Shown: positions 1 to 64,000 of the stretch, one piece after another
Layout: each line of letters starts with the position of its first letter
How positions within the stretch are numbered: position 1 is the first letter of the stretch
Made by a program: the position numbers and the translations under genes
DNA from: an uncultured virus (IMG/VR IMGVR_UViG_3300033149_003774)
Taxonomy: Duplodnaviria; Heunggongvirae; Uroviricota; Caudoviricetes
Length of the DNA: 64,000 bases
Virus record (IMG/VR): IMGVR_UViG_3300033149_003774
Strand: one strand, 5' to 3'
Notes under the pieces: model-generated
Seen by the model: the letters and a program-made list of their open reading frames with translations, nothing else
The model's database searches: none
What the model was told of the DNA's origin: nothing

Positions 1-85
1 GGGTAGGTATCGGTTTTTTCTTCGCTTCTTAGGACAACACTTCACGCCATGCGAAGAGTGTCAGAGGAAACTGCATAAGTTAATC

Positions 86-289
86 ATGGAGTCCGATCAT
101 CTATTCCTCGGAAACAAAAGTTACGAACCCCCCATCGAATTTGGTAGATTCTGGGATATTGATGAAAAATCATGGAGTGAAATCGAGAGACGAGAACCCA
201 CACCAGATGACTATCAACGTATATACGGTGATAAGTGGCGGGAATATTGGAACGCTTGGATCGCGGAGGAAGCCGAAAGACTTAAATAG
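86..289 (+). CDS. small hypothetical protein
   Basis: 67-aa ORF, Trp/Glu-rich, no recognisable motif. Confidence 0.5.
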   Translation: MESDHLFLGNKSYEPPIEFGRFWDIDEKSWSEIERREPTPDDYQRIYGDKWREYWNAWIAEEAERLK

Positions 290-310
290 TTCTCATATAT
301 AACTATAATT

Positions 311-431
311 TGGCGCGTAGTGTCCTCGGTCGCGGAGGCATGGCTTACCCATCGTGGCGTTCCCTTGAGCGGGGGAGGTAAGCAATCTTCAGGGCAAGAC
401 TCACGCTCTGTCGTTCTACGCGTCATCCCCC
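311..431 (+). ncRNA. putative structured non-coding RNA (element A)
   Basis: GC-rich intergenic block; tggcgcgtag (311-320) pairs with ctacgcgtca (416-425); inner stem gcttacc/ggtaagc; AT-rich promoter-like sequence upstream and T-tract downstream. Confidence 0.5.
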
Positions 432-478
432 TTTTTTGTTTTTTTTAAAAACTGGGATGAATGGATGGATGAAAAAAT

Positions 479-766
479 ATGATGTGGTTGAAACATCTTA
501 AAAATGGACTAAAGGAGAAATATCCTTTATGTTGCATTATAGCTTTTTGTATGGGTGCGAGAGCAGAAAAAGCAGGAATTGTTTTTAGGAATGGTGATAA
601 AAACGATAGTTACGTTCCCTGCCCAATTCATCGCAGTAGTCAGAACTACCACTCTTATAGAGAGGCGTTATTACTTCTTAATGATGGAGTTCTGCCGCTA
701 CCAGAATCAAATTTTAACCCAAATGGTTCTATAGGAGTTCATCGAGGTAAAACAAAACCTTTATAA
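479..766 (+). CDS. hypothetical protein
   Basis: 95-aa ORF with YPLCCI and VPCPIH; no family recognised. Confidence 0.55.
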   Translation: MMWLKHLKNGLKEKYPLCCIIAFCMGARAEKAGIVFRNGDKNDSYVPCPIHRSSQNYHSYREALLLLNDGVLPLPESNFNPNGSIGVHRGKTKPL

Positions 767-790
767 ATGTGACTGGTTCCATTTTTTATG

Positions 791-925
791 ATCCCCCATC
801 GTAACCTGAGATGGAAGCGAGGGTGATGTGATAGGGGCGTGTAGAAACGGACGCGCGGACGCCTACACGGAACAGCCTTGCTCACAGAGGAATCGGAAAT
901 GAACGATTCCGAGGGGACCCAGTTC
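791..925 (+). ncRNA. putative structured non-coding RNA (element B)
   Basis: GC-rich intergenic block after TTTATAAA; hairpins ccatc/gatgg, gtgtag/ctacac, ggaatcg/cgattcc. Confidence 0.4.
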
Positions 926-984
926 AATCTTCAAATTGTTATTGAATAGAAACATTTAAATATTACCCATTCACATTTAATATT

Positions 985-1145
985 GCGCACCGTGTGGGAC
1001 GCGTCCAAGAAAAAACAACATTACCACCGCGATGTAACCCGCGAAAGCGGAGGAAGATCGCGGGGTTGGGGGGAGTAAGACCCTGTATGGCTCGGAGAGG
1101 GGCTAAAGCTCCAAATGGGCTGTGGGTGCGTGGGCATCCCCTTTT
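985..1145 (+). ncRNA. putative structured non-coding RNA (element C, related to element A)
   Basis: TTTAAATA about 25 nt upstream; gcgcacc/ggtgcgt closing stem; ccgcgat/atcgcgg stem enclosing a ccgc-GAAA-gcgg tetraloop; ends catcccc + T-tract like element A. Confidence 0.5.
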
Positions 1146-1283
1146 TATACACTCAGAAACGAAACCCTTTTATAGTATTTCTCCTAACTGTTTTTTGTAT
1201 TGTCACTTGATATAATTCCAAAACTCCTATATTCTCTTTTTGTGTTAGCACAACCTTTATTAGCAAGTTTTTATGTATTTTGT

Positions 1284-1405
1284 TGGGAGTCGAATGTGTG
1301 TCTGACAATCTCCCGACCCGAAGGTTTGGAGAATACTTCAACTCCCCCCAAATGATTGTCCGTGGTCGCCCGTGGAGTGCGCAATGAAACGGGGTCCACG
1401 GACGG
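1284..1405. ncRNA. putative structured element (element D)
   Basis: stems gggagt/actccc, tctcc/ggaga, gtccgtgg/ccacggac in intergenic DNA. Confidence 0.35.
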
Positions 1406-1488
1406 ATGGGTAAAGCACAAACGCATACTTTAAATATACTCCTCTAAAGCAATTCCGTAAGACTTAAATACGCCACTTTGTATTTTTC

Positions 1489-2349
1489 GTGATGGTGGAC
1501 AGGACGACCGAGAGTAGTATAGCCATCAGAAAAAGATTGCGAGAGGAATACATCAAAGAGCTTTATGAATCATTCCCCAGTATGGAACTCGTCCCCCTTT
1601 CCAGAGATTTTTTGGAGGGAGTGCATAGATCTGGTTTGCTCGTTGCGGGAGGTAGGGGAACTGGGAAATCCAACGTCGCCAAAATTATTTCGAGTCAGGT
1701 TATTAATGATCCAGAGAGTGACACACAGATAAAGATTTCCGACACGACCCAGAATTGGATTCATGGATTTGAACCTATATACTATCGACCCGTTACCGAG
1801 GATATGATCATTCCAGACGATGTTTATTTTGGGGAGGATCATTTTCTCTATGACGTGGAACTGTGGGATGTCGATATGATTCAGGATGTTCTTGGGGCAT
1901 TTGTGGGCATAGATTATGATGTTCAGAGGCTCTTCAAGAAAAATGATGTGATGGATAACTGGATAATATGGGTGATAGAGGAGGCACAGAACCTTCTTGG
2001 AACTTATGCACTTAACGGAAAACGGGGAAAGAGATGGCTAAAAATTATAAGCGAAAGTCGCAATTTCAACTTAAACTTTATCTGGATTGGACAGAGACTT
2101 GCGGATATTTCAACGAAGGCTGTAGAGCGGTGCCAGTCCTACCTGTTTGGAAGGATGACGGGGGATAATGATCTCAAGAAGATAAGGAGAATCTGTGGAA
2201 AAGAGGCTGAAGTTCATAAGGTTGTTCCACGACTGGGAATAGGAGAATTCATCTATTGGGATGGTTCCGATGCCAAAAAGGTTATAAATGTTCCACTCTA
2301 TACTTCACATACAAAACCCATGCTGTGGAATGGGAGGGGGAGAAACTGA
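1489..2349 (+). CDS. P-loop ATPase, HerA/FtsK/VirB4-like superfamily
   Basis: Walker A GGRGTGKS, Walker B IWVIEEAQ, downstream SRNF...IWIGQR motif typical of FtsK-HerA ATPases. Confidence 0.8.
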   Translation: MMVDRTTESSIAIRKRLREEYIKELYESFPSMELVPLSRDFLEGVHRSGLLVAGGRGTGKSNVAKIISSQVINDPESDTQIKISDTTQNWIHGFEPIYYRPVTEDMIIPDDVYFGEDHFLYDVELWDVDMIQDVLGAFVGIDYDVQRLFKKNDVMDNWIIWVIEEAQNLLGTYALNGKRGKRWLKIISESRNFNLNFIWIGQRLADISTKAVERCQSYLFGRMTGDNDLKKIRRICGKEAEVHKVVPRLGIGEFIYWDGSDAKKVINVPLYTSHTKPMLWNGRGRN

Positions 2350-2555
2350 TGGAAAAAGTGAAGAGCAAAAGAATGTTAACCAAGAAACAAATGAGAAGAA
2401 AGCTAAGAGAGGAATATAAGAAAAATGTGGGAGGTGCGGTGCAGTCAAGTGGTCTCGAAAATGCTATAGCGTGTGGAATCGTCATTACCATTACTTGTGT
2501 GGCGTTCATATCCATCTTTCTGCTTATGCTTCTGATAGGGGTAGTGTTGATATAG
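2349..2555 (+). CDS. small membrane protein
   Basis: ATG overlapping the ATPase stop; basic N-terminus and long C-terminal hydrophobic helix. Confidence 0.55.
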   Translation: MEKVKSKRMLTKKQMRRKLREEYKKNVGGAVQSSGLENAIACGIVITITCVAFISIFLLMLLIGVVLI

Positions 2556-2566
2556 GAGGGAGGGAA

Positions 2567-3034
2567 TTGAGGAAAGCCATTATTGGTAACGCGACCGATG
2601 AGTTCACACCCATCACAGAAACAGCCGCAAAAAAACTTATCAGAAGATTGCTTGAAAAAAATGATATTTTAATATCTGGTGGTTGTCATCTGGGCGGCGT
2701 GGACATCTGGGCAGAAGAATATGCAGATAAGATAGGAGCTAAGAAGATAATCCATTATCCTAAAGTTCATCGATGGAGTGGAGGTTATCGAGAGCGGAAC
2801 TTAAAGATTGCAAAAGATGCTGATATTGTCTATGTAATAGTTGTGTCGGAGTATCCTCCAAAGTATGGAGGGAGGAGATTTAGATTCTGTTATCACTGTG
2901 ACACAACAAATCACGTTAAGTCTGGGGCATGTTGGACTGCTTGGAAGGCGATTGCTATGGGTAAGAAGGCTGTTTGGTTCATCATTCAGCCAGACGGTTC
3001 TCTAAAAAAAGAGGTGCCGTTCGTTGGTTCATAA
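2567..3034 (+). CDS. SLOG-superfamily (DprA/YspA-like) nucleotide-binding protein
   Basis: ISGGCHLGGVDIWAEEYA and YRERNLKIAKDAD motifs; TTG start after GGAGG. Confidence 0.7.
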   Translation: MRKAIIGNATDEFTPITETAAKKLIRRLLEKNDILISGGCHLGGVDIWAEEYADKIGAKKIIHYPKVHRWSGGYRERNLKIAKDADIVYVIVVSEYPPKYGGRRFRFCYHCDTTNHVKSGACWTAWKAIAMGKKAVWFIIQPDGSLKKEVPFVGS

Positions 3035-3047
3035 AGAGGTGAAAGAA

Positions 3048-3272
3048 ATGGTAGTAAATAAAAGAATAGATGAAGTCATAAGAAGAATGGCGGAAGAGAT
3101 CGTTGATATGTTCTTTGATTTTGATCTCTATTACGAGATTGGTGGAATACCAGACTATTATGCCGGAGAGGCGTTCTTGGATGTCTGTGAGTTTGAAAAT
3201 AGAGAAGAGGTTGTAGATGTTATTGAAGACTACTTGGTGAAGAAGTTCAGCGAATTAAACGACACAGAGTAG
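3048..3272 (+). CDS. hypothetical acidic protein
   Basis: ORF preceded by GAGGTGA. Confidence 0.55.
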   Translation: MVVNKRIDEVIRRMAEEIVDMFFDFDLYYEIGGIPDYYAGEAFLDVCEFENREEVVDVIEDYLVKKFSELNDTE

Positions 3273-3341
3273 GAAGGATGGAGAGCCGCGAACTTTTCAT
3301 TTTGCTTTGAAAAACAATAACACCAAAATGTTTATATACAA

Positions 3342-3782
3342 TTGTTTCCACCTACTCCTGAAATGAGTGTGAGCGTCGTAGACGAGAATCCGCTTGCGTG
3401 GCGGATTGCAGAGTGGATCGAAAAAAATACAACTTATGGTACAAGTTCCACTATTAATACTGTAACAATAGTAAAAAATGACGAGTTTAAAATGGACAAA
3501 TTATATGGATGGCATCTTTCCTTCTGGAAAAAATATCGTAGAAGAAGAATATTAGGTTGTATATATACGAGTAGATGGTCAGTAGATAAAAATAAATGTG
3601 CTACTAACAAGAAACTGCTTTTGGAGGTATGTGGTCGTGATCTCGGTGGTGAAGCAAAGGAATTAGCGACAAAAATAGCGGAAGCATTTGATGTTCATGT
3701 AACGGTAATTTTCCATGATCGTATTAGCAGAGCGTGGGAACGTTTGAAGGGTGATGATCTTTCCACTTTTTATATTCAATAG
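3342..3782 (+). CDS. hypothetical protein
   Basis: 146-aa ORF downstream of AAAATGTTTATATA promoter-like box; exact start uncertain. Confidence 0.55.
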   Translation: MFPPTPEMSVSVVDENPLAWRIAEWIEKNTTYGTSSTINTVTIVKNDEFKMDKLYGWHLSFWKKYRRRRILGCIYTSRWSVDKNKCATNKKLLLEVCGRDLGGEAKELATKIAEAFDVHVTVIFHDRISRAWERLKGDDLSTFYIQ

Positions 3783-3795
3783 ATAGACTCTGAGG

Positions 3796-4602
3796 ATGTG
3801 TAACATGTATCCAAGAATTGAAGAGCAAATTAAAGTAATATCCGCGATTAGAAAGAAGTTAAATATTGAACAGAATGGAAGTCTGGTTTATTTGACAATA
3901 TCTGGTTCTCATCTCTATGGGTTTCCTTCGGAGAACTCCGATGTGGATTATAGAGGCGCATTTTTAACAGGAGAAGAAAACCTGCTAGGATTGAGGGGGA
4001 AGAGGGATGTTGTTGAATTAAACAAGCCTGCTGATATCGTAGTGTTTGAATTAAAAAAAGAATTGAGTCTTGCATTAAAGTCAAATTGTAATATCATAGA
4101 ACACATTAACGCATTACCCATCTATAGAACGGTAGAGTATCTCAAAATGAAACGATTAGTAAATAATGCTCTAGGAAAAAGAGGACTTTATAATTCTTAT
4201 AGAGGAATGGCATTATTCAATTATAGAAAATTCATATTGCGAAATAGAAGAATCTATAAGAAATACTTGTATGTTTTTAGGGGATTAATGGCGGGGATTT
4301 ATGTTCTCGAAACTGGCAAAATAGAACCCAACTTATTAAAATTAAATAAATACTTTAAGATAAAGGAACTTGACGAACTCATCAAATTAAAAATCGAGGG
4401 CGTTGAGGACGGGGTGGTTAGGGAGTCCATCGACTCTGGTAAATTGGATGAATTAATAATAATGCTTTTTGAAAGGATAGATAGGGCTTATATTAAGTCA
4501 AAAATTCCAGAGATTCCCAACGATGAAGAAAAAAGAGCAATAGATAATTGGTTAATTAATCTAAGATTGGAGAGAATCAAAAAACATCTAGCGGAACATT
4601 AA
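3796..4602 (+). CDS. DNA polymerase beta-superfamily nucleotidyltransferase (YcgL/RlaP-like)
   Basis: SGSHLYGFPSENSDVDYRG (GS...DxD signature) and KKYLYVFR helix. Confidence 0.8.
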   Translation: MCNMYPRIEEQIKVISAIRKKLNIEQNGSLVYLTISGSHLYGFPSENSDVDYRGAFLTGEENLLGLRGKRDVVELNKPADIVVFELKKELSLALKSNCNIIEHINALPIYRTVEYLKMKRLVNNALGKRGLYNSYRGMALFNYRKFILRNRRIYKKYLYVFRGLMAGIYVLETGKIEPNLLKLNKYFKIKELDELIKLKIEGVEDGVVRESIDSGKLDELIIMLFERIDRAYIKSKIPEIPNDEEKRAIDNWLINLRLERIKKHLAEH

Positions 4603-4820
4603 AACAAAAATACCCCCCCACCATTTAAACCACCACTATCTTTTTTTAAAAAAAATCAAAAAACCATTCATATAAAACTATCCCTTTCATTTTTGTTTTA
4701 AAATAAAGAAAAATATATATTAAAATTATTATTTTTTGATTTCAATAATAAATCATAATAGTAAATTAATAATATGGATGAACATTTTAAGAATAATTCA
4801 GGAAAAATTTGATTCATTTT

Positions 4821-4849
4821 TCATATATGTATAAATCTTTCTACTTACT
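4821..4849. repeat. 29-bp imperfect direct repeat, copy 1 (promoter-like on the minus strand)
   Basis: tcatatatgtataaatctttctacttact, 27/29 identical to 11684-11712. Confidence 0.8.
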
Positions 4850-4926
4850 CTTCTCTAAAACTAAACCGAAGTTAGCTAATTCAAGCTACTGTTAGTTAAC
4901 TTTGGACTTTAAGAAAATTCGGGAAA

Positions 4927-5079
4927 TAAAGACGGGGCGACGTTGATCCAACCCATCACCCAGATTTAGCTAACTCTCGACTTTAGTTTTTTTCCTTAAT
5001 TTTTTAGCGGATGAGTTGGAGTGGTGGGGAACGAATCACCCGCACCTTAATCTCTGGTGTGGACGATGCCCCGTCTTTA
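4927..5079. repeat. long inverted repeat / stem-loop
   Basis: taaagacggggc (4927-4938) is the exact reverse complement of gccccgtcttta (5068-5079); inner cccatcac/gtggtggg pairing. Confidence 0.6.
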
Positions 5080-5192
5080 CACCCTCGTTACAATTTTCAC
5101 CCTTCCCTTCCATCACCCCCAAACTTTACATTTTCATGTTAAGTTTCGGCTGTTTTAAGGTTTTCCACGGGCAATATTTAAGTGTTTTGTTA

Positions 5193-5208
5193 AAGAAGGG
5201 TTTATAAG
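5193..5208 (+). promoter_or_regulatory. archaeal-type promoter (purine-rich BRE + TTTATAAG) for the Ubl gene
   Basis: aagaagggtttataag upstream of a leader with a gcc-GAAA-ggc hairpin and GGTGA RBS. Confidence 0.5.
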
Positions 5209-5260
5209 CTCAGGCGGGGAGGGGGTATTGCCGAAAGGCGTGTAGAAAAGGGTGAAAAAC

Positions 5261-5464
5261 ATGAAAGTAACCCTGATATCTGCCGACGGGGACGCGCGAC
5301 GGATCGAGGTCGAGGACGGCTTCACCATCGCGGAGGTCTTCGAGGCGGCAGATAAATATCTCGGCGGAGGTCGCGTGAGCCTCAACGGGGAACCCGCAGA
5401 TGCGGATACACCTGTTGAGGAAGGCGACGTTGTAGCCGAGGCGAAGACCGCGGAGGGGGGTTAA
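5261..5464 (+). CDS. ubiquitin-like (beta-grasp, ThiS/MoaD/SAMP-like) protein
   Basis: 67 aa; MKVTLI...IEVEDGFTIAEV...SLNGE...TPVEEGDVV pattern; C-terminal Gly-Gly immediately before the stop. Confidence 0.85.
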   Translation: MKVTLISADGDARRIEVEDGFTIAEVFEAADKYLGGGRVSLNGEPADADTPVEEGDVVAEAKTAEGG

Positions 5465-5478
5465 CACCCCTTTTTTTC
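5455..5478 (+). terminator. putative terminator after the Ubl gene
   Basis: gggg-ttaaca-cccc hairpin followed by a T7 tract. Confidence 0.45.
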
Positions 5479-5545
5479 CTCCATTTTTTATGATAAAGGG
5501 GAGTGGTGGAATATAAAGATATTGTTCAAATAAGAGGGGGAAAAC

Positions 5546-5749
5546 ATGAAAAAAGAAAACATAAATTTTAGGACTTTTGAGGCGTTGGTCGTGATCGACG
5601 GCGAATACACCGTAAAAGTGAAAGCCAAAACAACTGGAGAAGCATTAGATAAAATTTTCAATCTTCCAATATTTGAACAACTGCGCACAGCAACGGATGC
5701 AGATGTAAACATAGACGTTATGGACATCTGGGAAGTGGAAGAGAGATGA
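5546..5749 (+). CDS. small hypothetical protein
   Basis: 67-aa ORF with RBS; stop overlaps the next start (ATGA). Confidence 0.6.
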   Translation: MKKENINFRTFEALVVIDGEYTVKVKAKTTGEALDKIFNLPIFEQLRTATDADVNIDVMDIWEVEER

Positions 5750-7041
5750 TAGCTATAGATCAGAACGAATATCCTAGTGGCTTCGGAGATGTTTTTAAAA
5801 GATACCTTTACAATTATGATTATCTCCATACTTACGATAACTACAGGATTGTGAACCCTGATGATGCAATTGAAGAAATGAATGACGAAACCGATGATTT
5901 TATTATATATTCACAGTCCGTACCCTCTGGTTCTACCGATCTCTCATGGAGAAGGGTAGAATCTATTATGCTGGATGGAGTGAACATAATAAAAGAGGGA
6001 GAAAAACAGTTAGTTTTGTGTTCTCCACAATCCGTCGAGGGAGCAGTTATAATAACAGATGATGAGGGATTCTACATCGGTTGCAGAAAAAATAATGTAT
6101 TGCTCATCTCGATGGAATTATCAGATCTGACTATTGTGGGTCTGGAGAAGATATTAGAAACTGCGGGACTGAGGGGACTTTCAGTTGAGGAAATGTTCAT
6201 AACAACTCTCAGAGAGATAACATCAAGACACGCCAATATGAACGTTCAGGCAATAAAGGAAAAAATCCAAAAAATAGATTCACATATGAATGTGGCATTT
6301 TCAAAGTATGTGCAGTATATGAAAGAAAAATCAGATCTTGAAGCCATGATATCTGGTCTTGGGGAGTATAACGCACTATTTTCCTCAAAATTGGAACAAC
6401 AATTAAAAAGATTATACAGATCACCGAAAATAGATAGCGTGGAAATCAGCGATGGCGAAATAAAGGTTTTAACAAAACCCCTTTACTGGGGAATATGGAA
6501 CATAGGCCAATATAATGTAGTGTATAATGTGGAATGTTCGGAACCGATGATCTATCAATTAAGCGCGCCACCGTCTAGGGAGGTGATGCTGAATGCCACT
6601 AATTCTCGTGTTAGGAGAAGCTACGAACACAGTCACATCTTGGGCGGGATAGGGTGTTGGGGAAATTGGCGTGAGATGGTGCGCAGTTTTTGGAAGCTAG
6701 ATATGCTTACTGGTTTTAATTATGCCATACAATATATTCAAAGTTACTCACTTGAGGGGGGACCACATCAACACGCAGAAAAGTTCTTGGCGGGTCTTGG
6801 TTATATTCATGATGCAGAAAGATTGAGGGAAAATGGATGGAGAATAACACAGGTGAGTAACGGAATAGTTGAAATAAATCGCATGAAAAGAACAAATGAA
6901 GAACTCAGGGAGATGGGATTTACGGCGGAGGTTGAGATGGACCCAGAAAAATACAAAGAAGAATATGAGAGGAATAGGGGAATAAGGAGAATGATGAGAG
7001 ACATCAACATCGATTACATAGATTTAACTCAGGTAGAATGA
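5746..7041 (+). CDS. coiled-coil plus prokaryotic E2-like (UBC-fold) protein
   Basis: central coiled coil, then beta-strands and HSHILGGIGCWG resembling the HPH/HPN...C E2 active site; lies between Ubl and E1 genes. Confidence 0.65.
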   Translation: MIAIDQNEYPSGFGDVFKRYLYNYDYLHTYDNYRIVNPDDAIEEMNDETDDFIIYSQSVPSGSTDLSWRRVESIMLDGVNIIKEGEKQLVLCSPQSVEGAVIITDDEGFYIGCRKNNVLLISMELSDLTIVGLEKILETAGLRGLSVEEMFITTLREITSRHANMNVQAIKEKIQKIDSHMNVAFSKYVQYMKEKSDLEAMISGLGEYNALFSSKLEQQLKRLYRSPKIDSVEISDGEIKVLTKPLYWGIWNIGQYNVVYNVECSEPMIYQLSAPPSREVMLNATNSRVRRSYEHSHILGGIGCWGNWREMVRSFWKLDMLTGFNYAIQYIQSYSLEGGPHQHAEKFLAGLGYIHDAERLRENGWRITQVSNGIVEINRMKRTNEELREMGFTAEVEMDPEKYKEEYERNRGIRRMMRDINIDYIDLTQVE

Positions 7042-7054
7042 GGGGGTAGAAGAG

Positions 7055-7747
7055 ATGAGTGATGTTGTATTTGAAACTTACAGGCGACAGATGGATGTAA
7101 TCGATCCACGTGACATACCACCAATAACTATTATAGGTGCTGGTGCAAGCGGTAGTTGCATAGGCATAGTTGCGGCTAAAATGGGTTGTCAGAACATCAC
7201 CATTTACGATGGTGATGATGTTGAATTGCACAACATACCAAACCAATACTATCCACCAGAAAGCATTATGATGAATAAATCCGAAGCTCTGAGAAGGGAA
7301 ATACTCAGATTTACACCAGACGATATAAAACCATTTGTGTCTGCACACAACATCTTCTGGTCTGAGAGGGAGATGATAACCACGCCATACGTTTTTGTGT
7401 GCGTTGATAGTATGGATATGAGGCGGAGAATATTCAACAGACTAAGGAGAAACAATAATGTCAGGTGGCTAATAGATACGAGGATGGGGGCAGAATATTA
7501 CGAGGTCCACACTGTGAATATGAATGATGACGAGGAGAAAAAACTATACGAAGAGGACCTGAGACTTGAGCCGAGAGATGCACCATGTACAGCAAGAAGT
7601 GTAATATATACGGTTATGATGATGGCGTCGAGAGCGGTATATAGCTTTAAACGATTGGTGATGAACCAAAGTGTTCCACGGATATATACAGAGGATCTTG
7701 CACAACCATTATTACCACCGTATAGAGCATGGAGGGAGGAAGAATGA
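7055..7747 (+). CDS. E1-like ThiF/MoeB-family activating enzyme
   Basis: IIGAGASGS, YDGDDVELHNIPNQ, CVDS, IDTRMG, candidate catalytic Cys in DAPCT. Confidence 0.9.
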   Translation: MSDVVFETYRRQMDVIDPRDIPPITIIGAGASGSCIGIVAAKMGCQNITIYDGDDVELHNIPNQYYPPESIMMNKSEALRREILRFTPDDIKPFVSAHNIFWSEREMITTPYVFVCVDSMDMRRRIFNRLRRNNNVRWLIDTRMGAEYYEVHTVNMNDDEEKKLYEEDLRLEPRDAPCTARSVIYTVMMMASRAVYSFKRLVMNQSVPRIYTEDLAQPLLPPYRAWREEE

Positions 7748-7983
7748 AATTTTACAAGCTAAGATGTGAGGAATGTGGTAGAATATTTCACATCGTCACA
7801 CCAGACGACAAACAACCAGAACAAAAAATCTGTATGGATTGTATAATGGAACGCTCCAAAAAAAACATACTGCGGTTTTCATTAGGAGTGGAGGAGGGGG
7901 AAGAAGAACTCACAACAATAAAGTTATTTATGGGTTTCAGAAACGATCCATTTCAAGAAATAAAAAGATTAGGAGAGATCTAA
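7744..7983 (+). CDS. small zinc-ribbon protein
   Basis: CEECG...CMDC; translationally coupled to E1. Confidence 0.65.
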   Translation: MKFYKLRCEECGRIFHIVTPDDKQPEQKICMDCIMERSKKNILRFSLGVEEGEEELTTIKLFMGFRNDPFQEIKRLGEI

Positions 7984-7984
7984 G

Positions 7985-9241
7985 ATGGAGTGGGGTTGGG
8001 ACGGCTGGTATAATCTCGGTTTCTACAGTCAAGATTATCTCAACACAAAAACCACAATTGAATCAACGAGTTTGAAGGAGATCACAAAAGAGGATATGAT
8101 AAAAAATACAAATGAGATGATCAAGAAATCAATAAAAGAAAACGTGATATTTGTTGAACCGCCGGTTATGATGAAGTTCTACCACATGATGGCTTTAGCT
8201 GGTTCTGTGGAAATATACGGTAAACTACTAACTCGTGTGGAAGGAGGATATATAGTTGTAAAGGATATCCTTATACCGTATCAAGCTGTCAGGAGTGCGC
8301 ATTTTCAGAGTTATGATGATCAGATGGCTAAGTGGTTGTATGAACTTGCATTTAAAAACAACGATCCAGAATCGGGGGAGAGAAGACCGATTGAGGAATT
8401 GAACGCAATAACAAGTAGCATACATGGGCATTTTCACAGTCACAACAGTCTTCATCAAAACGGTAAACCCACACCGAGCGCAACGGACACAACAGATGTT
8501 CTTGAACACAGGGAAGGCAAGGACTACTGGATCGAAATAATAGGAACTTTTGGCGGATTCAGCGGAAGGATCGCAACAACAACACCAGTAAGATCTCTGG
8601 TGTCTGCTGAAGTTCAGTTGAAGTGGTGGAGTGGAATAGAAAAAACCATCGAAGAAGCACTAGGAAAAGTATTCATCGAGGAAATCACATACAAAAAAAC
8701 ATACAAAAAAAACAACACACAAAAAAACAAGAAGAAAGCCAACAAAAACAAACGGGATGCTAAAATAGAAGAAATACTGGACAAGATAATCAGCGGAGAA
8801 AAAGATATTGAGAGGGTGGCTAAGGGTGTTAAGAACGAAGAGATGGGAGGTTTCATCACAGTTGAAGTTGATGAAAAAAATCCATTATATCTATCTACTG
8901 ACATACTTCCAGTAAATGTTCAAGAAACTATATGGGAATTTTATAAAGGCTGTTTAAAAGAGGGAGAGAAGATCATGGCGGATGTGTGGGGGTTCCCTGC
9001 GGTCGATTATCAAATTCACGATGGATATGGCTATGTAGAAACACTATTGTCACGACTACAAAAGAAGTTTCCAGAAGCCTATGCCGAGTATAAGGCGACG
9101 TTAGCAAGGTTTAACCTAGACGATGATCTGAATAGCATAAACATAGATGGAACGTGGGAACCGACACCGAGAACGTTTAGAGAGCAAGAAAACAACACAG
9201 AAAAAACAGGAAATAAAAAGGAGAAAATGGGAGGAAAATAA
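7985..9241 (+). CDS. JAB/MPN+ (JAMM) metallopeptidase with C-terminal extension
   Basis: VEIYG glutamate, then HFHSH...PSATD (HxH-xn-S-xx-D JAMM motif). Confidence 0.85.
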   Translation: MEWGWDGWYNLGFYSQDYLNTKTTIESTSLKEITKEDMIKNTNEMIKKSIKENVIFVEPPVMMKFYHMMALAGSVEIYGKLLTRVEGGYIVVKDILIPYQAVRSAHFQSYDDQMAKWLYELAFKNNDPESGERRPIEELNAITSSIHGHFHSHNSLHQNGKPTPSATDTTDVLEHREGKDYWIEIIGTFGGFSGRIATTTPVRSLVSAEVQLKWWSGIEKTIEEALGKVFIEEITYKKTYKKNNTQKNKKKANKNKRDAKIEEILDKIISGEKDIERVAKGVKNEEMGGFITVEVDEKNPLYLSTDILPVNVQETIWEFYKGCLKEGEKIMADVWGFPAVDYQIHDGYGYVETLLSRLQKKFPEAYAEYKATLARFNLDDDLNSINIDGTWEPTPRTFREQENNTEKTGNKKEKMGGK

Positions 9242-9243
9242 AG

Positions 9244-9681
9244 ATGAGGAGATTACCTCACCTTTCCATAAGTGAACTCGATCAACTGATAGACGAATAC
9301 ACCCTGCATCACGACGAAACATATTTCATTTATCAAAGATGGAGAAAGGGTTATCTCGTAGAGGGCGAAGAACTATTACAGTTGAACGTGACGAGAGAAC
9401 CAGTATACAGATCGTGGATACAAACTAGGAAGAGAATAGGCTATGCAGAAAGAATAGTCAAAAAGAGAAAACACTATTATGTTCTCGGTTTTGATAGGTT
9501 CACAAAAAAAGAAAAGGAGTGGCGGGTAAAGGAACCATGTATGTTACTAGAAGATCGTCTGTTTTTGGGGGGAGGATATACCATAACTGTCCAACCAAAA
9601 CCAGATTGTGCATGGTGTAAAAACTCATGTAAACGAAGTGAACCATGTGCATTTTATACCTACAAGAGAAGGGATGGTTAA
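9244..9681 (+). CDS. hypothetical protein with C-terminal Cx2Cx3CKx4CxFY motif
   Basis: CAWCKNSCKRSEPCAFY. Confidence 0.7.
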   Translation: MRRLPHLSISELDQLIDEYTLHHDETYFIYQRWRKGYLVEGEELLQLNVTREPVYRSWIQTRKRIGYAERIVKKRKHYYVLGFDRFTKKEKEWRVKEPCMLLEDRLFLGGGYTITVQPKPDCAWCKNSCKRSEPCAFYTYKRRDG

Positions 9682-9683
9682 AA

Positions 9684-10079
9684 ATGATTCCGCTACATGA
9701 AGAGAATAGTCCATTCGTGAGGGTAATAAAGGAAAGTCTCACAAGGGATGAAGTGATCAGTTGTTTGAATTTGGCGGTAGAACAAGGAGGACAAGTGTAT
9801 AGTAAAAGAGAAGGTAGATATAGAGATTTGGGTAAAGCCCGAAAAGTAGAAACGTATCGCGGAAATCCTGCGCTACGAACCACAAAAATGGGTTTCTGGT
9901 CTTTTGAACAGGGATATCTGATCGAAGATGATGGAACAATTTATCTGCGCGGGAGAAAAAACAGTTGGAGAGTTGAACTGCCAACATCTTCTGGTGGTGA
10001 TTGTGCATTATGCATACACCGATGCAAGATGGAAAAGAGATGTAAATTCTATAAGCCAATTTGGGGGGAAGAAATATGA
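9684..10079 (+). CDS. hypothetical protein with C-terminal Cx2Cx3CKx4CxFY motif
   Basis: CALCIHRCKMEKRCKFY. Confidence 0.7.
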   Translation: MIPLHEENSPFVRVIKESLTRDEVISCLNLAVEQGGQVYSKREGRYRDLGKARKVETYRGNPALRTTKMGFWSFEQGYLIEDDGTIYLRGRKNSWRVELPTSSGGDCALCIHRCKMEKRCKFYKPIWGEEI

Positions 10080-10423
10080 ACTTTCCACGAGATGATAGGA
10101 TAGTGGGTAGGCGTCCTGTAGGAATCGGCATAGGAAAAGGAGGAAGGTATGATGGAAGACGAATAGATGAGGGTGCATTATTCGTCTTTTTTAATCTTGC
10201 GTCCGATTCATCCAGTTCGATGTTGTGTTGGTCCCCTGTATGGGAGGGGAGATACTCAACGTGCTGGTGGGTTCCGAGAAACTATTTTACACACATAAAG
10301 GAAATTGGGGGACCAGGAGAACTAGAGTCCACATTAGAAAAGATGGAGTGTCTTCTTTGTAAGAACTCGTGTAAGCGCGATGTAAAATGTGCCTTTTATG
10401 AACCAATAATAAAGGAGGATTGA
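10076..10423 (+). CDS. hypothetical protein with C-terminal Cx2Cx3CKx4CxFY motif
   Basis: CLLCKNSCKRDVKCAFY. Confidence 0.7.
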   Translation: MNFPRDDRIVGRRPVGIGIGKGGRYDGRRIDEGALFVFFNLASDSSSSMLCWSPVWEGRYSTCWWVPRNYFTHIKEIGGPGELESTLEKMECLLCKNSCKRDVKCAFYEPIIKED

Positions 10424-10427
10424 AGCC

Positions 10428-10880
10428 GTGAAAGAAAAAGAGCATAAGGAGTTCAGCTTGAAAGAGCTAGATGATGCTCTAACAAATCTGATGCCTGAAT
10501 GGAAGCCCGAAAAACCAGAAGAAGATGAGAGAAAAAATGAGAGGGAACTTGATAGAGCGAGAGCATACATTAATGTTAGAAGCAAGATCCGAGACTACAG
10601 GAAGCGCGACTCTGATGGTGAAAAATACAGAAAACTACACTATCCAAAACCAGAGCGGCCAACGAAAACAAAATTCAGATACATAGGTGATAGATCACCG
10701 AGAGTTGGAAAATACTACTTAGTAAAGAGCGGAAGACATAGATATGAAGGCTACCTAGATCACGTTGCGCGGGTTCGTGGTGGTGCAGTATTGGGTTGGA
10801 TATACTCGGCGAATGGTGAACAGGTCGGTTCAGCACCAATAACTAAACACGCGTTGTGGTATGAACTTGAGGGAGAGTGA
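10428..10880 (+). CDS. hypothetical protein
   Basis: 150-aa ORF, GGAGG RBS, operon context. Confidence 0.6.
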   Translation: MKEKEHKEFSLKELDDALTNLMPEWKPEKPEEDERKNERELDRARAYINVRSKIRDYRKRDSDGEKYRKLHYPKPERPTKTKFRYIGDRSPRVGKYYLVKSGRHRYEGYLDHVARVRGGAVLGWIYSANGEQVGSAPITKHALWYELEGE

Positions 10881-10884
10881 GAAC

Positions 10885-11211
10885 ATGAAGAATGTTATGA
10901 ATAAGATAAGTCGATACGTCTACTACATGATCTACACTAAGGATGACCGTTCATGGAGAGTAGATGTAAAGGAACTGGAAAAACTGGTTCAAGATATGAT
11001 ATTCCAATACTACAGTTTGGACAGGATAGATCACATAGACAAGGTAACGGTAATATATAACAACATACTTCAACCACCAACCAAAACATCTGAAAAGGAA
11101 GATGTGACCTCTGAGTTCAAAAAAGAGATGAAGAACATGAGGAGAAAACTGGAGAAAATAAGGCGGGGCGAAATAAAGACAGTCTTCATAGAACATGGAG
11201 GGAGTTCGTGA
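10885..11211 (+). CDS. hypothetical protein
   Basis: ORF in operon context. Confidence 0.6.
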   Translation: MKNVMNKISRYVYYMIYTKDDRSWRVDVKELEKLVQDMIFQYYSLDRIDHIDKVTVIYNNILQPPTKTSEKEDVTSEFKKEMKNMRRKLEKIRRGEIKTVFIEHGGSS

Positions 11212-11212
11212 T

Positions 11213-11449
11213 ATGAGCTGGTCAAAAGAGAACATACACCTGTATGGTTTAAGATACTGTCCTCTATGTGAGAGAAATGTGAAGCCGAAAAAGAAGTTCG
11301 GTTGGGGAATCTTCCTTATTCTCTTTTTCATCTTCATCCCGTTATCGCTACTGTATCTTATTTATTACGTGATGAAACAACCTACTATATGTCCCATCTG
11401 TGGTTGTGATAAACTCGAACTACCGAAGAACACAAACGAAGAAAAGTAA
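11213..11449 (+). CDS. LITAF-like zinc-ribbon membrane protein
   Basis: CPLC - hydrophobic segment - CPIC. Confidence 0.65.
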   Translation: MSWSKENIHLYGLRYCPLCERNVKPKKKFGWGIFLILFFIFIPLSLLYLIYYVMKQPTICPICGCDKLELPKNTNEEK

Positions 11450-13070
11450 ACAGAAAAAATGTTTTATGAAATAACCCCCCTACCCCTTTTTTCATTCTTC
11501 TAAAAAATAAAAGAGGTGGTTCATATTTTAAAAACATCACCAAAATAGGTAAATTATTGTGATTGGTTTACCCCAGAATTCTCCTACTTTTTATTAGTAT
11601 TTTTAGAAATATTATTTTGAGATTTTATTCCTAAAATACTATAAATATCTAATGGTTAAAAAATGAAAAAAAGAGTATAATAATCATATATGTATAATTC
11701 CTTCTACTTACTTTTTTTGATAACTAAAACTTACCCGACTGTAGTTTATTATTGAAGATGAATATTGTAGTTGAATTGTGTATTTGATTTATGATGTTGG
11801 TTGTGTAATTATATATTTGATTTATGATCATAAACGGCGAATTGTGAAAATGATCATTAAAGATGGATAAATGAGTAGTTATATTTTTATTACTTTTAAC
11901 GTTTATTGAATTAATATTTAAGTGTTTATCGGTCCGTAAACCGCCGCTCACGACCATTTTTAATACGATAATACGGCGGTATGGTGTAATATAAGCATAT
12001 CGGCGTTATGGATAAACGTAAATCGCCTTCAATTCCGTAAAATAAAGCCTAAAAACGGCTTTTTTTTGAAGACAATAATAGATCATAATACCCGCGATAT
12101 TTCGTATTATCACTAACGATATTAAGACCTAAAACAAGCTCAAAAAATGCCTCACTATATCCATAATCTTCAATTTTAACGTTTCAAATATTTTTTATTC
12201 GTAATACTCATATTATTATATTCACGTTATTACGCGCGGACAGACTTTATGTCCAACTACATCCGCGTTTTCCGCCGAAAGTAAATTAACATTTTTGATA
12301 CAATTCAACGCCCTATCAAAAATCGACGAGCCGCGTTTTTAACATAAAAATGTTTATTCAATCTTCATTAAAGGCTGAACTTTTCACTTTATTTTTTTCA
12401 CAAATAGTTTACACCGCGCGGTCGATTTTTCCATATTAAAATTATAGAAAAATAGCTAAAATTAACATTTTTGTATTTCCCGCCCAACGCGTTTAAGGAA
12501 TATATCAATCTGGCGGTAAAAACATAGATGAGTTTAACATAAATGTGTTAAAGCATAAAACCAATACCGCAATAATTCGATAAAAAAACCATAAAAACAT
12601 AACGGATCGTATTGTTTTATATTTCACCGTCGAATTTTATCGAAAACATCAAATAACGTGAATATTATTGATCTAAACCATACATCCATATCATATTTCA
12701 CCGCAATAACGTGAAAAATACAATTGGAGGGAACAATCATAATTTTTATTATTTAGTGAAGGATTGCAACACTTTCAAATATTTTTAAATTTGGTTTTTA
12801 ATTTTTTTGTAGTTGAAGCTGAAAACGCCGTCAATTTAAACATTTTTCGTTAAAAGGCTTTTTTATCGATTTATTAAATTTAGGTAGCGCGGAACTTAGG
12901 GAAAAAAAAATATTTTTTCCGCGTTTGGCGCGCGTCCGCGGCTGAGACCCTTTAAACTATTCTCTATTTATATTATGATGTTTGATTTATGAAGTTGAAT
13001 TGTAAAAAGAATAAAAAAACGGATGGAGGTCCGCGGACCCCTAAAATCCGCGGGTATATAGTATGTGATG
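11450..13070. other. long AT-rich non-coding region (candidate terminus, origin or control region)
   Basis: about 1.6 kb with no credible ORF; repeated aaattaacatttttg; many CGCG motifs. Confidence 0.55.
11684..11712. repeat. 29-bp imperfect direct repeat, copy 2
   Basis: tcatatatgtataattccttctacttact, 27/29 identical to 4821-4849. Confidence 0.8.
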
Positions 13071-13074
13071 ACCC

Positions 13075-13269
13075 ATGAGGTCCGCCACCGAAAACGCGGA
13101 TGAAGTAAAAGATCAGCGTGCGTTTTTTACCTCAAATGAGGCGCGCGTAAAAGACTGCATAAGACTAAACTCAGGGATGAGTTGCCTTATGCTTAGTAGA
13201 AATATACCTTATGTGTGCCGCGGATGTCCGCGCGCACAAAAGATGTTAAAAGGTGAGGTGAAGATATAG
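13075..13269 (+). CDS. small Cys-rich hypothetical protein
   Basis: C...C...CRGCP; first ORF of a tightly packed cluster. Confidence 0.45.
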   Translation: MRSATENADEVKDQRAFFTSNEARVKDCIRLNSGMSCLMLSRNIPYVCRGCPRAQKMLKGEVKI

Positions 13270-13539
13270 ATGGAAAAAATCATAGAGGAATACAGTGAAC
13301 ATCCTAATGTTCACGATTTGTATGGGGACATCTATACGGTAAAAAGCATTTATCATTACCGCGCGGATGTTCCCGTACATTTGAGACAGCCCAACTTGAG
13401 GAAGATCATCTTGGAGAAAGATGGAGAAATAAAAGAGTATAATTGGTTATCAGACATACAGCCTAAATACCTTCAACGCCAAGTTAGGAAGTCAATTAAG
13501 TATATCAACGGTGAGGTATTGGAGGAGCGGGAAATATGA
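13270..13539 (+). CDS. hypothetical protein
   Basis: ORF with GAGGTGA RBS. Confidence 0.6.
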   Translation: MEKIIEEYSEHPNVHDLYGDIYTVKSIYHYRADVPVHLRQPNLRKIILEKDGEIKEYNWLSDIQPKYLQRQVRKSIKYINGEVLEEREI

Positions 13540-13889
13540 ACACAATAAACGTTGATAAAGTATTAGCTATGATTGAAGAAGTCAAAAAGTGGGAACGTGA
13601 AAGTGAGGAAGTCATCAACCACTATAAGGGGAATTTAAAAAGAGCGGCTAAAAACATGAAGAAACTCTATGATATGGATGATGAAACATCGGATGCAGAT
13701 TTTTATAAAGTAAAAAGGAAGGTCGAACATCTCATCAGAAAAGAGCGACTGAACATCGAACTAAAAATTAATGAACTTAAGAAGGAATTGGTTAAGGTTG
13801 CATTATTTGAGAGTGTTATGAAATACAATAACGCCGATCTATGGTTTAGCTATTTGAAAGACAAAACATTAAAGGAAAAATTAAAATGA
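13536..13889 (+). CDS. hypothetical helical protein
   Basis: coupled ORF (ATGA overlap). Confidence 0.6.
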   Translation: MNTINVDKVLAMIEEVKKWERESEEVINHYKGNLKRAAKNMKKLYDMDDETSDADFYKVKRKVEHLIRKERLNIELKINELKKELVKVALFESVMKYNNADLWFSYLKDKTLKEKLK

Positions 13890-14173
13890 ACATCACATCC
13901 TCCATCTCCATTTATGACGCCCATATGAGATGCGATATTCTCATAGGGCGAAAGGGAGAGAAAAACATGAAGCCAGAAAAAGTAGTGGGAGAACTACTGA
14001 CCGAAGGAGTATCACATCCTCGACTTTTTTCTGATGTGAATAAAAGCGCACCCGTTGTGAGGGGGGAAGATCACCCTCATAAAAGGGGCGTTTATATAGA
14101 GTGTCCAAATGGATACTTTCAAAGCGCGCGGAGTGATACATGGTATTTCTACCGCGAGGAAGGTGATGAGTAG
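13886..14173 (+). CDS. hypothetical protein
   Basis: coupled ORF; start may be downstream. Confidence 0.5.
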   Translation: MNITSSISIYDAHMRCDILIGRKGEKNMKPEKVVGELLTEGVSHPRLFSDVNKSAPVVRGEDHPHKRGVYIECPNGYFQSARSDTWYFYREEGDE

Positions 14174-14176
14174 AAT

Positions 14177-14413
14177 ATGAGCATCACATTTAGAGTCAGC
14201 AAAAAGGAACTTGAAGCTATAGTCGGGAACCTGAACAGACAAACTAAGCACAATTATTCTATATGGGAAAGTGGCGCGGGAACAAGGATCGTCAGATTGA
14301 TAAACGATGTGGATACAAAAAACGGTATTGAAACTGTAACACCATACGGAACAAAAAGGGAAGTGTATAAGATGGTTGCGTCGATGATCACCATCTTAAG
14401 GATGGAGAAATAA
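14177..14413 (+). CDS. hypothetical protein
   Basis: ORF with GGTGA RBS. Confidence 0.6.
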   Translation: MSITFRVSKKELEAIVGNLNRQTKHNYSIWESGAGTRIVRLINDVDTKNGIETVTPYGTKREVYKMVASMITILRMEK

Positions 14414-14414
14414 G

Positions 14415-14990
14415 ATGGGTCAACAAAACATCAGGGAAGAGCGCGCGAGGACCGACACAATTAAAAGATTTGAGGAACATCGTAAAATAATGGAGGAAAT
14501 AGAACAGCGAAGAATAAAAGAGGCGGAAGAACTGAAGGCGGCAATAGATGCGGGAGAGTGTAGTCTATTCCGCATATTCTATTTCGACAATAATGATCGA
14601 TGGGAACAGTGCAGAGCGGTAGCGCGCGATGTAAATGATGTAATAGACTTCATAAAACAAGAATACATAAATCCTGAACATCTCGATGAGATAGAGGAAA
14701 CTGAATATGGCATCGAGTGGATGGACTGTGATCCCGATCTGTGCCGCGAATTAAGCGATGAGGAAAACCCATGCGAAAGTTGTATATCGGCAGAGGTAGC
14801 TGGATTCTACATAGAGGAAGTCGATGATCCAACTGTGGACGAATTAAGCTATAAAACAATATTCGGAACAAACGACTTTTACGTTCTCTATAAAAATGAT
14901 GATGGTTCAATAAGCGCGAAGAAAGCTGATGATTGGTCACCGATGACAGTTATGGCTATGAGGTTAAGTGAACTATTTAGGGGGAAATAA
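14415..14990 (+). CDS. hypothetical acidic protein with Cys cluster
   Basis: 191 aa; CDPDLC...CESC. Confidence 0.6.
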   Translation: MGQQNIREERARTDTIKRFEEHRKIMEEIEQRRIKEAEELKAAIDAGECSLFRIFYFDNNDRWEQCRAVARDVNDVIDFIKQEYINPEHLDEIEETEYGIEWMDCDPDLCRELSDEENPCESCISAEVAGFYIEEVDDPTVDELSYKTIFGTNDFYVLYKNDDGSISAKKADDWSPMTVMAMRLSELFRGK

Positions 14991-14993
14991 AAG

Positions 14994-15185
14994 ATGCCAG
15001 AATTCAAGGTAACATATTCATTAACATATTATATCACGACCAAAACAGCGGAGGATGCGATGGTGATAGCTGATGGTGAGCTTGATACTACTATGATGGA
15101 TATAGTATCATCCGGTGATCATCCTGCGGATCGGATGTTCGTTATAGTTGAAGAACTAAAAGAACGCAGGAATAGAGGGAAATAA
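14994..15185 (+). CDS. hypothetical protein
   Basis: packed ORF. Confidence 0.55.
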   Translation: MPEFKVTYSLTYYITTKTAEDAMVIADGELDTTMMDIVSSGDHPADRMFVIVEELKERRNRGK

Positions 15186-15186
15186 G

Positions 15187-15408
15187 ATGCCCACAATAGC
15201 TGAACGACTCACTATGAAGAATTATGAGATACATAGACAGATCGAAAAAACTGCTCATGATCTCTCACGTCGATATGTGAAAGATATTGTTAAGGCGGTA
15301 GATGAAGGTCATCGATATAGACCAGAAAGAGACACAACTAGGGAAACAAAAAGAGTCAGGAAAAAACTGCGGTATCTAGTTGAAAAAAAGAAAAAAATGG
15401 ATTTTTAA
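15187..15408 (+). CDS. hypothetical basic protein
   Basis: packed ORF. Confidence 0.55.
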   Translation: MPTIAERLTMKNYEIHRQIEKTAHDLSRRYVKDIVKAVDEGHRYRPERDTTRETKRVRKKLRYLVEKKKKMDF

Positions 15409-15411
15409 GCG

Positions 15412-15681
15412 GTGAACAAGATGAGAATTGAAAGACTACCTGAAAAAGTGCTTAAAGAATGTGATACAATAAACAAGCGGCTGGAAGCGATACAGTATAA
15501 CGTGAACAGATGGTTAAGCATACTTAAAGTGTGTCCAATTGGTGAATACACATCAGGCGTGAGAGCGTGCCGCGTACAAGTTGCATACTATAATGGACAC
15601 TATCATCTTGAGCAGAACTTCAGTAACGATAACTTCGATCTTAAAGCTATATGGCGAAATGTCCTTAAGATGTTCAATTAA
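15412..15681 (+). CDS. hypothetical protein
   Basis: packed ORF. Confidence 0.55.
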   Translation: MNKMRIERLPEKVLKECDTINKRLEAIQYNVNRWLSILKVCPIGEYTSGVRACRVQVAYYNGHYHLEQNFSNDNFDLKAIWRNVLKMFN

Positions 15682-15690
15682 AGATATGAG

Positions 15691-16200
15691 GTGATCAAGA
15701 TGAACAAACATCTTAACTTCCAATTCCTAAGCGGTGATGTGAATTGGACAGAGTACGGCGGAAAATGGATCAGCAAAGAGCTATACGGAAAAGACTATAA
15801 TGAAGATGACTTCAGATACTACATCGTTATGGAGTTGATCAATATGGATGAACTAATCAAGACAACTGAAAAAAGATACAGAGTGATCCTATCAATATGC
15901 ACACCGGATGTTGAATATACAGAACTGAAGTCTGCATTTGAGTGCTGTGGCTATACTGAAGATTTCCTAGACTCATATAAAGGAAATAAAGACCACATTA
16001 AAGTTGATGCTCTAACATCATATGGAGCATGCGCGGCGGTATGGAACGCGGCGGGTAACAACTATAAAGAACTTATGAGGGAAGCGCGGGAACAAGCATA
16101 TCAGATAAGCCTAGATCCATCCATATTTCTCGATGAGGTCTATAACATGATCGGAAATACCGGATGGGATTTTATGCGCGGTGAAATAGGCTTCAAATAA
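15691..16200 (+). CDS. hypothetical protein
   Basis: 169-aa ORF, GDVNWTEYGGKW N-terminus. Confidence 0.6.
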   Translation: MIKMNKHLNFQFLSGDVNWTEYGGKWISKELYGKDYNEDDFRYYIVMELINMDELIKTTEKRYRVILSICTPDVEYTELKSAFECCGYTEDFLDSYKGNKDHIKVDALTSYGACAAVWNAAGNNYKELMREAREQAYQISLDPSIFLDEVYNMIGNTGWDFMRGEIGFK

Positions 16201-16214
16201 TAAAGTGATGAAAG

Positions 16215-16364
16215 ATGACCGAACATGAAGATTATATGATCTATCAAATAAAGATACCTATGGATGTATTTGAAGAAATACCTGATATGATATACATGGA
16301 GATGGACGCGCTGGAAACTGAACTAAGAGAACTGAGCGAAAGAATAGAGGCGGAGTGGGTATAA
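16215..16364 (+). CDS. small acidic protein (below the ORF-track cutoff)
   Basis: MTEHEDYMIYQIKIPMDVFEEIPD...EAEWV read manually. Confidence 0.5.
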   Translation: MTEHEDYMIYQIKIPMDVFEEIPDMIYMEMDALETELRELSERIEAEWV

Positions 16365-16365
16365 A

Positions 16366-16584
16366 ATGGATGCATATGATATACTGCATGCGATAAAGGC
16401 GTGGCTGATAAGAAGGCTCAAGGTGAAGATAAAAAGAGCCACAGTAAAATACAAACGATGGATAGCGCGGGCTGTCATGCGACGAAAGATTAAACAATTT
16501 GAGCAGATATTATATCGGCTATATCTGCGCGGCAGAATAGATCAAAACGAATACATAGAGCTAAAGCATAAAATAAGGGAGTGA
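16366..16584 (+). CDS. hypothetical basic protein
   Basis: packed ORF. Confidence 0.55.
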   Translation: MDAYDILHAIKAWLIRRLKVKIKRATVKYKRWIARAVMRRKIKQFEQILYRLYLRGRIDQNEYIELKHKIRE

Positions 16585-16841
16585 TTAAAATGTCGTTACC
16601 TTTCGATGCTTCATATCCTTATTGTAGTGGTGACTGCGATAGATGCAACATATCACCGCGTCAGTATGATGAATTAAGGGAAGATAAAAACATATACATC
16701 GTCATCGATGGCGAAACTGTAGCGCGGTTTAGCGCGACGGTGATCAAGCGACATCCTATGGAAAATAACATGGGGTTCTTAAAGGATGGCAGAAAAGTGA
16801 TCAGAAAAAACAATAGATGGATATACACACCGCCAAAGTGA
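16581..16841 (+). CDS. hypothetical protein with Cys cluster
   Basis: CSGDCDRC. Confidence 0.55.
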   Translation: MIKMSLPFDASYPYCSGDCDRCNISPRQYDELREDKNIYIVIDGETVARFSATVIKRHPMENNMGFLKDGRKVIRKNNRWIYTPPK

Positions 16842-16850
16842 GGCGATAAG

Positions 16851-16985
16851 ATGATCCGATGTCCTGTGTGTGATCATGAAGTTCAGTTATACCTAACGTG
16901 GGTGATAGAACGCGATGGAGTAAAACAAGTATGGCTTATATGTCACAACTGCGGACATAAATTTAAGGAGGAAATAAAAGAGTAG
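16851..16985 (+). CDS. small zinc-ribbon protein
   Basis: MIRCPVC...CHNCGHKF read manually. Confidence 0.6.
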   Translation: MIRCPVCDHEVQLYLTWVIERDGVKQVWLICHNCGHKFKEEIKE

Positions 16986-17334
16986 AATAATGGTTCATAA
17001 TAAACTAACATCATTTTTCTCTTTTTTTTACCGCACGCTCATTTTTACGTTTAAAGTTTTTAAAAACAATTTTTCAGGATCAGACCTTTTTATCACCATT
17101 TAATAAAACCTGAAGCGCAGGTCCCCGCGCGGACCCGTGAGCGGACCCCCTCAACCAACTTCATCACCGCCGCACAAAAAATATTTTTTTTCATAAAGTC
17201 CATCGTTAATTATTTTTCAGCTATTCGATGTTAAAATAATCCAATGGGATATAAAACGCGCACTAAAATAACCAAAAATAAATAATTGAATAAAATAAAA
17301 AACTTATACAAAACACTATGATCCTGATCTCTAA

Positions 17335-17760
17335 CATACTTAATGAATATATATTTTTATATTAAAACACTTAAGGAGTATGCAATTACATCATACTATA
17401 CCTTAAGGGATGTATCTATATTTAAGGATTTAAGGATATAATTTTTACTTAAGGGATGTATTCTTATATTAAATATACTTAAATGATGTACTCTTATATT
17501 TAATACCTTAAGGAATATGCTTATTTAGTTATTTACATACTTAAGGGTAATATTCTTATATTAAAAACATTTAAGGGATGTATCTATATTTACTTAATGG
17601 ATGAATGTGTTAAGGGTAAATGGATAGTTATTTATTTAAGGATATAGTTAAGGGATAGTGATAATTAATAAGGTTAAGGGATGTATCTATATTTAAAATA
17701 CTTAAGGGTAATATCTCTTTCCACACTAATACTTAAGGGTAGTATCTCCTTCCACACTAT
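17335..17760. repeat. degenerate tandem repeat array, consensus about ACTTAAGGGATGTATCTATATTT
   Basis: roughly 15 TTAAGG-cored units, many about 30 bp apart; ttaagggatgtatctatattt occurs three times. Confidence 0.75.
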
Positions 17761-17784
17761 TCTTTCATTAATTTAAGAGTCTCA

Positions 17785-18062
17785 TATGGGAATAATATTT
17801 AGTTATTTGATTTATGAACATAGGAATAATTAATTAGTATGAATATAGAATAATAATTAATTATTTGAACTGTAGGAATATTTAGTTATTTAATTTATGA
17901 TCTGTAGGAATAAATAATAAACATAAACTATGAGAATAATTAAATTAATGATCTGTGGGAATAAATAATTAATATGTGGCTGGGGGAATATTGGATTATT
18001 GAATATGATTATTATAGATGAATAGTAGGATTATTTAAACATCATAAACATGGGAATAACAT
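17785..18062. repeat. second degenerate repeat array with GGAATAA/AGAATAA core
   Basis: about nine copies in very AT-rich DNA. Confidence 0.55.
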
Positions 18063-18679
18063 TTGATTAATAATATTACACATGAATACTGCACATGAAC
18101 ATCAGCAGGAGTGGAGTATTGTGCGGTAGAATACATCTTTAATGCAACACTACACCCTCCCCCTCCATCCAATTAACACGTTTAGTGCAACGCGTGCTGT
18201 GCGCCCAATATTAGCTAAACTCCCCTACCCCCACACTTCAATCATCGCTAAAACTAAAGTTAGCTAACACGCACTAAATCTTCATACATATCAATATAAA
18301 TTAACTAGAATTAGTGTTACTCTTAATACTCCCCCACACTTAATAAAATTTAGCTAATATTGGGTATGGGGACTCTCATACCTTTGTAGTATGAACATTT
18401 TCGTAGTGATACTACTACCGCACCAATAAAAAGATTTATAAGAAAATTAATTAATACCCTTCTATAGTACGAATATTTTTGGGGTGATTCTGATGATGTG
18501 TTCGTGATGGATGTTTGTGCTGTGTTTTTTGCTTTGGGAGGGATGAGAAAATAATTGTAAGTCTCCATTATTAATAAAGAGATTTGTAGAAGAAGATGAT
18601 GTTAGATGATGGAGGAGAGAAGAACGGAACGTTTTTATATGTGTGTTATATTGTTTTGTGTAGAGGATGATGGAGTGAT

Positions 18680-19000
18680 GTGTCCCTCTCTCGACGGTTC
18701 GTTGTATTGAGAAATGTTAAAAAACTCTTGTATCTATTGCCACACATTAGGGTTGATGATGATCCAAATCTCCGCGGTGAAATTATGATGTTGCTTCATT
18801 CTAAGCCCTTCTTTCTTTTGGGAGGGAGTGGTCTTTGGAGGAGAGTGAGAATAAAAACATCCCTTTGTGTATCTTCTCCGTGCGAAAATAATAAGGAATA
18901 TGAGAAAAGCTCTCTTCAAATATTCAGGGAAGCGTTTCAAAGGTATTGGAATAAAGTAAGCGAGATGGTTGGAGAGAGGGAGATCGGCGTTGTAGTGTAA
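18680..19000 (+). CDS. hypothetical protein
   Basis: 106-aa ORF after promoter-like TTTTTATAT. Confidence 0.5.
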   Translation: MSLSRRFVVLRNVKKLLYLLPHIRVDDDPNLRGEIMMLLHSKPFFLLGGSGLWRRVRIKTSLCVSSPCENNKEYEKSSLQIFREAFQRYWNKVSEMVGEREIGVVV

Positions 19001-19117
19001 TCCTGTACTTTGTAGAAATATCTTTATGATGATGTCATTTAATGCAAAATGTTTTTATATGTGTGTGGGGTTATTCTCCGTGTGATGATATTTGGGAGAT
19101 GGCTTTTCTAAGATGAG

Positions 19118-19300
19118 TTGGTGGACGGGACGGTGAGTGGAATGGTTCGGTGTAGTAGGTGTGGGGAGCGGCTTCAAAACCTCTGGAGGGAGAAGATGTT
19201 GGAGCAGTATGTGGAGACGGATTACGCCATATGTCCAGTATGCGAGGCGATTTACCGTCGCGTTATTCATACCGATGTTGAGTGGGTTGAGTATGGATGA
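19118..19300 (+). CDS. small zinc-finger protein
   Basis: CSRCG...CPVCE; stop overlaps the methyltransferase start. Confidence 0.55.
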   Translation: MVDGTVSGMVRCSRCGERLQNLWREKMLEQYVETDYAICPVCEAIYRRVIHTDVEWVEYG

Positions 19301-20558
19301 AGGAGGAGAAATAAAGTTTGCTGATGTTTTCTCAGGCATTGGGGGGTTTCGTTTAGGTCTTGAAAAAGCATCAGAAAGGTTCAGATGTGTGTATTCAATT
19401 GACAACAATAAATATGCCAACCAAGTCTATATCAAAAGATTTGGAGAGGAGAACCACCATACAGGCGACATTAGAGGAGTCGATCCGCGGGACATACCCG
19501 ACTTCGATCTCCTTTGTGCGGGATTTCCTTGTCAATCCTTCTCGGTGGCAGGGAAGAGGCGCGGGTTCCAAGATACCCGTGGCACGCTATTCTTCGAGAT
19601 TTCCCGAATTGCGGAGGCTAAAAAACCTGCGATGCTACTCCTCGAAAACGTTAAGGGACTTCTTTCAAACGACCGAGGACAAACCTTCCACACCATTCTT
19701 CGGGAGCTGGGGCGTCTCGGATATTGGGCGGAGTGGCAGGTTCTTAACAGCAAATATTTCGGGGTTCCGCAGAATCGGGAACGCGTGTTCATTATTGGAC
19801 ATCTTAGAAACAAAAGTTCCCGACCAATATTTCCTGTCACCGAAATTGGTGAAGACTCTACTGGAACACAAGAAGAGGCACGAGGAGAAGGGTCATGGTT
19901 TCGGGATGAACGTGATAACGCTTCAAGAAGCCTCGGAGTCGGAGGAAGTGAAAGAGGGAAAAACCTAATAACGGTTCAAACTGCTCATCTCCATCCCAAC
20001 AGGTGGGGAAACTGGTTTAAGGAGAGTGAGGTTTCCCCAACAATTGATGGTGCTGGAAGTGTAGGGATCGTCGCGAATACGATTAGCCATCGCTATTATA
20101 AAGATGGAAGTGAGAATTTGATACAAATTGGAGATGTATTCCCCAGTAGAGGTGAGGCGGGGAGGGTGTACGCCCCATCTGGGGTTTCAAGAACGATAAA
20201 GGAAGGTGGGGGCGTTGGCGCAAAAACTGGACTTTATGCAGTTCCAGATGTGGCGAATACTGTAGATCAAGACGGGTATCTGCGATTCGGAAACCGCCCC
20301 CGCGACGAAAGAGGAAAACCACAACTAATCCCCATAGGATACAGGCGCATACGGCGACTAACCCCCGTCGAGTGCGAGAGACTCCAAGGCTTCCCCGATG
20401 GATGGACGGAATATGGCGTAGATCCTGATGGGGTGCGGGTCAAGATTTCAGATACACAACGATACAAGATGCTAGGGAATGCAGTTAGTGTTCCAGTAAT
20501 AACATTTTTAGGAAAACAAATATTGTTATCACTTGGTGGTGACTATGGGTCACAGTAA
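19293..20558 (+). CDS. dcm: DNA (cytosine-5)-methyltransferase
   Basis: motifs I DVFSGIGG, IV GFPCQSFS, VI ENVKG, VIII QNRERVF, IX RRLTPVECERLQGFPD, X GNAVSVP. Confidence 0.95.
   Translation: MDEGGEIKFADVFSGIGGFRLGLEKASERFRCVYSIDNNKYANQVYIKRFGEENHHTGDIRGVDPRDIPDFDLLCAGFPCQSFSVAGKRRGFQDTRGTLFFEISRIAEAKKPAMLLLENVKGLLSNDRGQTFHTILRELGRLGYWAEWQVLNSKYFGVPQNRERVFIIGHLRNKSSRPIFPVTEIGEDSTGTQEEARGEGSWFRDERDNASRSLGVGGSERGKNLITVQTAHLHPNRWGNWFKESEVSPTIDGAGSVGIVANTISHRYYKDGSENLIQIGDVFPSRGEAGRVYAPSGVSRTIKEGGGVGAKTGLYAVPDVANTVDQDGYLRFGNRPRDERGKPQLIPIGYRRIRRLTPVECERLQGFPDGWTEYGVDPDGVRVKISDTQRYKMLGNAVSVPVITFLGKQILLSLGGDYGSQ
19360..19968 (+). CDS. overprinted ORF inside the C5 methyltransferase, beta-polypeptide-like
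   Basis: 202-codon alternative frame containing CSLLDILETKVPDQYFLSPK; true start unknown. Confidence 0.5.
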   Translation: MKKHQKGSDVCIQLTTINMPTKSISKDLERRTTIQATLEESIRGTYPTSISFVRDFLVNPSRWQGRGAGSKIPVARYSSRFPELRRLKNLRCYSSKTLRDFFQTTEDKPSTPFFGSWGVSDIGRSGRFLTANISGFRRIGNACSLLDILETKVPDQYFLSPKLVKTLLEHKKRHEEKGHGFGMNVITLQEASESEEVKEGKT

Positions 20559-20642
20559 AAAGAACTTTAAATCAGGTGTAAATCCAAGAAAGAACGTGAT
20601 CACTTTCTTAGGACGTAGGATAGGGGAGGCGAGCTAAAGTTC

Positions 20643-21977
20643 TTGGAGTTACCAGTAAACCAAATAATCTTGGGAAACTGCATCGATGTGATGCGGGGAT
20701 GGTCTGAGAATTCAATCGACTGTGTTGTGACTGATCCGCCCTACGGCATCGGTTTTATGGGGAGGGACTGGGACAAAACCCTTCCACCCAAAGAGGCATT
20801 CCGTGAGGTGCTTCGGGTTTTGAAACCTGGGGCACTGGCATTCGTGATGTCTTCTCCCAGACAAGACGTACTCTGGCGGATGTTGAAAATGCTAGAGGAT
20901 GTCGGGTTCGTATTGAAACAGAGTTTCATATCGTGGATTTATAAGACTGGTTTTCCCAAGGCGATGAATATTAGTAAAATGATTGATAAGAAATTAGGAT
21001 TTGATGCTTTGAAGATTAAGGAGCTAGAATCATCTAGAAGAAAGCGAGATAATGTTTTAGGGCGTATGTTTGGGAAAAAAACTTATGAATATGAATATAT
21101 TACTAATGAGGCTAAGAAGTGGAATGGATGGAAAAGTATAGGAGGTTTAAAACCTGCCTTAGAGTGTATTCTTATGGTCTATAAACCCTTGTCGGAAGGG
21201 ACGATTGTGGATAATGTTTTGAAGTGGGGAACGGGAGCGATAAACGTGGATGCATGCAGAATACCTTTTTATAAACCCATAAAACCTATGAAACCCTCTA
21301 CAAATCCTCCACATCCAAACGATCATAATGGAAGTTGGGCTGATGGTGCCGTTAAGGAAAGAGAAATGTGGTTCCCTTCGAGGGGGCGTTTTCCCGCCAA
21401 CCTCCTCGTATCCGACAAGGCGTTAGACACGGGAAAAATAACCAAATCTGTAGGCGGCAGAACGACGAAACGAACAATAGGTGGGCGGGAAATTTATAGA
21501 GGCGGTAAAATACTGCAAAGGGATTATTTGGGAGACGCTGGCGATCAAAGTCGCTACTTCGATCTCGACGCTTGGGCGAAACATCATGGTTTTCTCGATG
21601 TGCCGAAACCATCACAAAGAGAACGCAACCTCGGTTTGGGAAATATGAAAAAGGGATCACCACCTCGAACTGGAAGAAGCAAACCAGCAAAGGGTCGCAA
21701 ACGGGCTTTAGGAAGGGATAGAGCCAATTTTCATCCCACCGTAAAACCCATCAAACTTATGGCTTACCTCATCGAACTCGGCTGCTCCAAGAATGGCGTT
21801 GTTCTCGATCCCTTTGTGGGGAGTGGAACCACCTGCATCGCCGCCAAACGACTCCGCCGCAAGTGGATAGGTATTGAGGACAACCCCGTATATGTGGAGA
21901 TCGCCCGTAGAAGGATTACCCCAAAAGGTCCACTTGATCAGTACATCACGCCAAGGGAGGATGAGGAACGAAGATGA
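20643..21977 (+). CDS. DNA amino-methyltransferase (N6A/N4C, beta class)
   Basis: TDPPYG, HPTVKP, DPFVGSGTT. Confidence 0.9.
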   Translation: MELPVNQIILGNCIDVMRGWSENSIDCVVTDPPYGIGFMGRDWDKTLPPKEAFREVLRVLKPGALAFVMSSPRQDVLWRMLKMLEDVGFVLKQSFISWIYKTGFPKAMNISKMIDKKLGFDALKIKELESSRRKRDNVLGRMFGKKTYEYEYITNEAKKWNGWKSIGGLKPALECILMVYKPLSEGTIVDNVLKWGTGAINVDACRIPFYKPIKPMKPSTNPPHPNDHNGSWADGAVKEREMWFPSRGRFPANLLVSDKALDTGKITKSVGGRTTKRTIGGREIYRGGKILQRDYLGDAGDQSRYFDLDAWAKHHGFLDVPKPSQRERNLGLGNMKKGSPPRTGRSKPAKGRKRALGRDRANFHPTVKPIKLMAYLIELGCSKNGVVLDPFVGSGTTCIAAKRLRRKWIGIEDNPVYVEIARRRITPKGPLDQYITPREDEERR

Positions 21978-22109
21978 TAATGCTACTATCGTTCTAGTCG
22001 TGGGGGATCAGGGGAACCACAATGTTTAAATATAAGATTTGTTTTACTAATGGAGGATGAATAATATGATGGAATCTTGGGAAAGACCTCCACAGGAAAT
22101 TTATGATAA

Positions 22110-22129
22110 ATTTCTACGGAGGCTGAGGC
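22110..22129. repeat. 20-bp exact direct repeat, copy 1
   Basis: atttctacggaggctgaggc, identical at 23484-23503. Confidence 0.85.
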
Positions 22130-22146
22130 TTGATAGAATTGATTGA

Positions 22147-22362
22147 TTGGAGGGCGTTGGACGTATGAGCGTAGAGTTGAAGGGTAGGGTCAAGATGGTT
22201 GAAAAACTGCTCCTAGGCGATGTAGCGATAACCATCGATGAGGGCCTGGAGCCAACGTTCAGACTTACGTTGAAGCAGTTCAGGAACCTCGGCAGCCCCA
22301 ACGTCGGCGAAGAACTCGTAATGACCTTAGCAAAGCGAAAAGGAGGTGAAAGCGAGGAATGA
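22147..22362 (+). CDS. hypothetical protein
   Basis: GC-richer ORF coupled to the next gene. Confidence 0.55.
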   Translation: MEGVGRMSVELKGRVKMVEKLLLGDVAITIDEGLEPTFRLTLKQFRNLGSPNVGEELVMTLAKRKGGESEE

Positions 22363-22610
22363 CTGAACGGAAGATCCTCCCCATCCTGAGCTGCGACGCA
22401 AGCAAAGGCGGCGTCCTGAAGGCTGACAAAGACTTCCTCTACAGGCTCATCAACGGCCCGCCCCTTCCCTACCACAAGCTATACCTCAAGGTTACTCGGA
22501 TTAAAACCGATGAGAAGGAATGTTCTAAACGGCGTGATGGTGAGTGGAAAATAGAGACGATAGATGATGGAATTCGCTCCTTTGAATTAGGTTACATTGT
22601 CACCGAGTAA
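22359..22610 (+). CDS. hypothetical protein
   Basis: ORF with GGAGGTGA RBS. Confidence 0.55.
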   Translation: MTERKILPILSCDASKGGVLKADKDFLYRLINGPPLPYHKLYLKVTRIKTDEKECSKRRDGEWKIETIDDGIRSFELGYIVTE

Positions 22611-22796
22611 AAAACTGGGGAATGTGGACTCTTTTGGAGTGTAGGAGTTTCTTTTTTTGTTTGTTGGATTTGGATTTACGAACTAAAGGACATAAAAAAA
22701 GTATCGGATGATATATTTGATAGAGTGAACCGATATATGTTAATATCGCTTATAGAAGTAGTATGATGAAGAGACTTTAAAAGGTTGTTCATACGT

Positions 22797-23288
22797 ATGT
22801 TGTGGTTTACGGCGGATCATCATTTTGGGCATTCTAATATAATTAAATACTGTAATCGTCCATTCAAGTCAGTAGAACATATGAATGCGGAGATGGTGCG
22901 TCGGTGGAATGAGAGAGTGGCTTCAGAGGATAGAGTTTTCCATCTGGGGGATTTTTGCTTCGAGGGGAACTCCCGCTCAGAAACATTCAAGTCTTGGACG
23001 AATATACTCAACGGTGAGATCATCTTGATCCGTGGCAACCATGATAGATGGAGGAATTCTCGTATAGTTTCTGCCGATATAAAACTAGGAGGTCGTCTCA
23101 TCCATCTCAGCCACCGCCCAGAGTTCGTATATGAACTGAATTTCTGTGCTCACGTCCATAATGGATGGAGGGTGAAGAGGAAGGACAGAAAGGTGGTGGT
23201 GAATGTGGGCGTAGATGTTTGGGACTTCTACCCCGTAACACTAGCGGAAATACTGGATGTGATCAAGAATGAAGAGGGAAATCTTTAA
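22797..23288 (+). CDS. calcineurin-like metallophosphoesterase
   Basis: DHHFGH, HLGDF, GNHD, HVH motifs. Confidence 0.9.
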   Translation: MLWFTADHHFGHSNIIKYCNRPFKSVEHMNAEMVRRWNERVASEDRVFHLGDFCFEGNSRSETFKSWTNILNGEIILIRGNHDRWRNSRIVSADIKLGGRLIHLSHRPEFVYELNFCAHVHNGWRVKRKDRKVVVNVGVDVWDFYPVTLAEILDVIKNEEGNL

Positions 23289-23483
23289 ATACCAGTACTT
23301 GATACAAGTCGTTGGTTGAAATGGGAATTGGAAAAATTAATATCGAAGGAGGGCATAAAAAATAACTGTTCGTGTTTTACACGCGCGTGAAATACCACTA
23401 ACTCACCGTCCACGTAATGTCTTTCACCGTAAAATCCACGAACATGAACGATGGCTTGCCAAGAAACGCCGACAACATCAATC

Positions 23484-23503
23484 ATTTCTACGGAGGCTGA
23501 GGC
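23484..23503. repeat. 20-bp exact direct repeat, copy 2
   Basis: identical to 22110-22129. Confidence 0.85.
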
Positions 23504-23565
23504 ATTAATGGAGCTGTGTCTATGAACCGAAATGTTTAAATATATAAGTACCGTCTCTTTTTTGC

Positions 23566-23754
23566 ATGGAGTTGGTGGAGGTGATGTTGGTGGCGAAAAA
23601 AATACTCGTTGTAACTGCTGACGGTCAGAAAGAGTTCTTTGAGGGTAATGATATTAGATCAGAAATCTATAAAGATTTCCTTCGTGTGTGTGATGGAGAA
23701 CAAGTGTTGGGATTTTTCAAATATTGGCAATATACCCGTGTATGGAGGAGATAA
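23566..23754 (+). CDS. small hypothetical protein
   Basis: ORF after AAATGTTTAAATATA promoter-like box. Confidence 0.55.
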   Translation: MELVEVMLVAKKILVVTADGQKEFFEGNDIRSEIYKDFLRVCDGEQVLGFFKYWQYTRVWRR

Positions 23755-23758
23755 AAGG

Positions 23759-23917
23759 ATGAGAACCTTTTCCCTGACGACGAAACCGCTTTCATGGAGG
23801 AAGCGTTTGAAATTGATCTGGATACTTCTCTTGACGGGGCGGTTCGATCTAACTGCGGAGTATGATTGTGACTCTATAAAAATAGGGGAGGTAGGAAGTA
23901 TTGAAAAAGGGAAATAG
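23759..23917 (+). CDS. small hypothetical protein
   Basis: GGAGGAG RBS, MRTFSLTT... Confidence 0.5.
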   Translation: MRTFSLTTKPLSWRKRLKLIWILLLTGRFDLTAEYDCDSIKIGEVGSIEKGK

Positions 23918-23952
23918 AAGAGTAATGGAAAGGAGAAATTGATTTTGGTGAA

Positions 23953-24144
23953 GTGAAAATGATGAGGCAGGAAGCAAAATTACCAAAGTGTTCTTACTGT
24001 GATCGGGTTTTGAGAGATGAACTTTGGCTTGAGATCTCTTCTGTAGAAGATGGAAAAATAGAAAAACGTTTGATTTGTCCGAGATGTCTTATGCGAGCCT
24101 TTGATGAAGTTCTCTCCAAAAAAACGGAAAACCACAATATTTAA
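23953..24144 (+). CDS. small zinc-finger protein
   Basis: CSYC...CPRC. Confidence 0.6.
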   Translation: MKMMRQEAKLPKCSYCDRVLRDELWLEISSVEDGKIEKRLICPRCLMRAFDEVLSKKTENHNI

Positions 24145-24179
24145 ATATAAGCGCGTGATAGAGTTATATGTTTCATCGT

Positions 24180-24370
24180 ATTCCCCCAAGGGGCATATGG
24201 TGGAAACGCAGAACCGCACCAGCACAAGTGTCGGGGGTAGGCTGGTTGAAGCATGGGACTTCACGAGTAGGGTCATCGGCGGAGCATAGTTCGACCGTAG
24301 TGAGAATGTGAGAGATAAGATGGAATATAAGAAGAATATGCGGTTCGGAACCCCGACCCGACAATTTTTC
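24180..24370 (+). ncRNA. putative pseudoknotted non-coding RNA (element E)
   Basis: gaaccgca/tgcggttc; accagc/gctggt hairpin whose loop gtcgggg matches 3' ccccgac; tgaag/cttca; TTTAAATA upstream and T-tract downstream. Confidence 0.55.
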
Positions 24371-24675
24371 ATTCCTAATTGGGAATTAAAAGAGGTTGTG
24401 TCAGACAAAGGTTTTTTGTTTAAAAAACAATAACAGCAAAATGTTTTTATGTATAATGCTCTTCTATAGTTATTTGATGAGTGGGGATGGGGAGGACCGA
24501 GGATGAGGATTGTGTGTTTTATAGATAAAGAGGGACATATTGGAACTTGCACCAATTTTGATTCCGAGGGGGACTGTGAGCATTGTAGTTTCTATCAGAA
24601 ATATAAGGGAAGGGAGAGCGAGGAGTTCTCTTATGTCTGTTGGATAGGCGAATTAGATAAGGGACAGGAAGTAAT

Positions 24676-24951
24676 ATGATTGTTTATCACGTAACATCAA
24701 TATCTAAATTTCTAAGATATCTTAGAAATGGGAGGATAGGTCCACCTGTTAGAGCGTGGGAAACAATAGAGGAAGCAGAAAGATTTAGTAAACAGACAGG
24801 GAGACAGATAATATTGAGATTGAAGTTCCCCGATAATGCAGAAAAAATGAAGGGACATAAGAACAAAGCAAGAATATTAAACAAACCGATATTTGTTTCT
24901 GATGTTTTTAATGGATGGAGTGGAGTGAGAAAATACACTCCATCTATTTAG
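24676..24951 (+). CDS. hypothetical protein (possible ADP-ribosyltransferase-like fold)
   Basis: N-terminal VYHVT motif only; fold guess is weak. Confidence 0.5.
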   Translation: MIVYHVTSISKFLRYLRNGRIGPPVRAWETIEEAERFSKQTGRQIILRLKFPDNAEKMKGHKNKARILNKPIFVSDVFNGWSGVRKYTPSI

Positions 24952-25079
24952 GAAGAATTATCTTTATCCTCTCCTAACTTCGAGCCACACACCAAACAAA
25001 ACTCGGTAAGTGGAACTCTCCATCCACAGGTATGGCAAACTACCAGTCTGATTTTTTTCTCGTTGTTTTTTTCATTCAT
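24948..25079 (-). CDS. small zinc-ribbon protein
   Basis: CHTCG...CLVCG. Confidence 0.55.
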   Translation of the reverse strand: MNEKNNEKKIRLVVCHTCGWRVPLTEFCLVCGSKLGEDKDNSS

Positions 25080-25101
25080 ATATTTTTCACCAATCCTTAG
25101 A

Positions 25102-25623
25102 TCATAAAAAGAGTTTTTTCCATTCTTCCTCCTTATACTTGAGCCAAGAGTCAAGGTGGGAGATAACCGTCCGTTTATCTTTTTCATAAACCCAAACCTC
25201 TTTAGCTTTCTTTAATAGCCATAGCCAAAATCCATACCAATCAATATTTTTTCCAAGGAGTTCTCCGTCCAATTCTTGGAATGCCTTAACCCACTCAGGA
25301 TGTTCAAAGGTTTCTGGACGCCTTTCTGAGATCATCCTATATGCTCTATTTAATGAGACATTATATTTCAAATGAAAATAAATAGCGGCTAGGAAGGGGG
25401 AACGATCAATCCCCCCCAAGCAGTGGAGTAGAATCCGATGTTTCTGTGAAGCTATGATGATGAGATTTGCCACCTCTCGAAGTATTCGCATAGTTGCGCT
25501 TTTTACTCCCCGATAGAATGGTCTCACATCGATCACCAAATCAATTTTTTCCTTTTTGAGAAGCTCTTCATTTTTTGAGTCGAGGAGGTTTCCAACCGCC
25601 ACACTTTCATCTATCCAATTCAT
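25102..25623 (-). CDS. dual-specificity protein phosphatase
   Basis: HCLGGIDRSP (HCx5R) active site. Confidence 0.9.
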   Translation of the reverse strand: MNWIDESVAVGNLLDSKNEELLKKEKIDLVIDVRPFYRGVKSATMRILREVANLIIIASQKHRILLHCLGGIDRSPFLAAIYFHLKYNVSLNRAYRMISERRPETFEHPEWVKAFQELDGELLGKNIDWYGFWLWLLKKAKEVWVYEKDKRTVISHLDSWLKYKEEEWKKLFL

Positions 25624-25990
25624 CCTTATTCCCCAAATTATGTTCATTAACCTTACAAACTTTGTATAACCAACCGAACTGCGGAAAATTTCCCCCATTT
25701 AGTCTTTTTATTGCATCTACCCACTCATCAATTGTTTTAAAACCACTCCACTCAACATAGGGTATCAGGGGAGAAAAATTCGGGAACCCCACTAATGAAA
25801 AAACCGACCAACCCTTCAAAAGAGTGATTTTAACATCACATATTTTCTTTCCCCCCCTTCTATCAGTAGCCCAATCCCTCCGCGGTTTTTCATAGTCTGA
25901 ATTTTTTCGCAGGTTTTTTCTGAATGTGTAAACTAATCCCTTCTCAAGAAGTTGATGGCGAGCGTTTGGGTCGGAAAATATGATCACCAT
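25607..25990 (-). CDS. ASCH/PUA-like domain protein
   Basis: GLVYTFR and SGFKTIDEW motifs. Confidence 0.55.
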   Translation of the reverse strand: MVIIFSDPNARHQLLEKGLVYTFRKNLRKNSDYEKPRRDWATDRRGGKKICDVKITLLKGWSVFSLVGFPNFSPLIPYVEWSGFKTIDEWVDAIKRLNGGNFPQFGWLYKVCKVNEHNLGNKDELDR

Positions 25991-26130
25991 TTTTTATCTA
26001 ACACCTTTTCTGGATAGATCAAACTCGGTTTCGGTAACACTTCGTTTTAATGAGATATGTAACGTCATATTTAAGTGTTTCCATCAGAAAACAAAACATT
26101 TAAATAATGTTTGTGCGGTTCTTCTATGTG

Positions 26131-26373
26131 ATGAGTTTGGTCAAAACATTCAAGAAAATATTAAAGAATGTCTCTATGCCTCGGTGTTTTTTGATCAGAA
26201 ACACTATGAAAAGAAGGCTGTCTGAGGAAGCCATCGACTATCATATAGATTTTTTGACAAAAGTTTCTAATTTTATCTTATCTGAAGCGGAAAAACATCT
26301 AAAAGATGAATCGGAAATAACAAAAGAAGCATTAGAAGCAGTTTTAAAGAAAGGAATCAGAATAAAAATATAG
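26131..26373 (+). CDS. histone-fold-like protein
   Basis: RLSEEA-x16-SEA spacing matches archaeal histone RVSDDA-x16-SEA, followed by ITKEALEAV. Confidence 0.55.
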   Translation: MSLVKTFKKILKNVSMPRCFLIRNTMKRRLSEEAIDYHIDFLTKVSNFILSEAEKHLKDESEITKEALEAVLKKGIRIKI

Positions 26374-26383
26374 TTTTTCAGAA

Positions 26384-26647
26384 TTATTTTGCTTTTTTAT
26401 TTAATGAAATTACATTATCATCCATTCTGATTAAATTATTTTTGATGGATTTTTTGAGTATTGATTCAAAAACACTTGGGGTTGCCGCGACGCCCAATCT
26501 TCTCTTCACGATGGGGAGCGGTAGATCTCCCTCTCTTCTTAATAATGCAAGTAATTCAAGTTGTAATGCCTTGGATAGTGGTGTTGGAGGGGAAAGTTTA
26601 ATATTGAATTTGGATGTAGTCCTTCGGGTCAATATATCCTCTACCAC
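26384..26647 (-). CDS. possible winged-helix protein
   Basis: helix-turn-helix-like pattern with C-terminal beta hairpin; start uncertain. Confidence 0.4.
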   Translation of the reverse strand: MVEDILTRRTTSKFNIKLSPPTPLSKALQLELLALLRREGDLPLPIVKRRLGVAATPSVFESILKKSIKNNLIRMDDNVISLNKKAK

Positions 26648-26753
26648 CGCAGACTGGGCATATTTCAGCCCCCCTCATCGTTTCAACCCATCCCTTTCCG
26701 CCACAACCATGACACGGAGGATGTGTTATATTTACTTCTACCGTTTCTACCAT
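26598..26753 (-). CDS. small DnaJ-type zinc-finger protein (below the ORF-track cutoff)
   Basis: CHGCGGKG...CPVCGGRG read manually, 51 aa. Confidence 0.65.
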   Translation of the reverse strand: MVETVEVNITHPPCHGCGGKGWVETMRGAEICPVCGGRGYIDPKDYIQIQY

Positions 26754-26758
26754 TTTCA

Positions 26759-27280
26759 TCAATCCCCTCTTTGGGAAGAGGAATATTTAAGTCTTTCGTT
26801 TTCCCACAATTCCTTGCTTGTCTTAAATCCCCAGATAACACCAATAATCATAGAAGCGATGAAAAAATATATGTTATATTTCCATAGCCAATCAAAGAAA
26901 TAGATGGTTCCTTCCGTTAGACCATATGAAAACTGGACCCATCCAATAACACGCCACGCAATCCTATCCTCCTCATCATCCTCAAAAAATAAGGAAGTGA
27001 GACAAAAAAATGCGGCTAACAATCCACCGGCATATGCAACGATTGTCATAGAAGAGTGTGTCATTGGATTTGTGGAGATGGTATAGAGGGAGAACCAATC
27101 AGCAGAAATATATCCGCTTCCACCGAGGAGCAAAAGTGTGAGGAGATGTCCAAACTCATGGATGAAGCCAATAGCAATAAATTTAAGAATAAGAGTGATC
27201 ACTAAATCTTTTGGTGAAAAGGAAAAGACATTTTCTTTTTTCAATATTCTTTCCTCGGATTTGTTCTGTGTAGGAGACAC
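26759..27280 (-). CDS. membrane zinc metallopeptidase (M50-like)
   Basis: HEFGH in hydrophobic context, AYAGG, several TM segments. Confidence 0.7.
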   Translation of the reverse strand: MSPTQNKSEERILKKENVFSFSPKDLVITLILKFIAIGFIHEFGHLLTLLLLGGSGYISADWFSLYTISTNPMTHSSMTIVAYAGGLLAAFFCLTSLFFEDDEEDRIAWRVIGWVQFSYGLTEGTIYFFDWLWKYNIYFFIASMIIGVIWGFKTSKELWENERLKYSSSQRGD

Positions 27281-28152
27281 TCCAGTAATCCAGTACTAAT
27301 TTTTTTGAATTTAAGTGGATCTATTTTCATTTTTTTCTTGATTTTTTTCATATCGCTCCTTTGACTAAAAACCCATTTATTACTAGGGACAAATTTTATT
27401 TTAAAGTCTGATATCATTCTTCCAGCTTTCGCCACATCTACAACCGATAGTGGGTTCTCCGTCCCCACAACAAACATTTCATATCCATTTTCTGGTTCAT
27501 AGTCTATGCTTTTTTCAATCACGTCAGCCATATCCTCCGCGCTAAGTAATTCCCTCGTGTGTTCACCACTCCCCCATATTTCAAACGTTTCTCCCGTTTC
27601 CATACAATCAACAACCTGTTGGACTATATTCTTTTCTCTTTGTTCGACACCATAGATCATAGTAGGACGGAGAACGACCCCCTTCAATCCATAAAGATCA
27701 CAATAGAGTTTTACTTCTTTTTCAATCATTACCTTACTAACGGCGTAGGGATTTTTGGGGTTTATTGGTGTGGATTCGTTTATCGGTAGTGGGATATTTG
27801 AGCCGTATAAAGACCAGCTTGAGAGCTGTATCAATTTTGGTGTATTTGTCATTCTCATAGCTTCGAGGATGTTAAGAGTTCCCATCACATTAGTGTGTAT
27901 GTAATCCCACGGTCTTTTCTCGCTCGGTGGACCAGCTACTAATGCCGCCAAGTGGATGACGGCATCTATTGGTTGCCAGCTCTTGAATGAAGATAGAACC
28001 TCAGAAAAATCTCTGACATCTAGTTTTTCTATCTTCAGTTTTTTATTTGTGTTTATATCGGTTGCCACAACTTCATAGCCACTTCTTCTCAGTTTTTTCA
28101 GCGTGGCTCTTCCAACAACACCATTAGCACCAGTCAAAACAATTCTGGACAT
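27241..28152 (-). CDS. NAD-dependent sugar epimerase/dehydratase
   Basis: TGANGVVG, HLAA, YAVSK. Confidence 0.9.
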   Translation of the reverse strand: MSRIVLTGANGVVGRATLKKLRRSGYEVVATDINTNKKLKIEKLDVRDFSEVLSSFKSWQPIDAVIHLAALVAGPPSEKRPWDYIHTNVMGTLNILEAMRMTNTPKLIQLSSWSLYGSNIPLPINESTPINPKNPYAVSKVMIEKEVKLYCDLYGLKGVVLRPTMIYGVEQREKNIVQQVVDCMETGETFEIWGSGEHTRELLSAEDMADVIEKSIDYEPENGYEMFVVGTENPLSVVDVAKAGRMISDFKIKFVPSNKWVFSQRSDMKKIKKKMKIDPLKFKKISTGLLECLLHRTNPRKEY

Positions 28153-28208
28153 AATTATCATATATCATACAATTTTTATACTTATAAAAGTTTTTATTTG
28201 ATGAAACT

Positions 28209-29261
28209 CTATTGTTTTTCTCTAAGTTCGTTGTAGAGTGTTTCTACACGTTTTTTAAATGCACCATATGAAAATTCGGAAACGTTCTTAACTCCAGAAA
28301 GACTTTGTACCTTCCAAAAACCATCATTTGTCAAAAGTTCCGAACCAAGATTAAGCCACCTATTCCACTCTCCGTGTTTAACCGTAAGATCTGGGAAACA
28401 TATTTTTGATGGTTCATTCATATCCGTTCCGACTTGGGGGGTTCCAACTGCCGCAGAAACAACGGTTGCCCTTGAATAGTTTGGGCATTGATATTCCTCC
28501 ATAAATACCATCGCCCTCGACATTCTTTCATTAAAATCTTTATTTGACATATGGTTTAAAAGTTCAACTTTCAAACCTATTTTTTTAGCAGTTTTTCTTA
28601 TTTTTGTTTCGAGTTTTTTTCCATCGAAATTTAGGAAAAACCAACAATCAACACCATGTCTTTTTTGTAGCTCATATAGTGTTTTTAATGTGATCGTATG
28701 TGCTGGATTCCCCCGTCCTTGCTGAAGGAAGGAGCGAATGTGCCACATTCCTGCTATAGCATTTTCTCTTTTCTCTTTTGGTTTAAACCACTTCTGCCAA
28801 TATTCTATCGGTCCAGCATATGGCAAGTGATAATAATTTTTGATTCCCATTAACTGGAATGCCATTTCTTCATATCTTTTTCCAAAACCACACGTAATAG
28901 CGTCTAATGTTCTACTAATTTTTGTAAGCCAAGAACTAGGAGTGAGGGTTTTAAACCCAACCCACTCGTCACAATATCCGATGAGAATGGAGTTCTTACA
29001 TATTTTTCTGATACTCCGTACAACATCCAATTCTCTTTTTGCCCTTATTCTGAGAAAAATTAAGTCATAACTCCTGACGATTTTATAATCTGTTCCTAAC
29101 TCTAATGGACCAGTCATCACCTCTCCAAATGCATCTATAATCGAGAATGTGTTTTCTCTGCCCCTAGCATCCATACCAGAAACGCCATACAGAACATTCC
29201 AATTATTTTTATTATGACCACCATACGTTCCAAATCTTCTATCCAGAAGAGCGATCCTCAT
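28209..29261 (-). CDS. glycosyltransferase-like protein (GT-B)
   Basis: C-terminal SAAVGTPQVGTD resembles GT-B 'EA...G.P.V.SD'; cluster context. Confidence 0.55.
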   Translation of the reverse strand: MRIALLDRRFGTYGGHNKNNWNVLYGVSGMDARGRENTFSIIDAFGEVMTGPLELGTDYKIVRSYDLIFLRIRAKRELDVVRSIRKICKNSILIGYCDEWVGFKTLTPSSWLTKISRTLDAITCGFGKRYEEMAFQLMGIKNYYHLPYAGPIEYWQKWFKPKEKRENAIAGMWHIRSFLQQGRGNPAHTITLKTLYELQKRHGVDCWFFLNFDGKKLETKIRKTAKKIGLKVELLNHMSNKDFNERMSRAMVFMEEYQCPNYSRATVVSAAVGTPQVGTDMNEPSKICFPDLTVKHGEWNRWLNLGSELLTNDGFWKVQSLSGVKNVSEFSYGAFKKRVETLYNELREKQ

Positions 29262-29282
29262 TTTTGATCCCCACATAAACCA

Positions 29283-29900
29283 TTAGATGTAGCCATATAT
29301 ATTGCTTTCGCCACAATTATCTGGTTGAACTTCCCCCTCAACTCTACTGAAACAATCAATTTTTTCAAATAGTTTTATTCCATCCTCTGGATCTGGATAC
29401 CAATTACAATGTGGTGCTTCAAATGACTCGAAGAACCTAGAACCACCAGGTTGCCATACAAGTTCTGTATGCTTTATTTTATACTTTTTCCATAATTCTG
29501 GATGTTCAGAAAGATAATAATGATCTAGTTTTACACATGGTGTCACTTTTTCAATATCAAGTGTATATCTTGGAATGTTGGCAATCACGACCTTTTTTGC
29601 AACTCTGTACATTTCTTTAACTGCAATTTCTGGTTCTTCTAGGTGTTCTATGACATGTGAAGAAACAACATAATCGAAGGAATCGTCTTCAAATGGAATG
29701 TCATATATGTTCGCCTGCGTAAATTTATTTCGTGGATATAATGGATTTACGAAGTTTTTTACTGGTGCCGCATCCAAACCATATTCCGCCAACACTCCCA
29801 AGTGTACACCACAACCAACATCTAGCCCAATCCAATTCTTTCGTTCCTCCTTTTCCAAGAGAAAATTTACCATTCTTTTTATAAAGTAAGTTGATGGCAT
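29283..29900 (-). CDS. class I SAM-dependent methyltransferase
   Basis: LDVGCG, IPFEDDSFDYVVSSHVIEH. Confidence 0.85.
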   Translation of the reverse strand: MPSTYFIKRMVNFLLEKEERKNWIGLDVGCGVHLGVLAEYGLDAAPVKNFVNPLYPRNKFTQANIYDIPFEDDSFDYVVSSHVIEHLEEPEIAVKEMYRVAKKVVIANIPRYTLDIEKVTPCVKLDHYYLSEHPELWKKYKIKHTELVWQPGGSRFFESFEAPHCNWYPDPEDGIKLFEKIDCFSRVEGEVQPDNCGESNIYGYI

Positions 29901-29909
29901 TTCAATCTC

Positions 29910-30416
29910 CTAATTTACTCTCGATACCTCAACATCATATTTTTCGATGACTTCGTTAAAAATATCATATATTTCTTTTTGCCACATCGGATCTATGTCT
30001 CTAAACCCATCATCATAGATTGGACGTGGTTTACAAAAATATATGACAGTATATGGTTCATTTGAAACGTGTTCTATCACCTTTTTTTCTATTACATCAA
30101 GTTCGTGTTTTTTGATCATGTTTCGCCTGTAAAGAGAGATTCCATATACCAGATAATCCCAAACGGAGCGATCACACAAGATCAATTTTTTTGTTTGTGA
30201 TGCTAGTTTCTCTCTCCTGATTTGTTCTCCCAACATCCATATTTGAGAGAAAAATCCACTTTCCTTATTTACTGGTAGTGGACAATCTCTTGCAACCTCT
30301 GACACGACAATATGTTCTACTCCAAGATCCGAGAGGAATCTTGAAAGTCTATTTATTGTAGTGGTCTTTGCGCTTGAGTGTGTTCCAATCCAAGCATACT
30401 TTCCATTCAACTTCAT
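29910..30416 (-). CDS. NadR/Ttd14-like P-loop kinase
   Basis: GTHSSAKTT, EVAR, CDRSVWD, DDGFR. Confidence 0.75.
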   Translation of the reverse strand: MKLNGKYAWIGTHSSAKTTTINRLSRFLSDLGVEHIVVSEVARDCPLPVNKESGFFSQIWMLGEQIRREKLASQTKKLILCDRSVWDYLVYGISLYRRNMIKKHELDVIEKKVIEHVSNEPYTVIYFCKPRPIYDDGFRDIDPMWQKEIYDIFNEVIEKYDVEVSRVN

Positions 30417-30895
30417 TTCCTTGCCACCATAAACAATATCCCATTCCCAAAATCATATCCCTTTTGTTTCCGATCCTCATATAATATACGATGGATGTCT
30501 CTGAATCCAGCCTCAAATAATAGGTTTTTTAGTGTTTTTTCATCAAAAAGTGATCGGTGTGAATAATGGGGTCCAAAAATGGCTGAAAACGTCCACCCAT
30601 TCAATCCTTCTCGTAAATACAAGTCAACTTGAAAACCAAAGTCCTCTGTCCCAATCTGGACTTCACCGCCAGTTTTCAAAACTCGTTTCATTTCATTCAA
30701 TACAAGCGGAATTTCATGTGGTTCTATATGTTCCACAAAACCATATGAGAAAACAATATCATATGTCTCATCTGGTATCACGTACATATTTTTGGCATCA
30801 CAAAGAATATCTGGAGAGCAATTTGGATCTATATCAAGATTATCATAACCGTCCAGTTTTCTAAGACCACAGCCAACATTTAGTTTTTTTGTCAT
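30413..30895 (-). CDS. class I SAM-dependent methyltransferase
   Basis: KLNVGCG, VEH, RVLKTGG. Confidence 0.85.
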   Translation of the reverse strand: MTKKLNVGCGLRKLDGYDNLDIDPNCSPDILCDAKNMYVIPDETYDIVFSYGFVEHIEPHEIPLVLNEMKRVLKTGGEVQIGTEDFGFQVDLYLREGLNGWTFSAIFGPHYSHRSLFDEKTLKNLLFEAGFRDIHRILYEDRKQKGYDFGNGILFMVARK

Positions 30896-30900
30896 TTTTG

Positions 30901-31626
30901 TTACACCCTCTTAAACATGAACCGTCTCAAACCGCCTTCTTCATTCCAGAAATGCTTACTAATATCTTCAAAATATGGCTCAAAATATGAAAAAAATTCT
31001 TGAAAATCAATACCACGATAAGGGTGAAATTCCCCCACAATACAGTCTATTTTTTTCAGGTTGTTTTGAGAGATACCGCGAAATGCACCAATCTCTCCCC
31101 CTTCGGCATCCGTCTTCAGAACCTTACATTTTTTAATATCGTATTTTTTGAAAATATCATCTAATGAAATTTTTCTTGCCCGATGAACCATCCCAGAACC
31201 TCCCAACATACTACCGATAAATTTATGTGTTTTTCCAAATTTTGTTGTGTCATCTGTATAGTAGATGGACTCCCATCCATTTGAATCGGAAGCAATGGCA
31301 CCCATAATCGGTGTTACATTTCCCAACCTATTCAGTTCAATATTTTTTAAAGCGAGTTTAAAGTTTTCTGGGAGGGGTTCTACACCATAGACAGCTGAAG
31401 TTGTTTCTAGCATTCCCATCAAAACCGTCCATGTGCCGATGTGCATCCCCAAGTCGATGAATACATCTCCATCTTCATAATTGTGATATCTTGCTTTATA
31501 TTCATCATATACCATTACTGAACTTATTACTCCACTATCGTTGGTATCGCGTCTAAAAGCCATGATAGCTTGTTTATTCCATATCGTAGGAATTCTTTTA
31601 TATACTACATCATACATTTTTTTCAC
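30901..31626 (-). CDS. FkbM-family methyltransferase
   Basis: IDLGMHIG, VEP, LKTDAEGGE, EFH. Confidence 0.85.
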   Translation of the reverse strand: MKKMYDVVYKRIPTIWNKQAIMAFRRDTNDSGVISSVMVYDEYKARYHNYEDGDVFIDLGMHIGTWTVLMGMLETTSAVYGVEPLPENFKLALKNIELNRLGNVTPIMGAIASDSNGWESIYYTDDTTKFGKTHKFIGSMLGGSGMVHRARKISLDDIFKKYDIKKCKVLKTDAEGGEIGAFRGISQNNLKKIDCIVGEFHPYRGIDFQEFFSYFEPYFEDISKHFWNEEGGLRRFMFKRV

Positions 31627-31824
31627 TTAGATTTCTTCACCAAGAATCCTTTTTTCCAGTTTTTCAAACTCTGAGGGACTCATTATGATGATGGGTCGTT
31701 TTGATTCTTCCACTATAAGTATCGGGTAATCATCTATATAGGGATATTCTTCAGCCTCTTCTTCCAGTAATCTTATTAATTCTTCAAAGGACTTTATTTC
31801 CTCTCCATCTTCGTTTTCTCTCAT
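31627..31824 (-). CDS. small acidic hypothetical protein
   Basis: GGAGG RBS, packed ORF. Confidence 0.5.
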   Translation of the reverse strand: MRENEDGEEIKSFEELIRLLEEEAEEYPYIDDYPILIVEESKRPIIIMSPSEFEKLEKRILGEEI

Positions 31825-31976
31825 ATGGTATCCTCCCATCTTGACACCCAACCACATTTTATGCATTTATAGAGTCGAACTGTAATTACTTCTGGTCTTC
31901 CGTGAAACAATACATCAACTGGATACAGAAAACTCTTAAGAGCCTTTGAACCACATTTTGGACACTTTCCAGCCAA
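31821..31976 (-). CDS. small zinc-ribbon protein (below the ORF-track cutoff)
   Basis: KCPKCG...YKCIKCGW read manually; AGGTGA RBS. Confidence 0.6.
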   Translation of the reverse strand: MAGKCPKCGSKALKSFLYPVDVLFHGRPEVITVRLYKCIKCGWVSRWEDTI

Positions 31977-31980
31977 GGAT

Positions 31981-32160
31981 TCACCTACTCTTTAATTTTT
32001 TTATGACAAAATCTATAAAATTGTCCTCTGGAATCCATATACTTTCATCACCAAAATCAAGAACAACGTGTTCGTCAAATTCCATAAGAGTAAAAACAAC
32101 TGGTTCACTCTCATCTGTATCATTTTTCACTCTGAATGCATAACATGTAGTTTTTAACAT
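31981..32160 (-). CDS. small hypothetical protein
   Basis: MLKTTCYAF...KLKSR read manually. Confidence 0.45.
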   Translation of the reverse strand: MLKTTCYAFRVKNDTDESEPVVFTLMEFDEHVVLDFGDESIWIPEDNFIDFVIKKLKSR

Positions 32161-32205
32161 GTTCGATCAAAAATAGGAAGTTGAACATACTTAAAAAGGT
32201 TTTGT

Positions 32206-32388
32206 TTACTCCTTGCTTATTATTAGTTTTATGTGACAATCTTCTGAAACATCCCACGTTACTGAAAATTTACTTGATGGTAGTAATGTTAGGATGGTGC
32301 ATAATGCTTCCCCTATGTATTGAAAAATGTTCTCCATAACCTCTGGTTCCACACCAACAACTCCACGCTCGTGCAATTTTCTCTCCAT
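32206..32388 (-). CDS. small hypothetical protein
   Basis: MERKLHERG... after GGAGGTGA RBS. Confidence 0.5.
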   Translation of the reverse strand: MERKLHERGVVGVEPEVMENIFQYIGEALCTILTLLPSSKFSVTWDVSEDCHIKLIISKE

Positions 32389-32408
32389 TTCTTCACCTCC
32401 CTTTATTT

Positions 32409-32621
32409 TTACGAAGTCATACTTCTCTTCATTTTTAATATTCCATACGTTTGTAGAATTCCGAGAAGAATCGGGACAGCCCACTGCGTTACATCCTTTA
32501 TGGTTTCTGTTGGGTTTTCTGATTGAAATGCTATGGCTGTATGAGTTATTATGAGAAAGACAAGAACGCATATTGCGGTTAGTGCACCAAAATTGACCAC
32601 ATCTCCTTTATCAAAGATCAT
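32409..32621 (-). CDS. small two-TM membrane protein (holin-like)
   Basis: two hydrophobic helices, basic C-terminus. Confidence 0.5.
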   Translation of the reverse strand: MIFDKGDVVNFGALTAICVLVFLIITHTAIAFQSENPTETIKDVTQWAVPILLGILQTYGILKMKRSMTS

Positions 32622-32854
32622 CTTTTCATCCTCCTCAACATCCTTTTAAAATCATCTCTCGTTCCAAGGACATATGAAAGAAGGAGTACGAGGAAGCCAA
32701 TCATTCCATGATGTATTACTGGGAATTTTAACATTCCAGACCATACAGCACTTTTTATAATTCCATGTTCAGCGAGTCTGCACGAGAACTCTACATACTG
32801 AGCGAGAGCCGCAGTATAACCGACCAGAAAGAGAGCATGATAAAGTAGTTTCAA
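32618..32854 (-). CDS. small two-TM membrane protein
   Basis: two hydrophobic helices, basic C-terminus. Confidence 0.5.
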   Translation of the reverse strand: MKLLYHALFLVGYTAALAQYVEFSCRLAEHGIIKSAVWSGMLKFPVIHHGMIGFLVLLLSYVLGTRDDFKRMLRRMKR

Positions 32855-32855
32855 T

Positions 32856-33845
32856 TTATTTCACCTCATTCACATAACGAAATCGTCCCCTTCTCCCCAA
32901 CATTCCAGACATCTTATTGAGAAAGTCTGCGACACCATTCCCGATAGCGCATGGAGAAGGGGAGGGAACTGGGGGACCATTATGAATCAACCAGAAATCA
33001 TATGGATAAAATGGATACTTTACTGGAAGGTAAAATAACCCCCCATCCCCTATCTCGCTACCCCAGCTATTCATATTCACAAAATATTCCTCCCCATCAA
33101 TCACCTTCCATCCAATGATGGCAGAGCTGTGACCGCCCAAGAGTTTATCATTTTCTTTTGGCATGGGTACAATTCCATCGTCGTAAGCCTCAGTATAACT
33201 TTGATATACCTGATAGGAGGAAACTAATGGAATCTTTCCTTGGGAACCATCTGGCATTTTGTATGGAAGTTCATGCGTCAGACCATATATTGCGGCTTTT
33301 ATGTCGTTTGGATTTGGATTGATATTCCAATAGGAATTGATTGCGTATTGTTTCGCCCTCTCCTCAGCCTCCTTCGTATATGTTATTCCATCCCACGGTT
33401 TTTTTGTATCTGTTGGAACGTCTTTTTCGAGAGCGGCTCCCTTATGCTTCATCGCCTTCATCAATCCTAAATTGGTGGACCCCTCAACATCTGGTGGAAT
33501 GTTGGCGTATTCTCTGGACCAATGATAGAGCCAACCAGCAGATAAGTCAATGATGACATATTTCAATAGTTCTGGTTGATTTGTTCTTTTTGCGTAGAGC
33601 TTCAAGAGGGTGCTAGAAATTGAGTCAACCTGATCTCCACACCACCCGCAACAACTCCCCACATCTCCCTGATCTGGCCACGGATCTGTTTTCGCATACT
33701 TCAAGAGTTCCTTATAATATTCCTTTGGAAGTTCTACAACCTCCTTTGGGGAAGCCTGTAAAACTCTATAGTGGCGGTAATCCCACGGTGAGGGAAATGC
33801 ACCAAGTCTATCTTTGAGGAATTTTACTCCTTTTCTTCGTACCAT
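32856..33845 (-). CDS. papain-like (C1) cysteine peptidase
   Basis: DQGDVGSCCGW, GGHS, NSWG...GDGG. Confidence 0.9.
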   Translation of the reverse strand: MVRRKGVKFLKDRLGAFPSPWDYRHYRVLQASPKEVVELPKEYYKELLKYAKTDPWPDQGDVGSCCGWCGDQVDSISSTLLKLYAKRTNQPELLKYVIIDLSAGWLYHWSREYANIPPDVEGSTNLGLMKAMKHKGAALEKDVPTDTKKPWDGITYTKEAEERAKQYAINSYWNINPNPNDIKAAIYGLTHELPYKMPDGSQGKIPLVSSYQVYQSYTEAYDDGIVPMPKENDKLLGGHSSAIIGWKVIDGEEYFVNMNSWGSEIGDGGLFYLPVKYPFYPYDFWLIHNGPPVPSPSPCAIGNGVADFLNKMSGMLGRRGRFRYVNEVK

Positions 33846-34005
33846 AAACTAACCTTGAATTATACGTTTAAAGTTATATAAAAATGTTTCTACATTCCAT
33901 CCAGTAAAAATGGTATGGGGGAGGCGGATGCGGGGTGTCATACCCAGATCATTCACAGATCCATTTTTGTATGCTATCCGCCGTTTATTAATTTCCCAGT
34001 TTAAA

Positions 34006-34281
34006 CTATACCATCAGTCCCTTAAAAGGGTTTCTCTTTTTATGTTTAAACCAACTGGCTTGTTTCTTTATCCTCATAAGATCATATATTTCCTTTTCTA
34101 TTTCGTTTATCTTGTTGTTTATCTCTTTTATCCTCTCCATTGAGAGTGGGATACTTCTTTTACGAGAGAGCTCGTTTCTTAGCTCTCTTGCTCTTTTCAT
34201 TAAACGCCCAAGTTCACTTTCCTCATCTTCTGTGGTGTCCTCAGTATACACCACATTACCCCACGCACTCTTCTCGCCCAT
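34006..34281 (-). CDS. hypothetical coiled-coil protein
   Basis: coupled to the MCM stop. Confidence 0.55.
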   Translation of the reverse strand: MGEKSAWGNVVYTEDTTEDEESELGRLMKRARELRNELSRKRSIPLSMERIKEINNKINEIEKEIYDLMRIKKQASWFKHKKRNPFKGLMV

Positions 34282-36282
34282 CTAAATCACCGCATATCTA
34301 CCCGTTTCTGGAGAATATACATCTGTACTTAGAGCATCGCTTCTTAAAAGTTTTTTCAATTCCTTCCTATCCATAAGACCGCTTACCGCCTCAGCAAGTT
34401 CATCAAAACTCAATCCAGTTCTTGGGAATTTTTCTAGTTCAGCAAGTATTGCTTGTTTCTTCTTTTCTTGTGTCAGCGGTTTTCCAGTTTCTATTATACC
34501 TATATCTATCTTTCCAGAACTTGGGTCATATCCCGCCGCTTCCAAACTACCCCTCAACAACTCTATAGCCAGTTCAGCATCTTCTTCATCAGCAATGGAT
34601 TTTAGAGCCATTCTCGCACTAGCTTCAGTCAATCGACGCAGACCCTCCCCCTGTCGTGCTGTAATGGGTATTGGGTTCTCTCCTATACCCCCAGACAATT
34701 TTCTCATTTCGATGTAGAAGTCAACTATTTTCTTTAGTGCCTCTTGGCTTATTTTCGGTTTTATTGTTTTAGAATATAATATGTATTTTTTCAGTAGTTT
34801 ATAATCCATCATCTTTTTTTCCTCGGCACTAAAATCAACATTAAGTATTTTTTCTATTAATTCACGATCCTTTTTCTCGTCTGGTTGATCTTTTATGATG
34901 AAGATGAGATCGAACCTTGAGAGGATTGTCGGAGGGAGTGAAATATTCTCTGTAAGAAATTTATATGGATCATATCTACCACCAGAAGGATTTGCGGCGG
35001 CTATGACTCCAGTTCGCGCATTTAAGGTCATATGTTTGTCAGCTTTATGGATGCTCACCGTTCCAGTAGACATCGCTTCATGTATTTTTGTTCTGTCCTT
35101 ATCATCCATTTTCTCAAGTTCATCAATAGCACACAAACCCCTATCCGCGAGAACCAACGGTCCAGCTTCCAATCTCCATCCATTCTGATCTTGTATTGCC
35201 GCCGCCGTAAGACCTACACCACTTGCTCCCCTTGCAACGGTATAGATGCACTTTGGCGCGGCGTTCGTCGCCGCAAGCAACATTCTAGTTTTTGCCATAG
35301 AAGGATCTCCAACCAAAAGAACGTTAATAGAACCTCTGTGTTTTATATCGCGTTTTTTATGTTCAACACCACCAAATATCGCTAAGGCAAGACCATATTT
35401 TTCCATTCTGTGTCCATGAATAGAAGGAAATATTGAGTCCACTATTATTTCCTTTATTCTTGGATTTGAAGACCAATACACTAATTCTTCTTTTTCCTCC
35501 TCAGACAACTTCTCATCTATGATGTTCTTGTTCAAAACTTCTATATTATTTGCTTCCAAGAACCAATCGAAGATCCGATCCCTTCCTCCCCGCCTCGGTA
35601 CGACAAAAAGAGAACACACAATGCGTACTAAATCGCCAGGTTTACATATATCAATGAGATGTTTTCCTATTAATTTTACCTTTATGATTCTCGGTACAAC
35701 TCCCATTTCTACTTCTTGTGGGTTCTCCTGTAACCATATTTCTTGATAATCATCCCATTCAGATTTATTTTCTTCTAATATGAATCCTCTTTTGTTTCCA
35801 CAGATACATTTCATTGGTTTTATTAATTCATTTGAGTTTTGATAAACAAAAAGATCCTCTTCGCATTTTGGACAATGGAAAAACGCCTTTGTCAATATTG
35901 AACGGGGAGAAGAACTACTCGTTACAACACCAGTAACAGTCATTAGAGTATTAATGTCGCTAGATGAAAGTTCTCTCACTTTTTTGTTGTTTTCGACGTT
36001 TTTCAGCCACACTCTGATCTTTTTTTCTGTTTTTTTACCCCCTCGTTTTTCAATTTCATTATTAGTTTTTGTTGTGATGAACTCGTCTATATTTCCCCTT
36101 CCGTGAAAAAAACGCGCGTAGTCCTCTTGAACTTTTTTTCCTGCTTCCTCACTCAAATCATCGAAATCAAGTAAAAAAACATTATGATCTTTCTCTAATA
36201 TTTTTTCAAAGCGTTCTCTGTATTTGTCTGTTTTTAATAATGCATCAAACTCATCCAAAAAAGTAGCGTCCAAACCACACAA
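34282..36282 (-). CDS. mcm: MCM replicative helicase
   Basis: Zn motif CPKC...C-C, GDPSMAKT, IDELEKM, AAANP, SRFD, ITARQ. Confidence 0.95.
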   Translation of the reverse strand: MCGLDATFLDEFDALLKTDKYRERFEKILEKDHNVFLLDFDDLSEEAGKKVQEDYARFFHGRGNIDEFITTKTNNEIEKRGGKKTEKKIRVWLKNVENNKKVRELSSSDINTLMTVTGVVTSSSSPRSILTKAFFHCPKCEEDLFVYQNSNELIKPMKCICGNKRGFILEENKSEWDDYQEIWLQENPQEVEMGVVPRIIKVKLIGKHLIDICKPGDLVRIVCSLFVVPRRGGRDRIFDWFLEANNIEVLNKNIIDEKLSEEEKEELVYWSSNPRIKEIIVDSIFPSIHGHRMEKYGLALAIFGGVEHKKRDIKHRGSINVLLVGDPSMAKTRMLLAATNAAPKCIYTVARGASGVGLTAAAIQDQNGWRLEAGPLVLADRGLCAIDELEKMDDKDRTKIHEAMSTGTVSIHKADKHMTLNARTGVIAAANPSGGRYDPYKFLTENISLPPTILSRFDLIFIIKDQPDEKKDRELIEKILNVDFSAEEKKMMDYKLLKKYILYSKTIKPKISQEALKKIVDFYIEMRKLSGGIGENPIPITARQGEGLRRLTEASARMALKSIADEEDAELAIELLRGSLEAAGYDPSSGKIDIGIIETGKPLTQEKKKQAILAELEKFPRTGLSFDELAEAVSGLMDRKELKKLLRSDALSTDVYSPETGRYAVI

Positions 36283-36339
36283 TCCTCAACGTAAAAGAGT
36301 GTCTTCCATTTATAAATATTTCGTTGATTTAGTGTATTT

Positions 36340-36711
36340 TTACGTTTTCTCCAAAAGAGAGATGATTACAATCCAAGGGCGTGATATATTTCCTGCTACA
36401 CCTCTGAAGTTCAGAGATTCGATTCTCGTATCAACATTACTTTCTACACCATCAGAAAGGTCAATTGTCTTTCTCTCTTTGCGCATCTGCTGAAGAAGAG
36501 ATCTAACACCATCCGTTACTCTGGCAGTTATTTCAAATCTTCTAGGATTGACCACGAAGGTATCAGTATCTATTGTTGATGTGGATTTTCCTGGAACATT
36601 TTTAATTCCATATCGTTCTACTTCTCTTAAATCATAACTGATGACGAAATCAAGAGAAATGCTCTGGGTTCCTCCATCAGCAGTATTATCAAGTGTTATA
36701 GCATTTGTCAT
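36340..36711 (-). CDS. putative distal tail/baseplate protein
   Basis: beta-rich 123-aa ORF downstream of the tail tip gene. Confidence 0.45.
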   Translation of the reverse strand: MTNAITLDNTADGGTQSISLDFVISYDLREVERYGIKNVPGKSTSTIDTDTFVVNPRRFEITARVTDGVRSLLQQMRKERKTIDLSDGVESNVDTRIESLNFRGVAGNISRPWIVIISLLEKT

Positions 36712-36900
36712 TTTTTCTCACCTATACTTCGGATTCTTTACTTATATTCCTTGTGTTTCTCATGGATTTCAACTTCGCTTTTTCGAGTTCTTCCAAAATG
36801 TGTTCCTCCCTTCTTTTCTGTTCAATTCTCTTCTTTATCTCGGCTTTTTCTTTTTTCATTTTCATAAATTTTTCCTTCAAGGTCAGGTTTTTTTCAGACA

Positions 36901-39900
36901 TTACACCGCCCCTTTATGTGCCTTTCTAAACTTCTCCATCTTCTCTTTCATACGAGCCTTCCTCTTCTCATTCTTTCTTTGATTTCGCAACTTCTGCTCC
37001 TCAAACCATGCTTCTTCTTCTTCTTTCGATTCAAACTCAGGTAGGGGATCTTCAAGTATGTCCTTATCAGCATCGCCCATTCTCACTGCCTTTACGATCC
37101 ATGAAAACTTGACATTACTTGTTCCGCCCATCTTTTCCTTAACTTCAAATCCATTAAATTCCTTTCTGGAAACATATAATCCGTTACAATCATCCTCTTC
37201 TTGAAGAACAACTGCATAATCGAGATCTTCCATTAGTGAACAAAACTCTTCGCTAAACTCAACAAATGTTACTCCTTTTGTTAAGCTACTAACTCCCCAG
37301 TCTTCTACTGTGACTTTTGGACCTTCCACACATGTGAATATAATGTGCTTTTCGGGGTTGTGTAATGGATGACGGAACGCGGCATTTTTGTTATCAGCAT
37401 AGAAATACCCCCATTTAACCGTACTCGTTCCCAAGTACCCCGTTCCTGTTCCTTTCAAAGGTTTCACATATGTGGAGAAAACATAATTTGAATGAGTCAT
37501 ATACCAATACCGATCTGACTCTCCAATATATCCATAGTCAGAAGAAGCTGGTAAGAGAGCCCAGTCACTAAGCGTTGGGAAGAATTTTACTGCTGGTGTA
37601 TCACGTGTTGTTCCAGAAGCCTGCTTGAATGTCATCAGTTTATATGATGATGTTCCCGCGTAAATATCACCATTATTAGCCATATAGATATCTGTGGGAT
37701 AGAAAGTATCAGCATAGACTCTCTGGAACGGAGTGGCAGACGATCCAATGTCCTGTGTGGCTCCAATTGGTATCATGCCCGATCCATAGAATATTGTCCA
37801 TCCAGTAGCGTCTAGGACAATATCATCTCCTGCTATGAGAATAATATCATCAGTATCAGCATTAAGAACTACATCTGCTCCACCATAGACGAGGCTAGTA
37901 TTGCCCGCAGGAGCATAGATAATGGTATCCTTTCCTGATGTGGCTGCCAACGCCACACCAGAATAGCCACTAGATGCTAGATCTTTCACATATCCCTGTA
38001 GAACAGCATTGCTATCTTGAATGAGAAGGTATGCACCCCTAATAGTTATTCCATTCGCATCTAAAATAACATTTCCTCCACCAGCCTTTGCTTTTCCACT
38101 GGAGGCTAAGAGATAAAATTGCGCTTCATCTGAGTTATTATAACCATAGATACCATTCGTGTCGAACTCTACTCTTTGACCAGAAGATGCGGTTCTGAAC
38201 TTCTTTGCTTCAATCCACTCACTCGCTGTAATATGTTTTGAAAGAATGGCATAGGCTCCAATTACACCAGCCCCAATCGTGGGTGTATAGGAACCGAACA
38301 ATATTATTGTTGGTGCTTCTGAGGAAGCACTATTGATGTCAACAATGCCAAATAATCCCTTTCCAGAACCAACTGCATCTGTATATGTTTGACTCCATTG
38401 CAGATCATAATTACCACCAGTTTTTTGTGATTTATCCCAGTATATATACCACGTTCCATCGGCAACGTCCGTATTTTCGCCATAGTTGATTTGATCTGTT
38501 GTCCCATCCGCAAATTTTATATCGGCATTTGTGGCATTCTCTGCCCCAGGTGCGCCCCACTTGATATGATTAAAATCTGTGGGGGGATCATCGTTCACAT
38601 CATCCCACACAACACTCAGGTTGGACTGCCAAGGACGCAGTTCAATCTTAAGATCTGCCGCCTCGGCTCTACTTGGAGCCGCAGAACCCTCTGTAGCAGA
38701 ATAATCTGAAACATTACCCGACCAATCAACCGCCTTAATTCTATAATAATATGTTGTTCCATAGTTCACATTTCCGTCCAATAGATAATTTGTATATGTC
38801 CTTGCATATTCTGATGAGGCGGGGCTAGATGTTCCCCTATACACTATATAATAATTCAAGTCTTTTTCAGTATTCGCATCCCATATAACTCGTACAGCAC
38901 TCAACTCAGAGGAAGCACTGACATTAGTTGGTGCGGAAGGGGGACCAGGTGGATCATCAACGATACCATGTGGAACAATTCCGATCCAATCACAGTAAAA
39001 ATCCGTGATACCAGATGCAAAATTGTTTGCCCTAAATTCAACATCTGAATATGTGGCATCGAGGGTGAATGAGAAAGCAATCACTTCCCATGTATCAGAT
39101 GCATTAAATTCATTTGGTTTCATGGTACGGGATGCGAACGCGCTTCCCTTTGTGGCACTATACACGTCCAGAGTAACCAAGTTGCTTGAACTTGAATTAT
39201 CCGTTACTTTACAAAGAAAGAGAACTCTGTAGTCGCCTCTTGTTAATGTTACAGCTGGTCCCCACCATATGACACCGGATTGTGCAGAAGCCATTTTTAC
39301 GATCTTTTCGTTAGAGGCATTAGAATCATCCTCAATTGTGGCATCTGGATCAAGAATCATATGTTCTGCTTCATAAAATAGTGAAAAACCAGTTTGATCC
39401 GTAATGTAGTTTGGTCCAACATCTGAGTATGTTGCCCCCCGTTCACCTCTTATTTGGTTTATTATTGAGGAAATAACATCTTCCACATACTTTTTTTTCA
39501 GAGTACAACCGACAACTACCGTTTCCCCGTCGGCTTTATACGTTCTTTTTATTGTTTTTACTTTGTATGAACCAGAGAGTCCAGTAACGGAGTCCGTTAG
39601 CGTAATCGTATCCCCCACGCCCCACGTACCTGTACTGTATGTATCGTCCACCGTTACCAAGACTTCTTCTGGTGAACTATATTCTTCCAAGATCGCTTCA
39701 GCTCTCAGTCTGCACGCCTCGGCAGTTTCAAGTGTCTTGTCAACGATTACGGATTCGTAGTCTCCAGAACCAACCCAACCGCTAGAGTTCCTATCCTGTT
39801 CATCACCGGTTCCCGCACCGAGAACCAATACCGCATCAACTTTCTGGCGATTGTCTGTCTTGCTTGAACTCTGAATGATGGTATCTATATCATTTTGATA

Positions 39901-41178
39901 TACGAATCCAACAGAACCGCTCTTATCACTCCCGATTCGTGGACCCATATTAACGGCTCCAGCATCGGTTACTTCCCACTCCCACGGGACGTTATCTGTC
40001 GTGCATAACTTTACAATTTTATCTATGGCATCAGAGCGTCTCATATATTCATGGTTTATCTCGGTAAATCTGCTTATATTAGTAACAAAACCATTAGCCG
40101 CCACAGTATAATTCGCACCGAGGTTGGTGGTAAGAGTGAGAGTATCACCAGAAATGCTGGCGATCTTGCACACCCGCCGCCCATCTATTGTATTTGTTTC
40201 CTCACCATTATCATCACCCACCACAACATAATCACCAGTACTGAAACGCCAGCTTTCCTTTACAACTATATCTGGTTGTCCAGAGGCGGCATCGGAAGCC
40301 ATAAGACTGCTATTGAGTGGTAAGTGTTCCGTTAAAGTTCCAGCAGAGATTCCACTTATCGTTCCCCTAGCTTCATATACATATATTTCTCCAATTGACC
40401 AATGATCTGCAAATGCCGCCGTACATGTTATCCTGATGTATCGTGTGGATGCCGCGTCCCACGATTCTACTATATTTATGGCTCTATTGTTTGTTTTTGA
40501 GGCGACTAACACTTCCTCGCCAGTCCATGCACCGGTCGTGCTGGTTTCTATCTTATAGTTTCGTATGTATTGTTCCGGTGTCCCAGTTCTGTGGTTCTCA
40601 ATCCTTATACCACAAATGTTTTTTGAAGATCCCAAATCTATCTGAAAATACTGTCCGTTTGTCTGATCATTAGCTGAACTCCAAGAATACGCCGTTGGGA
40701 GACGTTTAATGGCATTTTTTGCGAGACTGTCATTCTCAGAAGCGGATACAGTCCAATTAGTTGGATCAAGACCCCATCCAACTCTTCGTCTTGAGTGTGA
40801 TTCAACGGGTCTGTCTGACGTTGATGGGTGAAGCAAAAATTCAACTATTTTGTTGGGATAGTAAGCCGTCCAATAACCACGTTGATCAGCACACCTATCC
40901 GTCCATTTTCTCCACAGTTTCACTCCGACGTGTCTTCCAGAAATTTTTTTGTGGGAAAACATAGGACCCATAGATGGTTCTATGGATTCCACTATTCCAG
41001 TAAAAATACTGGTTCCATCTCGTTTTATGACTACTGAATCACCAGCAGAAACGCTCTCGCTTGGGTCTTTAAGGGTCACACTATATGTATGAATATTTTT
41101 TCCTTCGCTATCCCATTTTATGCTTAACTCTAGGAACTCTCTCGTTGAACCATCCACTTCTACGGTATAAGATGTCAT
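36901..41178 (-). CDS. large tail tip/hub-fibre protein
   Basis: 1425 aa; hub-like N-terminus, discoidin/F5-8C-like segment (YFQIDLG...WSIGEIYVY), FnIII (YYYRIKAVDWSGNVS), C-terminal chaperone-like region. Confidence 0.8.
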   Translation of the reverse strand: MTSYTVEVDGSTREFLELSIKWDSEGKNIHTYSVTLKDPSESVSAGDSVVIKRDGTSIFTGIVESIEPSMGPMFSHKKISGRHVGVKLWRKWTDRCADQRGYWTAYYPNKIVEFLLHPSTSDRPVESHSRRRVGWGLDPTNWTVSASENDSLAKNAIKRLPTAYSWSSANDQTNGQYFQIDLGSSKNICGIRIENHRTGTPEQYIRNYKIETSTTGAWTGEEVLVASKTNNRAINIVESWDAASTRYIRITCTAAFADHWSIGEIYVYEARGTISGISAGTLTEHLPLNSSLMASDAASGQPDIVVKESWRFSTGDYVVVGDDNGEETNTIDGRRVCKIASISGDTLTLTTNLGANYTVAANGFVTNISRFTEINHEYMRRSDAIDKIVKLCTTDNVPWEWEVTDAGAVNMGPRIGSDKSGSVGFVYQNDIDTIIQSSSKTDNRQKVDAVLVLGAGTGDEQDRNSSGWVGSGDYESVIVDKTLETAEACRLRAEAILEEYSSPEEVLVTVDDTYSTGTWGVGDTITLTDSVTGLSGSYKVKTIKRTYKADGETVVVGCTLKKKYVEDVISSIINQIRGERGATYSDVGPNYITDQTGFSLFYEAEHMILDPDATIEDDSNASNEKIVKMASAQSGVIWWGPAVTLTRGDYRVLFLCKVTDNSSSSNLVTLDVYSATKGSAFASRTMKPNEFNASDTWEVIAFSFTLDATYSDVEFRANNFASGITDFYCDWIGIVPHGIVDDPPGPPSAPTNVSASSELSAVRVIWDANTEKDLNYYIVYRGTSSPASSEYARTYTNYLLDGNVNYGTTYYYRIKAVDWSGNVSDYSATEGSAAPSRAEAADLKIELRPWQSNLSVVWDDVNDDPPTDFNHIKWGAPGAENATNADIKFADGTTDQINYGENTDVADGTWYIYWDKSQKTGGNYDLQWSQTYTDAVGSGKGLFGIVDINSASSEAPTIILFGSYTPTIGAGVIGAYAILSKHITASEWIEAKKFRTASSGQRVEFDTNGIYGYNNSDEAQFYLLASSGKAKAGGGNVILDANGITIRGAYLLIQDSNAVLQGYVKDLASSGYSGVALAATSGKDTIIYAPAGNTSLVYGGADVVLNADTDDIILIAGDDIVLDATGWTIFYGSGMIPIGATQDIGSSATPFQRVYADTFYPTDIYMANNGDIYAGTSSYKLMTFKQASGTTRDTPAVKFFPTLSDWALLPASSDYGYIGESDRYWYMTHSNYVFSTYVKPLKGTGTGYLGTSTVKWGYFYADNKNAAFRHPLHNPEKHIIFTCVEGPKVTVEDWGVSSLTKGVTFVEFSEEFCSLMEDLDYAVVLQEEDDCNGLYVSRKEFNGFEVKEKMGGTSNVKFSWIVKAVRMGDADKDILEDPLPEFESKEEEEAWFEEQKLRNQRKNEKRKARMKEKMEKFRKAHKGAV

Positions 41179-41195
41179 TTTTTATCATCCATTTA

Positions 41196-42062
41196 TTATC
41201 CTATCTGTGATGCAAAATCTGGATTTTGATTTTCATATGCGTTTGTAATCAGTCGTGAGATAACATCCGCCAGTTCTTCCTCATCAGCCTTCGTATTTAG
41301 ATTATTTATGAAAAAGGATGTGTAAAATTGGTTCATTTGAGATCGTGGGATTTGCTTTCCCTCAAAATAGAACCTTGGAAAATATTCAGCTTCGGCAAAA
41401 CTTTCCATTGTTACCTCCCCACCAAGCTCCTCGCTTATTTTTTTTCTAAAATTCTCCCACTTTTCGGTAGCTTTTTTATATGCCTCTGAACTAATGACTA
41501 TATTTTTAATAATAATTAGTAACGCCGCGGTAATCGTTATAGTTATTATTGCACCAGATGCGACGGCCGCTCCAGTCGCAAGACTTCCGGCGAGTCCTAC
41601 TATTTTTAACGCATTAAGAGCTGTAACAAGAGAAGAAGCAATAGATGATACGGCACCAGCTGTAATCATCCCAACACCAATGGTTCCCAAAGCAAGAGTG
41701 AGATCTACAACGAGACCGCCAGTAAGTTTAAGCCATGTTTCATTTTCTGAGAGTTCATCGAGTTTTTTGGTTATGTCATCTATTGTTGAACCAAACTTGT
41801 TTACGATGACCTCACCCAATCCAGTTTTCAGGCGATTGAATGATTCGGTAAAATCATCCAAGATGAATTGACCTCTGGTTGTTGTTGCCATTAAACTTGT
41901 CATGGCTTTTGTTGTTAGAGCGGCAAACGTCAGCATAGCAGTTCCAGCAAAAGTCATCCTATAGCCAGTTCTAGCAAGTCTTTTTTCCTTTTCCTCTAGT
42001 GTTTCAACGTCCTTTGCCGCAGATTGGATTGCCTGTGCACCCATATACGAGGCTCTGACCAT
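41196..42062 (-). CDS. short tape-measure-like protein
   Basis: Ala/Thr/Gly-rich helical and hydrophobic; directly upstream of the tail tip gene; frame is open a further 10 codons to an ATA. Confidence 0.55.
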   Translation of the reverse strand: MVRASYMGAQAIQSAAKDVETLEEKEKRLARTGYRMTFAGTAMLTFAALTTKAMTSLMATTTRGQFILDDFTESFNRLKTGLGEVIVNKFGSTIDDITKKLDELSENETWLKLTGGLVVDLTLALGTIGVGMITAGAVSSIASSLVTALNALKIVGLAGSLATGAAVASGAIITITITAALLIIIKNIVISSEAYKKATEKWENFRKKISEELGGEVTMESFAEAEYFPRFYFEGKQIPRSQMNQFYTSFFINNLNTKADEEELADVISRLITNAYENQNPDFASQIG

Positions 42063-42115
42063 CAGGAACAGGGAACGAACCGAGAACGATATTTTTCACT
42101 TCCCTCCTTCGCGAG

Positions 42116-42625
42116 TTATCCAGTAGAGACTGGTAGTTCAACCTTCCACATAGAAGGTGCGGGCGGTTGATCTTTAGACCATTCTTTGGATGCCCAATCA
42201 GCGAGTTTTTTCAGAATCATATCCTGTTCACCTTTTAATGACAATATTGCCCTATCCAAGAATGGGTTTGGGGGATTATGTGCCGTACCATCATGAACGG
42301 CACGTGCATAATCCACTTCTTTTTTGTGTTTTGGGTTTATCACACCACCACCACCTGCGAATATATAGTATTCACTCATAGGGTTTGTTCTTCCCACCAC
42401 ATATTGTCCCATCGTATTTCTCCCCTTCTTTATTCTAATGGAAGCTCTGAGTGCGCCCGTGTCAACGGGACAGAAACGCACCGCCGCAGAATATACCTTT
42501 TGCCAATATCTAAAAATAATACGATCAAATACAGCGGGTGCTTCCCTATTTATTTGCTTCAGTTTCTTTATGGTGACACCCTTTGTTCCAAAGTCCGTTT
42601 CTCTTACACTAACATGTTGTCTCAT
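42116..42625 (-). CDS. HK97 gp10-like tail completion protein
   Basis: CPVDTGALRASI, YARAVHDGT, PPNPFL. Confidence 0.85.
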   Translation of the reverse strand: MRQHVSVRETDFGTKGVTIKKLKQINREAPAVFDRIIFRYWQKVYSAAVRFCPVDTGALRASIRIKKGRNTMGQYVVGRTNPMSEYYIFAGGGGVINPKHKKEVDYARAVHDGTAHNPPNPFLDRAILSLKGEQDMILKKLADWASKEWSKDQPPAPSMWKVELPVSTG

Positions 42626-42843
42626 CTTTTTCCACCAAATGCCCGCCCACTCGTGCTTCCACCGCTAAATAGCCTTCCTATCGCGTTTGCCAACCTCACA
42701 TTTTTCAGAAGAGCGTATTTGATTAGGGCAGACTTATCTGCTACAGTCATGTTTGGATATTTTTCGTGTAGCTCGGAAGGCAAACAACCCAACACCTCAC
42801 ACATCCCCATAAACCCAAATCCATAATCCGTTGTCAGAAAAAA
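42622..42843 (-). CDS. tail assembly chaperone, frameshifted T portion
   Basis: -1 frame open from T TTT TTC into ...MCEVLGCLPSEL. Confidence 0.7.
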   Translation of the reverse strand, partial: FFLTTDYGFGFMGMCEVLGCLPSELHEKYPNMTVADKSALIKYALLKNVRLANAIGRLFSGGSTSGRAFGGKR

Positions 42844-43283
42844 CTGGTTTGCTCCTCTATCCTCCCAGATAGCTCTGCAACTCGTGCATTAAATAATTCT
42901 ACAAAATCCGTATTTGCCAGAGATTTCCACTCCTCTGCTGTATGTTTTGGTTTTGAAATCATCTTTTCCATTAATACAAATATCGGTTCTATATACTTTT
43001 TTCCCTCTTCAATACTAAAGTCTTCTGGCAGTTCGCTTGGAAGAATTTCTGTGAGTTCTTTATACGGAAGGCGTCGCAACCACGCTATTACTTTGTTTGT
43101 TGAGGGATCAACAAGCGGATCTTCTTTATTCAGAAAATTTACTAGGTTTTCTTCTACCTTGCGTATATCTTTTTGGTATTTGTCTATTGCCATATCTTTT
43201 TCAATTAATCTCTTTTTCACGTCCTCTGGCGTAAGAGGCTTATGTTTTTTTAGGAATTCTTTTATCTTTTTGTCCTTACTCAT
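42834..43283 (-). CDS. tail assembly chaperone (G protein)
   Basis: ends AGT TTT TTC TGA slippery site, upstream of tail genes. Confidence 0.7.
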   Translation of the reverse strand: MSKDKKIKEFLKKHKPLTPEDVKKRLIEKDMAIDKYQKDIRKVEENLVNFLNKEDPLVDPSTNKVIAWLRRLPYKELTEILPSELPEDFSIEEGKKYIEPIFVLMEKMISKPKHTAEEWKSLANTDFVELFNARVAELSGRIEEQTSFF

Positions 43284-43421
43284 TTTTTCTCAATAGTAAT
43301 AAATGTTTTTAATCACTTAAATATCTTATGATTACTATTTTTGTAGACGTGACGTAGCGCATTTTTAATAGTAAAGTTTATAAGTTAAAACAACAACATA
43401 TTATGTGATGGTGTATAATAA

Positions 43422-43733
43422 TTGATTACAGATAAACAACTTGAATGGCTAAGGGGCGTGAACGAGAGAAGAATTACAAAATCAGATGATCCGCACAAAT
43501 GGTCAGTTTATATGAAGCGCATAAGAGAAAGGATAGATCATCAGTTGGATAATCTTCTCTGGTTATGTGAAAATATGCCAGAAATTCTCATGGATATGGA
43601 TTATGAAATCCAGAACTATGGGATTCTGAAACGGAGACGATTAAAAAACCTTATGTTGGCTGTAAAAATGTTATACCCAGAAGCAGATGTTGAGTTAGTC
43701 AAACTGAAGAGAGAAATTGGTTGGACTACTTAG
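43422..43733 (+). CDS. hypothetical protein
   Basis: 103-aa ORF after TTTATAAG. Confidence 0.55.
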   Translation: MITDKQLEWLRGVNERRITKSDDPHKWSVYMKRIRERIDHQLDNLLWLCENMPEILMDMDYEIQNYGILKRRRLKNLMLAVKMLYPEADVELVKLKREIGWTT

Positions 43734-44416
43734 TTTTTTTTGTTCTCTTCCTTGGCACATACCTCGGACAACCCTCACCCAATCCCAATTCCATTCTTTT
43801 TTTACTTGGTTTATAACTGCATGAGGGACACTCGCTCTCTTTTATTGGAAGATCAGAAGAATCCCGCTTCTTTACTGCGTTTAATATTAATTCTTTTATT
43901 TTTTTCATTTCTTCAAGTTGCTCTCTTTTTTCTTCCTGAGAATCCAATTTCATCTTGAATGCGGTTATTCCCCTTGAAAAGAGATTTACTATTATCAACC
44001 AACCGATTTCCGCATTAGTTTTTGCCATATATCTTAAAAGCTGAAGAATCCAGCTTTCTGGAATGTCTGAAGCCCTAAATATCTTCTGTGCGCTCCATTT
44101 TGTCTCAAGTGGATATTTTAACTCCTCGAAAATATCTATGTGTGCTGGAACGATGTCTAGTGTTTCATATTGTCTCTCCTCTGGAGGAAAAAGTTGAGCT
44201 ATGAAATCCTCTCCCACTATTCCAAACATCATATATGCTATGCCCTGCTTTGTCAGTAGTGGTTTCATCCCAGTTAACCTATTATAGCATTTTACGTAAC
44301 AATGGCATGTATCGGACAGATGAACCTCTTTTCTCTCTTCGGTTTCTTTATTAAATTTTGCGACGAGTTTTTCTTCCAGTTCTCTTACCTTTGCTGAATC
44401 ATAGAAATAATTTCAT
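43726..44416 (-). CDS. Cas4-like PD-(D/E)xK nuclease with frame break near the 5' end
   Basis: VHLSDTCHC upstream in frame, HID...LETK, QLLRY, C-terminal CPSC...CP; the RBS-linked ATG at 44416 is out of frame by +1. Confidence 0.7.
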
Positions 44417-44489
44417 TACGTAGCCACCTCCAGCACCATATTAAAATAGCAAAAAATATGAGGAAATAATATTTTTTCTAAAATCTCAA

Positions 44490-44891
44490 TCATGCCTGCA
44501 ACTCAGCAAGATCAGCTCTGTATCGTGCTTCCTCGATTTCAAGTAACTTGGCAGAATATCTCATTTCTTTGAATATTGCTTTCTGTATGGAATATGATGT
44601 CAAAATTGCCTTTAGTGCGTTCAGTTTCTTTGGATTGCGTTCTGGATCAAGTTGTTCCATTTTACGCCTTACATCGCGTATTGCCGATGTGAGTTTCATG
44701 ATCTCTTTCATATAATTCTCTATTGTTCCAAACCTCACCTTGCGTATATCCTGTATTCTGGCTATGATGTATTGGATTCTTGCCTCCTCACCTGGTAGTT
44801 TTTCCATTATTTCCGTAGCTGGAACTTTAAAGGAAACACCGCCCTCCGTGAAGGTAAAGGCGTTTTCCTCAATCGAATACTCTACATTCAA
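44490..44891 (-). CDS. hypothetical helical protein
   Basis: 133-aa ORF. Confidence 0.55.
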   Translation of the reverse strand: MNVEYSIEENAFTFTEGGVSFKVPATEIMEKLPGEEARIQYIIARIQDIRKVRFGTIENYMKEIMKLTSAIRDVRRKMEQLDPERNPKKLNALKAILTSYSIQKAIFKEMRYSAKLLEIEEARYRADLAELQA

Positions 44892-45048
44892 CCCCTTTTA
44901 CACCACAATCTTATATTTGTCATACCTTTATAAACCTTTCTATTTTTGTTATCCTTGGAATATTATTTGTTTACTATCAAAAAAACCAAACACAACATTT
45001 TTAAGTTAGGTGGAATAAATATTATATAGAAGAAAAAGAAGTGATTGT

Positions 45049-45462
45049 ATGAGTGGTCCATATACATGTACCAAGATGTTGGTGAAGATTCAGGGCGAAG
45101 GCATGACAGAAGAAACCATAGGTGTGGTTACTGGATTAGATATAGAACTTTCAAAAGAGGGCGGTGTCCAACCAATTTATGGAAGCACGCAGGGCAAACA
45201 CGTTCGTGGTGGAAAGAAAGCTACATTCCGCATCCAGAGATGGTATATGACCGATTCGGATACGGATCTGTTGTTCGATCTGTTTGATAACGATCTGCTG
45301 TTCTCCCTTACTGGGGAAATAGATGGTCTGGCACACTCGGAATTATATCTTAACAGTTGTTCTGCATATAGATACAGATGGATAACTGGTGATGCCAACA
45401 GCGTCGTAGGAGAAGAAATATCAGGAGAAGCCACAAACTGGACTGGTACAGATATAGGTTAA
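45049..45462 (+). CDS. putative tail tube protein
   Basis: 137 aa, beta-rich; IGVVTGL...PIYGS...G pattern typical of tube proteins. Confidence 0.6.
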   Translation: MSGPYTCTKMLVKIQGEGMTEETIGVVTGLDIELSKEGGVQPIYGSTQGKHVRGGKKATFRIQRWYMTDSDTDLLFDLFDNDLLFSLTGEIDGLAHSELYLNSCSAYRYRWITGDANSVVGEEISGEATNWTGTDIG

Positions 45463-45628
45463 GTTTATAACAGATATTTCCTTGGTACACCGATGTCTTC
45501 TCTGTGTTTTGATTAGGTGTTTTTTCTTGGTTTTTTGTTCCATTTTCCTGCAACTGTATCTGTTATTTTTTATTAAAGTAATACTCTTCTTTTTTGTTTT
45601 CATTTAAATCATATTAAATGTTTTTATA

Positions 45629-45708
45629 GGGTATATAAGTGGTTTTATGGGGTATATAAGCCGTTTTTCCAGAGTATATAAAGAAGGAGGGGGTATATAA
45701 GTGGTTTT
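45629..45708. repeat. four iteron-like GGGTATATAAG repeats
   Basis: copies begin near 45629, 45650, 45672 (variant) and 45691; copies 1 and 4 share gggtatataagtggtttt. Confidence 0.7.
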
Positions 45709-45910
45709 TTCATCAAAAATACGATATATGTTTATTTTTTGAGTCTTCAGTAATACTTTATCATTTTATAATACTATCAATAACATCAATATATAATAAC
45801 ACATACTCTCCACTAATGGTGGATCTTATGGTGTTATTATATATATTCTAGTTATATTTAAGTTTTTCTGTTTAAAATGTTTTAGAAAAAATATAAAGAA
45901 AAAATACAGA

Positions 45911-47731
45911 TTACCGTTCTTCTACCTTGAAATGTCTGCGCTCACCAAACTCGTGACGCTTCCCTTTATTCCAATTATGAACCTCGGAGAAATACCCAGT
46001 CACTCTGCTCCATACCTCACACTCAGAACCACATATGGGACACTTCCACACTTCACCAGACATCACTCCATGTTTAGGGCAAATACTCGTGGTGGGAGAA
46101 TATGTTATGTATGGGAGCGGTGTATTCTCGATAATTCGTCTCAGCAGTTTAGACACTCCTTCCCACGGTGGACGTGCCTCATTTCCCCATATATGAAAAA
46201 CAGTTCCTCCAGTATATAATGGTTGAATTTGACTTTGGTGTTCTAAGACGAAACCAAATGGATCGCTTGTTGAAACTGGAAGATAAGTGCTATTCGTATA
46301 ATAAGGTGAATCTTTTTCACCTGCCGTTATGATGTCGGGAAACTCTTTTTTATCCTCCATAGCAAGTCTATAAGCCGTCCCTTCTGCTGGCGTTGCTTCA
46401 AGGTTATACATATTTTCAGTTTCATCTTGAAATTCAATCAACTTCTCTCTCATATGTTTCATAACGCGTAATGTGAACTTCAAGCCAGCAGAAGAAGCAA
46501 TACCCTCTCCAAGAAGATTCCTGCAAGCCTCATCCATACCTATCAAACCGATGGTATTAAAATGGTTCTTCCAATATCCACCAAACCTTTCATATATTGA
46601 CTGAAGATATATCTTACTATATGGATATTGTCCAGCCAGCGTCCACTCTTCCAATTTTTCCCGTTTCAATTCAAGAGAATCACTAGCCAACTCCATAGCA
46701 GTATCGAGAAGAGACAGAAATTCATCTTCATCTCTCGTGAGATACGCGATTAGCGGTAAATTCATCGTACACACGCCCACACTTCCTGTGAGGGGGTTCG
46801 CTCCGAAGAACCCACCACCTCTCTTTTTCAACTCACGCGAATTTATCCGCAGACGACAACACATACTACGTACATCCTCTGGATCTAAATCACTATTCAC
46901 AAAATTGGCAAAATACGGCGCACCACGAAGAGCAACCGCCCTGAACAAAACCCCATCATTCCAGTCAAAATCATTTGTGACGTTTAGCGTTTCAATGGGA
47001 AAGGGCTGCGGGCGTCCCTTCGCATCTCCCTCCATACGACACTCCCACCACGCTTCATTGAATATATCCATCTCATCCTGAAAATCACCATATACATCAT
47101 CAGAATATTTACCGCCAATTATTACTGGACTTTCTCTCATAATTTTTGGCACTTTTTGATCTAGTGTTATGTTAGTGAATGCTGCCTGTCCTCCAATTCT
47201 GGTGCGAACATTCATATTATAAATGAATTCCTGTAGTGCTTGTTTTACTTCTTCTTTTGTTAAACCATCCGCGGCTATGAACGGTGCAAGATAAGTATCA
47301 AAATCGTTTAATGCCTCCGCACCATCAGCCTCTCCCTGAAGAGTAAATAAAAAATTAACGGCTTGACCCAACGCAACTCCAAAGTGTTTTGGAGGCGCAC
47401 TCGTCTGCGTTCCAAATCCCCCCTTAAATCCAGTCCTCAAAATATCTTCGGTATTCCATCCAACACAATACGTTGTTCCTGCACCAAGATTATGGATATG
47501 AAAAAGTCTCCGTTTGAAGGCATTACGTATTTTCTCAGTATAGACTTTTTCAAGCCAATATTGAGACCACGCCGCTCTTGATATTGCCATATTTAACGCC
47601 ATATTTGAACGGGCAATATTGGCGTTTTCCTTCATCCACCACGGATCGCGGTAGAGATAGTCATCTATGATTTTATTCGTATCCAACAATTTTGAAATCC
47701 CTTCGACGCTACCTATAATGGATGCGCCCAT
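45911..47731 (-). CDS. nrdD: anaerobic (class III) ribonucleoside-triphosphate reductase
   Basis: YCVGW, SMCCRL, EATPAEG, CPKHG...CPICG, SRVTGY glycyl-radical loop. Confidence 0.95.
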   Translation of the reverse strand: MGASIIGSVEGISKLLDTNKIIDDYLYRDPWWMKENANIARSNMALNMAISRAAWSQYWLEKVYTEKIRNAFKRRLFHIHNLGAGTTYCVGWNTEDILRTGFKGGFGTQTSAPPKHFGVALGQAVNFLFTLQGEADGAEALNDFDTYLAPFIAADGLTKEEVKQALQEFIYNMNVRTRIGGQAAFTNITLDQKVPKIMRESPVIIGGKYSDDVYGDFQDEMDIFNEAWWECRMEGDAKGRPQPFPIETLNVTNDFDWNDGVLFRAVALRGAPYFANFVNSDLDPEDVRSMCCRLRINSRELKKRGGGFFGANPLTGSVGVCTMNLPLIAYLTRDEDEFLSLLDTAMELASDSLELKREKLEEWTLAGQYPYSKIYLQSIYERFGGYWKNHFNTIGLIGMDEACRNLLGEGIASSAGLKFTLRVMKHMREKLIEFQDETENMYNLEATPAEGTAYRLAMEDKKEFPDIITAGEKDSPYYTNSTYLPVSTSDPFGFVLEHQSQIQPLYTGGTVFHIWGNEARPPWEGVSKLLRRIIENTPLPYITYSPTTSICPKHGVMSGEVWKCPICGSECEVWSRVTGYFSEVHNWNKGKRHEFGERRHFKVEER

Positions 47732-47750
47732 TTATATATGTTTTTGTCCT

Positions 47751-48044
47751 CTAGTTGTGTTGTTTTTGATTCAAATTGTAACTTCGGAGAAACAGAGCCT
47801 CAAATTTTTTTACTTCATCTATTACTTCCCGCGTTCTTACGCCACGATCATATGATGCCTTATATTTAATCCCCCTCATAAACGCCTTATATTTTGTTTC
47901 GTTTCTAAAAAGAGTAAGTATAAAATCTAATGCCTCCGAAAAATTTCCCACATCATTCCCTTCCCTAAACATAACATCGGCGACAGATCTTATCATATCG
48001 AAGTTGTGGGGGTTTATTCTACAGCTTATTCTTATTTTGTTCAA
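47751..48044 (-). CDS. possible ribbon-helix-helix regulator
   Basis: KIRISCRI strand, NFSEALDFIL helix. Confidence 0.45.
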   Translation of the reverse strand: MNKIRISCRINPHNFDMIRSVADVMFREGNDVGNFSEALDFILTLFRNETKYKAFMRGIKYKASYDRGVRTREVIDEVKKFEALFLRSYNLNQKQHN

Positions 48045-48099
48045 TGTAACTCAACAAAAATTAGTATGTGATTGTATTATATAAATGTTTTTACAAAAC

Positions 48100-48882
48100 T
48101 CATATTATAATTCTGGCGTCTGGATCAGTAGTGTATATTATATTTCTAATTATTTTTTTCTTTATCATTTTGTTTTTTTCTTCTTTTGTTTTGTCGTTTA
48201 TTTTTGTGGTATTAGATTCAAGCGTCTCTTCTATCATTGGAACTGAGAAAGTCTCTTCGCCCTCTTTCATTATTATCCCTTCTGGGGTAATAGAGCAGAA
48301 TCCCCAAGGACACGGATCAAATGTTATGGTTTCCTCTATTGGTTTGATCTCTTCCACCTTAGCTTCCTGTTGTCCTCTTGGTATATCAGGAGAGAGTAAC
48401 TGAAGGTGGTTTGCAACCATACCGATGGCTTTTACAATTGGGTTTTTATATTTGTTGATCTTTCCAGTTGGAATGAATTTTTTTACAGCCCCACCGATGC
48501 TAAATCCCCATCCTCTTTTTATCCGAGAGATTAGATCTGGAAACCTTTTTGTGTTCCATACTTCAGCCCACGCACGTATTACTTTTTTTGCTCTGTCAAA
48601 AACGGTCTTAAATACTCGTCCAACATGATATGGCTCCCCTTTCTGATGTTTATATCCAACTCTACTGGAAGCCGGTTCAATAACCTTTTTTGCGCCATAA
48701 TATATTGGCATTCCCTGAAGAGATCTGGCTATCTGTTCCCCCTCTTCAACAAGATATTCCCTACCATTTCCAGTAACAGAGTTGAGCTTTAAAACAACAC
48801 CAGATATGATGACTCTATCTCCAAAAGTTTCCTCGATTTCAATTGGAGAAGTTATTACAAAATTATATTTAAATTCTTCCAT
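48100..48882 (-). CDS. prohead maturation protease-like protein
   Basis: ISGVVL...NGREY, His region, GFSIGG serine motif. Confidence 0.65.
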   Translation of the reverse strand: MEEFKYNFVITSPIEIEETFGDRVIISGVVLKLNSVTGNGREYLVEEGEQIARSLQGMPIYYGAKKVIEPASSRVGYKHQKGEPYHVGRVFKTVFDRAKKVIRAWAEVWNTKRFPDLISRIKRGWGFSIGGAVKKFIPTGKINKYKNPIVKAIGMVANHLQLLSPDIPRGQQEAKVEEIKPIEETITFDPCPWGFCSITPEGIIMKEGEETFSVPMIEETLESNTTKINDKTKEEKNKMIKKKIIRNIIYTTDPDARIII

Positions 48883-49405
48883 TCTTTCTTCTCACCTTGA
48901 GGAACCAATTTAGTGTTTCGAGTGCTTCTTCGGTTGGAACGCCCATCGGACCCTCTCCCTTACCCCTACCAAGTCCGCGTCCACGTCCCCCACTCCTTAT
49001 TTTACTTCCTTTTAAGAGGGGATAAGGTGGTTTTTGACCACTCTTCTTGAAATACGCTATAAGTTTTTCTCGTATTTTTATTTTTTCTTTTGGTGGAGTG
49101 GAATCCGATTTTAGTGCCTTTATTGCTTCTACGACCCATCTTGGGTAAGTCGTTCCCCCCTCTTCAACGACCCACCTAACGATCTCTTCAATTGTTTCCT
49201 GTGTCTTCTTTGGCATTGGTTTCATCTCCGCTCCCCTTCCATATTTTTTTGCTATAACACCAAAAAATACACTCCATGCTTTTTCGGGGATGCATATTTT
49301 TCCTCCCCCTTTTAGTTCACGACATTTTTTCGTTCCTTCAGAGTAAGTTTTACCCAAAGCGCGTATCATGGAAACCCAACTCTTGTCTATGGGCATACGT
49401 TTCAC
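48869..49405 (-). CDS. hypothetical basic protein, probably head-associated
   Basis: GRGRGLGRGKGEGPMG segment; co-oriented with the protease. Confidence 0.55.
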   Translation of the reverse strand: MKRMPIDKSWVSMIRALGKTYSEGTKKCRELKGGGKICIPEKAWSVFFGVIAKKYGRGAEMKPMPKKTQETIEEIVRWVVEEGGTTYPRWVVEAIKALKSDSTPPKEKIKIREKLIAYFKKSGQKPPYPLLKGSKIRSGGRGRGLGRGKGEGPMGVPTEEALETLNWFLKVRRKNGRI

Positions 49406-49417
49406 CCTTTTATGAGA

Positions 49418-49786
49418 CTAATCTTTCTTTCTAATTCTCTCAAACCATTCGAGAGTTTCATTTGAGGTTTTCTTGTATTTTTTTAATGTGTCCTCAGAAA
49501 TTTCTATACCATATCTTTTTGCTCTTCTTTTGAGACACGCAAAAATTCTTCGTCTTGTTTCTGGAGGGAGTCTGTTTCCAAACGTTCCTAGTCTTGCTAT
49601 GGCATTTCTAACATGTTTTGCATCGTGAGCTGGGTATGTTCTGTTTGGACCACAAAACGCACTTGAGGGGAGTTTTTGTCTTTTTTTATACGATAATACA
49701 GCCTCCTCAGCATTAAAGTTTCTCTCATATTTCTCTAGTGCTTCTTTGAACTCTTCAAAGGTTAGATCTGATTTTTCCATCTTCAT
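49418..49786 (-). CDS. head-associated small protein
   Basis: LPSSAFCGPNRTYPAHDAKHVRNAIAR, a motif type seen in phage prohead-associated proteins. Confidence 0.6.
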   Translation of the reverse strand: MKMEKSDLTFEEFKEALEKYERNFNAEEAVLSYKKRQKLPSSAFCGPNRTYPAHDAKHVRNAIARLGTFGNRLPPETRRRIFACLKRRAKRYGIEISEDTLKKYKKTSNETLEWFERIRKKD

Positions 49787-49909
49787 TCAATAAAATATAT
49801 GTATAAAACACCATATAAATCTTGTGTTTGATTCTTGTAATAGTAACAAAAAATAGAAAATTTGGAAACATTTAAATATACCAATAGGCTTTATTCAAAG
49901 CGAAGAAAA

Positions 49910-50485
49910 ATGAAGTTTTGTCCCAAATGTGATTCTTTTATGAAAAGAACACCAGATGGGTATTTGAGATGTAGCAGGGGACATATAATAAGTGATGAAG
50001 TAACAAAAAAGATACAAAAAAACATCGTAAAAAGAATAGAGAAGAAAAAAGAGAGGATATTTAAAAGTGTTTTTTCTTTACTTGATGGAGATGAAGACAC
50101 ATTAGTTTTTAGATTAATAAACCCATTTATGGAGCGACAACGCAGAGGACTTACGAGAAATCCAGAATCGTTTAAGGTTTATGAGGAATTACATAGTATG
50201 GAAGAGGAATATCCACCAGAAAAATTTATGTATATTCGTGGCGATTTGTGGTCTGATGGTCCACGAGAACTCAAAGGTGGTTATATTATTTGTTCAAAAA
50301 ACATTGCCTACAAAGTAAAGAATAGAATTGAAAAAATAAAACTAAAAGAGGGGAATTATACATTAGAACAGTTTAAGATACCAGAGTCCGAAGTTCAGAA
50401 GCTGATTAAGAAGCTGAATTCAAAGTTTTTATTGGAAGCCAAACGTTTTAGCACACTACCAACGAAGGAAAAAATCTCGTTTTGA
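49910..50485 (+). CDS. protein with N-terminal TFS/RpoM-like zinc ribbon
   Basis: MKFCPKCDSFM...YLRCSRGH. Confidence 0.55.
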   Translation: MKFCPKCDSFMKRTPDGYLRCSRGHIISDEVTKKIQKNIVKRIEKKKERIFKSVFSLLDGDEDTLVFRLINPFMERQRRGLTRNPESFKVYEELHSMEEEYPPEKFMYIRGDLWSDGPRELKGGYIICSKNIAYKVKNRIEKIKLKEGNYTLEQFKIPESEVQKLIKKLNSKFLLEAKRFSTLPTKEKISF

Positions 50486-50498
50486 TCCCTAAAAATAT

Positions 50499-51002
50499 GT
50501 GGTAAAAACGATGGTTCTTTTAGATGCGACCGCCGGAAACAGAATGATGTGGAAAAACAAGAACCCACCACTAACGGTTTTTATGGATAAAAACGCCCTT
50601 TCGCCAAGACCTCCAGACGTTGTTGGAGTATGGGAATTTCTCCCATTTAGAGATGATGTTTTTGAATGTGTGATCTTTGATCCACCACACAAACACGGAC
50701 GAACTACGGGACGTGGATTGTGGGCTACTCCGACCAGCTCTTCATATTATGGTATCGATATACCAAGGATAAAATTTCTCAGCGGCGTTTATAGAGGAAC
50801 GCGGGAATTTCTTAGGGTTTCCAAGAGACTTTGTTTCAAATGGAATGACATTGAAATGAGTGTATCGCGCGTTCTTTCTCTTTTTCCAAAGGAGTGGAAG
50901 GAAGTCTACAGGCGCGTGATAGATAAGGGATTAAAGACCAAAACTCTGACGTTCTGGATAACCTTCGTGCGGTCAAAACATTTAAATACTTCTTCGTATT
51001 AG
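50499..51002 (+). CDS. small DNA amino-methyltransferase
   Basis: LDATAGNRMMW, IFDPPH, FKWND. Confidence 0.8.
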   Translation: MVKTMVLLDATAGNRMMWKNKNPPLTVFMDKNALSPRPPDVVGVWEFLPFRDDVFECVIFDPPHKHGRTTGRGLWATPTSSSYYGIDIPRIKFLSGVYRGTREFLRVSKRLCFKWNDIEMSVSRVLSLFPKEWKEVYRRVIDKGLKTKTLTFWITFVRSKHLNTSSY

Positions 51003-51005
51003 ATA

Positions 51006-51554
51006 TTGGCGGTTGGGTTTATGACAGAAAAGAAAGAAAAGACGAGTTGGGCTTCCTTCATTCCAACTGAGGAGGATATGGAAGCCATAAAGAGTGATGC
51101 AGAAAGACAGGCGGCGTTGGATAACATTCAATTCGGTATTTTTCGGACGCTCCAGCTTATTTACCTCGAATTGAAGCGAGCGAATGATTGGGTTATAAAT
51201 GGAGTGGACAATCAAAAAACAACAGAACCTACAATATCTCCTCCACAAAAAACTGAAGAAAAACGAACGGTTGAAGTAGCTCCAACGATTCCTAAAAATA
51301 TTGAAGAGGAATCAGAAATTATAGATTTTTACAAAAAAGAGATCTCTGGTATTACACTTTACGACGGTTCTCCTCTACCAGACAAAATTCTAAATGGTCT
51401 CAAGATAGCCGTGGAAGAGGACAGGGTGCTTCTGAAGATTCCTTGGGACGATGACAAAAGATATTGGGCCGCAATAATGAATTATGTTAGGAAGATTGGT
51501 GGAGAGTGGGTTCGTGATGGGGCGAACAGTCATTTTCTTCTTCCAAAAACATAA
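51006..51554 (+). CDS. hypothetical protein
   Basis: 182-aa ORF. Confidence 0.55.
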   Translation: MAVGFMTEKKEKTSWASFIPTEEDMEAIKSDAERQAALDNIQFGIFRTLQLIYLELKRANDWVINGVDNQKTTEPTISPPQKTEEKRTVEVAPTIPKNIEEESEIIDFYKKEISGITLYDGSPLPDKILNGLKIAVEEDRVLLKIPWDDDKRYWAAIMNYVRKIGGEWVRDGANSHFLLPKT

Positions 51555-51584
51555 CCCTTTTATATACCAAAAATATTTTAATAT

Positions 51585-52574
51585 GTGATGTCGATGATGA
51601 AAAGTAACGTTACTGGTGTATTTCTGGATTCAGATTTTGAAAGATCTATTGATATCAACCTTCCACTTGTGAAGGCAACAAAGACTACAGAATTTAATGA
51701 TGGAATACTCGATCATATGATAAACTATTATGGGGAAATAATGTTTATGGGTGATATGCACATTGGACACTCCGCCCACTCTAGCAACCCGTTTAACGCC
51801 CACCTTCATTTTTTAAATGAACATCCCAATATTATGCTCGGTCTTATGGGCGACTATATAGAATATGCTGGAAAAACAAATTTTGTCAGAGATGAAATTA
51901 TGAACGTTGACGACCAAATTGATCTTCTAGTAAAAAAACTTAAACCTCTGGCAAAAAGAATTATTTTTATGTTATATGGTAATCACGAGGAACGTCATGT
52001 TCGATATACTGGTTCTAGGAGGTTTCTAAGGGGAGTGGCGCGGGAAATAGGTGTTCCAGAAAGTGTGTATGTTGGCAAACCACAGAGAGGCGTATATGCG
52101 GCAATTACTGCTGGTAAGAGAACATATGGTTTATATGCACATCATAGCTTGACAAGCGCAAAGATAAATAGGGCATTACAGCTAAAACGTGCTGGTTCTC
52201 AGAATGTTTTTTCAATCATAGCACAAGGACACACACACGAACTGGGTTGGCTTCCAAGAACGTTCATAGAACCAATAGTGACTGAGGTGGGCATAGTAAG
52301 ACAAATTAGGAGACAGTATCTATTGGCTACTGGTTGTTTCGTAAAGGAACCATCTTATGCTGAAGCTAGAAGTTATCCATATACGGTTGTTGGTGCGCCG
52401 ATTGTTAGATTTTACGCCAATAAAGATAAATTGGATGAATATGATCTTACACAGGATTATAAGGAATATCTAACTCGTGGCGGCATACCATTTGGTGCTG
52501 AAACTGGGGTAGAAAATTGGAGTGGTTTGAGAGGACGTTATGGTGTTGTTAGAACATGCCTTTCATCGAAATAG
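51585..52574 (+). CDS. calcineurin-like metallophosphoesterase
   Basis: GDMHIGH, GDYIE, GNHEER, GHTH. Confidence 0.85.
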   Translation: MMSMMKSNVTGVFLDSDFERSIDINLPLVKATKTTEFNDGILDHMINYYGEIMFMGDMHIGHSAHSSNPFNAHLHFLNEHPNIMLGLMGDYIEYAGKTNFVRDEIMNVDDQIDLLVKKLKPLAKRIIFMLYGNHEERHVRYTGSRRFLRGVAREIGVPESVYVGKPQRGVYAAITAGKRTYGLYAHHSLTSAKINRALQLKRAGSQNVFSIIAQGHTHELGWLPRTFIEPIVTEVGIVRQIRRQYLLATGCFVKEPSYAEARSYPYTVVGAPIVRFYANKDKLDEYDLTQDYKEYLTRGGIPFGAETGVENWSGLRGRYGVVRTCLSSK

Positions 52575-52876
52575 GAAGAAAAGTTGATTGGGTCAGCATA
52601 AAAAGCAAGTCCCTAACGATTTGCAAGTCAATAAGAGATTCCTTTTTTATGTTGGCTGAACCAGTTGAAAATAATATATATTATAACGTCAGGATTTTTT
52701 ATGATGAAGAAGAAAATCTTCTTGGATTAAAACCCGATGAAGAAGGATACAAAATAAATCGAAAAGGAGAAGTCAGGTGTTCAATACTTCCCCGCGAAAT
52801 TTCGGTTGGAACATACGAATGTAAATATGACAAAGAAAAAAAGATGGTAATTGTTGATCTAAATAAAACAATTTAG
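52556..52876 (+). CDS. hypothetical protein
   Basis: 106-aa ORF. Confidence 0.55.
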   Translation: MPFIEIGRKVDWVSIKSKSLTICKSIRDSFFMLAEPVENNIYYNVRIFYDEEENLLGLKPDEEGYKINRKGEVRCSILPREISVGTYECKYDKEKKMVIVDLNKTI

Positions 52877-52877
52877 T

Positions 52878-54491
52878 TTACCATATGCTTATTGTTTTAT
52901 TTGATATTTCTGGAAGGATATTAATGACATCAGGTTCATAGTCTATCATACTATAGATGAGGGAATCGAATGAGTGATCGTTGTGCTTGAGTATATTTCC
53001 GCTGGAGTCATAAGATAGTTCCGAGAGCGAATTAATAAGGAATGTAAATTTCTTTGGAATGAATAATTTATGTTGTTCTATAAAACGCTTTGTTTTTTGG
53101 ACATAGTAGTGTTTTTTCACTCCCCCTCCCAATTTCCAAATGTGTGGTGTGGAATAACCCTTATCTTCTAGGATTTGAAGCATCATTCTTTCTTCAGGAT
53201 CAGCAAATACGATCCATACGTGATATTGTTTTAGTTTTTCTTCTACCCAATTAAGAACCTCTTCCGAACGTAGTCCAACCCTTTCATCGCTATACAAAAC
53301 ATAGATTATACCTTCCCGTTCCCCAGGCACAGTCATAGCGTTGGGCGCAACATCTCCAAAATCTATACCCACTCTTCTGTTGCCTATCATACTAAGTTCC
53401 AGTCCCTTCTTTTTCATCATAGGACAATATTCTGTATAAGGTCTGCACTCATCACACGGTTTGCCATTTTCGGTCCATTTTGAGCCATCACAAATGCAAG
53501 CCGCCAAGTCCTCTCGACTAAATACCAAGCCAGTACCTTTGGAGATTCCACCGAGAATTTCTACGAGCCATTGATCATCAGAACTTCTCTTGCGCAGGTT
53601 CTTTATGTTTTCTGTAGTCTCCCACCAGACATTACTTATCCAATGTTCTGGATTTTTATCCTTATATAAGACAGTATCCACGTAGTCCCAATTTGGTGTT
53701 TTTCCATCCTCCAAGAACCATTTTGGGCTTATATGTCTAGCCATACTCCATCTATAACGTTTATATCCTAGTTTTTTGTAATTCTTCCACATCTTTATGA
53801 ATATTCCAGTCGCCAACTGAGCAGTACTGATGTATCCTAAGATGGGATCAGGAGAACTCGTAGTTTGGTATGCCGCCGCCTCTATCGCCGCCGCACCCTC
53901 CTTGCTTTTTCCCTCTCCAGAACACACCTCATCTATATGAACTTCTCTTACATGTGGACTTCGCGCTCCCGTTTGACTGCAAGCCGGAAAGTAGACTATT
54001 GATCCCCATTTGGATTCTATATGTGGAGGTTCTTTTGTGCTTTCAACAGAACGTGAAACACAACGATTGATCTCATCAACCTGATTACGCCAGAAATCTA
54101 TGTAGCGTTTACACTTCATGTTTTGTGAGGAGGAGCCGCCCATAATGGTCATAGTCCAATAATCAAAACAGCACATACGCCAACAGGCATAGATGGCTAG
54201 AACGTAGGTCTTCCCAGCACCTCTTGCGGCGAGTAAGACATATCCAGCGAAGCCGCGCTTCCACAGGTCATTCAAAAATGTTTTTTGTCCCTCTGAAAGA
54301 ACGTTGAACTCTGGAATTCTACCAAGATCTGGATGCATTGGATTTTCTGGCCAACATGGAAGAACCTCTTGGGCAAATCTTACTGGACCAGCTTCTCTCC
54401 AGTATGCGCGCCACTTCTCTATTTCCTCTTCTGGATCTTTCTTTTTGCGCTTTCTTTTGACCTTCCGAAGTTTTTTATATCCAAGCGACAT
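52878..54491 (-). CDS. terL: terminase large subunit
   Basis: AARGAGKT, VHIDEV, IST coupling motif, GIDFG, ADPE, NDHSFDSLIY. Confidence 0.9.
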   Translation of the reverse strand: MSLGYKKLRKVKRKRKKKDPEEEIEKWRAYWREAGPVRFAQEVLPCWPENPMHPDLGRIPEFNVLSEGQKTFLNDLWKRGFAGYVLLAARGAGKTYVLAIYACWRMCCFDYWTMTIMGGSSSQNMKCKRYIDFWRNQVDEINRCVSRSVESTKEPPHIESKWGSIVYFPACSQTGARSPHVREVHIDEVCSGEGKSKEGAAAIEAAAYQTTSSPDPILGYISTAQLATGIFIKMWKNYKKLGYKRYRWSMARHISPKWFLEDGKTPNWDYVDTVLYKDKNPEHWISNVWWETTENIKNLRKRSSDDQWLVEILGGISKGTGLVFSREDLAACICDGSKWTENGKPCDECRPYTEYCPMMKKKGLELSMIGNRRVGIDFGDVAPNAMTVPGEREGIIYVLYSDERVGLRSEEVLNWVEEKLKQYHVWIVFADPEERMMLQILEDKGYSTPHIWKLGGGVKKHYYVQKTKRFIEQHKLFIPKKFTFLINSLSELSYDSSGNILKHNDHSFDSLIYSMIDYEPDVINILPEISNKTISIW

Positions 54492-54518
54492 TTCGATTCA
54501 GCACGTTTAAGATTCCTT

Positions 54519-55631
54519 TTATACGACGCCGTAACTGGCTCCGCCCCAATTTTTAAGACAACGCCAGTAATTCTTTAGCATATAGGTTCTAACACCAAGC
54601 AATCCCTCCCGTGATGAATCCTGATCTAGTTCTAACGTTTCACCAAATACCTCAAAACTGGTTTGTCTGTAGCGTATTCCACGCAAATAATCTATTATAT
54701 ATATTCCACAAAGCCATTCGGCCGCTTCAGATATATAGGATGGCGTTGAAGCGAGAAATGGATCATAACCATATGTAACAGAAAATGGATAATTCTCTGA
54801 TGGTGCAGTCTCACTAGAAATATTATCAGCCACCGAAACGTGGAAGAGGCCTTCTGGGGCAGTAAAACTCCAACCATCGGCAAAACACATATTATCCAAA
54901 TAAATGGTACATGCGCCGTTCGCCCTCACCTCGACGTATTGTAGTGGAGTATCATCCCAATCTATCGTATCGGTAAGTTCATCTATATCTAGCCAAATAT
55001 ATTGACCAACCCCAGCTTGTCGCAGAGATATGGTTTCTTCTTCATAGTTTCCGTCTTTGTCATAGAGACGAATTGTTATGGTCGGCGTTAATGTGCTAAC
55101 ACGCATCCAGAAGAATAAATCATCATATGTATCTATTATTGTATCCAAATCCTTCGTGGAAGGATAATATGCGTTCCCAGAGGCAGAAAAAACCATCTTC
55201 AATCCATAACTTCCAGCCTTTTTTATACTCGATTCGTCTGTGATGGTCACATTTGAGCCAGTCCAATCTGAGGAGGTGTTTTCTGTCCACTCATCGCAGT
55301 CCTCAGGCCACGGTCTTTGTTTTCTTGTTCCGCCAAAAGCGGCATTATAGACCTTTACAAGTCCATCTGTCGGATCATAATCGCCTAGAGTTAAATAGTC
55401 TTCATCTCTTGGTCCCAATTTAAATATGTTTTTGTTTCCATCACCTAGGTGGAGTTCATTATGGATAACAATCGGATAGTTTATATCTTCTCTTATTTTG
55501 TTTTCCGCATCAGATATAAAACCAGATATAAGAGTTGAAACCTCCGTTTCGGTTTTTCCTGAAAGCGTCTGGATATTGGAAGAACTCATGCCTGTTCTAT
55601 CATAAATTTTCGATTCTGTAGTGTATGCCAT
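54519..55631 (-). CDS. head-tail adaptor-like protein with inserted beta-rich domain
   Basis: MAYTT...ISDAENKI N-terminus and TYGY...TPSYISEA C-terminal part; jelly-roll-like insert. Confidence 0.55.
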   Translation of the reverse strand: MAYTTESKIYDRTGMSSSNIQTLSGKTETEVSTLISGFISDAENKIREDINYPIVIHNELHLGDGNKNIFKLGPRDEDYLTLGDYDPTDGLVKVYNAAFGGTRKQRPWPEDCDEWTENTSSDWTGSNVTITDESSIKKAGSYGLKMVFSASGNAYYPSTKDLDTIIDTYDDLFFWMRVSTLTPTITIRLYDKDGNYEEETISLRQAGVGQYIWLDIDELTDTIDWDDTPLQYVEVRANGACTIYLDNMCFADGWSFTAPEGLFHVSVADNISSETAPSENYPFSVTYGYDPFLASTPSYISEAAEWLCGIYIIDYLRGIRYRQTSFEVFGETLELDQDSSREGLLGVRTYMLKNYWRCLKNWGGASYGVV

Positions 55632-55837
55632 ACTCTATCACCATTTTATATACAGTTCGGACTAAATAAATCTTGTGTTTGTTGAACATTTTTATCAGTT
55701 CAAAAGGTTTAAATATTGCGCCTTGGCTATATCTGGGTGGTTTAGGAAATGGAGAGAATTTATACGGTTGGTTTTTTTACCACTCCCAATCTATGTCAGA
55801 TAGAGAAAAATAATGATTGTATATCAGAGGTGTAATT

Positions 55838-57136
55838 ATGAGTCTCCCTACCAACAAAATTATCTGCGGGGACTGTGTAGATGTAATGCGAACCTTTCCT
55901 GCTGACAGTATAGACTGTGTTGTTACATCTCCTCCCTATTGGGGACTCCGTGATTATGGGACGGAAACAATCCGAGTGTGGGGAGGTAATTCAGATTGTG
56001 AACATGAGTGGGGAATAGAAGTTCCCAAGGGTGGCAGAACAAAAAGACCACAAGATTATGATCCCAAATTCGCAAGAGGAATTAGAAGCGAAGAAACGAA
56101 TTCATTTCGTAACAATCCACGTAATTTTTGTATCAAATGTGGGGCTTGGCGTGGACAGCTAGGACAGGAACCACATCCAGAGATGTATATTAATCATTTA
56201 GTTCTGATTTTTCGCGAAGTTAAACGGGTATTGAAGCCGACGGGAACATTCTGGTTAAACCTCGGAGATACCTATTTTGGTGGGAAGGGGAAAAGTGGAT
56301 ATGAGTTACCATATGAAGTAGAGGAAAGACGAAGAAAGAGGAAAACGCTCCAAAGAAGCTATAATGTCCCAGGCTTTATGGTAGGTCGTCCTCAAGATAT
56401 GGCACCTCAAGATGGTGCGTGGCTTCAGCCTAAGCAGCTTCTAGGAATCCCTTGGCGGGTGACCGCCGCGCTTCAAGAAGATGGCTGGATACTTCGTAAC
56501 GCTATCGTATGGCACAAGCCTAATCACATGCCCTCAAGTGTGAAGGATAGGCTGACAAACGCATACGAGTTCGTATTTCTTTTCGCCAAACAGAGACGGT
56601 ATTGGTTTGATTTAGACGCGATTAGAGTTCCCCATCAAACAAACCCATTTCAGATGGAGTATAGAAAACGACTTTGGGCATCTCGCGGAAAGGACATTTT
56701 GTATCAATTCAATAAAGAAAAAAGGCTTGCAGATGGTCCCAATACTGGTGCGAGAAATAAAGCACCTTATAAGGTGAACAATCCACACATCTCCAGAATC
56801 ACGAAGGGGAGGGAAGCTGGAAATATAAAAGGAAAAAATCCTGGGGATGTTTGGACCATTCCCACCACAGCATTTTCTGGTGCGCATTTTGCCACCTTTC
56901 CACCTAAACTCATCACGCTTATTATAAAAGCTGGCTGTGTGCGCGATGGCGTGGTTCTCGATCCCTTTGGCGGAAGTGGAACTGTTGGTTTTGTTGCTCG
57001 GCGGTTGAATCGTCGTTTTATCCTTATTGATATAAAACCTGAATATTGTGAAATGGCACGAAGACGTGTTCGCGGTTTTACAAAAAACATACCGGAAAAT
57101 GTTATTCCACTAGATATTTTATTAAACAGAAAGTGA
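55838..57136 (+). CDS. DNA amino-methyltransferase (likely N4-cytosine, beta class)
   Basis: TSPPYWG, HFATFP, DPFGGSGT. Confidence 0.9.
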   Translation: MSLPTNKIICGDCVDVMRTFPADSIDCVVTSPPYWGLRDYGTETIRVWGGNSDCEHEWGIEVPKGGRTKRPQDYDPKFARGIRSEETNSFRNNPRNFCIKCGAWRGQLGQEPHPEMYINHLVLIFREVKRVLKPTGTFWLNLGDTYFGGKGKSGYELPYEVEERRRKRKTLQRSYNVPGFMVGRPQDMAPQDGAWLQPKQLLGIPWRVTAALQEDGWILRNAIVWHKPNHMPSSVKDRLTNAYEFVFLFAKQRRYWFDLDAIRVPHQTNPFQMEYRKRLWASRGKDILYQFNKEKRLADGPNTGARNKAPYKVNNPHISRITKGREAGNIKGKNPGDVWTIPTTAFSGAHFATFPPKLITLIIKAGCVRDGVVLDPFGGSGTVGFVARRLNRRFILIDIKPEYCEMARRRVRGFTKNIPENVIPLDILLNRK

Positions 57137-57145
57137 TGATTTGAA

Positions 57146-57928
57146 ATGGTGAAATTGCCAATTAATAAAATAATTTCTGGGGATTGCATCGATATTATGG
57201 TTGAGTGGCCAGAGAGAAGCGTTGATCTCATATTGACTGATCCACCGTATAATATATCTTCTGATTCAAAGGTTACGAAATCGTTTGGAAGGATGCTTTC
57301 AACAAAAGAAGTATGGGGTGATAAGTTTAAAGATGATTATTCTGAAAAGGAATATTTGCTTTTTATGGAAGACTTAGCGAGGACATTCGATAGAGTTCTG
57401 AAGGATGATGGGTCCATTCTAATGTTTTTTGATAGGGGAAAACCATATTATCTAATACCATTTTATAGACGATTCTTTTTCAGAAATATGATCGCATTTA
57501 TAAAAAGGAATCCTGTTCCGCATACGCGGAAGAACAACTACAGGAGTGGGTTCGAGTTGTGTGCTTGGTTCAGTCGCCAAAAATATAAGATAAATTTTAT
57601 AAATCAACAAAAAATGATAAATGTATTTTACGGGGTTATCGGTAGATCGTCTTCTGGTGATTCGCTTCTTCGTTCAAAAAATCTCAGGAGAACAGAACAT
57701 CCAACGGAAAAATATGAGTGGATGATCTCCCCTCTAATAGAAAGACACTCAAACGAAGGTGATTTGGTGGTAGATCCTATGTGTGGAAGTGGAACAGTTC
57801 CCTACTGCGCAAAAAGGTTACGTAGAAACTATATTGGTATTGATATTAAACCTGAGTGGTGTGAGGTTTCTCGAAGACGACTTGATTTTATTACACCAAC
57901 CCCTCTCGACCGATATGTTTTTATATGA
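57146..57928 (+). CDS. DNA amino-methyltransferase (likely N6-adenine, beta class)
   Basis: TDPPYN, HPTEK, DPMCGSGT. Confidence 0.9.
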   Translation: MVKLPINKIISGDCIDIMVEWPERSVDLILTDPPYNISSDSKVTKSFGRMLSTKEVWGDKFKDDYSEKEYLLFMEDLARTFDRVLKDDGSILMFFDRGKPYYLIPFYRRFFFRNMIAFIKRNPVPHTRKNNYRSGFELCAWFSRQKYKINFINQQKMINVFYGVIGRSSSGDSLLRSKNLRRTEHPTEKYEWMISPLIERHSNEGDLVVDPMCGSGTVPYCAKRLRRNYIGIDIKPEWCEVSRRRLDFITPTPLDRYVFI

Positions 57929-57950
57929 GATCACCTTAGTGAACTGACGG

Positions 57951-58232
57951 ATGGAAGACGGGAGAAATGAAATGATGGTTGAACCAATCGAAGTGGTTGA
58001 TCGTGCCAACCTATATTTAAAATCCCTAGTAGAGGAGTGTATACCGACCGTTGAAAAGGAACTTGTTGAAGCACGAAGGCGATTTGAGGAAGAACGAAAG
58101 TGGTATGGTTCTGATGCGGATCGAGGATATCTGGAAGTAATGCAACAGGAATATTCCAAGTTAATGGCTATAAAGAGAATACTGGAGTTCATCTTGGGAG
58201 TTTCTATCGAACCTAACCCAAGAGAAAAATAG
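57951..58232 (+). CDS. hypothetical protein
   Basis: 93-aa helical ORF. Confidence 0.5.
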   Translation: MEDGRNEMMVEPIEVVDRANLYLKSLVEECIPTVEKELVEARRRFEEERKWYGSDADRGYLEVMQQEYSKLMAIKRILEFILGVSIEPNPREK

Positions 58233-58240
58233 AAAAAAAT

Positions 58241-58651
58241 CTATCTTCGTATTCTTGGTCTTCCGCGTCGCCCGCCAGATACAAGACCTATAGGAACTAT
58301 TTGACCAGTTTTGCGTATGATTTTTAATGCTTCATCTCTTGAGATTGTTGTATCGCTTAGAAGCTCCCCATCCTCTGTTGAAATTGGACCCTCGGTTTTT
58401 CCACATACGGCACATGTCTTCATTACTCCAGTAGGACGCAGTTGAACAAATGTCAACATGTGTGGCTTGCATTCCCTAACATCACATGGGAGTGTATCAG
58501 CAGTAAATCTGAGAACCTTTTTGTGTATAGTTCCAGTTCGTCCATCAACCTCTATCCAATCAAATGTGATCGTTTTATACCATCCATTCTCTTCATAGAT
58601 TTTTATTATTTCTTCCCTAGATGCGCCATCCTCATATTTTGGTATCGGCAT
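58241..58651 (-). CDS. hypothetical zinc-binding protein
   Basis: C...C..H...CAVC; coupled to the scaffold-like gene. Confidence 0.55.
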   Translation of the reverse strand: MPIPKYEDGASREEIIKIYEENGWYKTITFDWIEVDGRTGTIHKKVLRFTADTLPCDVRECKPHMLTFVQLRPTGVMKTCAVCGKTEGPISTEDGELLSDTTISRDEALKIIRKTGQIVPIGLVSGGRRGRPRIRR

Positions 58652-58652
58652 A

Positions 58653-59459
58653 CTAGAACACCACCAACCTCGACTTCGATGGGTCCCAACCACAGAACGG
58701 ACATATTTCACCCTCTAATATTCCATTACCACATCGCGGACATTCTATTATAGCCATTCTTTTTCCAATTGTTTTTTTCATAGTTACTACTGCCTTTTGC
58801 CATATCTGTCGTAATTGTTTCTCTGCAACTTTATCTCCCTTTGCAACCCTAGCATAAAGATCATCTATCATTTCTCTTTCAGTATTATAAGCCTTCGGCT
58901 TTCCAGGCTCCTCAAGTGGAACTTGGCTTCCCTCTGGGGGTTTTTCTACACTAACCTTTTCCTTTTTTTCTTTTTCTTCCTTCTTTTTTTGTGCTTCAGC
59001 TTCTTCACGTTGCTTCTTTGCGGTATCAAACGTTTCTTTCAGAAATTCATACGTTCTGACTATTTTTGTTAGATCATTCGGTCCCTCGATCTCTGCATCT
59101 AGTTCTTGTATTTTTTCCTCTGGGAGAACGCCTTCCTCTTTTATTTTATCAAAGAGTTTCTTTTTCTCCTCCTCAAATTTTTCAAGCGCAATGTCAGTAA
59201 GTTCGTCTCTGTATCTATCTCTTTCCGTTATGATCTTCTCATATTCCTCGGTTTTTGTTTTATTTGCCTCCTCAAGTTCCTTTAGTTTTTTGTTCATCTT
59301 GTCTAATTCGCTTGCTATTCTGCTCTTTTCTTTTTCAAGTTCAGTAATCCTCTCCTGTTGTTCTTTTTCAATTTTGCTTCTATCGACTTCTATTTTTATG
59401 TTTCTCTCCTCTATTTTTTCCTTATCTTCACCCTGCGAAGGTTTATTTTCATCAGACAT
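58653..59459 (-). CDS. scaffolding-like coiled-coil protein with C-terminal zinc ribbon
   Basis: E/K-rich coiled coil; CPRC...CPFC; near the capsid gene. Confidence 0.55.
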   Translation of the reverse strand: MSDENKPSQGEDKEKIEERNIKIEVDRSKIEKEQQERITELEKEKSRIASELDKMNKKLKELEEANKTKTEEYEKIITERDRYRDELTDIALEKFEEEKKKLFDKIKEEGVLPEEKIQELDAEIEGPNDLTKIVRTYEFLKETFDTAKKQREEAEAQKKKEEKEKKEKVSVEKPPEGSQVPLEEPGKPKAYNTEREMIDDLYARVAKGDKVAEKQLRQIWQKAVVTMKKTIGKRMAIIECPRCGNGILEGEICPFCGWDPSKSRLVVF

Positions 59460-59565
59460 TTCAATCACTAAATAATGCATCCTACACCTTTATAAATGTT
59501 GTGGGATATTTTGTCTTTAATTTGTTATAATAAAATTTATAAGCGTATATACATTATATTTATAT

Positions 59566-60165
59566 ATGAACAAAATAGCATTTTGCCATGAATGTGGGAA
59601 AGAATTTATACCTAAGAATTCAAAACATAAATATTGTTCATATAAGTGCAGAATTAAATCTACTAACCGAAGATTTATGGAAAGGTATCACTCCAACGAA
59701 GAATTTAGGATGAAGCACATAGAGACCGTGAAAAAATCTCAAAAGAAATACTTCGTACCAAAGGAACCAAAAAGATATTCTAGGATTTGCAAATATTGTG
59801 GAAAAGAGTTTATTGCTTATAAAATACACCAAGTTTTTTGTTGCAGTGTGTGCAGTGGAAAATATTTTAGAAAAATCTGTAGTATGAAAGCATCTATGGC
59901 ATTAGATGAAGCCTTTAAAGAGAGATTTACCGAAGAACAAATAAATATATTTAATGAATTAGCAGATCGACAACAAATAGGAGAGGATATTATATTAGAT
60001 GATTCATGTAAGGTTTGTGGAACAAAAGAGGGTAGGTTAATAGTACATCATATTTCTTATAATCCCTTAGAGTATGTTACATTATGTTCAAGTTGTCATC
60101 AAATACTACATACTAGATTTCTGGGCAAGGTTAGAGTGTCACCTCAAATTGTACGCCAAAAGTAA
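59566..60165 (+). CDS. HNH endonuclease with zinc-ribbon repeats
   Basis: two CxxCGKEF...CS..C repeats; CKVCG...HHISY...LCSSCHQILH. Confidence 0.8.
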   Translation: MNKIAFCHECGKEFIPKNSKHKYCSYKCRIKSTNRRFMERYHSNEEFRMKHIETVKKSQKKYFVPKEPKRYSRICKYCGKEFIAYKIHQVFCCSVCSGKYFRKICSMKASMALDEAFKERFTEEQINIFNELADRQQIGEDIILDDSCKVCGTKEGRLIVHHISYNPLEYVTLCSSCHQILHTRFLGKVRVSPQIVRQK

Positions 60166-60270
60166 AACAATTATGTTTTTTTGTTACATAGGAAAAGTGT
60201 CAGACAAATTATCTCTTTTATTTTCAATAAACTTTATAAGTATAAATTAATGTATATATATAGAAGAAAG

Positions 60271-61188
60271 ATGATAACAGTAGAAGAAACCCTAAAGTCA
60301 GCCGATCTACCTAGTGATGTAATTCCCCATTTGATATGGAAGGAAGTCCTCTTAGGCGCGCAGAAGAGACGAGTGTTCCTAGAGGGAGCGACTATAACAA
60401 ACCAGCTACAGGGCGATATGGGGACGAAGATTAGTGTTCCCTACCTCTCCACGAAGTTCACCGCCGCAACCATTTCAGAAAGTTCCCTCGATTCGAGCGG
60501 CTATACTGTTTCCGATCTTGCTGTATCTGATACGGATATAAGTGTAGGAAACCAAGTTTATGTTGCGTTCCGTCTTTCATATGTTCTAAGAGAAGATCAG
60601 CCTCGCTACGATTGGGTTCAGTTGGCCATTCGAGATGCTGGTCGTGCTGTGGCGGTCTATGAGGATGCCGCAGTAAGGGACGTTCTTCTCGCTGGTGCTG
60701 GAAATAGCCAAGCGGCAGGAACGGCGGGTACTCTAACATATGATGACATCATCAACACTCTAAGCCTTATGAAGGCTGATGGTTGGTTCCCAGACGATAT
60801 AAAACCACTTCTGTATATACACCCAGATCAGGAAGCAGACTTGCTCAAAGATACCACATATGTTAGCGCAACCACAAACAGGTACGCTGTCGGTAGTCTT
60901 CCAGAACTCCCTGGCGCAAACTATATGACACAGGCGGATACCGAAACGATCTATGCTGGTTGCAGAGTCAGGGTCACGGATAATATGACGAAGGCTCTCG
61001 CACTCATCGTATTCCCAGAACATCCACAGTTTGGACCAACTTACATCCACGCCATCAAGAGACCTTTGACTGTTAGAACCGATGACGAGGTACTCTATGG
61101 TAGGCAGTTATGGACGGTAAGCACCAGATACGGGACTGCGGTAATGAGCGGGAATGCGGACGGCGTGGGTCTTATAACCAATTGTTGA
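60271..61188 (+). CDS. major capsid protein (HK97 fold)
   Basis: VIPHLIWKEV, GTKISVP, LYIHPDQEADLL, IYAGCRVRVT, TRYG pattern. Confidence 0.8.
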   Translation: MITVEETLKSADLPSDVIPHLIWKEVLLGAQKRRVFLEGATITNQLQGDMGTKISVPYLSTKFTAATISESSLDSSGYTVSDLAVSDTDISVGNQVYVAFRLSYVLREDQPRYDWVQLAIRDAGRAVAVYEDAAVRDVLLAGAGNSQAAGTAGTLTYDDIINTLSLMKADGWFPDDIKPLLYIHPDQEADLLKDTTYVSATTNRYAVGSLPELPGANYMTQADTETIYAGCRVRVTDNMTKALALIVFPEHPQFGPTYIHAIKRPLTVRTDDEVLYGRQLWTVSTRYGTAVMSGNADGVGLITNC

Positions 61189-61287
61189 TTTAAATAAAAC
61201 TAAAACTAATAGAACAGTAGGGTTGGTAAGGAAGCCAACCACAAAAGACTTATATTTCCCCTTTTTTTATGTTATATATGAGAAAGA

Positions 61288-62115
61288 TTGCCTGATTATA
61301 TCGAAGAGTTGTTCTGTCCTAACTGTGGCTCTGAAGAGAAGAGAAGCAAAGGCAAGAATTGGCAATGTAAAAACTGCGGGCGTCATTGGGTTAAGAAGAG
61401 ATATATTGGTCCTAGGAGAAGGAAGAAAGACCATGTTCCGTGGAATAAGGGACTCACCAAGGAAACCAGCCCCATTATAGCCAAGGGAACCAAGAAGTCA
61501 AAGAAAACACGTCAAAAATTAATTGACGCTGGTATCATTAACCCAACTAAAAATCTTCCACCTAAAAAATATAATGTGTCTAAAGAAGAACTTTATGATC
61601 TTTATTGGAACAAAAATTTATCCACTTATAAAATTGCAAGAAAGATTGGCTGTCATCAAAGTTTAATATCCTTACTTCTAAAAAAGTATGGAATAAAAGC
61701 AAGAAATCGTGGCGTTGCTGGTGCTATGGCTCGTCGTTCAAAACAGCCTGAAATCAACAGGAAGATTTCAAGGGCGTTGAAGGGTAACACGAACTGGGTT
61801 TTTGGTGGCAACTTTCCTAATAAGGAAGAGAAGAAGATTATTACTTTTCTTGCGAGAAACAATCTTCCTTTTCGCTATGTTGGCGATGGTAGTTTTCTTA
61901 TCGGCGGAAAGAATCCAGATTTCATTTGTGAGGAGTCAAAAAAAGTTATAGAGTTTTTTGGGGAGCTTTGGCATCCCCCTTCTCATAGACGGAAGCGTGT
62001 AGAGTTTTTTGCTAGTTATGGATGGGATTGTTTTGTTATCTGGGGTAAAGATATGTCGTCAGTAGAGAAGAGAAAAATTCTTCTTCAGCGTCTTTTGGAA
62101 TGGTTTTCTAAGTAA
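61288..62115 (+). CDS. homing-type endonuclease (NUMOD/HTH plus Vsr-like PD-(D/E)xK domain)
   Basis: PWNKGLTKET, LSTYKIARKIGC, PDFI...VIEFFGELWH. Confidence 0.75.
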   Translation: MPDYIEELFCPNCGSEEKRSKGKNWQCKNCGRHWVKKRYIGPRRRKKDHVPWNKGLTKETSPIIAKGTKKSKKTRQKLIDAGIINPTKNLPPKKYNVSKEELYDLYWNKNLSTYKIARKIGCHQSLISLLLKKYGIKARNRGVAGAMARRSKQPEINRKISRALKGNTNWVFGGNFPNKEEKKIITFLARNNLPFRYVGDGSFLIGGKNPDFICEESKKVIEFFGELWHPPSHRRKRVEFFASYGWDCFVIWGKDMSSVEKRKILLQRLLEWFSK

Positions 62116-62164
62116 TCTTTTTGTATACCAAAACCTTTATATCCACCCCTTTTTTATATTATAT

Positions 62165-62368
62165 ATGAGAAAAATGTCATCTAGTGGTAAACGTGCTGGA
62201 CGCGGTTCACATGGAAGTCTCACAAAAGCCGGAAGGGTTCGTAGTACAACACCTCTAGTTCCACCTCAACCACATAGACCGCATCTTCACCCTCGTCTTG
62301 CCAATCGTCGCAAATATGTTCATAGAATTTTAAATCCACGATCTCGCAAACCTAGGCGGCGTCGTTAG
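62165..62368 (+). CDS. rps30e: ribosomal protein eS30 (S30e)
   Basis: SHGSLTKAGRVRSTTP...PRLANRRKY matches the eS30 signature HGSLxKAGKVRxQTP...PR..NR..Y. Confidence 0.9.
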   Translation: MRKMSSSGKRAGRGSHGSLTKAGRVRSTTPLVPPQPHRPHLHPRLANRRKYVHRILNPRSRKPRRRR

Positions 62369-62418
62369 TTTTTGTAGAAACAACACAAGATTTATTTGTG
62401 ATACTATCTATATGATAA

Positions 62419-63201
62419 GTGATCTTAATGCCGATTCTAACAGACGGAAGTTTGTACATTGACTACAAGAGAATAGCAGTTACCGATACGGAGCAAAGCT
62501 ATACAATTGGAACCCAATCTGGTACACCGTTTGGTTCCGAGAGGATACGTTTTTTGGCTGATGAGGATTGCTATGTCAGATTTAATGAACCCACAGCTCT
62601 GCAAATCCTTATCAAGGGAAAGGACATCTGGGAGTTTGAAAAAAGAGTTACAAAGATATATGTTGTGCGGGTTTCAGCGAATGGAAACTTGGAAGTGTGG
62701 GCGGAGGGGGATATCCCATCTGCGATCAAGGGGAGATATCGAGCAGTACTAGAGAGATTGGTTTTGTTGGTGGGTAATTCTCTTAACGAAGCTGACTACG
62801 ATGAGTATTATGTTACTGGGGACTATACACAACTGCCTACGAACCTGAGCAAGATGCCCTATGTAACGGTAAGAATTAATCCAGTTTTAATAGAGGATGA
62901 AACATATGGAAGGCGTCTTCCAAGTGTAGGAAGCATGGCAACACATTATTTCACTTTATATGTTTACGAAACGAGCAATACAGTTGCTAGTGAAAATAAG
63001 AATAGAGATGCACACATCTGTGCAAGAACAATAATGGACTTTTTACGTGGAAAAGATCAAGATTCGACAGAAGGAGAAACTTATGGAATATATAGAATAT
63101 ATGATATTGGTGCAAGAGAATCAGAACCAGAGGGATTAAGGGGGATAAGTAGAATGATTGTTACTGGTGCAATGTGGGTGAAGAGGTTGGATTCACCATG
63201 A
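62419..63201 (+). CDS. virion structural protein, tail-terminator-like C-terminal domain
   Basis: MPYVTV...FTLYVY pattern; paralogous to the next gene. Confidence 0.5.
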   Translation: MILMPILTDGSLYIDYKRIAVTDTEQSYTIGTQSGTPFGSERIRFLADEDCYVRFNEPTALQILIKGKDIWEFEKRVTKIYVVRVSANGNLEVWAEGDIPSAIKGRYRAVLERLVLLVGNSLNEADYDEYYVTGDYTQLPTNLSKMPYVTVRINPVLIEDETYGRRLPSVGSMATHYFTLYVYETSNTVASENKNRDAHICARTIMDFLRGKDQDSTEGETYGIYRIYDIGARESEPEGLRGISRMIVTGAMWVKRLDSP

Positions 63202-63680
63202 GTGATCCTAATGGAGATCCAAAGGGCAAGTTTGAGTCCGTGAAGAATAGATTGAATGATTATGTTACAGCAGCCATCGGTGGTCATGTTAGTAATGATT
63301 GGAGAATCAACATAAAAGAGCTCGGCACATTTCCCATTAGTACATTAAGATTTGGTGTGGTTTCTTTACTTAATGAAAATTATGGTGGTTTAACACCAGA
63401 AAGTGGTTGTTGGGCAGAATACGAGTTCAGTATATTTATTCAAGATAAAGAGTATAGCGATCAATTGGATACGGTTTTAAAACACTATAGTGTAATGGAT
63501 GATGCATCAGATGTGGTAGATTATTTAATTGGAAAAAGCGGAGACAGCACCGAAATTTCTTCTTATGGAATATATGAAATAGGTGAACTTAGAATTGAAT
63601 ATAATCAATTTAGAAGGGGCGGTAGGAACGTCGGTCGTGCAATTGTGAGGGGAAAGATTCGGTCTAAGTGGCTCGACTGA
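63198..63680 (+). CDS. tail-terminator-like structural protein
   Basis: shares E.YG, F.I.I, YGIY.I, R.IV.G...K.LD with the previous ORF. Confidence 0.5.
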   Translation: MSDPNGDPKGKFESVKNRLNDYVTAAIGGHVSNDWRINIKELGTFPISTLRFGVVSLLNENYGGLTPESGCWAEYEFSIFIQDKEYSDQLDTVLKHYSVMDDASDVVDYLIGKSGDSTEISSYGIYEIGELRIEYNQFRRGGRNVGRAIVRGKIRSKWLD

Positions 63681-63731
63681 CTAAAAAGGAAACATTTAAA
63701 TACCCATATGCAATCTATTATTCGGTTCAAA

Positions 63732-64000
63732 TTGGCTGAAACAGAAAGAGTTGATGTCGAGGAGATAATCTCCGAAATAAACAATATGGACACGACGAAG
63801 ATGGATCGGCTTGGCATACTGACGAGTTTGGTGAAATTGACACAAATAATAAATAAAATTTCGGGCGTGTGGTTGCTCTTCTATGGTCTACCTAACATTT
63901 CAAGTGTTTCCAGAGAAGTGCTTGAGGAGTTTTTGAATTTTCAAAAAGATATATCCATCGGCATCATAAAAAACGGTCTCAAGTTTCAGAAAACCTTGCT
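63732..64000 (+). CDS. hypothetical protein, truncated by the window end
   Basis: open frame from TTG (AETERVDVEEIISE...) after TTTAAATA. Confidence 0.45.
   Translation, partial: MAETERVDVEEIISEINNMDTTKMDRLGILTSLVKLTQIINKISGVWLLFYGLPNISSVSREVLEEFLNFQKDISIGIIKNGLKFQKTL

Follow-up and report, generated by a model that had tools for sequence, protein, structure and literature searches.

A cysteine module shared by three adjacent small proteins of a tailed, probably archaeal, virus

Three adjacent genes of an uncultured tailed virus encode small proteins that all close with the same 17-residue pattern, C-x2-C-x3-C-K-x4-C-x-F-Y, followed by a tail of 7-8 residues, and that show no sequence similarity to one another outside it. 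In the reading we favour, to which we tentatively assign a probability of about 0.45, the three are old tandem paralogues in which only a compact Cys4 metal site, probably for zinc, has evolved slowly. The DNA analysed (the window) is a 64-kb stretch (39% GC) that forms part of an 85.9-kb metagenomic contig.

Three genes and one module

The three genes lie head to tail on the + strand. ORF1 (9244..9681) encodes a protein of 145 amino acids (pI 9.4) with the module at residues 122-138, ORF2 (9684..10079) one of 131 amino acids (pI 9.0) with the module at residues 107-123 and ORF3 (10076..10423) one of 115 amino acids (pI 7.6) with the module at residues 92-108; the tails that follow comprise 7, 8 and 7 residues, respectively. 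The starts at 9244, 9684 and 10076 are the likely ones, since they correspond to public gene calls of 145, 131 and 115 amino acids and leave the genes either 2 nt apart or joined by an ATGA overlap: ORF1 starts 2 nt past the stop codon of a gene encoding a JAB-like protein, ORF2 starts 2 nt past the stop codon of ORF1, and the start of ORF3 overlaps the stop of ORF2 (4 nt). Alternative starts at 9645 and 10061 are disfavoured. GGAGG is found 9 nt upstream of the ORF1 ATG, and a purine-rich Shine–Dalgarno-like stretch is present 5' of every one of the three starts. The protein bodies contain one or two extra cysteines each outside the module, and none of the three sequences has an N-terminal hydrophobic signal or signal peptide. 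All three are probably real proteins that would be produced from a common transcript.

The module is encoded at 9607..9657 (CAWCKNSCKRSEPCAFY), 10002..10052 (CALCIHRCKMEKRCKFY) and 10349..10399 (CLLCKNSCKRDVKCAFY), in each case on the + strand, and these peptides are the ones written out in the initial annotation. A six-frame regular expression and a DNA pattern search, which agree with one another, find C..C...CK....C.FY exactly three times in the window, all on the + strand, each in a frame of its own and 7-8 codons ahead of a stop. The motif appeared in none of 100 dinucleotide-preserving shuffles of the window (0/100). That three adjacent ORFs end in an identically spaced cysteine module, as had been claimed, is thus correct and is not a matter of chance. 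When the module is compared copy with copy, 4-5 of 18 codons are synonymous yet different and nucleotide identity is 52-69%. The use of different synonymous codons at conserved residues indicates selection at the protein level: the repeat is old and has been kept as protein, and recent DNA duplication or an artefact is excluded.

BLASTP comparison of ORF1-3 aligns the module alone (E 4e-4, 1e-6 and 4e-6), and once it has been removed, Smith–Waterman scores are at the level of shuffled sequences (z 0.55, -1.19 and -0.58, with 1000 shuffles each), bearing out the earlier description of the N-terminal parts as dissimilar in sequence. With similarity at the level of chance, common descent of the bodies is a presumption. 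The position of the module 7-8 residues from the stop, the protein lengths of 115-145 amino acids and the head-to-tail arrangement favour whole-gene duplication over three acquisitions of a tag, and we prefer paralogues to the attachment of one tag to three domains of separate origin. A single gene would have been duplicated in tandem long ago to give rise to ORF1-3, after which the bodies would have drifted past recognition by sequence, with selection holding the C-terminal 17 residues in place.

Rarity of the module and comparison with known cysteine motifs

An exhaustive scan of 1.84 billion representative proteins, using a profile of the last 40 residues whose reach is limited (40 columns, built from three sequences), returned seven proteins at E up to 0.001: the three queries (P0001, P0002 and P0003), one further protein (P0006) and three repeat proteins (P0004, P0005 and P0007). 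Two of the repeat proteins are PAN/apple-like (P0005 and P0007) and the other contains a tandem repeat (P0004); none of the three was accepted as a relative, since each score adds up 4-14 weak stretches. The sole outside member, P0006, is a 101 amino acid ENA metagenome protein that ends in CVLCKHSCKKEKRCAFYEEVGI and has the same layout as ORF1-3. It is a singleton, encoded on two contigs of which neither exceeds 677 bp. The N-terminal parts of P0006 and ORF3 can be aligned collinearly (z 2.72; among 2000 shuffles, a fraction of 0.023 scored as high, without correction for the six comparisons made) and, to judge by sequence, P0006 may be an orthologue of ORF3.

When 5.8 billion proteins were searched by word index, neither ORF1 by itself nor the alignment of all three proteins retrieved anything beyond the window's own proteins. 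ORF1-3 have no match in Pfam, PHROG, PADLOC or NCBIfam, and no fitting Pfam family appears at E up to 10 with either the four proteins or the three module segments. Comparison of the four members with the 887 ORFs of the window (all-against-all BLASTP and phmmer) revealed no further paralogue, and the best score for the ORF1 tail in the ESM Atlas (0.81) is at noise level. Among nucleotide collections, the strict DNA motif matched 70 loci in viral_contigs, and the motif with N/H at the sixth position matched 35 loci in metagenome_contigs and 21 in genome_contigs, all of them off-frame, stop-containing or low-complexity; the N/H constraint may have missed variants in the last two scans, and the window's own contig is absent from all three collections. 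One GC-rich locus drawn by P0006 (L071) is spurious and lacks the module. We found no published description of the signature, which is also absent from Pfam: the module is a very rare, newly seen variant of the familiar short Cys4 metal knuckle.

Seven residues of the module are invariant, these being the four cysteines (within 14 residues), the lysine beside the third cysteine and the Phe-Tyr after the fourth. The lysine is present in 4/4 members, as is the spacing C-x2-C-x3-C-x5-C; the distance between module and C-terminus is 5-8 residues across the four, and module plus tail is basic in three of them (pI 8.5-9.2). Small Cys4 metal sites need ligands, charge compensation and a miniature hydrophobic core, and on sequence grounds metal binding by the module is plausible. 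The invariant lysine and the shared tag would also be expected of a docking or acceptor module.

The retroviral CCHC knuckle has the form C-x2-C-x4-H-x4-C. Like this and other short zinc knuckles, and like structural Zn(Cys)4 sites in small proteins of viruses or archaea, the module has four ligands in 14 residues, a CxxC start and basic and aromatic flanks, and is found in a small protein. It differs from the knuckle, however, in being CCCC rather than CCHC, in its spacing (2-3-5 rather than 2-4-4) and in its invariant K and F-Y, and given cysteine as third ligand, this spacing and the lack of Pfam matches even at E up to 10, membership of zf-CCHC was rejected. The likeness could nevertheless be functional, in which case ORF1-3 would be small basic proteins that bind DNA or RNA and regulate the expression of viral or host genes, equipped with a zinc-knuckle-like nucleic-acid binder and unrelated to the Ubl genes that lie upstream. 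Such a role would suit the pI values of ORF1 and ORF2 (9.4 and 9.0), the basic module and tail of three of the four members, the 14-residue ligand span shared with the retroviral knuckle, the hydrophobic or aromatic residue after the first cysteine and aromatics after the last, and the frequent CxxC proteins of the window. It is unlikely, however, in view of the differences in spacing and ligands, the near-neutral pI of ORF3 (7.6) and the lack of any match to zf-CCHC or another nucleic-acid-binding family at E up to 10.

Four cysteines of this kind might also hold an iron-sulfur cluster, within or between chains, in proteins acting as redox or oxygen sensors or as cluster carriers in an anaerobic host. 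The window encodes an anaerobic ribonucleotide reductase (phrog_487, 9.5e-71), which makes it probable that the host is anaerobic. Furthermore, 4Fe-4S motifs can have closely spaced cysteines with basic residues nearby, as is the case here, and three homologues of the JAB-like protein (P0011, P0015 and P0016) have Cys-rich inserts such as C-x2-C-x5-C-x3-C. Those inserts score negatively with a local profile of the module, however, and were rejected as its kin. The spacing found in 4/4 members is not that of ferredoxin (CxxCxxCxxxCP), Wbl (C-xn-C-x2-C-x5-C) or SPASM (C-x2-C-x5-C-x3-C) and is unlike radical SAM signatures, and no cluster-assembly gene was seen nearby with Pfam or PHROG. We consider a cluster improbable.

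PAN/apple domains are extracellular, about 70-90 residues in length, and have a C-x3-C-x5-C core in mid-domain that pairs with distant cysteines to either side of it. The module resembles this core (as in factor XI and TgMIC4) locally, in the pattern C-x3-C-x5-C-x-aromatic-aromatic; it lies 5-8 residues from the C-terminus, however, and with E values of 0.23-0.36, which are not significant, PAN/apple membership was rejected. A related proposal is that the cysteines form disulfides, in a PAN/apple-like arrangement or a defensin-like knot, or belong to the core of a modified peptide, the proteins being secreted, virion-borne or processed. The profile does weakly draw PAN/apple repeats of the form C-x3-C-x5-C-x-F-[FY] (P0005 and P0007), a PDB profile search lists the apple domains of factor XI and MIC4 at E 0.23 and 0.36, and there are weak sub-threshold matches to PSI, Big defensin and Stig1. 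All of these matches, however, are either below significance or summed over many repeats, the motif stands at the extreme C-terminus without the remainder of a PAN domain, signal peptides are lacking and no radical SAM or other maturase was found among the 20 neighbours scanned. This last proposal is very improbable.

The viral gene array and the Ubl-related genes upstream

A large terminase (phrog_2, 6.6e-18), a major capsid protein (Pfam Phage_capsid_4, 3.2e-7) and other gene content identify the window as that of a tailed virus, and the presence of an MCM helicase (Pfam MCM 3.7e-76, with OB and lid domains) points to a host that is probably archaeal. The window also encodes many DNA methyltransferases, and CxxC proteins are frequent in it; neither Rfam nor tRNA scans found anything there. 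From 1489 to about 16200, almost every plausible gene is on the + strand, and together these form a single tight array of many genes unrelated to one another.

Within this array and upstream of ORF1 is a group of genes, all on the + strand, that together plausibly form a Ubl/E2-like/E1/JAB-like cassette, which would be unusual for a virus. The first (5252..5464) encodes a ThiS/MoaD-like Ubl of 70 amino acids that ends in GG directly before the stop (Pfam ThiS 4.3e-4, just under the cut-off). After a 67 amino acid ORF comes a gene (5746..7041) for a 431 amino acid protein with a possible E2-like domain at about residues 209-352. This protein has no family match in Pfam, PHROG, PADLOC or NCBIfam; the E2-like assignment is a structural lead from its ESM Atlas model, whose similarity to a UQ_con cluster (TM 0.57 by the row, 121 aligned residues) is below the bar of the tool. 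An H-x-H...G-C-W stretch, spotted by eye, presumably recalls the E2 motif. The next gene (7055..7747) encodes an E1-like ThiF-family adenylyltransferase of 230 amino acids (Pfam ThiF 2.6e-15; PADLOC E1-E2 models) that also matches NCBIfam 6A-MBL cap2_3 and PRTRC ThiF below their cut-offs, and is followed by one (7729..7983) for an 84 amino acid CxxC...CxxC zinc-ribbon protein (Pfam Zn_ribbon_8 1.9e-4, below the cut-off; NCBIfam FmdB zinc ribbon 0.0019).

The last gene before ORF1 (7985..9241) encodes a probable JAB/MPN+ peptidase of 418 amino acids with a C-terminal domain of no assigned family. Nine metagenomic homologues share 34-62% identity with it, and in the alignment of the ten, residues E76, H151, S152, H153, S165 and D168 are invariant, a pattern that we take to be the JAB/MPN+ active site. 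Family matches are weak, with Pfam JAB (0.0074) and Prok-JAB (0.048) each found in one of the ten members, and residues 137-183 match a PHROG tail protein (E 0.0012). Of the earlier statement that the three proteins are encoded directly after a JAB gene, the adjacency therefore stands as given (2 nt), with the JAB identity itself probable on the strength of the invariant residues and weak family matches. No relatives of the JAB-like protein, of its alignment or of the E2-like protein were found in viral_contigs (IMG/VR), where a DNA pattern for the JAB catalytic motif also gave 0 hits, and with the terminase, E1, JAB-like or E2-like protein as query, tblastn gave no match among GenBank phages.

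With such neighbours, the module might dock on the E2-like, E1 or JAB-like protein and leave the bodies to pick targets, in the manner of an E3, or ORF1-3 might be substrates modified at the invariant lysine. The 2-nt spacing after the JAB-like gene and the presence in the same array of a GG-ending Ubl, an E2-like candidate and an E1 speak for this possibility, as do the constancy of the module alongside bodies that are dissimilar in sequence and the invariance of the lysine in 4/4 members. A functional link would be in keeping with the tight packing after the JAB-like gene; adjacency is weak evidence, however, where so many unrelated viral genes follow one another on one strand. As to co-occurrence, nine homologues of the JAB-like protein compare with one other module protein in the exhaustive scan (a weak negative, given the 40-column, three-sequence profile), module and cassette are seen together at one locus (the P0006 contigs being at most 677 bp), and the local module profile finds no trace of the module inside the ten JAB-like proteins. 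In addition, all seven invariant residues are of a kind required structurally by a small Cys4 metal site.

Known adaptor families offer partial parallels. F-box and PRANC elements are helical, metal-free and about 40-50 residues long, and dock on host Skp1, whereas RING domains are about 40-60 residues long and use eight Cys/His ligands to bind two zinc ions in a cross-brace. ORF1-3 are like the poxvirus ankyrin/PRANC and F-box proteins in forming a paralogue set with a constant short C-terminal element and variable bodies; the conserved part here, however, is a 17-residue Cys motif, neither family is matched at E up to 10 (four proteins and three module segments) and membership was rejected. 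RING/U-box membership was likewise rejected, there being no zf-RING match at E up to 10 and one or two cysteines elsewhere in each protein besides the four in the module, and four ligands over 14 residues are too few for a RING cross-brace.

In bacterial operons encoding E1, E2 and JAB proteins, Iyer, Burroughs and Aravind (2006; PMC1779556) describe a Zn-finger protein as a possible E3-like adaptor, a precedent for the docking proposal in that it too is a small Cys protein whose gene, on a mobile element, has Ubl, E1, E2-like and JAB genes as neighbours. As described there, however, its signature is a different one (C-x3-C-x35-38-H-x2-C, with a treble clef as the guessed fold), there being one gene per operon and conservation across operons, whereas here there is a 17-residue motif in three paralogues at one locus. 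The Caldiarchaeum-type archaeal ubiquitin operon (PMC5654768) combines a small RING E3 with Ub, E1, E2 and a JAB/Rpn11-type peptidase, and is similar to the viral locus in placing a small (in our case putative) metal-binding protein by Ubl, E1, E2-like and JAB genes. Against the proposal, BilABCD operons, as described in PMC10557695, comprise E1, E2, DUB and Ubl and achieve conjugation without an E3 gene among the four. As regards viruses, the Nidhogg viruses of Asgard archaea have three E1-like genes according to a 2021 preprint (10.1101/2021.07.29.454249); our literature search yielded no account of a full Ubl/E1/E2/JAB set in a tailed prokaryotic virus. On balance, an E3-adaptor or substrate function, which the initial annotation had put forward with F-box proteins as the analogy, is not favoured and we think it unlikely.

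Structure models and the role of the module

AlphaFold2 models of two of the proteins are of low confidence. The mean pLDDT is 45.8 for ORF2 and 55.3 for ORF1 (from a four-sequence alignment), with residues 40-100 of the latter at 61-88, and the module is the worst-modelled part of both (about 30-44, and about 30-36 in ORF1). The two are not fully independent, as ORF2 was included in the alignment used for ORF1. Both place a run of beta-strands before a helix in the Cys module (residues 108-117 in ORF2 and 123-128 in ORF1), and in ORF1 there are seven strands before the helix. The PH-like superfold is a seven-stranded beta sandwich with a C-terminal helix as cap. In comparisons with 48,161 PDB representatives, the best match for the ORF1 model was the Dcp1 EVH1 domain (Z 5.5, rmsd 2.9 over 75 residues) and that for ORF2 had a Z of 4.9 (PP4R3A EVH1, Z 4.1), every Z being below the noise bar of the fold-search tool (Z 7-8). 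Between the two match lists, 17 of 50 listed entries are common and mostly PH-like (EVH1, RanBD, PH). Foldseek, run with the ORF1 model against the PDB, found nothing at E up to 0.001. A single shared fold, with the Cys helix as its C-terminal cap, is suggested by these models as a lead only.

Even as a lead, this bears on two of the readings considered above. Neither model contains a helix-turn-helix, which would count against a nucleic-acid-binding role. A PH-like fold would suit a binding scaffold and thus a docking function; the low-confidence models would, however, put the Cys helix within one fold rather than in an appended tag.

To return to the reading we favour, the 17 residues would hold a compact metal site, most likely Zn(Cys)4, in which a short helix carries or adjoins both the CxxC of the first two cysteines and the third cysteine, and the fourth comes after a turn. 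The invariant lysine would balance the negative charge of the thiolates, and the Phe-Tyr would pack the knuckle against a beta-rich body. The module would in this way act as a structural staple that closes each small protein, rather than as a separable docking tag, and would do so independently of the Ubl cassette. With their diverged bodies, the paralogues might then differ in the surfaces with which they bind host or viral partners.

A more specific form of the docking proposal has ORF1-3 as interchangeable specificity subunits of a viral Ubl machine, each with a small PH-like body closed by a Cys4 knuckle, through which it would dock on either the E2-like or the JAB-like protein. We regard this as decidedly unlikely. 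If correct, it would mean that the virus puts its own Ubl on three different targets, or strips host Ubl from them, and the three proteins would represent a minimal prokaryotic-virus counterpart of the F-box/PRANC adaptor sets.

Were docking on the neighbouring Ubl enzymes to be true in any form, ORF1-3 would constitute the first family of adaptors or substrates for a Ubl system carried by prokaryotic viruses, and would bear on how targets are chosen by prokaryotic Ubl systems that, in the parts of the literature consulted (PMC1779556, PMC10557695), have no evident E3 gene. If the module is a structural staple only, ORF1-3 would provide an example of viral paralogues that have lost all sequence likeness except for their metal ligands, and the known mini-domains would be joined by a Cys4 signature that is new and very rare.

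The Ubl gene set and its upstream neighbours

The genes encoding the Ubl (a ThiS/MoaD-like protein of 70 amino acids), a 67 amino acid ORF, the E2-like candidate (431 amino acids), a ThiF-type E1, a zinc ribbon protein and a JAB-like peptidase follow one another in this order in a tight single-strand run on the plus strand (window 5252–9241). The virus-borne Ubl ends in GG at its C-terminus, and searches of the ESM Atlas returned clusters resembling the E2-like candidate (scores 0.92–0.93) with 58–287 members each, for the most part viral. The Ubl gene stops at a GC-rich, terminator-like hairpin with a T-run (5452–5480), 81 nt upstream of the next ORF; transcription of the Ubl may exceed that of the enzyme genes. 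Genes for a weakly DprA-like Rossmann protein with a C-terminal CxxC (2471–3034, E 0.0091) and for an RlaP-family nucleotidyltransferase (3796–4602, 5.4e-36), both on the plus strand, are found upstream of the set.

Linkers of the JAB-like homologues

Nine metagenomic homologues of the JAB-like protein (7985–9241) were identified; none was found in IMG/VR or GenBank phages. Three of the nine (P0011, P0015 and P0016) carry Cys-rich inserts, exemplified by C-x2-C-x5-C-x3-C in P0015, in the linker that joins the JAB domain to the C-terminal domain, in place of which the linker of the window's own protein is Lys-rich. These inserts are unrelated to the Cys4 module (C-x2-C-x3-C-K-x4-C-x-F-Y) found near the C-termini of ORF1–3 (9244–10423).

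Non-coding regions, other cargo and the likely host

Two stretches, 4603–5250 (about 0.65 kb) and 11450–13075 (about 1.6 kb), yielded no convincing ORF, Rfam match or tRNA. At 17437–17963, in gene-poor surroundings, imperfect direct repeats with periods of about 30, 31, 25 and 83 nt form an AT-rich cluster that might serve as a replication origin or as some other array of binding sites.

The minus strand encodes a probable tail fibre or adhesin of 1425 amino acids (36901–41178), in which residues 146–256 form a carbohydrate-binding domain of the F5/8 type C (discoidin) family. Also on this strand are a dual-specificity phosphatase domain (25102–25698, 6.2e-10) and a papain-family peptidase domain (32856–33845, 1.3e-6), both unusual as prokaryotic-virus cargo.

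A full MCM helicase with P-loop, OB and lid domains (34282–36282, minus strand), NrdD (45911–47731) and at least five DNA methyltransferases are encoded in the window and, taken together, suggest that the virus infects an anaerobic archaeon.

Follow-up and report, generated by a model that had tools for sequence, protein, structure and literature searches.

The DNA around positions 24180-24370 is, judging from its sequence, well supported as a separate transcription unit on the plus strand that would start near 24168-24172. Our preferred reading of its product, which we hold tentatively and with somewhat less than even confidence, is a small non-coding RNA of 200-250 nt. Positions refer throughout to the window, by which we mean the whole 64,000-nt stretch of viral DNA that was analysed. 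An earlier note on this DNA had proposed a stand-alone, pseudoknotted RNA that acts as a ribozyme or as a scaffold or guide. The unit does stand alone, with its own plus-strand consensus promoter and with T-tracts ahead of the weaker promoter-like site of the next gene, and the sequence features that had been described are real, but neither the pseudoknotted fold nor the ribozyme or guide role has any backing other than two short perfect helices, which may arise by chance and which compete with a far more probable local hairpin.

In the mechanism that we propose, 24128-24420 would be a separate orphan transcription unit within a cluster of small early-type genes. Its consensus BRE/TATA promoter would start plus-strand transcription near 24168-24172, and the T-tracts at 24365-24369 and 24412-24417 would end the transcript before the promoter-like site of the next gene. 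The thermodynamically robust elements of the predicted RNA would be a helix formed by its own 5' end, a GC-rich 5' domain with two or three short hairpins, and a 3' part made of a purine-rich linker followed by a GC hairpin and U5. We infer both the ends of this transcript and its non-coding nature. It might act, for example, through pairing of the purine-rich stretch with a host or viral transcript. Orphan small transcription units are common in the early regions of viruses, and one more would be of modest interest. What would matter is if uncultivated archaeal tailed viruses were shown to carry structured small RNAs of their own; among archaeal viruses, characterised non-coding RNAs are not known to be more than very few.

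The virus, the promoter and the transcript ends

The window probably comes from a tailed virus that is novel and infects an anaerobic archaeon; the protein collection gives 85,907 bp as the length of the contig to which it belongs. It encodes on its minus strand a full-length MCM helicase of the archaeal type (34282-36282) that matches Pfam MCM at E = 3.7e-76 and includes the OB and lid domains, and all 19 records matched by this protein in tblastn, at no more than 33% identity, are viruses of archaea. The same 64 kb also encode NrdD (anaerobic ribonucleotide reductase), a TerL-like terminase large subunit, an HK97-type capsid protein and several DNA methyltransferases; relatives of the TerL protein were found neither in the phage collection nor in IMG/VR. 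Reading the window as an archaeal virus bears on the interpretation of its promoters and terminators, and the combination of a BRE with a TATA box is the architecture of archaeal promoters.

The target occupies a gap of 358 nt that is flanked by two small plus-strand genes, an upstream one of 63 aa with two CxxC pairs (23953-24144) and a downstream one of 58 aa that is Cys-rich (24503-24679). Its neighbours in general encode small Cys-rich proteins and proteins without assignment, and scans of 20 proteins against Pfam and 57 against PHROGs found no nuclease, RT or Cas-like gene near the target. The region stands out as a GC island, the genome as a whole having 39% GC: the GC fraction of 24200-24299 is 0.58, the mean of the window is 0.39 (sd 0.07), and a value of 0.58 or more is found in just 0.7% of 100-nt windows. 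This island favors the small RNA.

The promoter occupies 24128-24152 on the plus strand, with the TATA octamer TTTAAATA at 24140-24147, and the stop codon of the upstream 63-aa gene falls within it. It matches a motif that recurs in the window, (g)aaaca-TTTAAATA, which consists of an A-rich element and a TATA box and typically reads gaaacaTTTAAATA. A scan of the window for this motif returned 22 rows, one of them a duplicate, and thus 21 distinct sites. By manual count, 11 of the 21 have an ORF of at least 30 aa that begins at +26 to +41 from the start of the TATA box, and in four of these 11 the ATG lies at +29 to +32, as expected of a leaderless gene. The motif also precedes genes in the related metagenome contigs L016-L023, with ATGs at +27 to +44. 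The target copy is identical to the one at 22013-22037 at 21 of 25 positions (counted by eye), and the A-rich BRE accompanies the target TATA box in the plus orientation only. The target thus has the BRE and the TATA box that are expected about 25-30 nt ahead of the start of an archaeal transcription unit, and it agrees with the consensus of its own genome. Because of this consensus match, transcription is predicted to start near 24168-24172 on the plus strand. Leaderless ATGs of other genes, here and in related contigs, give this position, since they lie at +29 to +33 counted from where the TATA box begins. More broadly, the consensus (g)aaaca-TTTAAATA, taken together with leaderless starts at about +29 to +33, predicts transcription units of this virus group from sequence.

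The 3' end is less certain. T-tracts follow at 24365-24369 (T5), 24412-24417 (T6) and 24444-24448, and together with the promoter position they predict a primary plus-strand transcript of about 200 nt (24170-24369), which could extend to the T6 tract. However, genes of this genome do not avoid such tracts: on their sense strand we counted 83 runs of T5 or longer in 50,088 nt, or 1.66 per kb. Because such runs are common within genes, the T5 tract does little to establish a terminator, and the 3' end of the target is uncertain accordingly, which counts against a discrete small RNA. Of the TATA-like box and T-tract listed in the earlier note, the first has therefore gained the weight of a genome-wide consensus and of a near-identical twin, while the second has lost much of its weight as a terminator. 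Downstream, the gene at 24503 may have a weaker promoter-like site of its own at 24438-24457 on the plus strand, which we recognise by analogy with ccgaaatgTTTAAATA at 23535; its core aaaatgTTTTTATG (24438-24451) lies about 50 nt ahead of that gene.

Coding potential of the unit

No plus-strand ORF that starts downstream of the promoter exceeds 47 codons. ORFa has that length (24168-24311, plus strand) and its ATG lies at the leaderless position +28, but its codon log-odds of -0.055 to -0.143 are as low as those of just 0.6% of real-gene windows, and no homologue of it was found. ORFc (24320-24436, plus strand; 37 codons), which lies in the frame of ORFb after a TAG, scores -0.033 to 0.068 and holds both the T5 and the T6 tract, whereas about 0.19 runs of T5 or longer would be expected in 114 nt at the rate seen in genes. 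Judged by these sequence properties, ORFa and ORFc are probably not coding. A 191-aa ORF on the opposite strand (23980-24555) was rejected as spurious: its purine fraction is 0.43, its log-odds are -0.18, and it matched only itself in 5.8 billion clusters. This ORF is a by-product of the purine skew. The small size or non-coding score of these frames argues for the small RNA.

ORFb is a candidate micro-ORF of 30 codons (24197-24289, plus strand; MVETQ...VIGGA) whose ATG follows AAGGGG. The unit could accordingly be a micro-protein mRNA, in which ORFb is translated from a 25-29-nt leader with an SD-like AAGGGG and the remainder forms a 3' UTR with a terminator hairpin, a reading that we consider possible although on balance doubtful. 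The codon log-odds of ORFb are 0.203 with the full model. Only 3.2% of non-coding windows without stops attain this value, whereas 35% of the windows taken from real genes fall below it. With local genes held out the value is 0.116, and the neighbouring small genes range from 0.054 to 0.222. The purine fraction at the first codon position is 0.81, and the SD duplex has an energy of -5.4 kcal/mol, as compared with medians of -5.2 for genes and -3.0 for random sequence. Moreover, the purine fraction of the target as a whole, 0.61, is gene-like for this genome. These properties count for the micro-protein and against the small RNA, and so does the genomic setting. The units around the target all encode small proteins. 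Its twin promoter (22013-22037, TATA at 22025) drives small protein genes, the first of which is a 29-codon leaderless ORF. In the related contig L023, a 150-nt GC-rich unit (10051-10206) encodes a hydrophobic peptide of 40 aa.

Nonetheless, with 29 codons and three frames inspected, no single signal of ORFb is significant by itself, and its codon signal in particular would not survive correction. No homologue of ORFb was found. Neither ORFb nor the product obtained by reading through its stop codon matched Pfam. In 1.84 billion representatives the read-through product gave four hits, all of them spurious matches to long repeat proteins of eukaryotic type, and a single-sequence AlphaFold2 model of it was poor (pLDDT 52, pTM 0.20).

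The read-through product bears on a further possibility, namely that ORFb and ORFc are the two halves of one 78-codon gene that has decayed, was mis-assembled, or is interrupted and read through; we regard this as improbable. Between 24197 and 24433 the only stop codon in frame 3 is a single TAG (24287-24289), ORFb and ORFc being separated by this TAG and ten codons, and just 8 nt lie between the end of ORFc and the promoter-like site that follows. The 78-codon frame has a score of 0.080, which is higher than that of 18% of the windows from real genes. In PHROGs, residues 15-65 of the read-through product, which span the TAG, matched phrog_20683. However, this match is not significant (E = 0.06), and tblastn of the product against phages gave only matches with E of 2 or more. 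The score of 0.080 is equalled by 8% of sense off-frame windows, and a second frame over the same span scores 0.073 despite nine stops, so that the frame score mirrors composition. Recoding of the TAG, which was considered and rejected, is unlikely because TAG is an ordinary stop codon here and ends 21 of 77 genes. The poor AlphaFold2 model and the presence of both T-tracts within ORFc weigh in the same direction.

Folding of the predicted RNA

The helices that had been put forward for the pseudoknot are present on the plus strand. The closing stem joins 24211-24218 (GAACCGCA) to 24339-24346 (TGCGGTTC) with 8 of 8 positions complementary. A 6-bp hairpin (24218-24223 with 24241-24246, ACCAGC/GCTGGT) carries a 17-nt loop that holds a G-run, and this run (24230-24236, GTCGGGG) is complementary at 7 of 7 positions to the 3' tail (24351-24357, CCCCGAC). 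The closing stem and the loop-to-tail helix cross, which is the topology of a pseudoknot. How much this means depends on chance. When 24180-24370 was shuffled 2000 times with its dinucleotides preserved, 12% of the shuffles contained a helix of at least 8 bp and 1.65% a crossing pair of 8 and 7 bp. Because the site was picked out of 64 kb, several such crossing pairs are expected by chance; we estimate about five per strand. The G-run, furthermore, has at least three alternative C-run partners, among them 24357-24363, with which it pairs one register over, and CCCCC at 24183-24187 (pair probability about 0.4).

The folding energy did not set the target apart. A generic structured RNA would be expected to lie below matched shuffles, and with three choices of ends the target did not: z was +0.26 for 24180-24370, where 118 of 200 shuffles folded at least equally well, +1.32 for 24205-24368 and -0.36 for 24170-24369. 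The minus strand gave +0.33. In the nested ensemble of 24170-24369, the pair probabilities were 0.01 for the closing stem, 0.15-0.18 for the 6-bp hairpin and 0.00-0.07 for the loop-to-tail helix; over all the ensembles computed, those of the stem and the hairpin ranged over 0.00-0.01 and 0.15-0.35. The probability of both long-range helices is low because their 3' strands are the two arms of a local GC hairpin (24339-24348 with 24353-24363, plus strand; pair probabilities 0.67-0.95), with which they are mutually exclusive. This hairpin is followed by the T5 tract at 24365-24369 and looks like a terminator, which favors the small RNA.

Other predicted elements of the same strand are compatible with our preferred small RNA. 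An alternative closing helix is formed by the 5' end, GUUUCAUC at 24170-24177 with GAUGGAAU at 24319-24326, and encloses the GC-rich domain. Its mean pair probability is 0.59 when the RNA starts at 24170 and 0.97 when it starts at 24168, and the helix is lost when the start is moved to 24175. Within the domain, a small hairpin, GAAG/CUUC (24248-24262), has a pair probability of 0.78, and an imperfect one, UCAUCGGCGGA...UUCG.CCG..GUGA (24273-24303), reaches 0.36-0.72. The stretch at 24296-24338 on the plus strand is 77% purine with a single C in 43 nt. The description of it as long, purine-rich and unpaired holds for its composition and for the fold of 24180-24370; in the fold of 24170-24369 it is partly paired with the 5' end.

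These results leave the RNA of the earlier note, with its 8-bp closing stem, its pseudoknot between loop and tail and its role as a ribozyme or as a scaffold or guide, with very little credence in our estimate. In its favor, both long-range helices are perfect, and the energies are not prohibitive. Forcing the closing stem and the hairpin gives -49.3 kcal/mol and the loop-to-tail duplex adds about -12.8, so that, once a pseudoknot penalty of assumed rather than computed size is allowed for, the total comes close to the -55.6 of the nested minimum. The models thus make a pseudoknotted fold possible, but the shuffles and pair probabilities do not indicate it. H-type pseudoknots, such as those of the preQ1, SAM-II and fluoride riboswitches and of pistol and HDV-like ribozymes, resemble the target in that a hairpin loop could pair with a 3' tail. 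In the target, by contrast, the two strands are separated by about 100 nt and by another helix, and none of these families matched at E values up to 10.

The competition between the local hairpin and its upstream complements could also be read as regulation. The unit would then be a long 5' leader or attenuator of the genes at 24503-24951, in which 24211-24218 and 24230-24236 compete with the formation of the 3' hairpin and U5 and so set the level of read-through. Both arms of the terminator-like hairpin do have perfect complements upstream, the downstream genes are on the same strand, and the promoter-like site of the gene at 24503 does not conform to the TATA consensus. With its GC hairpin (24339-24363), the U5 directly after it and the upstream complements of both arms, the target resembles the intrinsic terminators and hairpin-based attenuators of bacteria. 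Here, however, the host is archaeal, where oligo-T alone is the known signal, and attenuation that depends on a hairpin is not known to be an established mechanism of archaeal RNA polymerase, which terminates at oligo-T. A terminator scan did not call the hairpin with its U5, and neither a regulatory ligand or protein nor a match to a riboswitch family was indicated. The stretch from the unit to 24503 holds two more T-tracts and what is plausibly a promoter-like site of its own, and the leaders of other genes here measure 0 to about 15 nt. An attenuator is, in our view, very unlikely.

Elements A and C, searches and relatives

Two other units of the same genome, elements A and C, provide a precedent for the small RNA, having the same promoter, a closing helix at the start, a C-run with a T-tract, and no credible ORF. 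Element A (281-446) has its promoter at 281 and a predicted start at +31, which gives an RNA of about 312-437. A 9-bp closing stem (312-320 with 416-424) begins at this start, and a 7-bp hairpin carries in its loop GGGGGA (371-376), the complement of TCCCCC (426-431), which is followed by a T6 tract. No frame of element A carries a coding signal (-0.17 to -0.29). Element C (955-1146) has its promoter at 955 and a predicted start at +30, for an RNA of about 985-1146. Its GCGCACC (985-991) pairs with 1125-1131, a G-run lies at 1068-1073, and a C-run at 1138-1141 precedes a T5 tract. Element C folds better than its shuffles (z = -2.69).

The target shares with both elements the type of promoter, a possible closing helix at the 5' end, and a G-run complementary to a C-run before a T-tract. 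For element A the layout equals that of the proposed pseudoknot, with closing stem, G-run in a loop, C-run tail and T-tract, and it counts in favor of that fold. The echo of elements A and C that had been noticed is therefore genuine as far as layout goes, but it does not extend to sequence, since a three-way alignment contained no block of homology. There are further differences. The closing stems of A and C lie at the start site, whereas the stem proposed for the target lies about 40 nt downstream; the target has a high purine fraction (0.61) and a z close to 0, whereas A is purine-balanced (0.47) and C folds better than its shuffles, a difference that weighs against the small RNA here. Elements A and C raise the prior for small RNAs in this virus and are themselves better RNA candidates than the target, whose membership they do not demonstrate. 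We consider it quite improbable that the three form a set of promoter-driven structured small RNAs in which a G-run in a hairpin loop captures a C-rich 3' tail. If they did, a pseudoknot at the 3' end beside the oligo-U terminator could block 3' exonucleases or switch termination, and the class would be new, no Rfam family having matched. A pattern built on the motif common to A and C found nothing in IMG/VR, and a literature search listed nothing relevant.

Small non-coding RNAs of archaea and their viruses are transcribed from BRE/TATA promoters and end at oligo-T. Our preferred small RNA resembles them in having its own promoter, a length of 200-250 nt, no convincing ORF, a terminal hairpin with a U-tract, and a GC-rich island in an AT-rich genome; it differs from them in the lack of an Rfam match, a homologue or a target in the window. 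At gathering thresholds, Rfam 15, including its ribozymes, riboswitches, RNase P, SRP, and C/D and H/ACA sRNAs, gave no match in the whole window. At E values up to 10, two matches were obtained in 23800-24800, both outside 24180-24370 and 23-41 bits below threshold, so that the Rfam check which the earlier note had called for matched no family inside the region. The best antisense match in the masked window was 16 nt at 94% on the minus strand (E = 0.59, chance level). With neither an Rfam family, nor an antisense target in the window, nor an effector or partner protein gene nearby, the role of ribozyme or of scaffold or guide RNA found no backing.

Several other readings were considered and set aside. 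C/D-box, H/ACA and RNase P-like features, looked for by eye, had no Rfam support. A T-arm-like sequence, GGTTCGGAACC at 24342-24352, raised the possibility of a tRNA-derived att site. By eye, however, the expected A58 is replaced by a G, and neither a D arm nor an anticodon arm lies in register. This candidate was rejected, as there was no cloverleaf, no integrase among the scanned proteins and no match; ARAGORN found no tRNA or tmRNA gene in the window.

Searches for relatives of the target region itself were negative. There was no match by blastn against 50,697 phage records (INPHARED), with two exact or gapped patterns in IMG/VR, or with an exact 24-mer in GTDB genomes. Three further searches returned pattern matches of which none was confirmed: matches at 332 stretches of JGI metagenomes with the antisense ORF as a degenerate probe across the region, 34 matches for the 63-aa neighbour protein, and 197 matches in GTDB genomes for MCM. 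A neighbouring metallophosphatase has 15 loci in IMG/VR at up to 48% identity, which have only that gene in common and nothing like the target. A family of 355-aa proteins (24 proteins) gave eight metagenome loci, and its alignment found nothing in IMG/VR. The nearest relative recovered is L023, which keeps seven genes in order, with amino-acid identities of 56.5% for MCM and 58% for an epimerase. Its synteny stops after the epimerase and does not include the target region, and only the promoter motif, over 18-22 nt, matches the target.

As a separate observation on gene ends in this genome, a C-run followed by a T-run is a general motif there, as at 5467, 11483, 61258 and 62146.

Promoter consensus and the small-RNA candidates

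The window virus and the related metagenome contigs L016-L023 have a common promoter consensus, (g)aaaca-TTTAAATA, and leaderless ATGs in these sequences lie approximately +29 to +33 from the start of the TATA box. In two cases (23286-23288 and 24142-24144) the TATA box embeds the stop codon of the upstream gene.

Element A (281-446, +) consists of a consensus promoter, CTTAAATA at 281-288, followed by a unit roughly 125 nt long that is rich in GC (0.62) and balanced in purines (0.47). A 9-bp closing stem (312-320/416-424) has its 5' end at the predicted start site. Within the unit, the sequence GGGGGA (371-376) sits in a 7-bp hairpin (GCTTACC/GGTAAGC) and is complementary to TCCCCC at 426-431, and T6 and T8 tracts occupy the 3' end at 432-446. 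Codon scores were below zero in every frame, and no Rfam family matched. As a candidate for a small RNA, element A is stronger than the target region (24180-24370, +), although its folding z, measured against shuffled sequence, is only -0.79.

Element C (955-1146, +) likewise has the consensus promoter (TTTAAATA at 955-962) and a GC-rich unit, here of about 160 nt, whose 7-bp closing stem (985-991/1125-1131) starts at the predicted transcription start. It contains a G-run at 1068-1073, a CATCCCC tail and a T5 tract at 1142-1146, and it is more stable than its shuffles (z = -2.69; 2/200). Elements A and C have the motifs GCGGAGG, GGGGGAG(G)TAAG and CATCCCC in common. No match was found for element C in Rfam, or for the shared motif pattern in IMG/VR.

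Further units and small genes

In the closest related contig, L023, a GC-rich unit of 150 nt (10051-10206) lies between two consensus promoters and encodes a 40-aa hydrophobic peptide, MVSHFATVSHFERVPILGRLVGIAGLVMIASIVLSPHQNL. The same unit holds a G-run/C-run complement, GGTGGGGA/TCCCCACC, cautioning that small genes can also contain such complements. A further unit of the window, 23288-23535 (+), follows a consensus promoter with its TATA at 23284. No plus-strand ORF of at least 40 aa overlaps it, the longest with an ATG start reaching 27 codons; the minus strand carries a 66-aa ORF.

A G-run/C-run hairpin and a T7 tract lie 3' of a 67-codon ORF (5261-5464, +; GC 0.61) that ends in Gly-Gly. 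The ORF matched the ThiS family weakly (E = 3.7e-4; 21.4 bits, slightly below the 22.5 cutoff), and through it the virus may encode a small modifier of the ubiquitin-like or SAMP type.

Other features of the window

On either side of the major capsid gene (60181-61188, +) lies a gene resembling HNH endonucleases (59566-60165 and 61288-62115, both +), an arrangement possibly left behind by the movement of homing endonucleases. Two terminase-like genes are present, at 52878-54491 (-) and 1489-2349 (+); one encodes a full TerL of 537 aa, and in the other protein, of 286 aa, the TerL profile match is confined to the C-terminal nuclease part. Long AT-rich non-coding stretches lie at 11500-13070 and 17300-18100. 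The latter contains numerous repeats that resemble CTTAAGGGATGTATCTATATTTA or are of the GGAATAA type. They form an iteron-like array, possibly the origin from which the viral MCM helicase replicates the genome.

Follow-up and report, generated by a model that had tools for sequence, protein, structure and literature searches.

An archaeal tailed virus carries a gene for ribosomal protein eS30 whose product begins with a basic head

The open reading frame (ORF) at 62165..62368 (plus strand) of a 64-kb stretch of uncultured viral DNA (the window, at its full length) is a virus-encoded gene for the ribosomal protein eS30, and the window is DNA of an archaeal tailed virus. We hold with moderate confidence that this is a variant eS30 gene of a tailed virus infecting an anaerobic TACK archaeon, that it is intact, putatively expressed and under selection, and that its protein acts at the eS30 site of the host ribosome. 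The protein begins with a basic head, which was found only on viral or virus-like contigs among the sequences searched. In the ribosome, eS30 takes the form of an extended peptide bound to rRNA; together with two other small-subunit proteins it connects the ribosomes of TACK and Asgard archaea with those of eukaryotes.

The 67-residue product was assigned from the ORF listing, Pfam PF04758, NCBIfam NF006817 and the PDB chain 9fhl_e. The search against Pfam Ribosomal_S30 that the initial annotation had proposed gave a match to PF04758 of 34.8 bits (E 2e-8), above the curated gathering score of 27, in an alignment of residues 16-64 with positions 3-50 of the 58 in the profile. The match to NCBIfam NF006817 (30S ribosomal protein S30e) reached 54.8 bits (E 5.9e-15); this score fell below the equivalog cut-off of 75, indicating that the viral protein is a divergent homologue and not a standard cellular equivalog. 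When the protein was searched against the PDB, 62 distinct eS30 chains were recovered at E<=1. The best of these was the S. solfataricus eS30 chain 9fhl_e (E 3.5e-9; query residues 15-65 against chain residues 3-52), which belongs to the S. solfataricus 30S structure described by Bourgeois et al. (2025, PMC11698992). The eS30 signature read earlier from the sequence alone was thus borne out by all three resources. The protein is laid out as a basic N-terminal extension of about 13 residues, an HGSLTKAGRVR block, a PR..NRRKY..RIL block and an Arg-rich C-terminal tail, and it contains both signature blocks of eS30 (H-G-S-x-T-K-A-G-[KR]-V-R and P-R-x-x-N-R-x-x-Y). In a 36-sequence alignment, H16, G17, K21, G23, V25, R26, T29, P30 and P43 were invariant or at least 90% conserved, and the window protein has every one of them. 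The N-terminal extension and the Arg-rich tail had both been noted at the outset and are real features of the protein: the residue that pairs with residue 3 of 9fhl_e is preceded by residues 1-13 or 14, which hence lie ahead of the cellular eS30 counterpart; 15 residues precede the HG; and five of the final six residues are Arg. An alternative in-frame ATG at 62174 would give a 64-residue product.

The viral origin of the gene, which had also been claimed, is supported by its company on the same 64 kb. The window holds genes for a large terminase (52878-54491, minus strand; PHROG 2 at 6.6e-18), an HK97-type major capsid protein (60181..61188, plus strand; 31.3 bits to Phage_capsid_4, cut-off 27, and 2.8e-6 to the PHROG major head protein) and a tail-completion protein (42116-42625). 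Genes for an MCM helicase (34282-36282; 3.7e-76 to Pfam MCM) and an anaerobic ribonucleotide reductase, NrdD (45911-47731), are present as well, as are those for five DNA methylases, a sugar-modification cluster and several homing endonucleases of the HNH/NUMOD3 kind. With the MCM as query, 19 GenBank archaeal-virus records were matched at 25-38% identity. The eS30 gene stands alone, outside any cellular gene cluster; no tRNA genes were found in the 64-kb window, and no other ribosomal protein family, eS26 included, appeared in a Pfam scan of 108 window ORFs. Coding density was 85% under table 11, and the stop codons of 49 genes comprised 22 TAA, 17 TGA and 10 TAG. With all three stops in use, recoding in the window was rejected, and the suggestion in the initial annotation that recoded viral mRNAs might be favoured found no support.

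The eS30 gene has a TATA-like box and a T-tract of its own, as had been reported. The box, a TTTATAT heptamer at 62136..62142 (plus strand; position -29), is centred about 26 nt 5' of the A of the start codon (ATG, 62165), as would be expected if the archaeal mRNA is leaderless. A T5 tract at 62369..62373 (plus strand), directly 3' of the TAG stop, is a candidate archaeal oligo-T terminator; oligo-T tracts end archaeal transcription. Across the window, a TATA-like heptamer starting at -40 to -20 preceded 10 of 50 predicted genes compared with 4.6% of 2000 random positions, and a Shine-Dalgarno (SD)-like pentamer preceded 11 of the 50 compared with 7.6% of random positions; from these counts the virus seems to employ both modes of initiation.

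The flanks of the gene carry two further elements. A 47-nt direct repeat (family D1; copies 81% identical, spacing 887 nt) has its downstream copy at 62129..62175 (plus strand), spanning the eS30 promoter and first codons, and its upstream copy at 61242..61288 (plus strand), ahead of a homing-endonuclease ORF. This HNH/NUMOD3-type gene (61288..62115, plus strand; Pfam NUMOD3 E 3.9e-4, PHROG HNH endonuclease families 1.2e-8 and 7.5e-8) lies between the two copies. Because the repeat that includes the eS30 promoter brackets the endonuclease ORF, the insertion looks to have taken a copy of the promoter along, and the sequence suggests that the endonuclease gene is probably a later arrival between the capsid gene and eS30. 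On the other side, a promoter-like 13-mer, ACACAAGATTTAT, occupies 62383..62395 (plus strand), beginning 15 nt past the eS30 stop and ahead of the next gene. Two more exact copies occur in the window, at 49815-49827 and 55666-55678 (both minus strand); each of the three stands about 25-35 nt ahead of a gene start, and three copies were reached in none of 100 shuffles. The 13-mer is a candidate shared, possibly late, promoter element of the virus. The ORF downstream of it (62419..63201, plus strand; 260 residues) had no match in Pfam or PHROG; in an Atlas structure search its residues ~105-256 aligned to phage tail/neck terminator clusters (TM by row 0.62-0.73), a structural lead to a possible neck/tail-terminator protein. 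The earlier description of eS30 as lying among virion genes is therefore sound for the upstream side, where the capsid gene is found, though with the homing-endonuclease gene intervening; for the downstream side it depends on a gene whose neck or tail identity is a structural lead only.

Relatives of the viral protein were found in several collections. A word-indexed protein search returned two, and an exhaustive search of 1.84 billion representatives returned 42 at E<=1e-3, many of which have an N-terminal head ending in G-[RK]-G-[ST] before HGS; the long-form proteins from the database search sit on contigs of 0.6-13.5 kb. The top match of the exhaustive search (P0003, 1327 residues, 21 stretches) was discarded as spurious, being a translated tandem repeat of about 61 residues that aligned only at PPxPHRPH. 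The survey of viral databases advocated in the initial annotation was run on IMG/VR with the eS30 alignment; 15 of the 35 matched stretches were confirmed, on 14 contigs of 18-156 kb that encode 10 distinct eS30 proteins, one of them identical across five records (L001-L005). No ribosomal gene cluster was detected near these genes with Pfam (69 ORFs at five loci) or PHROG (108 ORFs at eight loci). The neighbourhood of eS30 holds a collagen-like tail fibre and a homing endonuclease in L001 and a terminase in L009; RNA ligases, ribonucleotide reductases, methylases and HNH endonucleases were found near others, and L010 and L014 had no viral hallmark gene within the flanks examined. When the 20-kb flanks of the 14 loci were compared with the window, only methylases, an epimerase and NrdD were in common. 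This limited gene sharing indicates that eS30 occurs in several different viruses.

A metagenome scan yielded the closest relatives of the window eS30. Three of its 95 matched stretches were confirmed, one on a 28.8-kb contig (L095) and two encoding the same protein (L096 and L097, the latter on a 55-kb contig). The eS30 proteins of the window, L095 and L097 all contain GKRAGRGSHG.LTKAGRVR.TTP. The L095 and L097 contigs also share with the window an RlaP nucleotidyltransferase (60% identity), a C5 methylase (59%) and a phosphoesterase (49%), in a different gene order; eS30 follows the phosphoesterase gene in L097 and lies amid genes of unknown function in L095. Single-protein scans of IMG/VR with the window eS30, capsid and terminase gave no usable locus, and tblastn against GenBank phage records returned nothing for eS30 or the capsid.

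The head distinguishes the viral protein from the cellular copies sampled. A scan of GTDB species genomes matched at least 600 stretches, of which 440 were confirmed and the best 80 examined; 76 of these 80 loci were titled as TACK or Asgard, and the other four were titled just 'uncultured archaeon'. All 80 proteins start M-P/A/G-(G)-[ST]-HGS. Among the 78 distinct cellular sequences they comprise (best 80 of 440 confirmed, two start codons corrected), HG was preceded by 3-5 residues and in none by more than five. The window protein, with its 15 residues, departs from this N-terminus. Of 13 viral or virus-like copies (the window, the ten from IMG/VR, L095 and L097), nine had 9-25 residues before HG and four were canonical. 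The head of the window protein reads into the core as GKRAGRGSHGS, and like heads occur in L001-L005, L009, L095 and L097. A DNA pattern for G-x-G-[ST]-H-G-[ST]-x-[ST]-K-[AG]-G matched once in the window and in none of 100 shuffles; among 97 loci it matched L001-L005 and L009 only, as a pattern that describes one head subtype and in its narrow form misses L095 and L097. It was absent from 401 sampled Thermoproteota genomes, and a slightly wider form was absent from 121 sampled Asgard genomes.

The four canonical copies (L007, L008, L012 and L013) are on viral contigs, and their eS30 has the ordinary cellular N-terminus (MP[ST]HGS). With the other loci long, both forms of eS30 appear to circulate in archaeal viruses. 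L013 additionally carries an NrdD 55% identical to that of the window, and its eS30 groups with Bathyarchaeia copies.

Codon comparisons pointed to selection on the head as well as on the core. Over a stretch of 25 codons that takes in the last seven residues of the head, the window and L097 had 23 of 25 residues identical, 20 of them by different codons, with 34 of 75 nt differing; for the window and L095, 21 of 25 residues were identical, 16 by different codons, with 29 of 75 nt differing. dN/dS was ~0.04 between L097 and L095 over 25 codons, and both pairs that include the window were saturated at synonymous sites; the stretch is short and these figures are rough. The retention of head residues through different codons indicates purifying selection on the viral copy, with the head maintained as protein.

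The phylogeny against archaeal eS30 that had been proposed placed the window core on the TACK side. In a 129-row, 53-column tree, the long forms did not make up one clade (13 changes); L095 and L097 paired at 99 SH-aLRT inside a mostly long-form group, and the window core fell with canonical copies in a 52-row Thermoproteota set (SH-aLRT 95), with L095 and L097 elsewhere. The nearest copy to the window core was a Thermocladium eS30 at 62% identity. In a tree of the window with 78 cellular rows, the TACK/Asgard split was a single weakly supported branch (50/67), with the window on its TACK side. Constraining the window with 26 Asgard rows changed the log-likelihood by -52.3 units (p-AU 0.00025), in a test where the window sits on a long branch, the columns are few and the group was named after the tree had been seen. 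With that reading of the value, an Asgard placement of the core was rejected, and the core appears from these trees to group with TACK (Thermoproteota).

A viral eS30 gene marks the host as belonging to an eS30-bearing lineage. The initial annotation had stated that eS30 occurs in eukaryotes and in TACK and Asgard archaea and had assigned the virus to a TACK or Asgard host. The first statement agrees with the distribution that Bourgeois et al. (2025, PMC11698992) give, and with the titles of the best 80 cellular loci; the second can be narrowed by the constraint test to the TACK (Thermoproteota) side. NrdD is an anaerobic enzyme, suggesting an anaerobic host. Other genes were less informative: the window MCM matched 300 of 301 Thermoproteota genomes at ~36-45% identity and so says nothing of the host, and the window NrdD was ~30% identical in five named genomes and did not narrow it.

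Published structures suggest where the viral protein would act. In the S. solfataricus 30S subunit, eS30 lies in the mRNA entry channel and touches h16; Pro2 of archaeal eS30, a position held by Pro in most sequences, packs on h44 beside the A site; and in the N-terminal tail of eukaryotic eS30 a conserved His touches the A-site codon-anticodon pair, with further contacts to eEF2 and eIF1A (as described in PMC11698992). The viral protein keeps the His and the rRNA-binding blocks and core of eS30, and with this core retained its most likely binding place on the small subunit of the host would be that of eS30, against h16 in the mRNA entry channel, whether it joins subunits as they are made or is exchanged into existing ones. 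The head of ~13 basic residues is added at the point where the N-terminus of cellular eS30 packs on h44 next to the A site, and from there it would extend into, or alongside, the region of decoding and initiation factors. Ribosomes marked in this way by the virus would be altered in initiation or decoding. We infer the incorporation into host ribosomes, the position of the head and the effect on translation from the retained core and the position of the N-terminus; the viral eS30 probably alters host ribosomes close to their decoding site, in line with the remodelling put forward in the initial annotation. That leaderless mRNAs are favoured, as was also put forward there, is possible.

The same N-terminal position can be read in other ways. 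In human cells, uncleaved FUBI, a 74-residue domain, on eS30 blocks late 40S maturation and keeps the protein off polysomes (PMC8354635), so an addition at the N-terminus may inhibit rather than tune. The viral protein could accordingly be a dominant-negative or shut-off factor that takes the eS30 site on new or existing host small subunits and, with its head, obstructs the A site, the binding of aIF1A or the late maturation of subunits, such that host translation or ribosome production is shut down. The dominant-negative effect of uncleaved FUBI-eS30 on human 40S maturation (PMC8354635) and the start of the head at the very residue packed next to the A site both speak for this. We nevertheless regard it as unlikely, since these ribosomes must also make the late proteins of the virus, the gene belongs to the late region, a stage that calls for heavy translation, and a flexible head of 13 residues is much smaller than a folded domain of 74. 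A related reading, which we rate as quite unlikely, takes the glycine-flanked head (G-R-G before the normal start) as a viral counterpart of the FUBI pro-domain, which might be cut off at a set time or kept in the aIF1A/A-site region, with the marked ribosomes favouring leaderless late messages. If it were true, N-terminal pieces on eS30 that control the small subunit would have arisen independently in archaeal viruses and in animals. The protein is also tiny and very rich in Arg and Lys, its gene sits in a structural module between the capsid gene and the likely neck gene, and the late-type promoter motif ACACAAGATTTAT adjoins it, all of which would suit an eS30 turned into a small and extremely basic protein of the virion, or one that condenses the genome, made along with the structural proteins, packaged with the DNA and no longer active on ribosomes. 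That we consider markedly improbable: selection has kept the rRNA-binding blocks and the adjacent head, not mere positive charge, and the position in the structural module is not conserved, as the different settings of the gene in L097 and L095 show.

Two further explanations deny the gene a viral role altogether. Viruses pick up host genes at random, and a Thermoproteota eS30 shares 62% identity with the core, as might be expected of a recently captured host passenger. Against this very unlikely case, none of the cellular copies sampled has the head, the protein is conserved relative to L095 and L097 while synonymous sites are saturated, the gene has promoter-like and terminator-like signals of its own, and ten distinct eS30 genes occur across 14 IMG/VR contigs. 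Misassembled or contaminating host DNA within the viral contig, which the initial annotation had named as one of two findings that would overturn its reading, is extremely unlikely. The GC content of the eS30 gene (47%) does exceed that of the window (33-46% per 2-kb bin), but the share of Arg, Gly and Pro in eS30 accounts for this. Viral genes lie within 50-100 nt on either side, no long-headed eS30 was found in a cellular genome among those sampled, and the nearby copy of the recurring ACACAAGATTTAT motif and the duplication of the eS30 promoter ahead of the adjacent viral homing endonuclease tie the flanks of the gene to the virus, which argues against a chimeric assembly. We retain the reading of a selected viral eS30 that would act on the host ribosome.

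Virus-borne ribosomal proteins are known mainly from phages (bS21 and bL12) and recently from giant viruses (eL40). The phage proteins bS21 and bL12 become part of E. coli ribosomes (Mizuno et al., 2019, PMC6375957). The viral eS30 resembles these cases as a lone gene for a small ribosomal protein in a tailed virus, with purifying selection and a presumed replacement of the host copy; it differs in that bS21 and bL12 are bacterial proteins in phages, with incorporation demonstrated in E. coli. As far as the available text of Mizuno et al. (2019, PMC6375957) goes, eS30 is listed only from a mouse retrovirus and the predicted hosts of the metagenomic cases are all bacteria, with no further eS30 case among the matches listed from its supplements; a 2024 paper describes the retroviral eS30 sequence as antisense and untranslated (PMC11499249). 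In archaeal viruses, L21e was the sole ribosomal protein known before bL19, according to a preprint by Duan et al. (2023, PMC10541130), the text of which has no occurrence of eS30. Like L21e and bL19, the present case is a ribosomal protein gene in an archaeal tailed virus. A 2026 survey of 3708 archaeal viral genomes (PMC13465236) has no word starting with 'ribosom' in its main text as available, and a full-text literature search, with subscription journals outside its scope, turned up no account of an archaeal virus that encodes eS30. The window eS30 is a further case of virus-encoded ribosomal proteins, apparently one unpublished for archaeal viruses.

Compared with cellular archaeal eS30 (9FHL chain e), the viral protein shares the HGSLTKAG(K/R)VR and PR..NR..Y..R blocks and has a similar size and charge, but it carries ~13 extra basic residues before the Pro2 position, scores under the NF006817 cut-off and is encoded by a gene alone, outside any cellular gene cluster. 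It resembles FUBI-eS30 (FAU) of animals in having an N-terminal addition with a glycine-rich junction right before the mature N-terminus, at the decoding site. FUBI, however, is a folded ubiquitin-like domain of 74 residues that is removed by USP36 (van den Heuvel et al., 2021, PMC8354635), whereas the viral head has ~13 residues, no sequence relation to FUBI and no sign of cleavage. With its sole systematic change at the N-terminus, the viral eS30 would be a natural experiment on the role of that tail in archaeal translation.

Several other genes of the window and its relatives deserve mention. An RlaP-type nucleotidyltransferase, of an RNA-repair pathway, is encoded at 3796-4602 of the window, at 1352-2194 of L095 and at 3632-4441 of L097 (60% and 28% identity to that of the window), and RNA ligases lie near eS30 in L007 and L009; the viral eS30 may be linked to RNA repair or translation maintenance. 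A second terminase-large-subunit-like ORF (1489-2349, plus strand; 286 residues) matched only the C-terminal part of PHROG 2666 (8.6e-10) and may represent a fragment, an additional nuclease or a piece of a different element. The five DNA methyltransferase genes (19137-21977, 50499-51002 and 55817-57928), comprising one C5, three N6/N4 and one recognised by PHROG only, suggest a heavy investment in anti-restriction. In a minus-strand cluster at 27241-31626, the gene for a nucleotide-sugar epimerase is grouped with those for three SAM methyltransferases and a kinase-like AAA_28 protein, and comparable epimerase/glycosyltransferase clusters adjoin eS30 in the IMG/VR loci L006, L008 and L011. A ThiF/E1-like protein (7055-7747), an overlapping 84-residue zinc-ribbon ORF (7729-7983), a weak match to a papain-family protease (32856-33845) and a dual-specificity phosphatase (25102-25698) might serve in protein modification; that they have any part in processing the eS30 head is purely speculative. 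Beside the tail genes, a 1425-residue protein (36901-41178, minus strand) with an F5/8 type C (discoidin) domain near its N-terminus is likely a tail fibre or receptor-binding protein.
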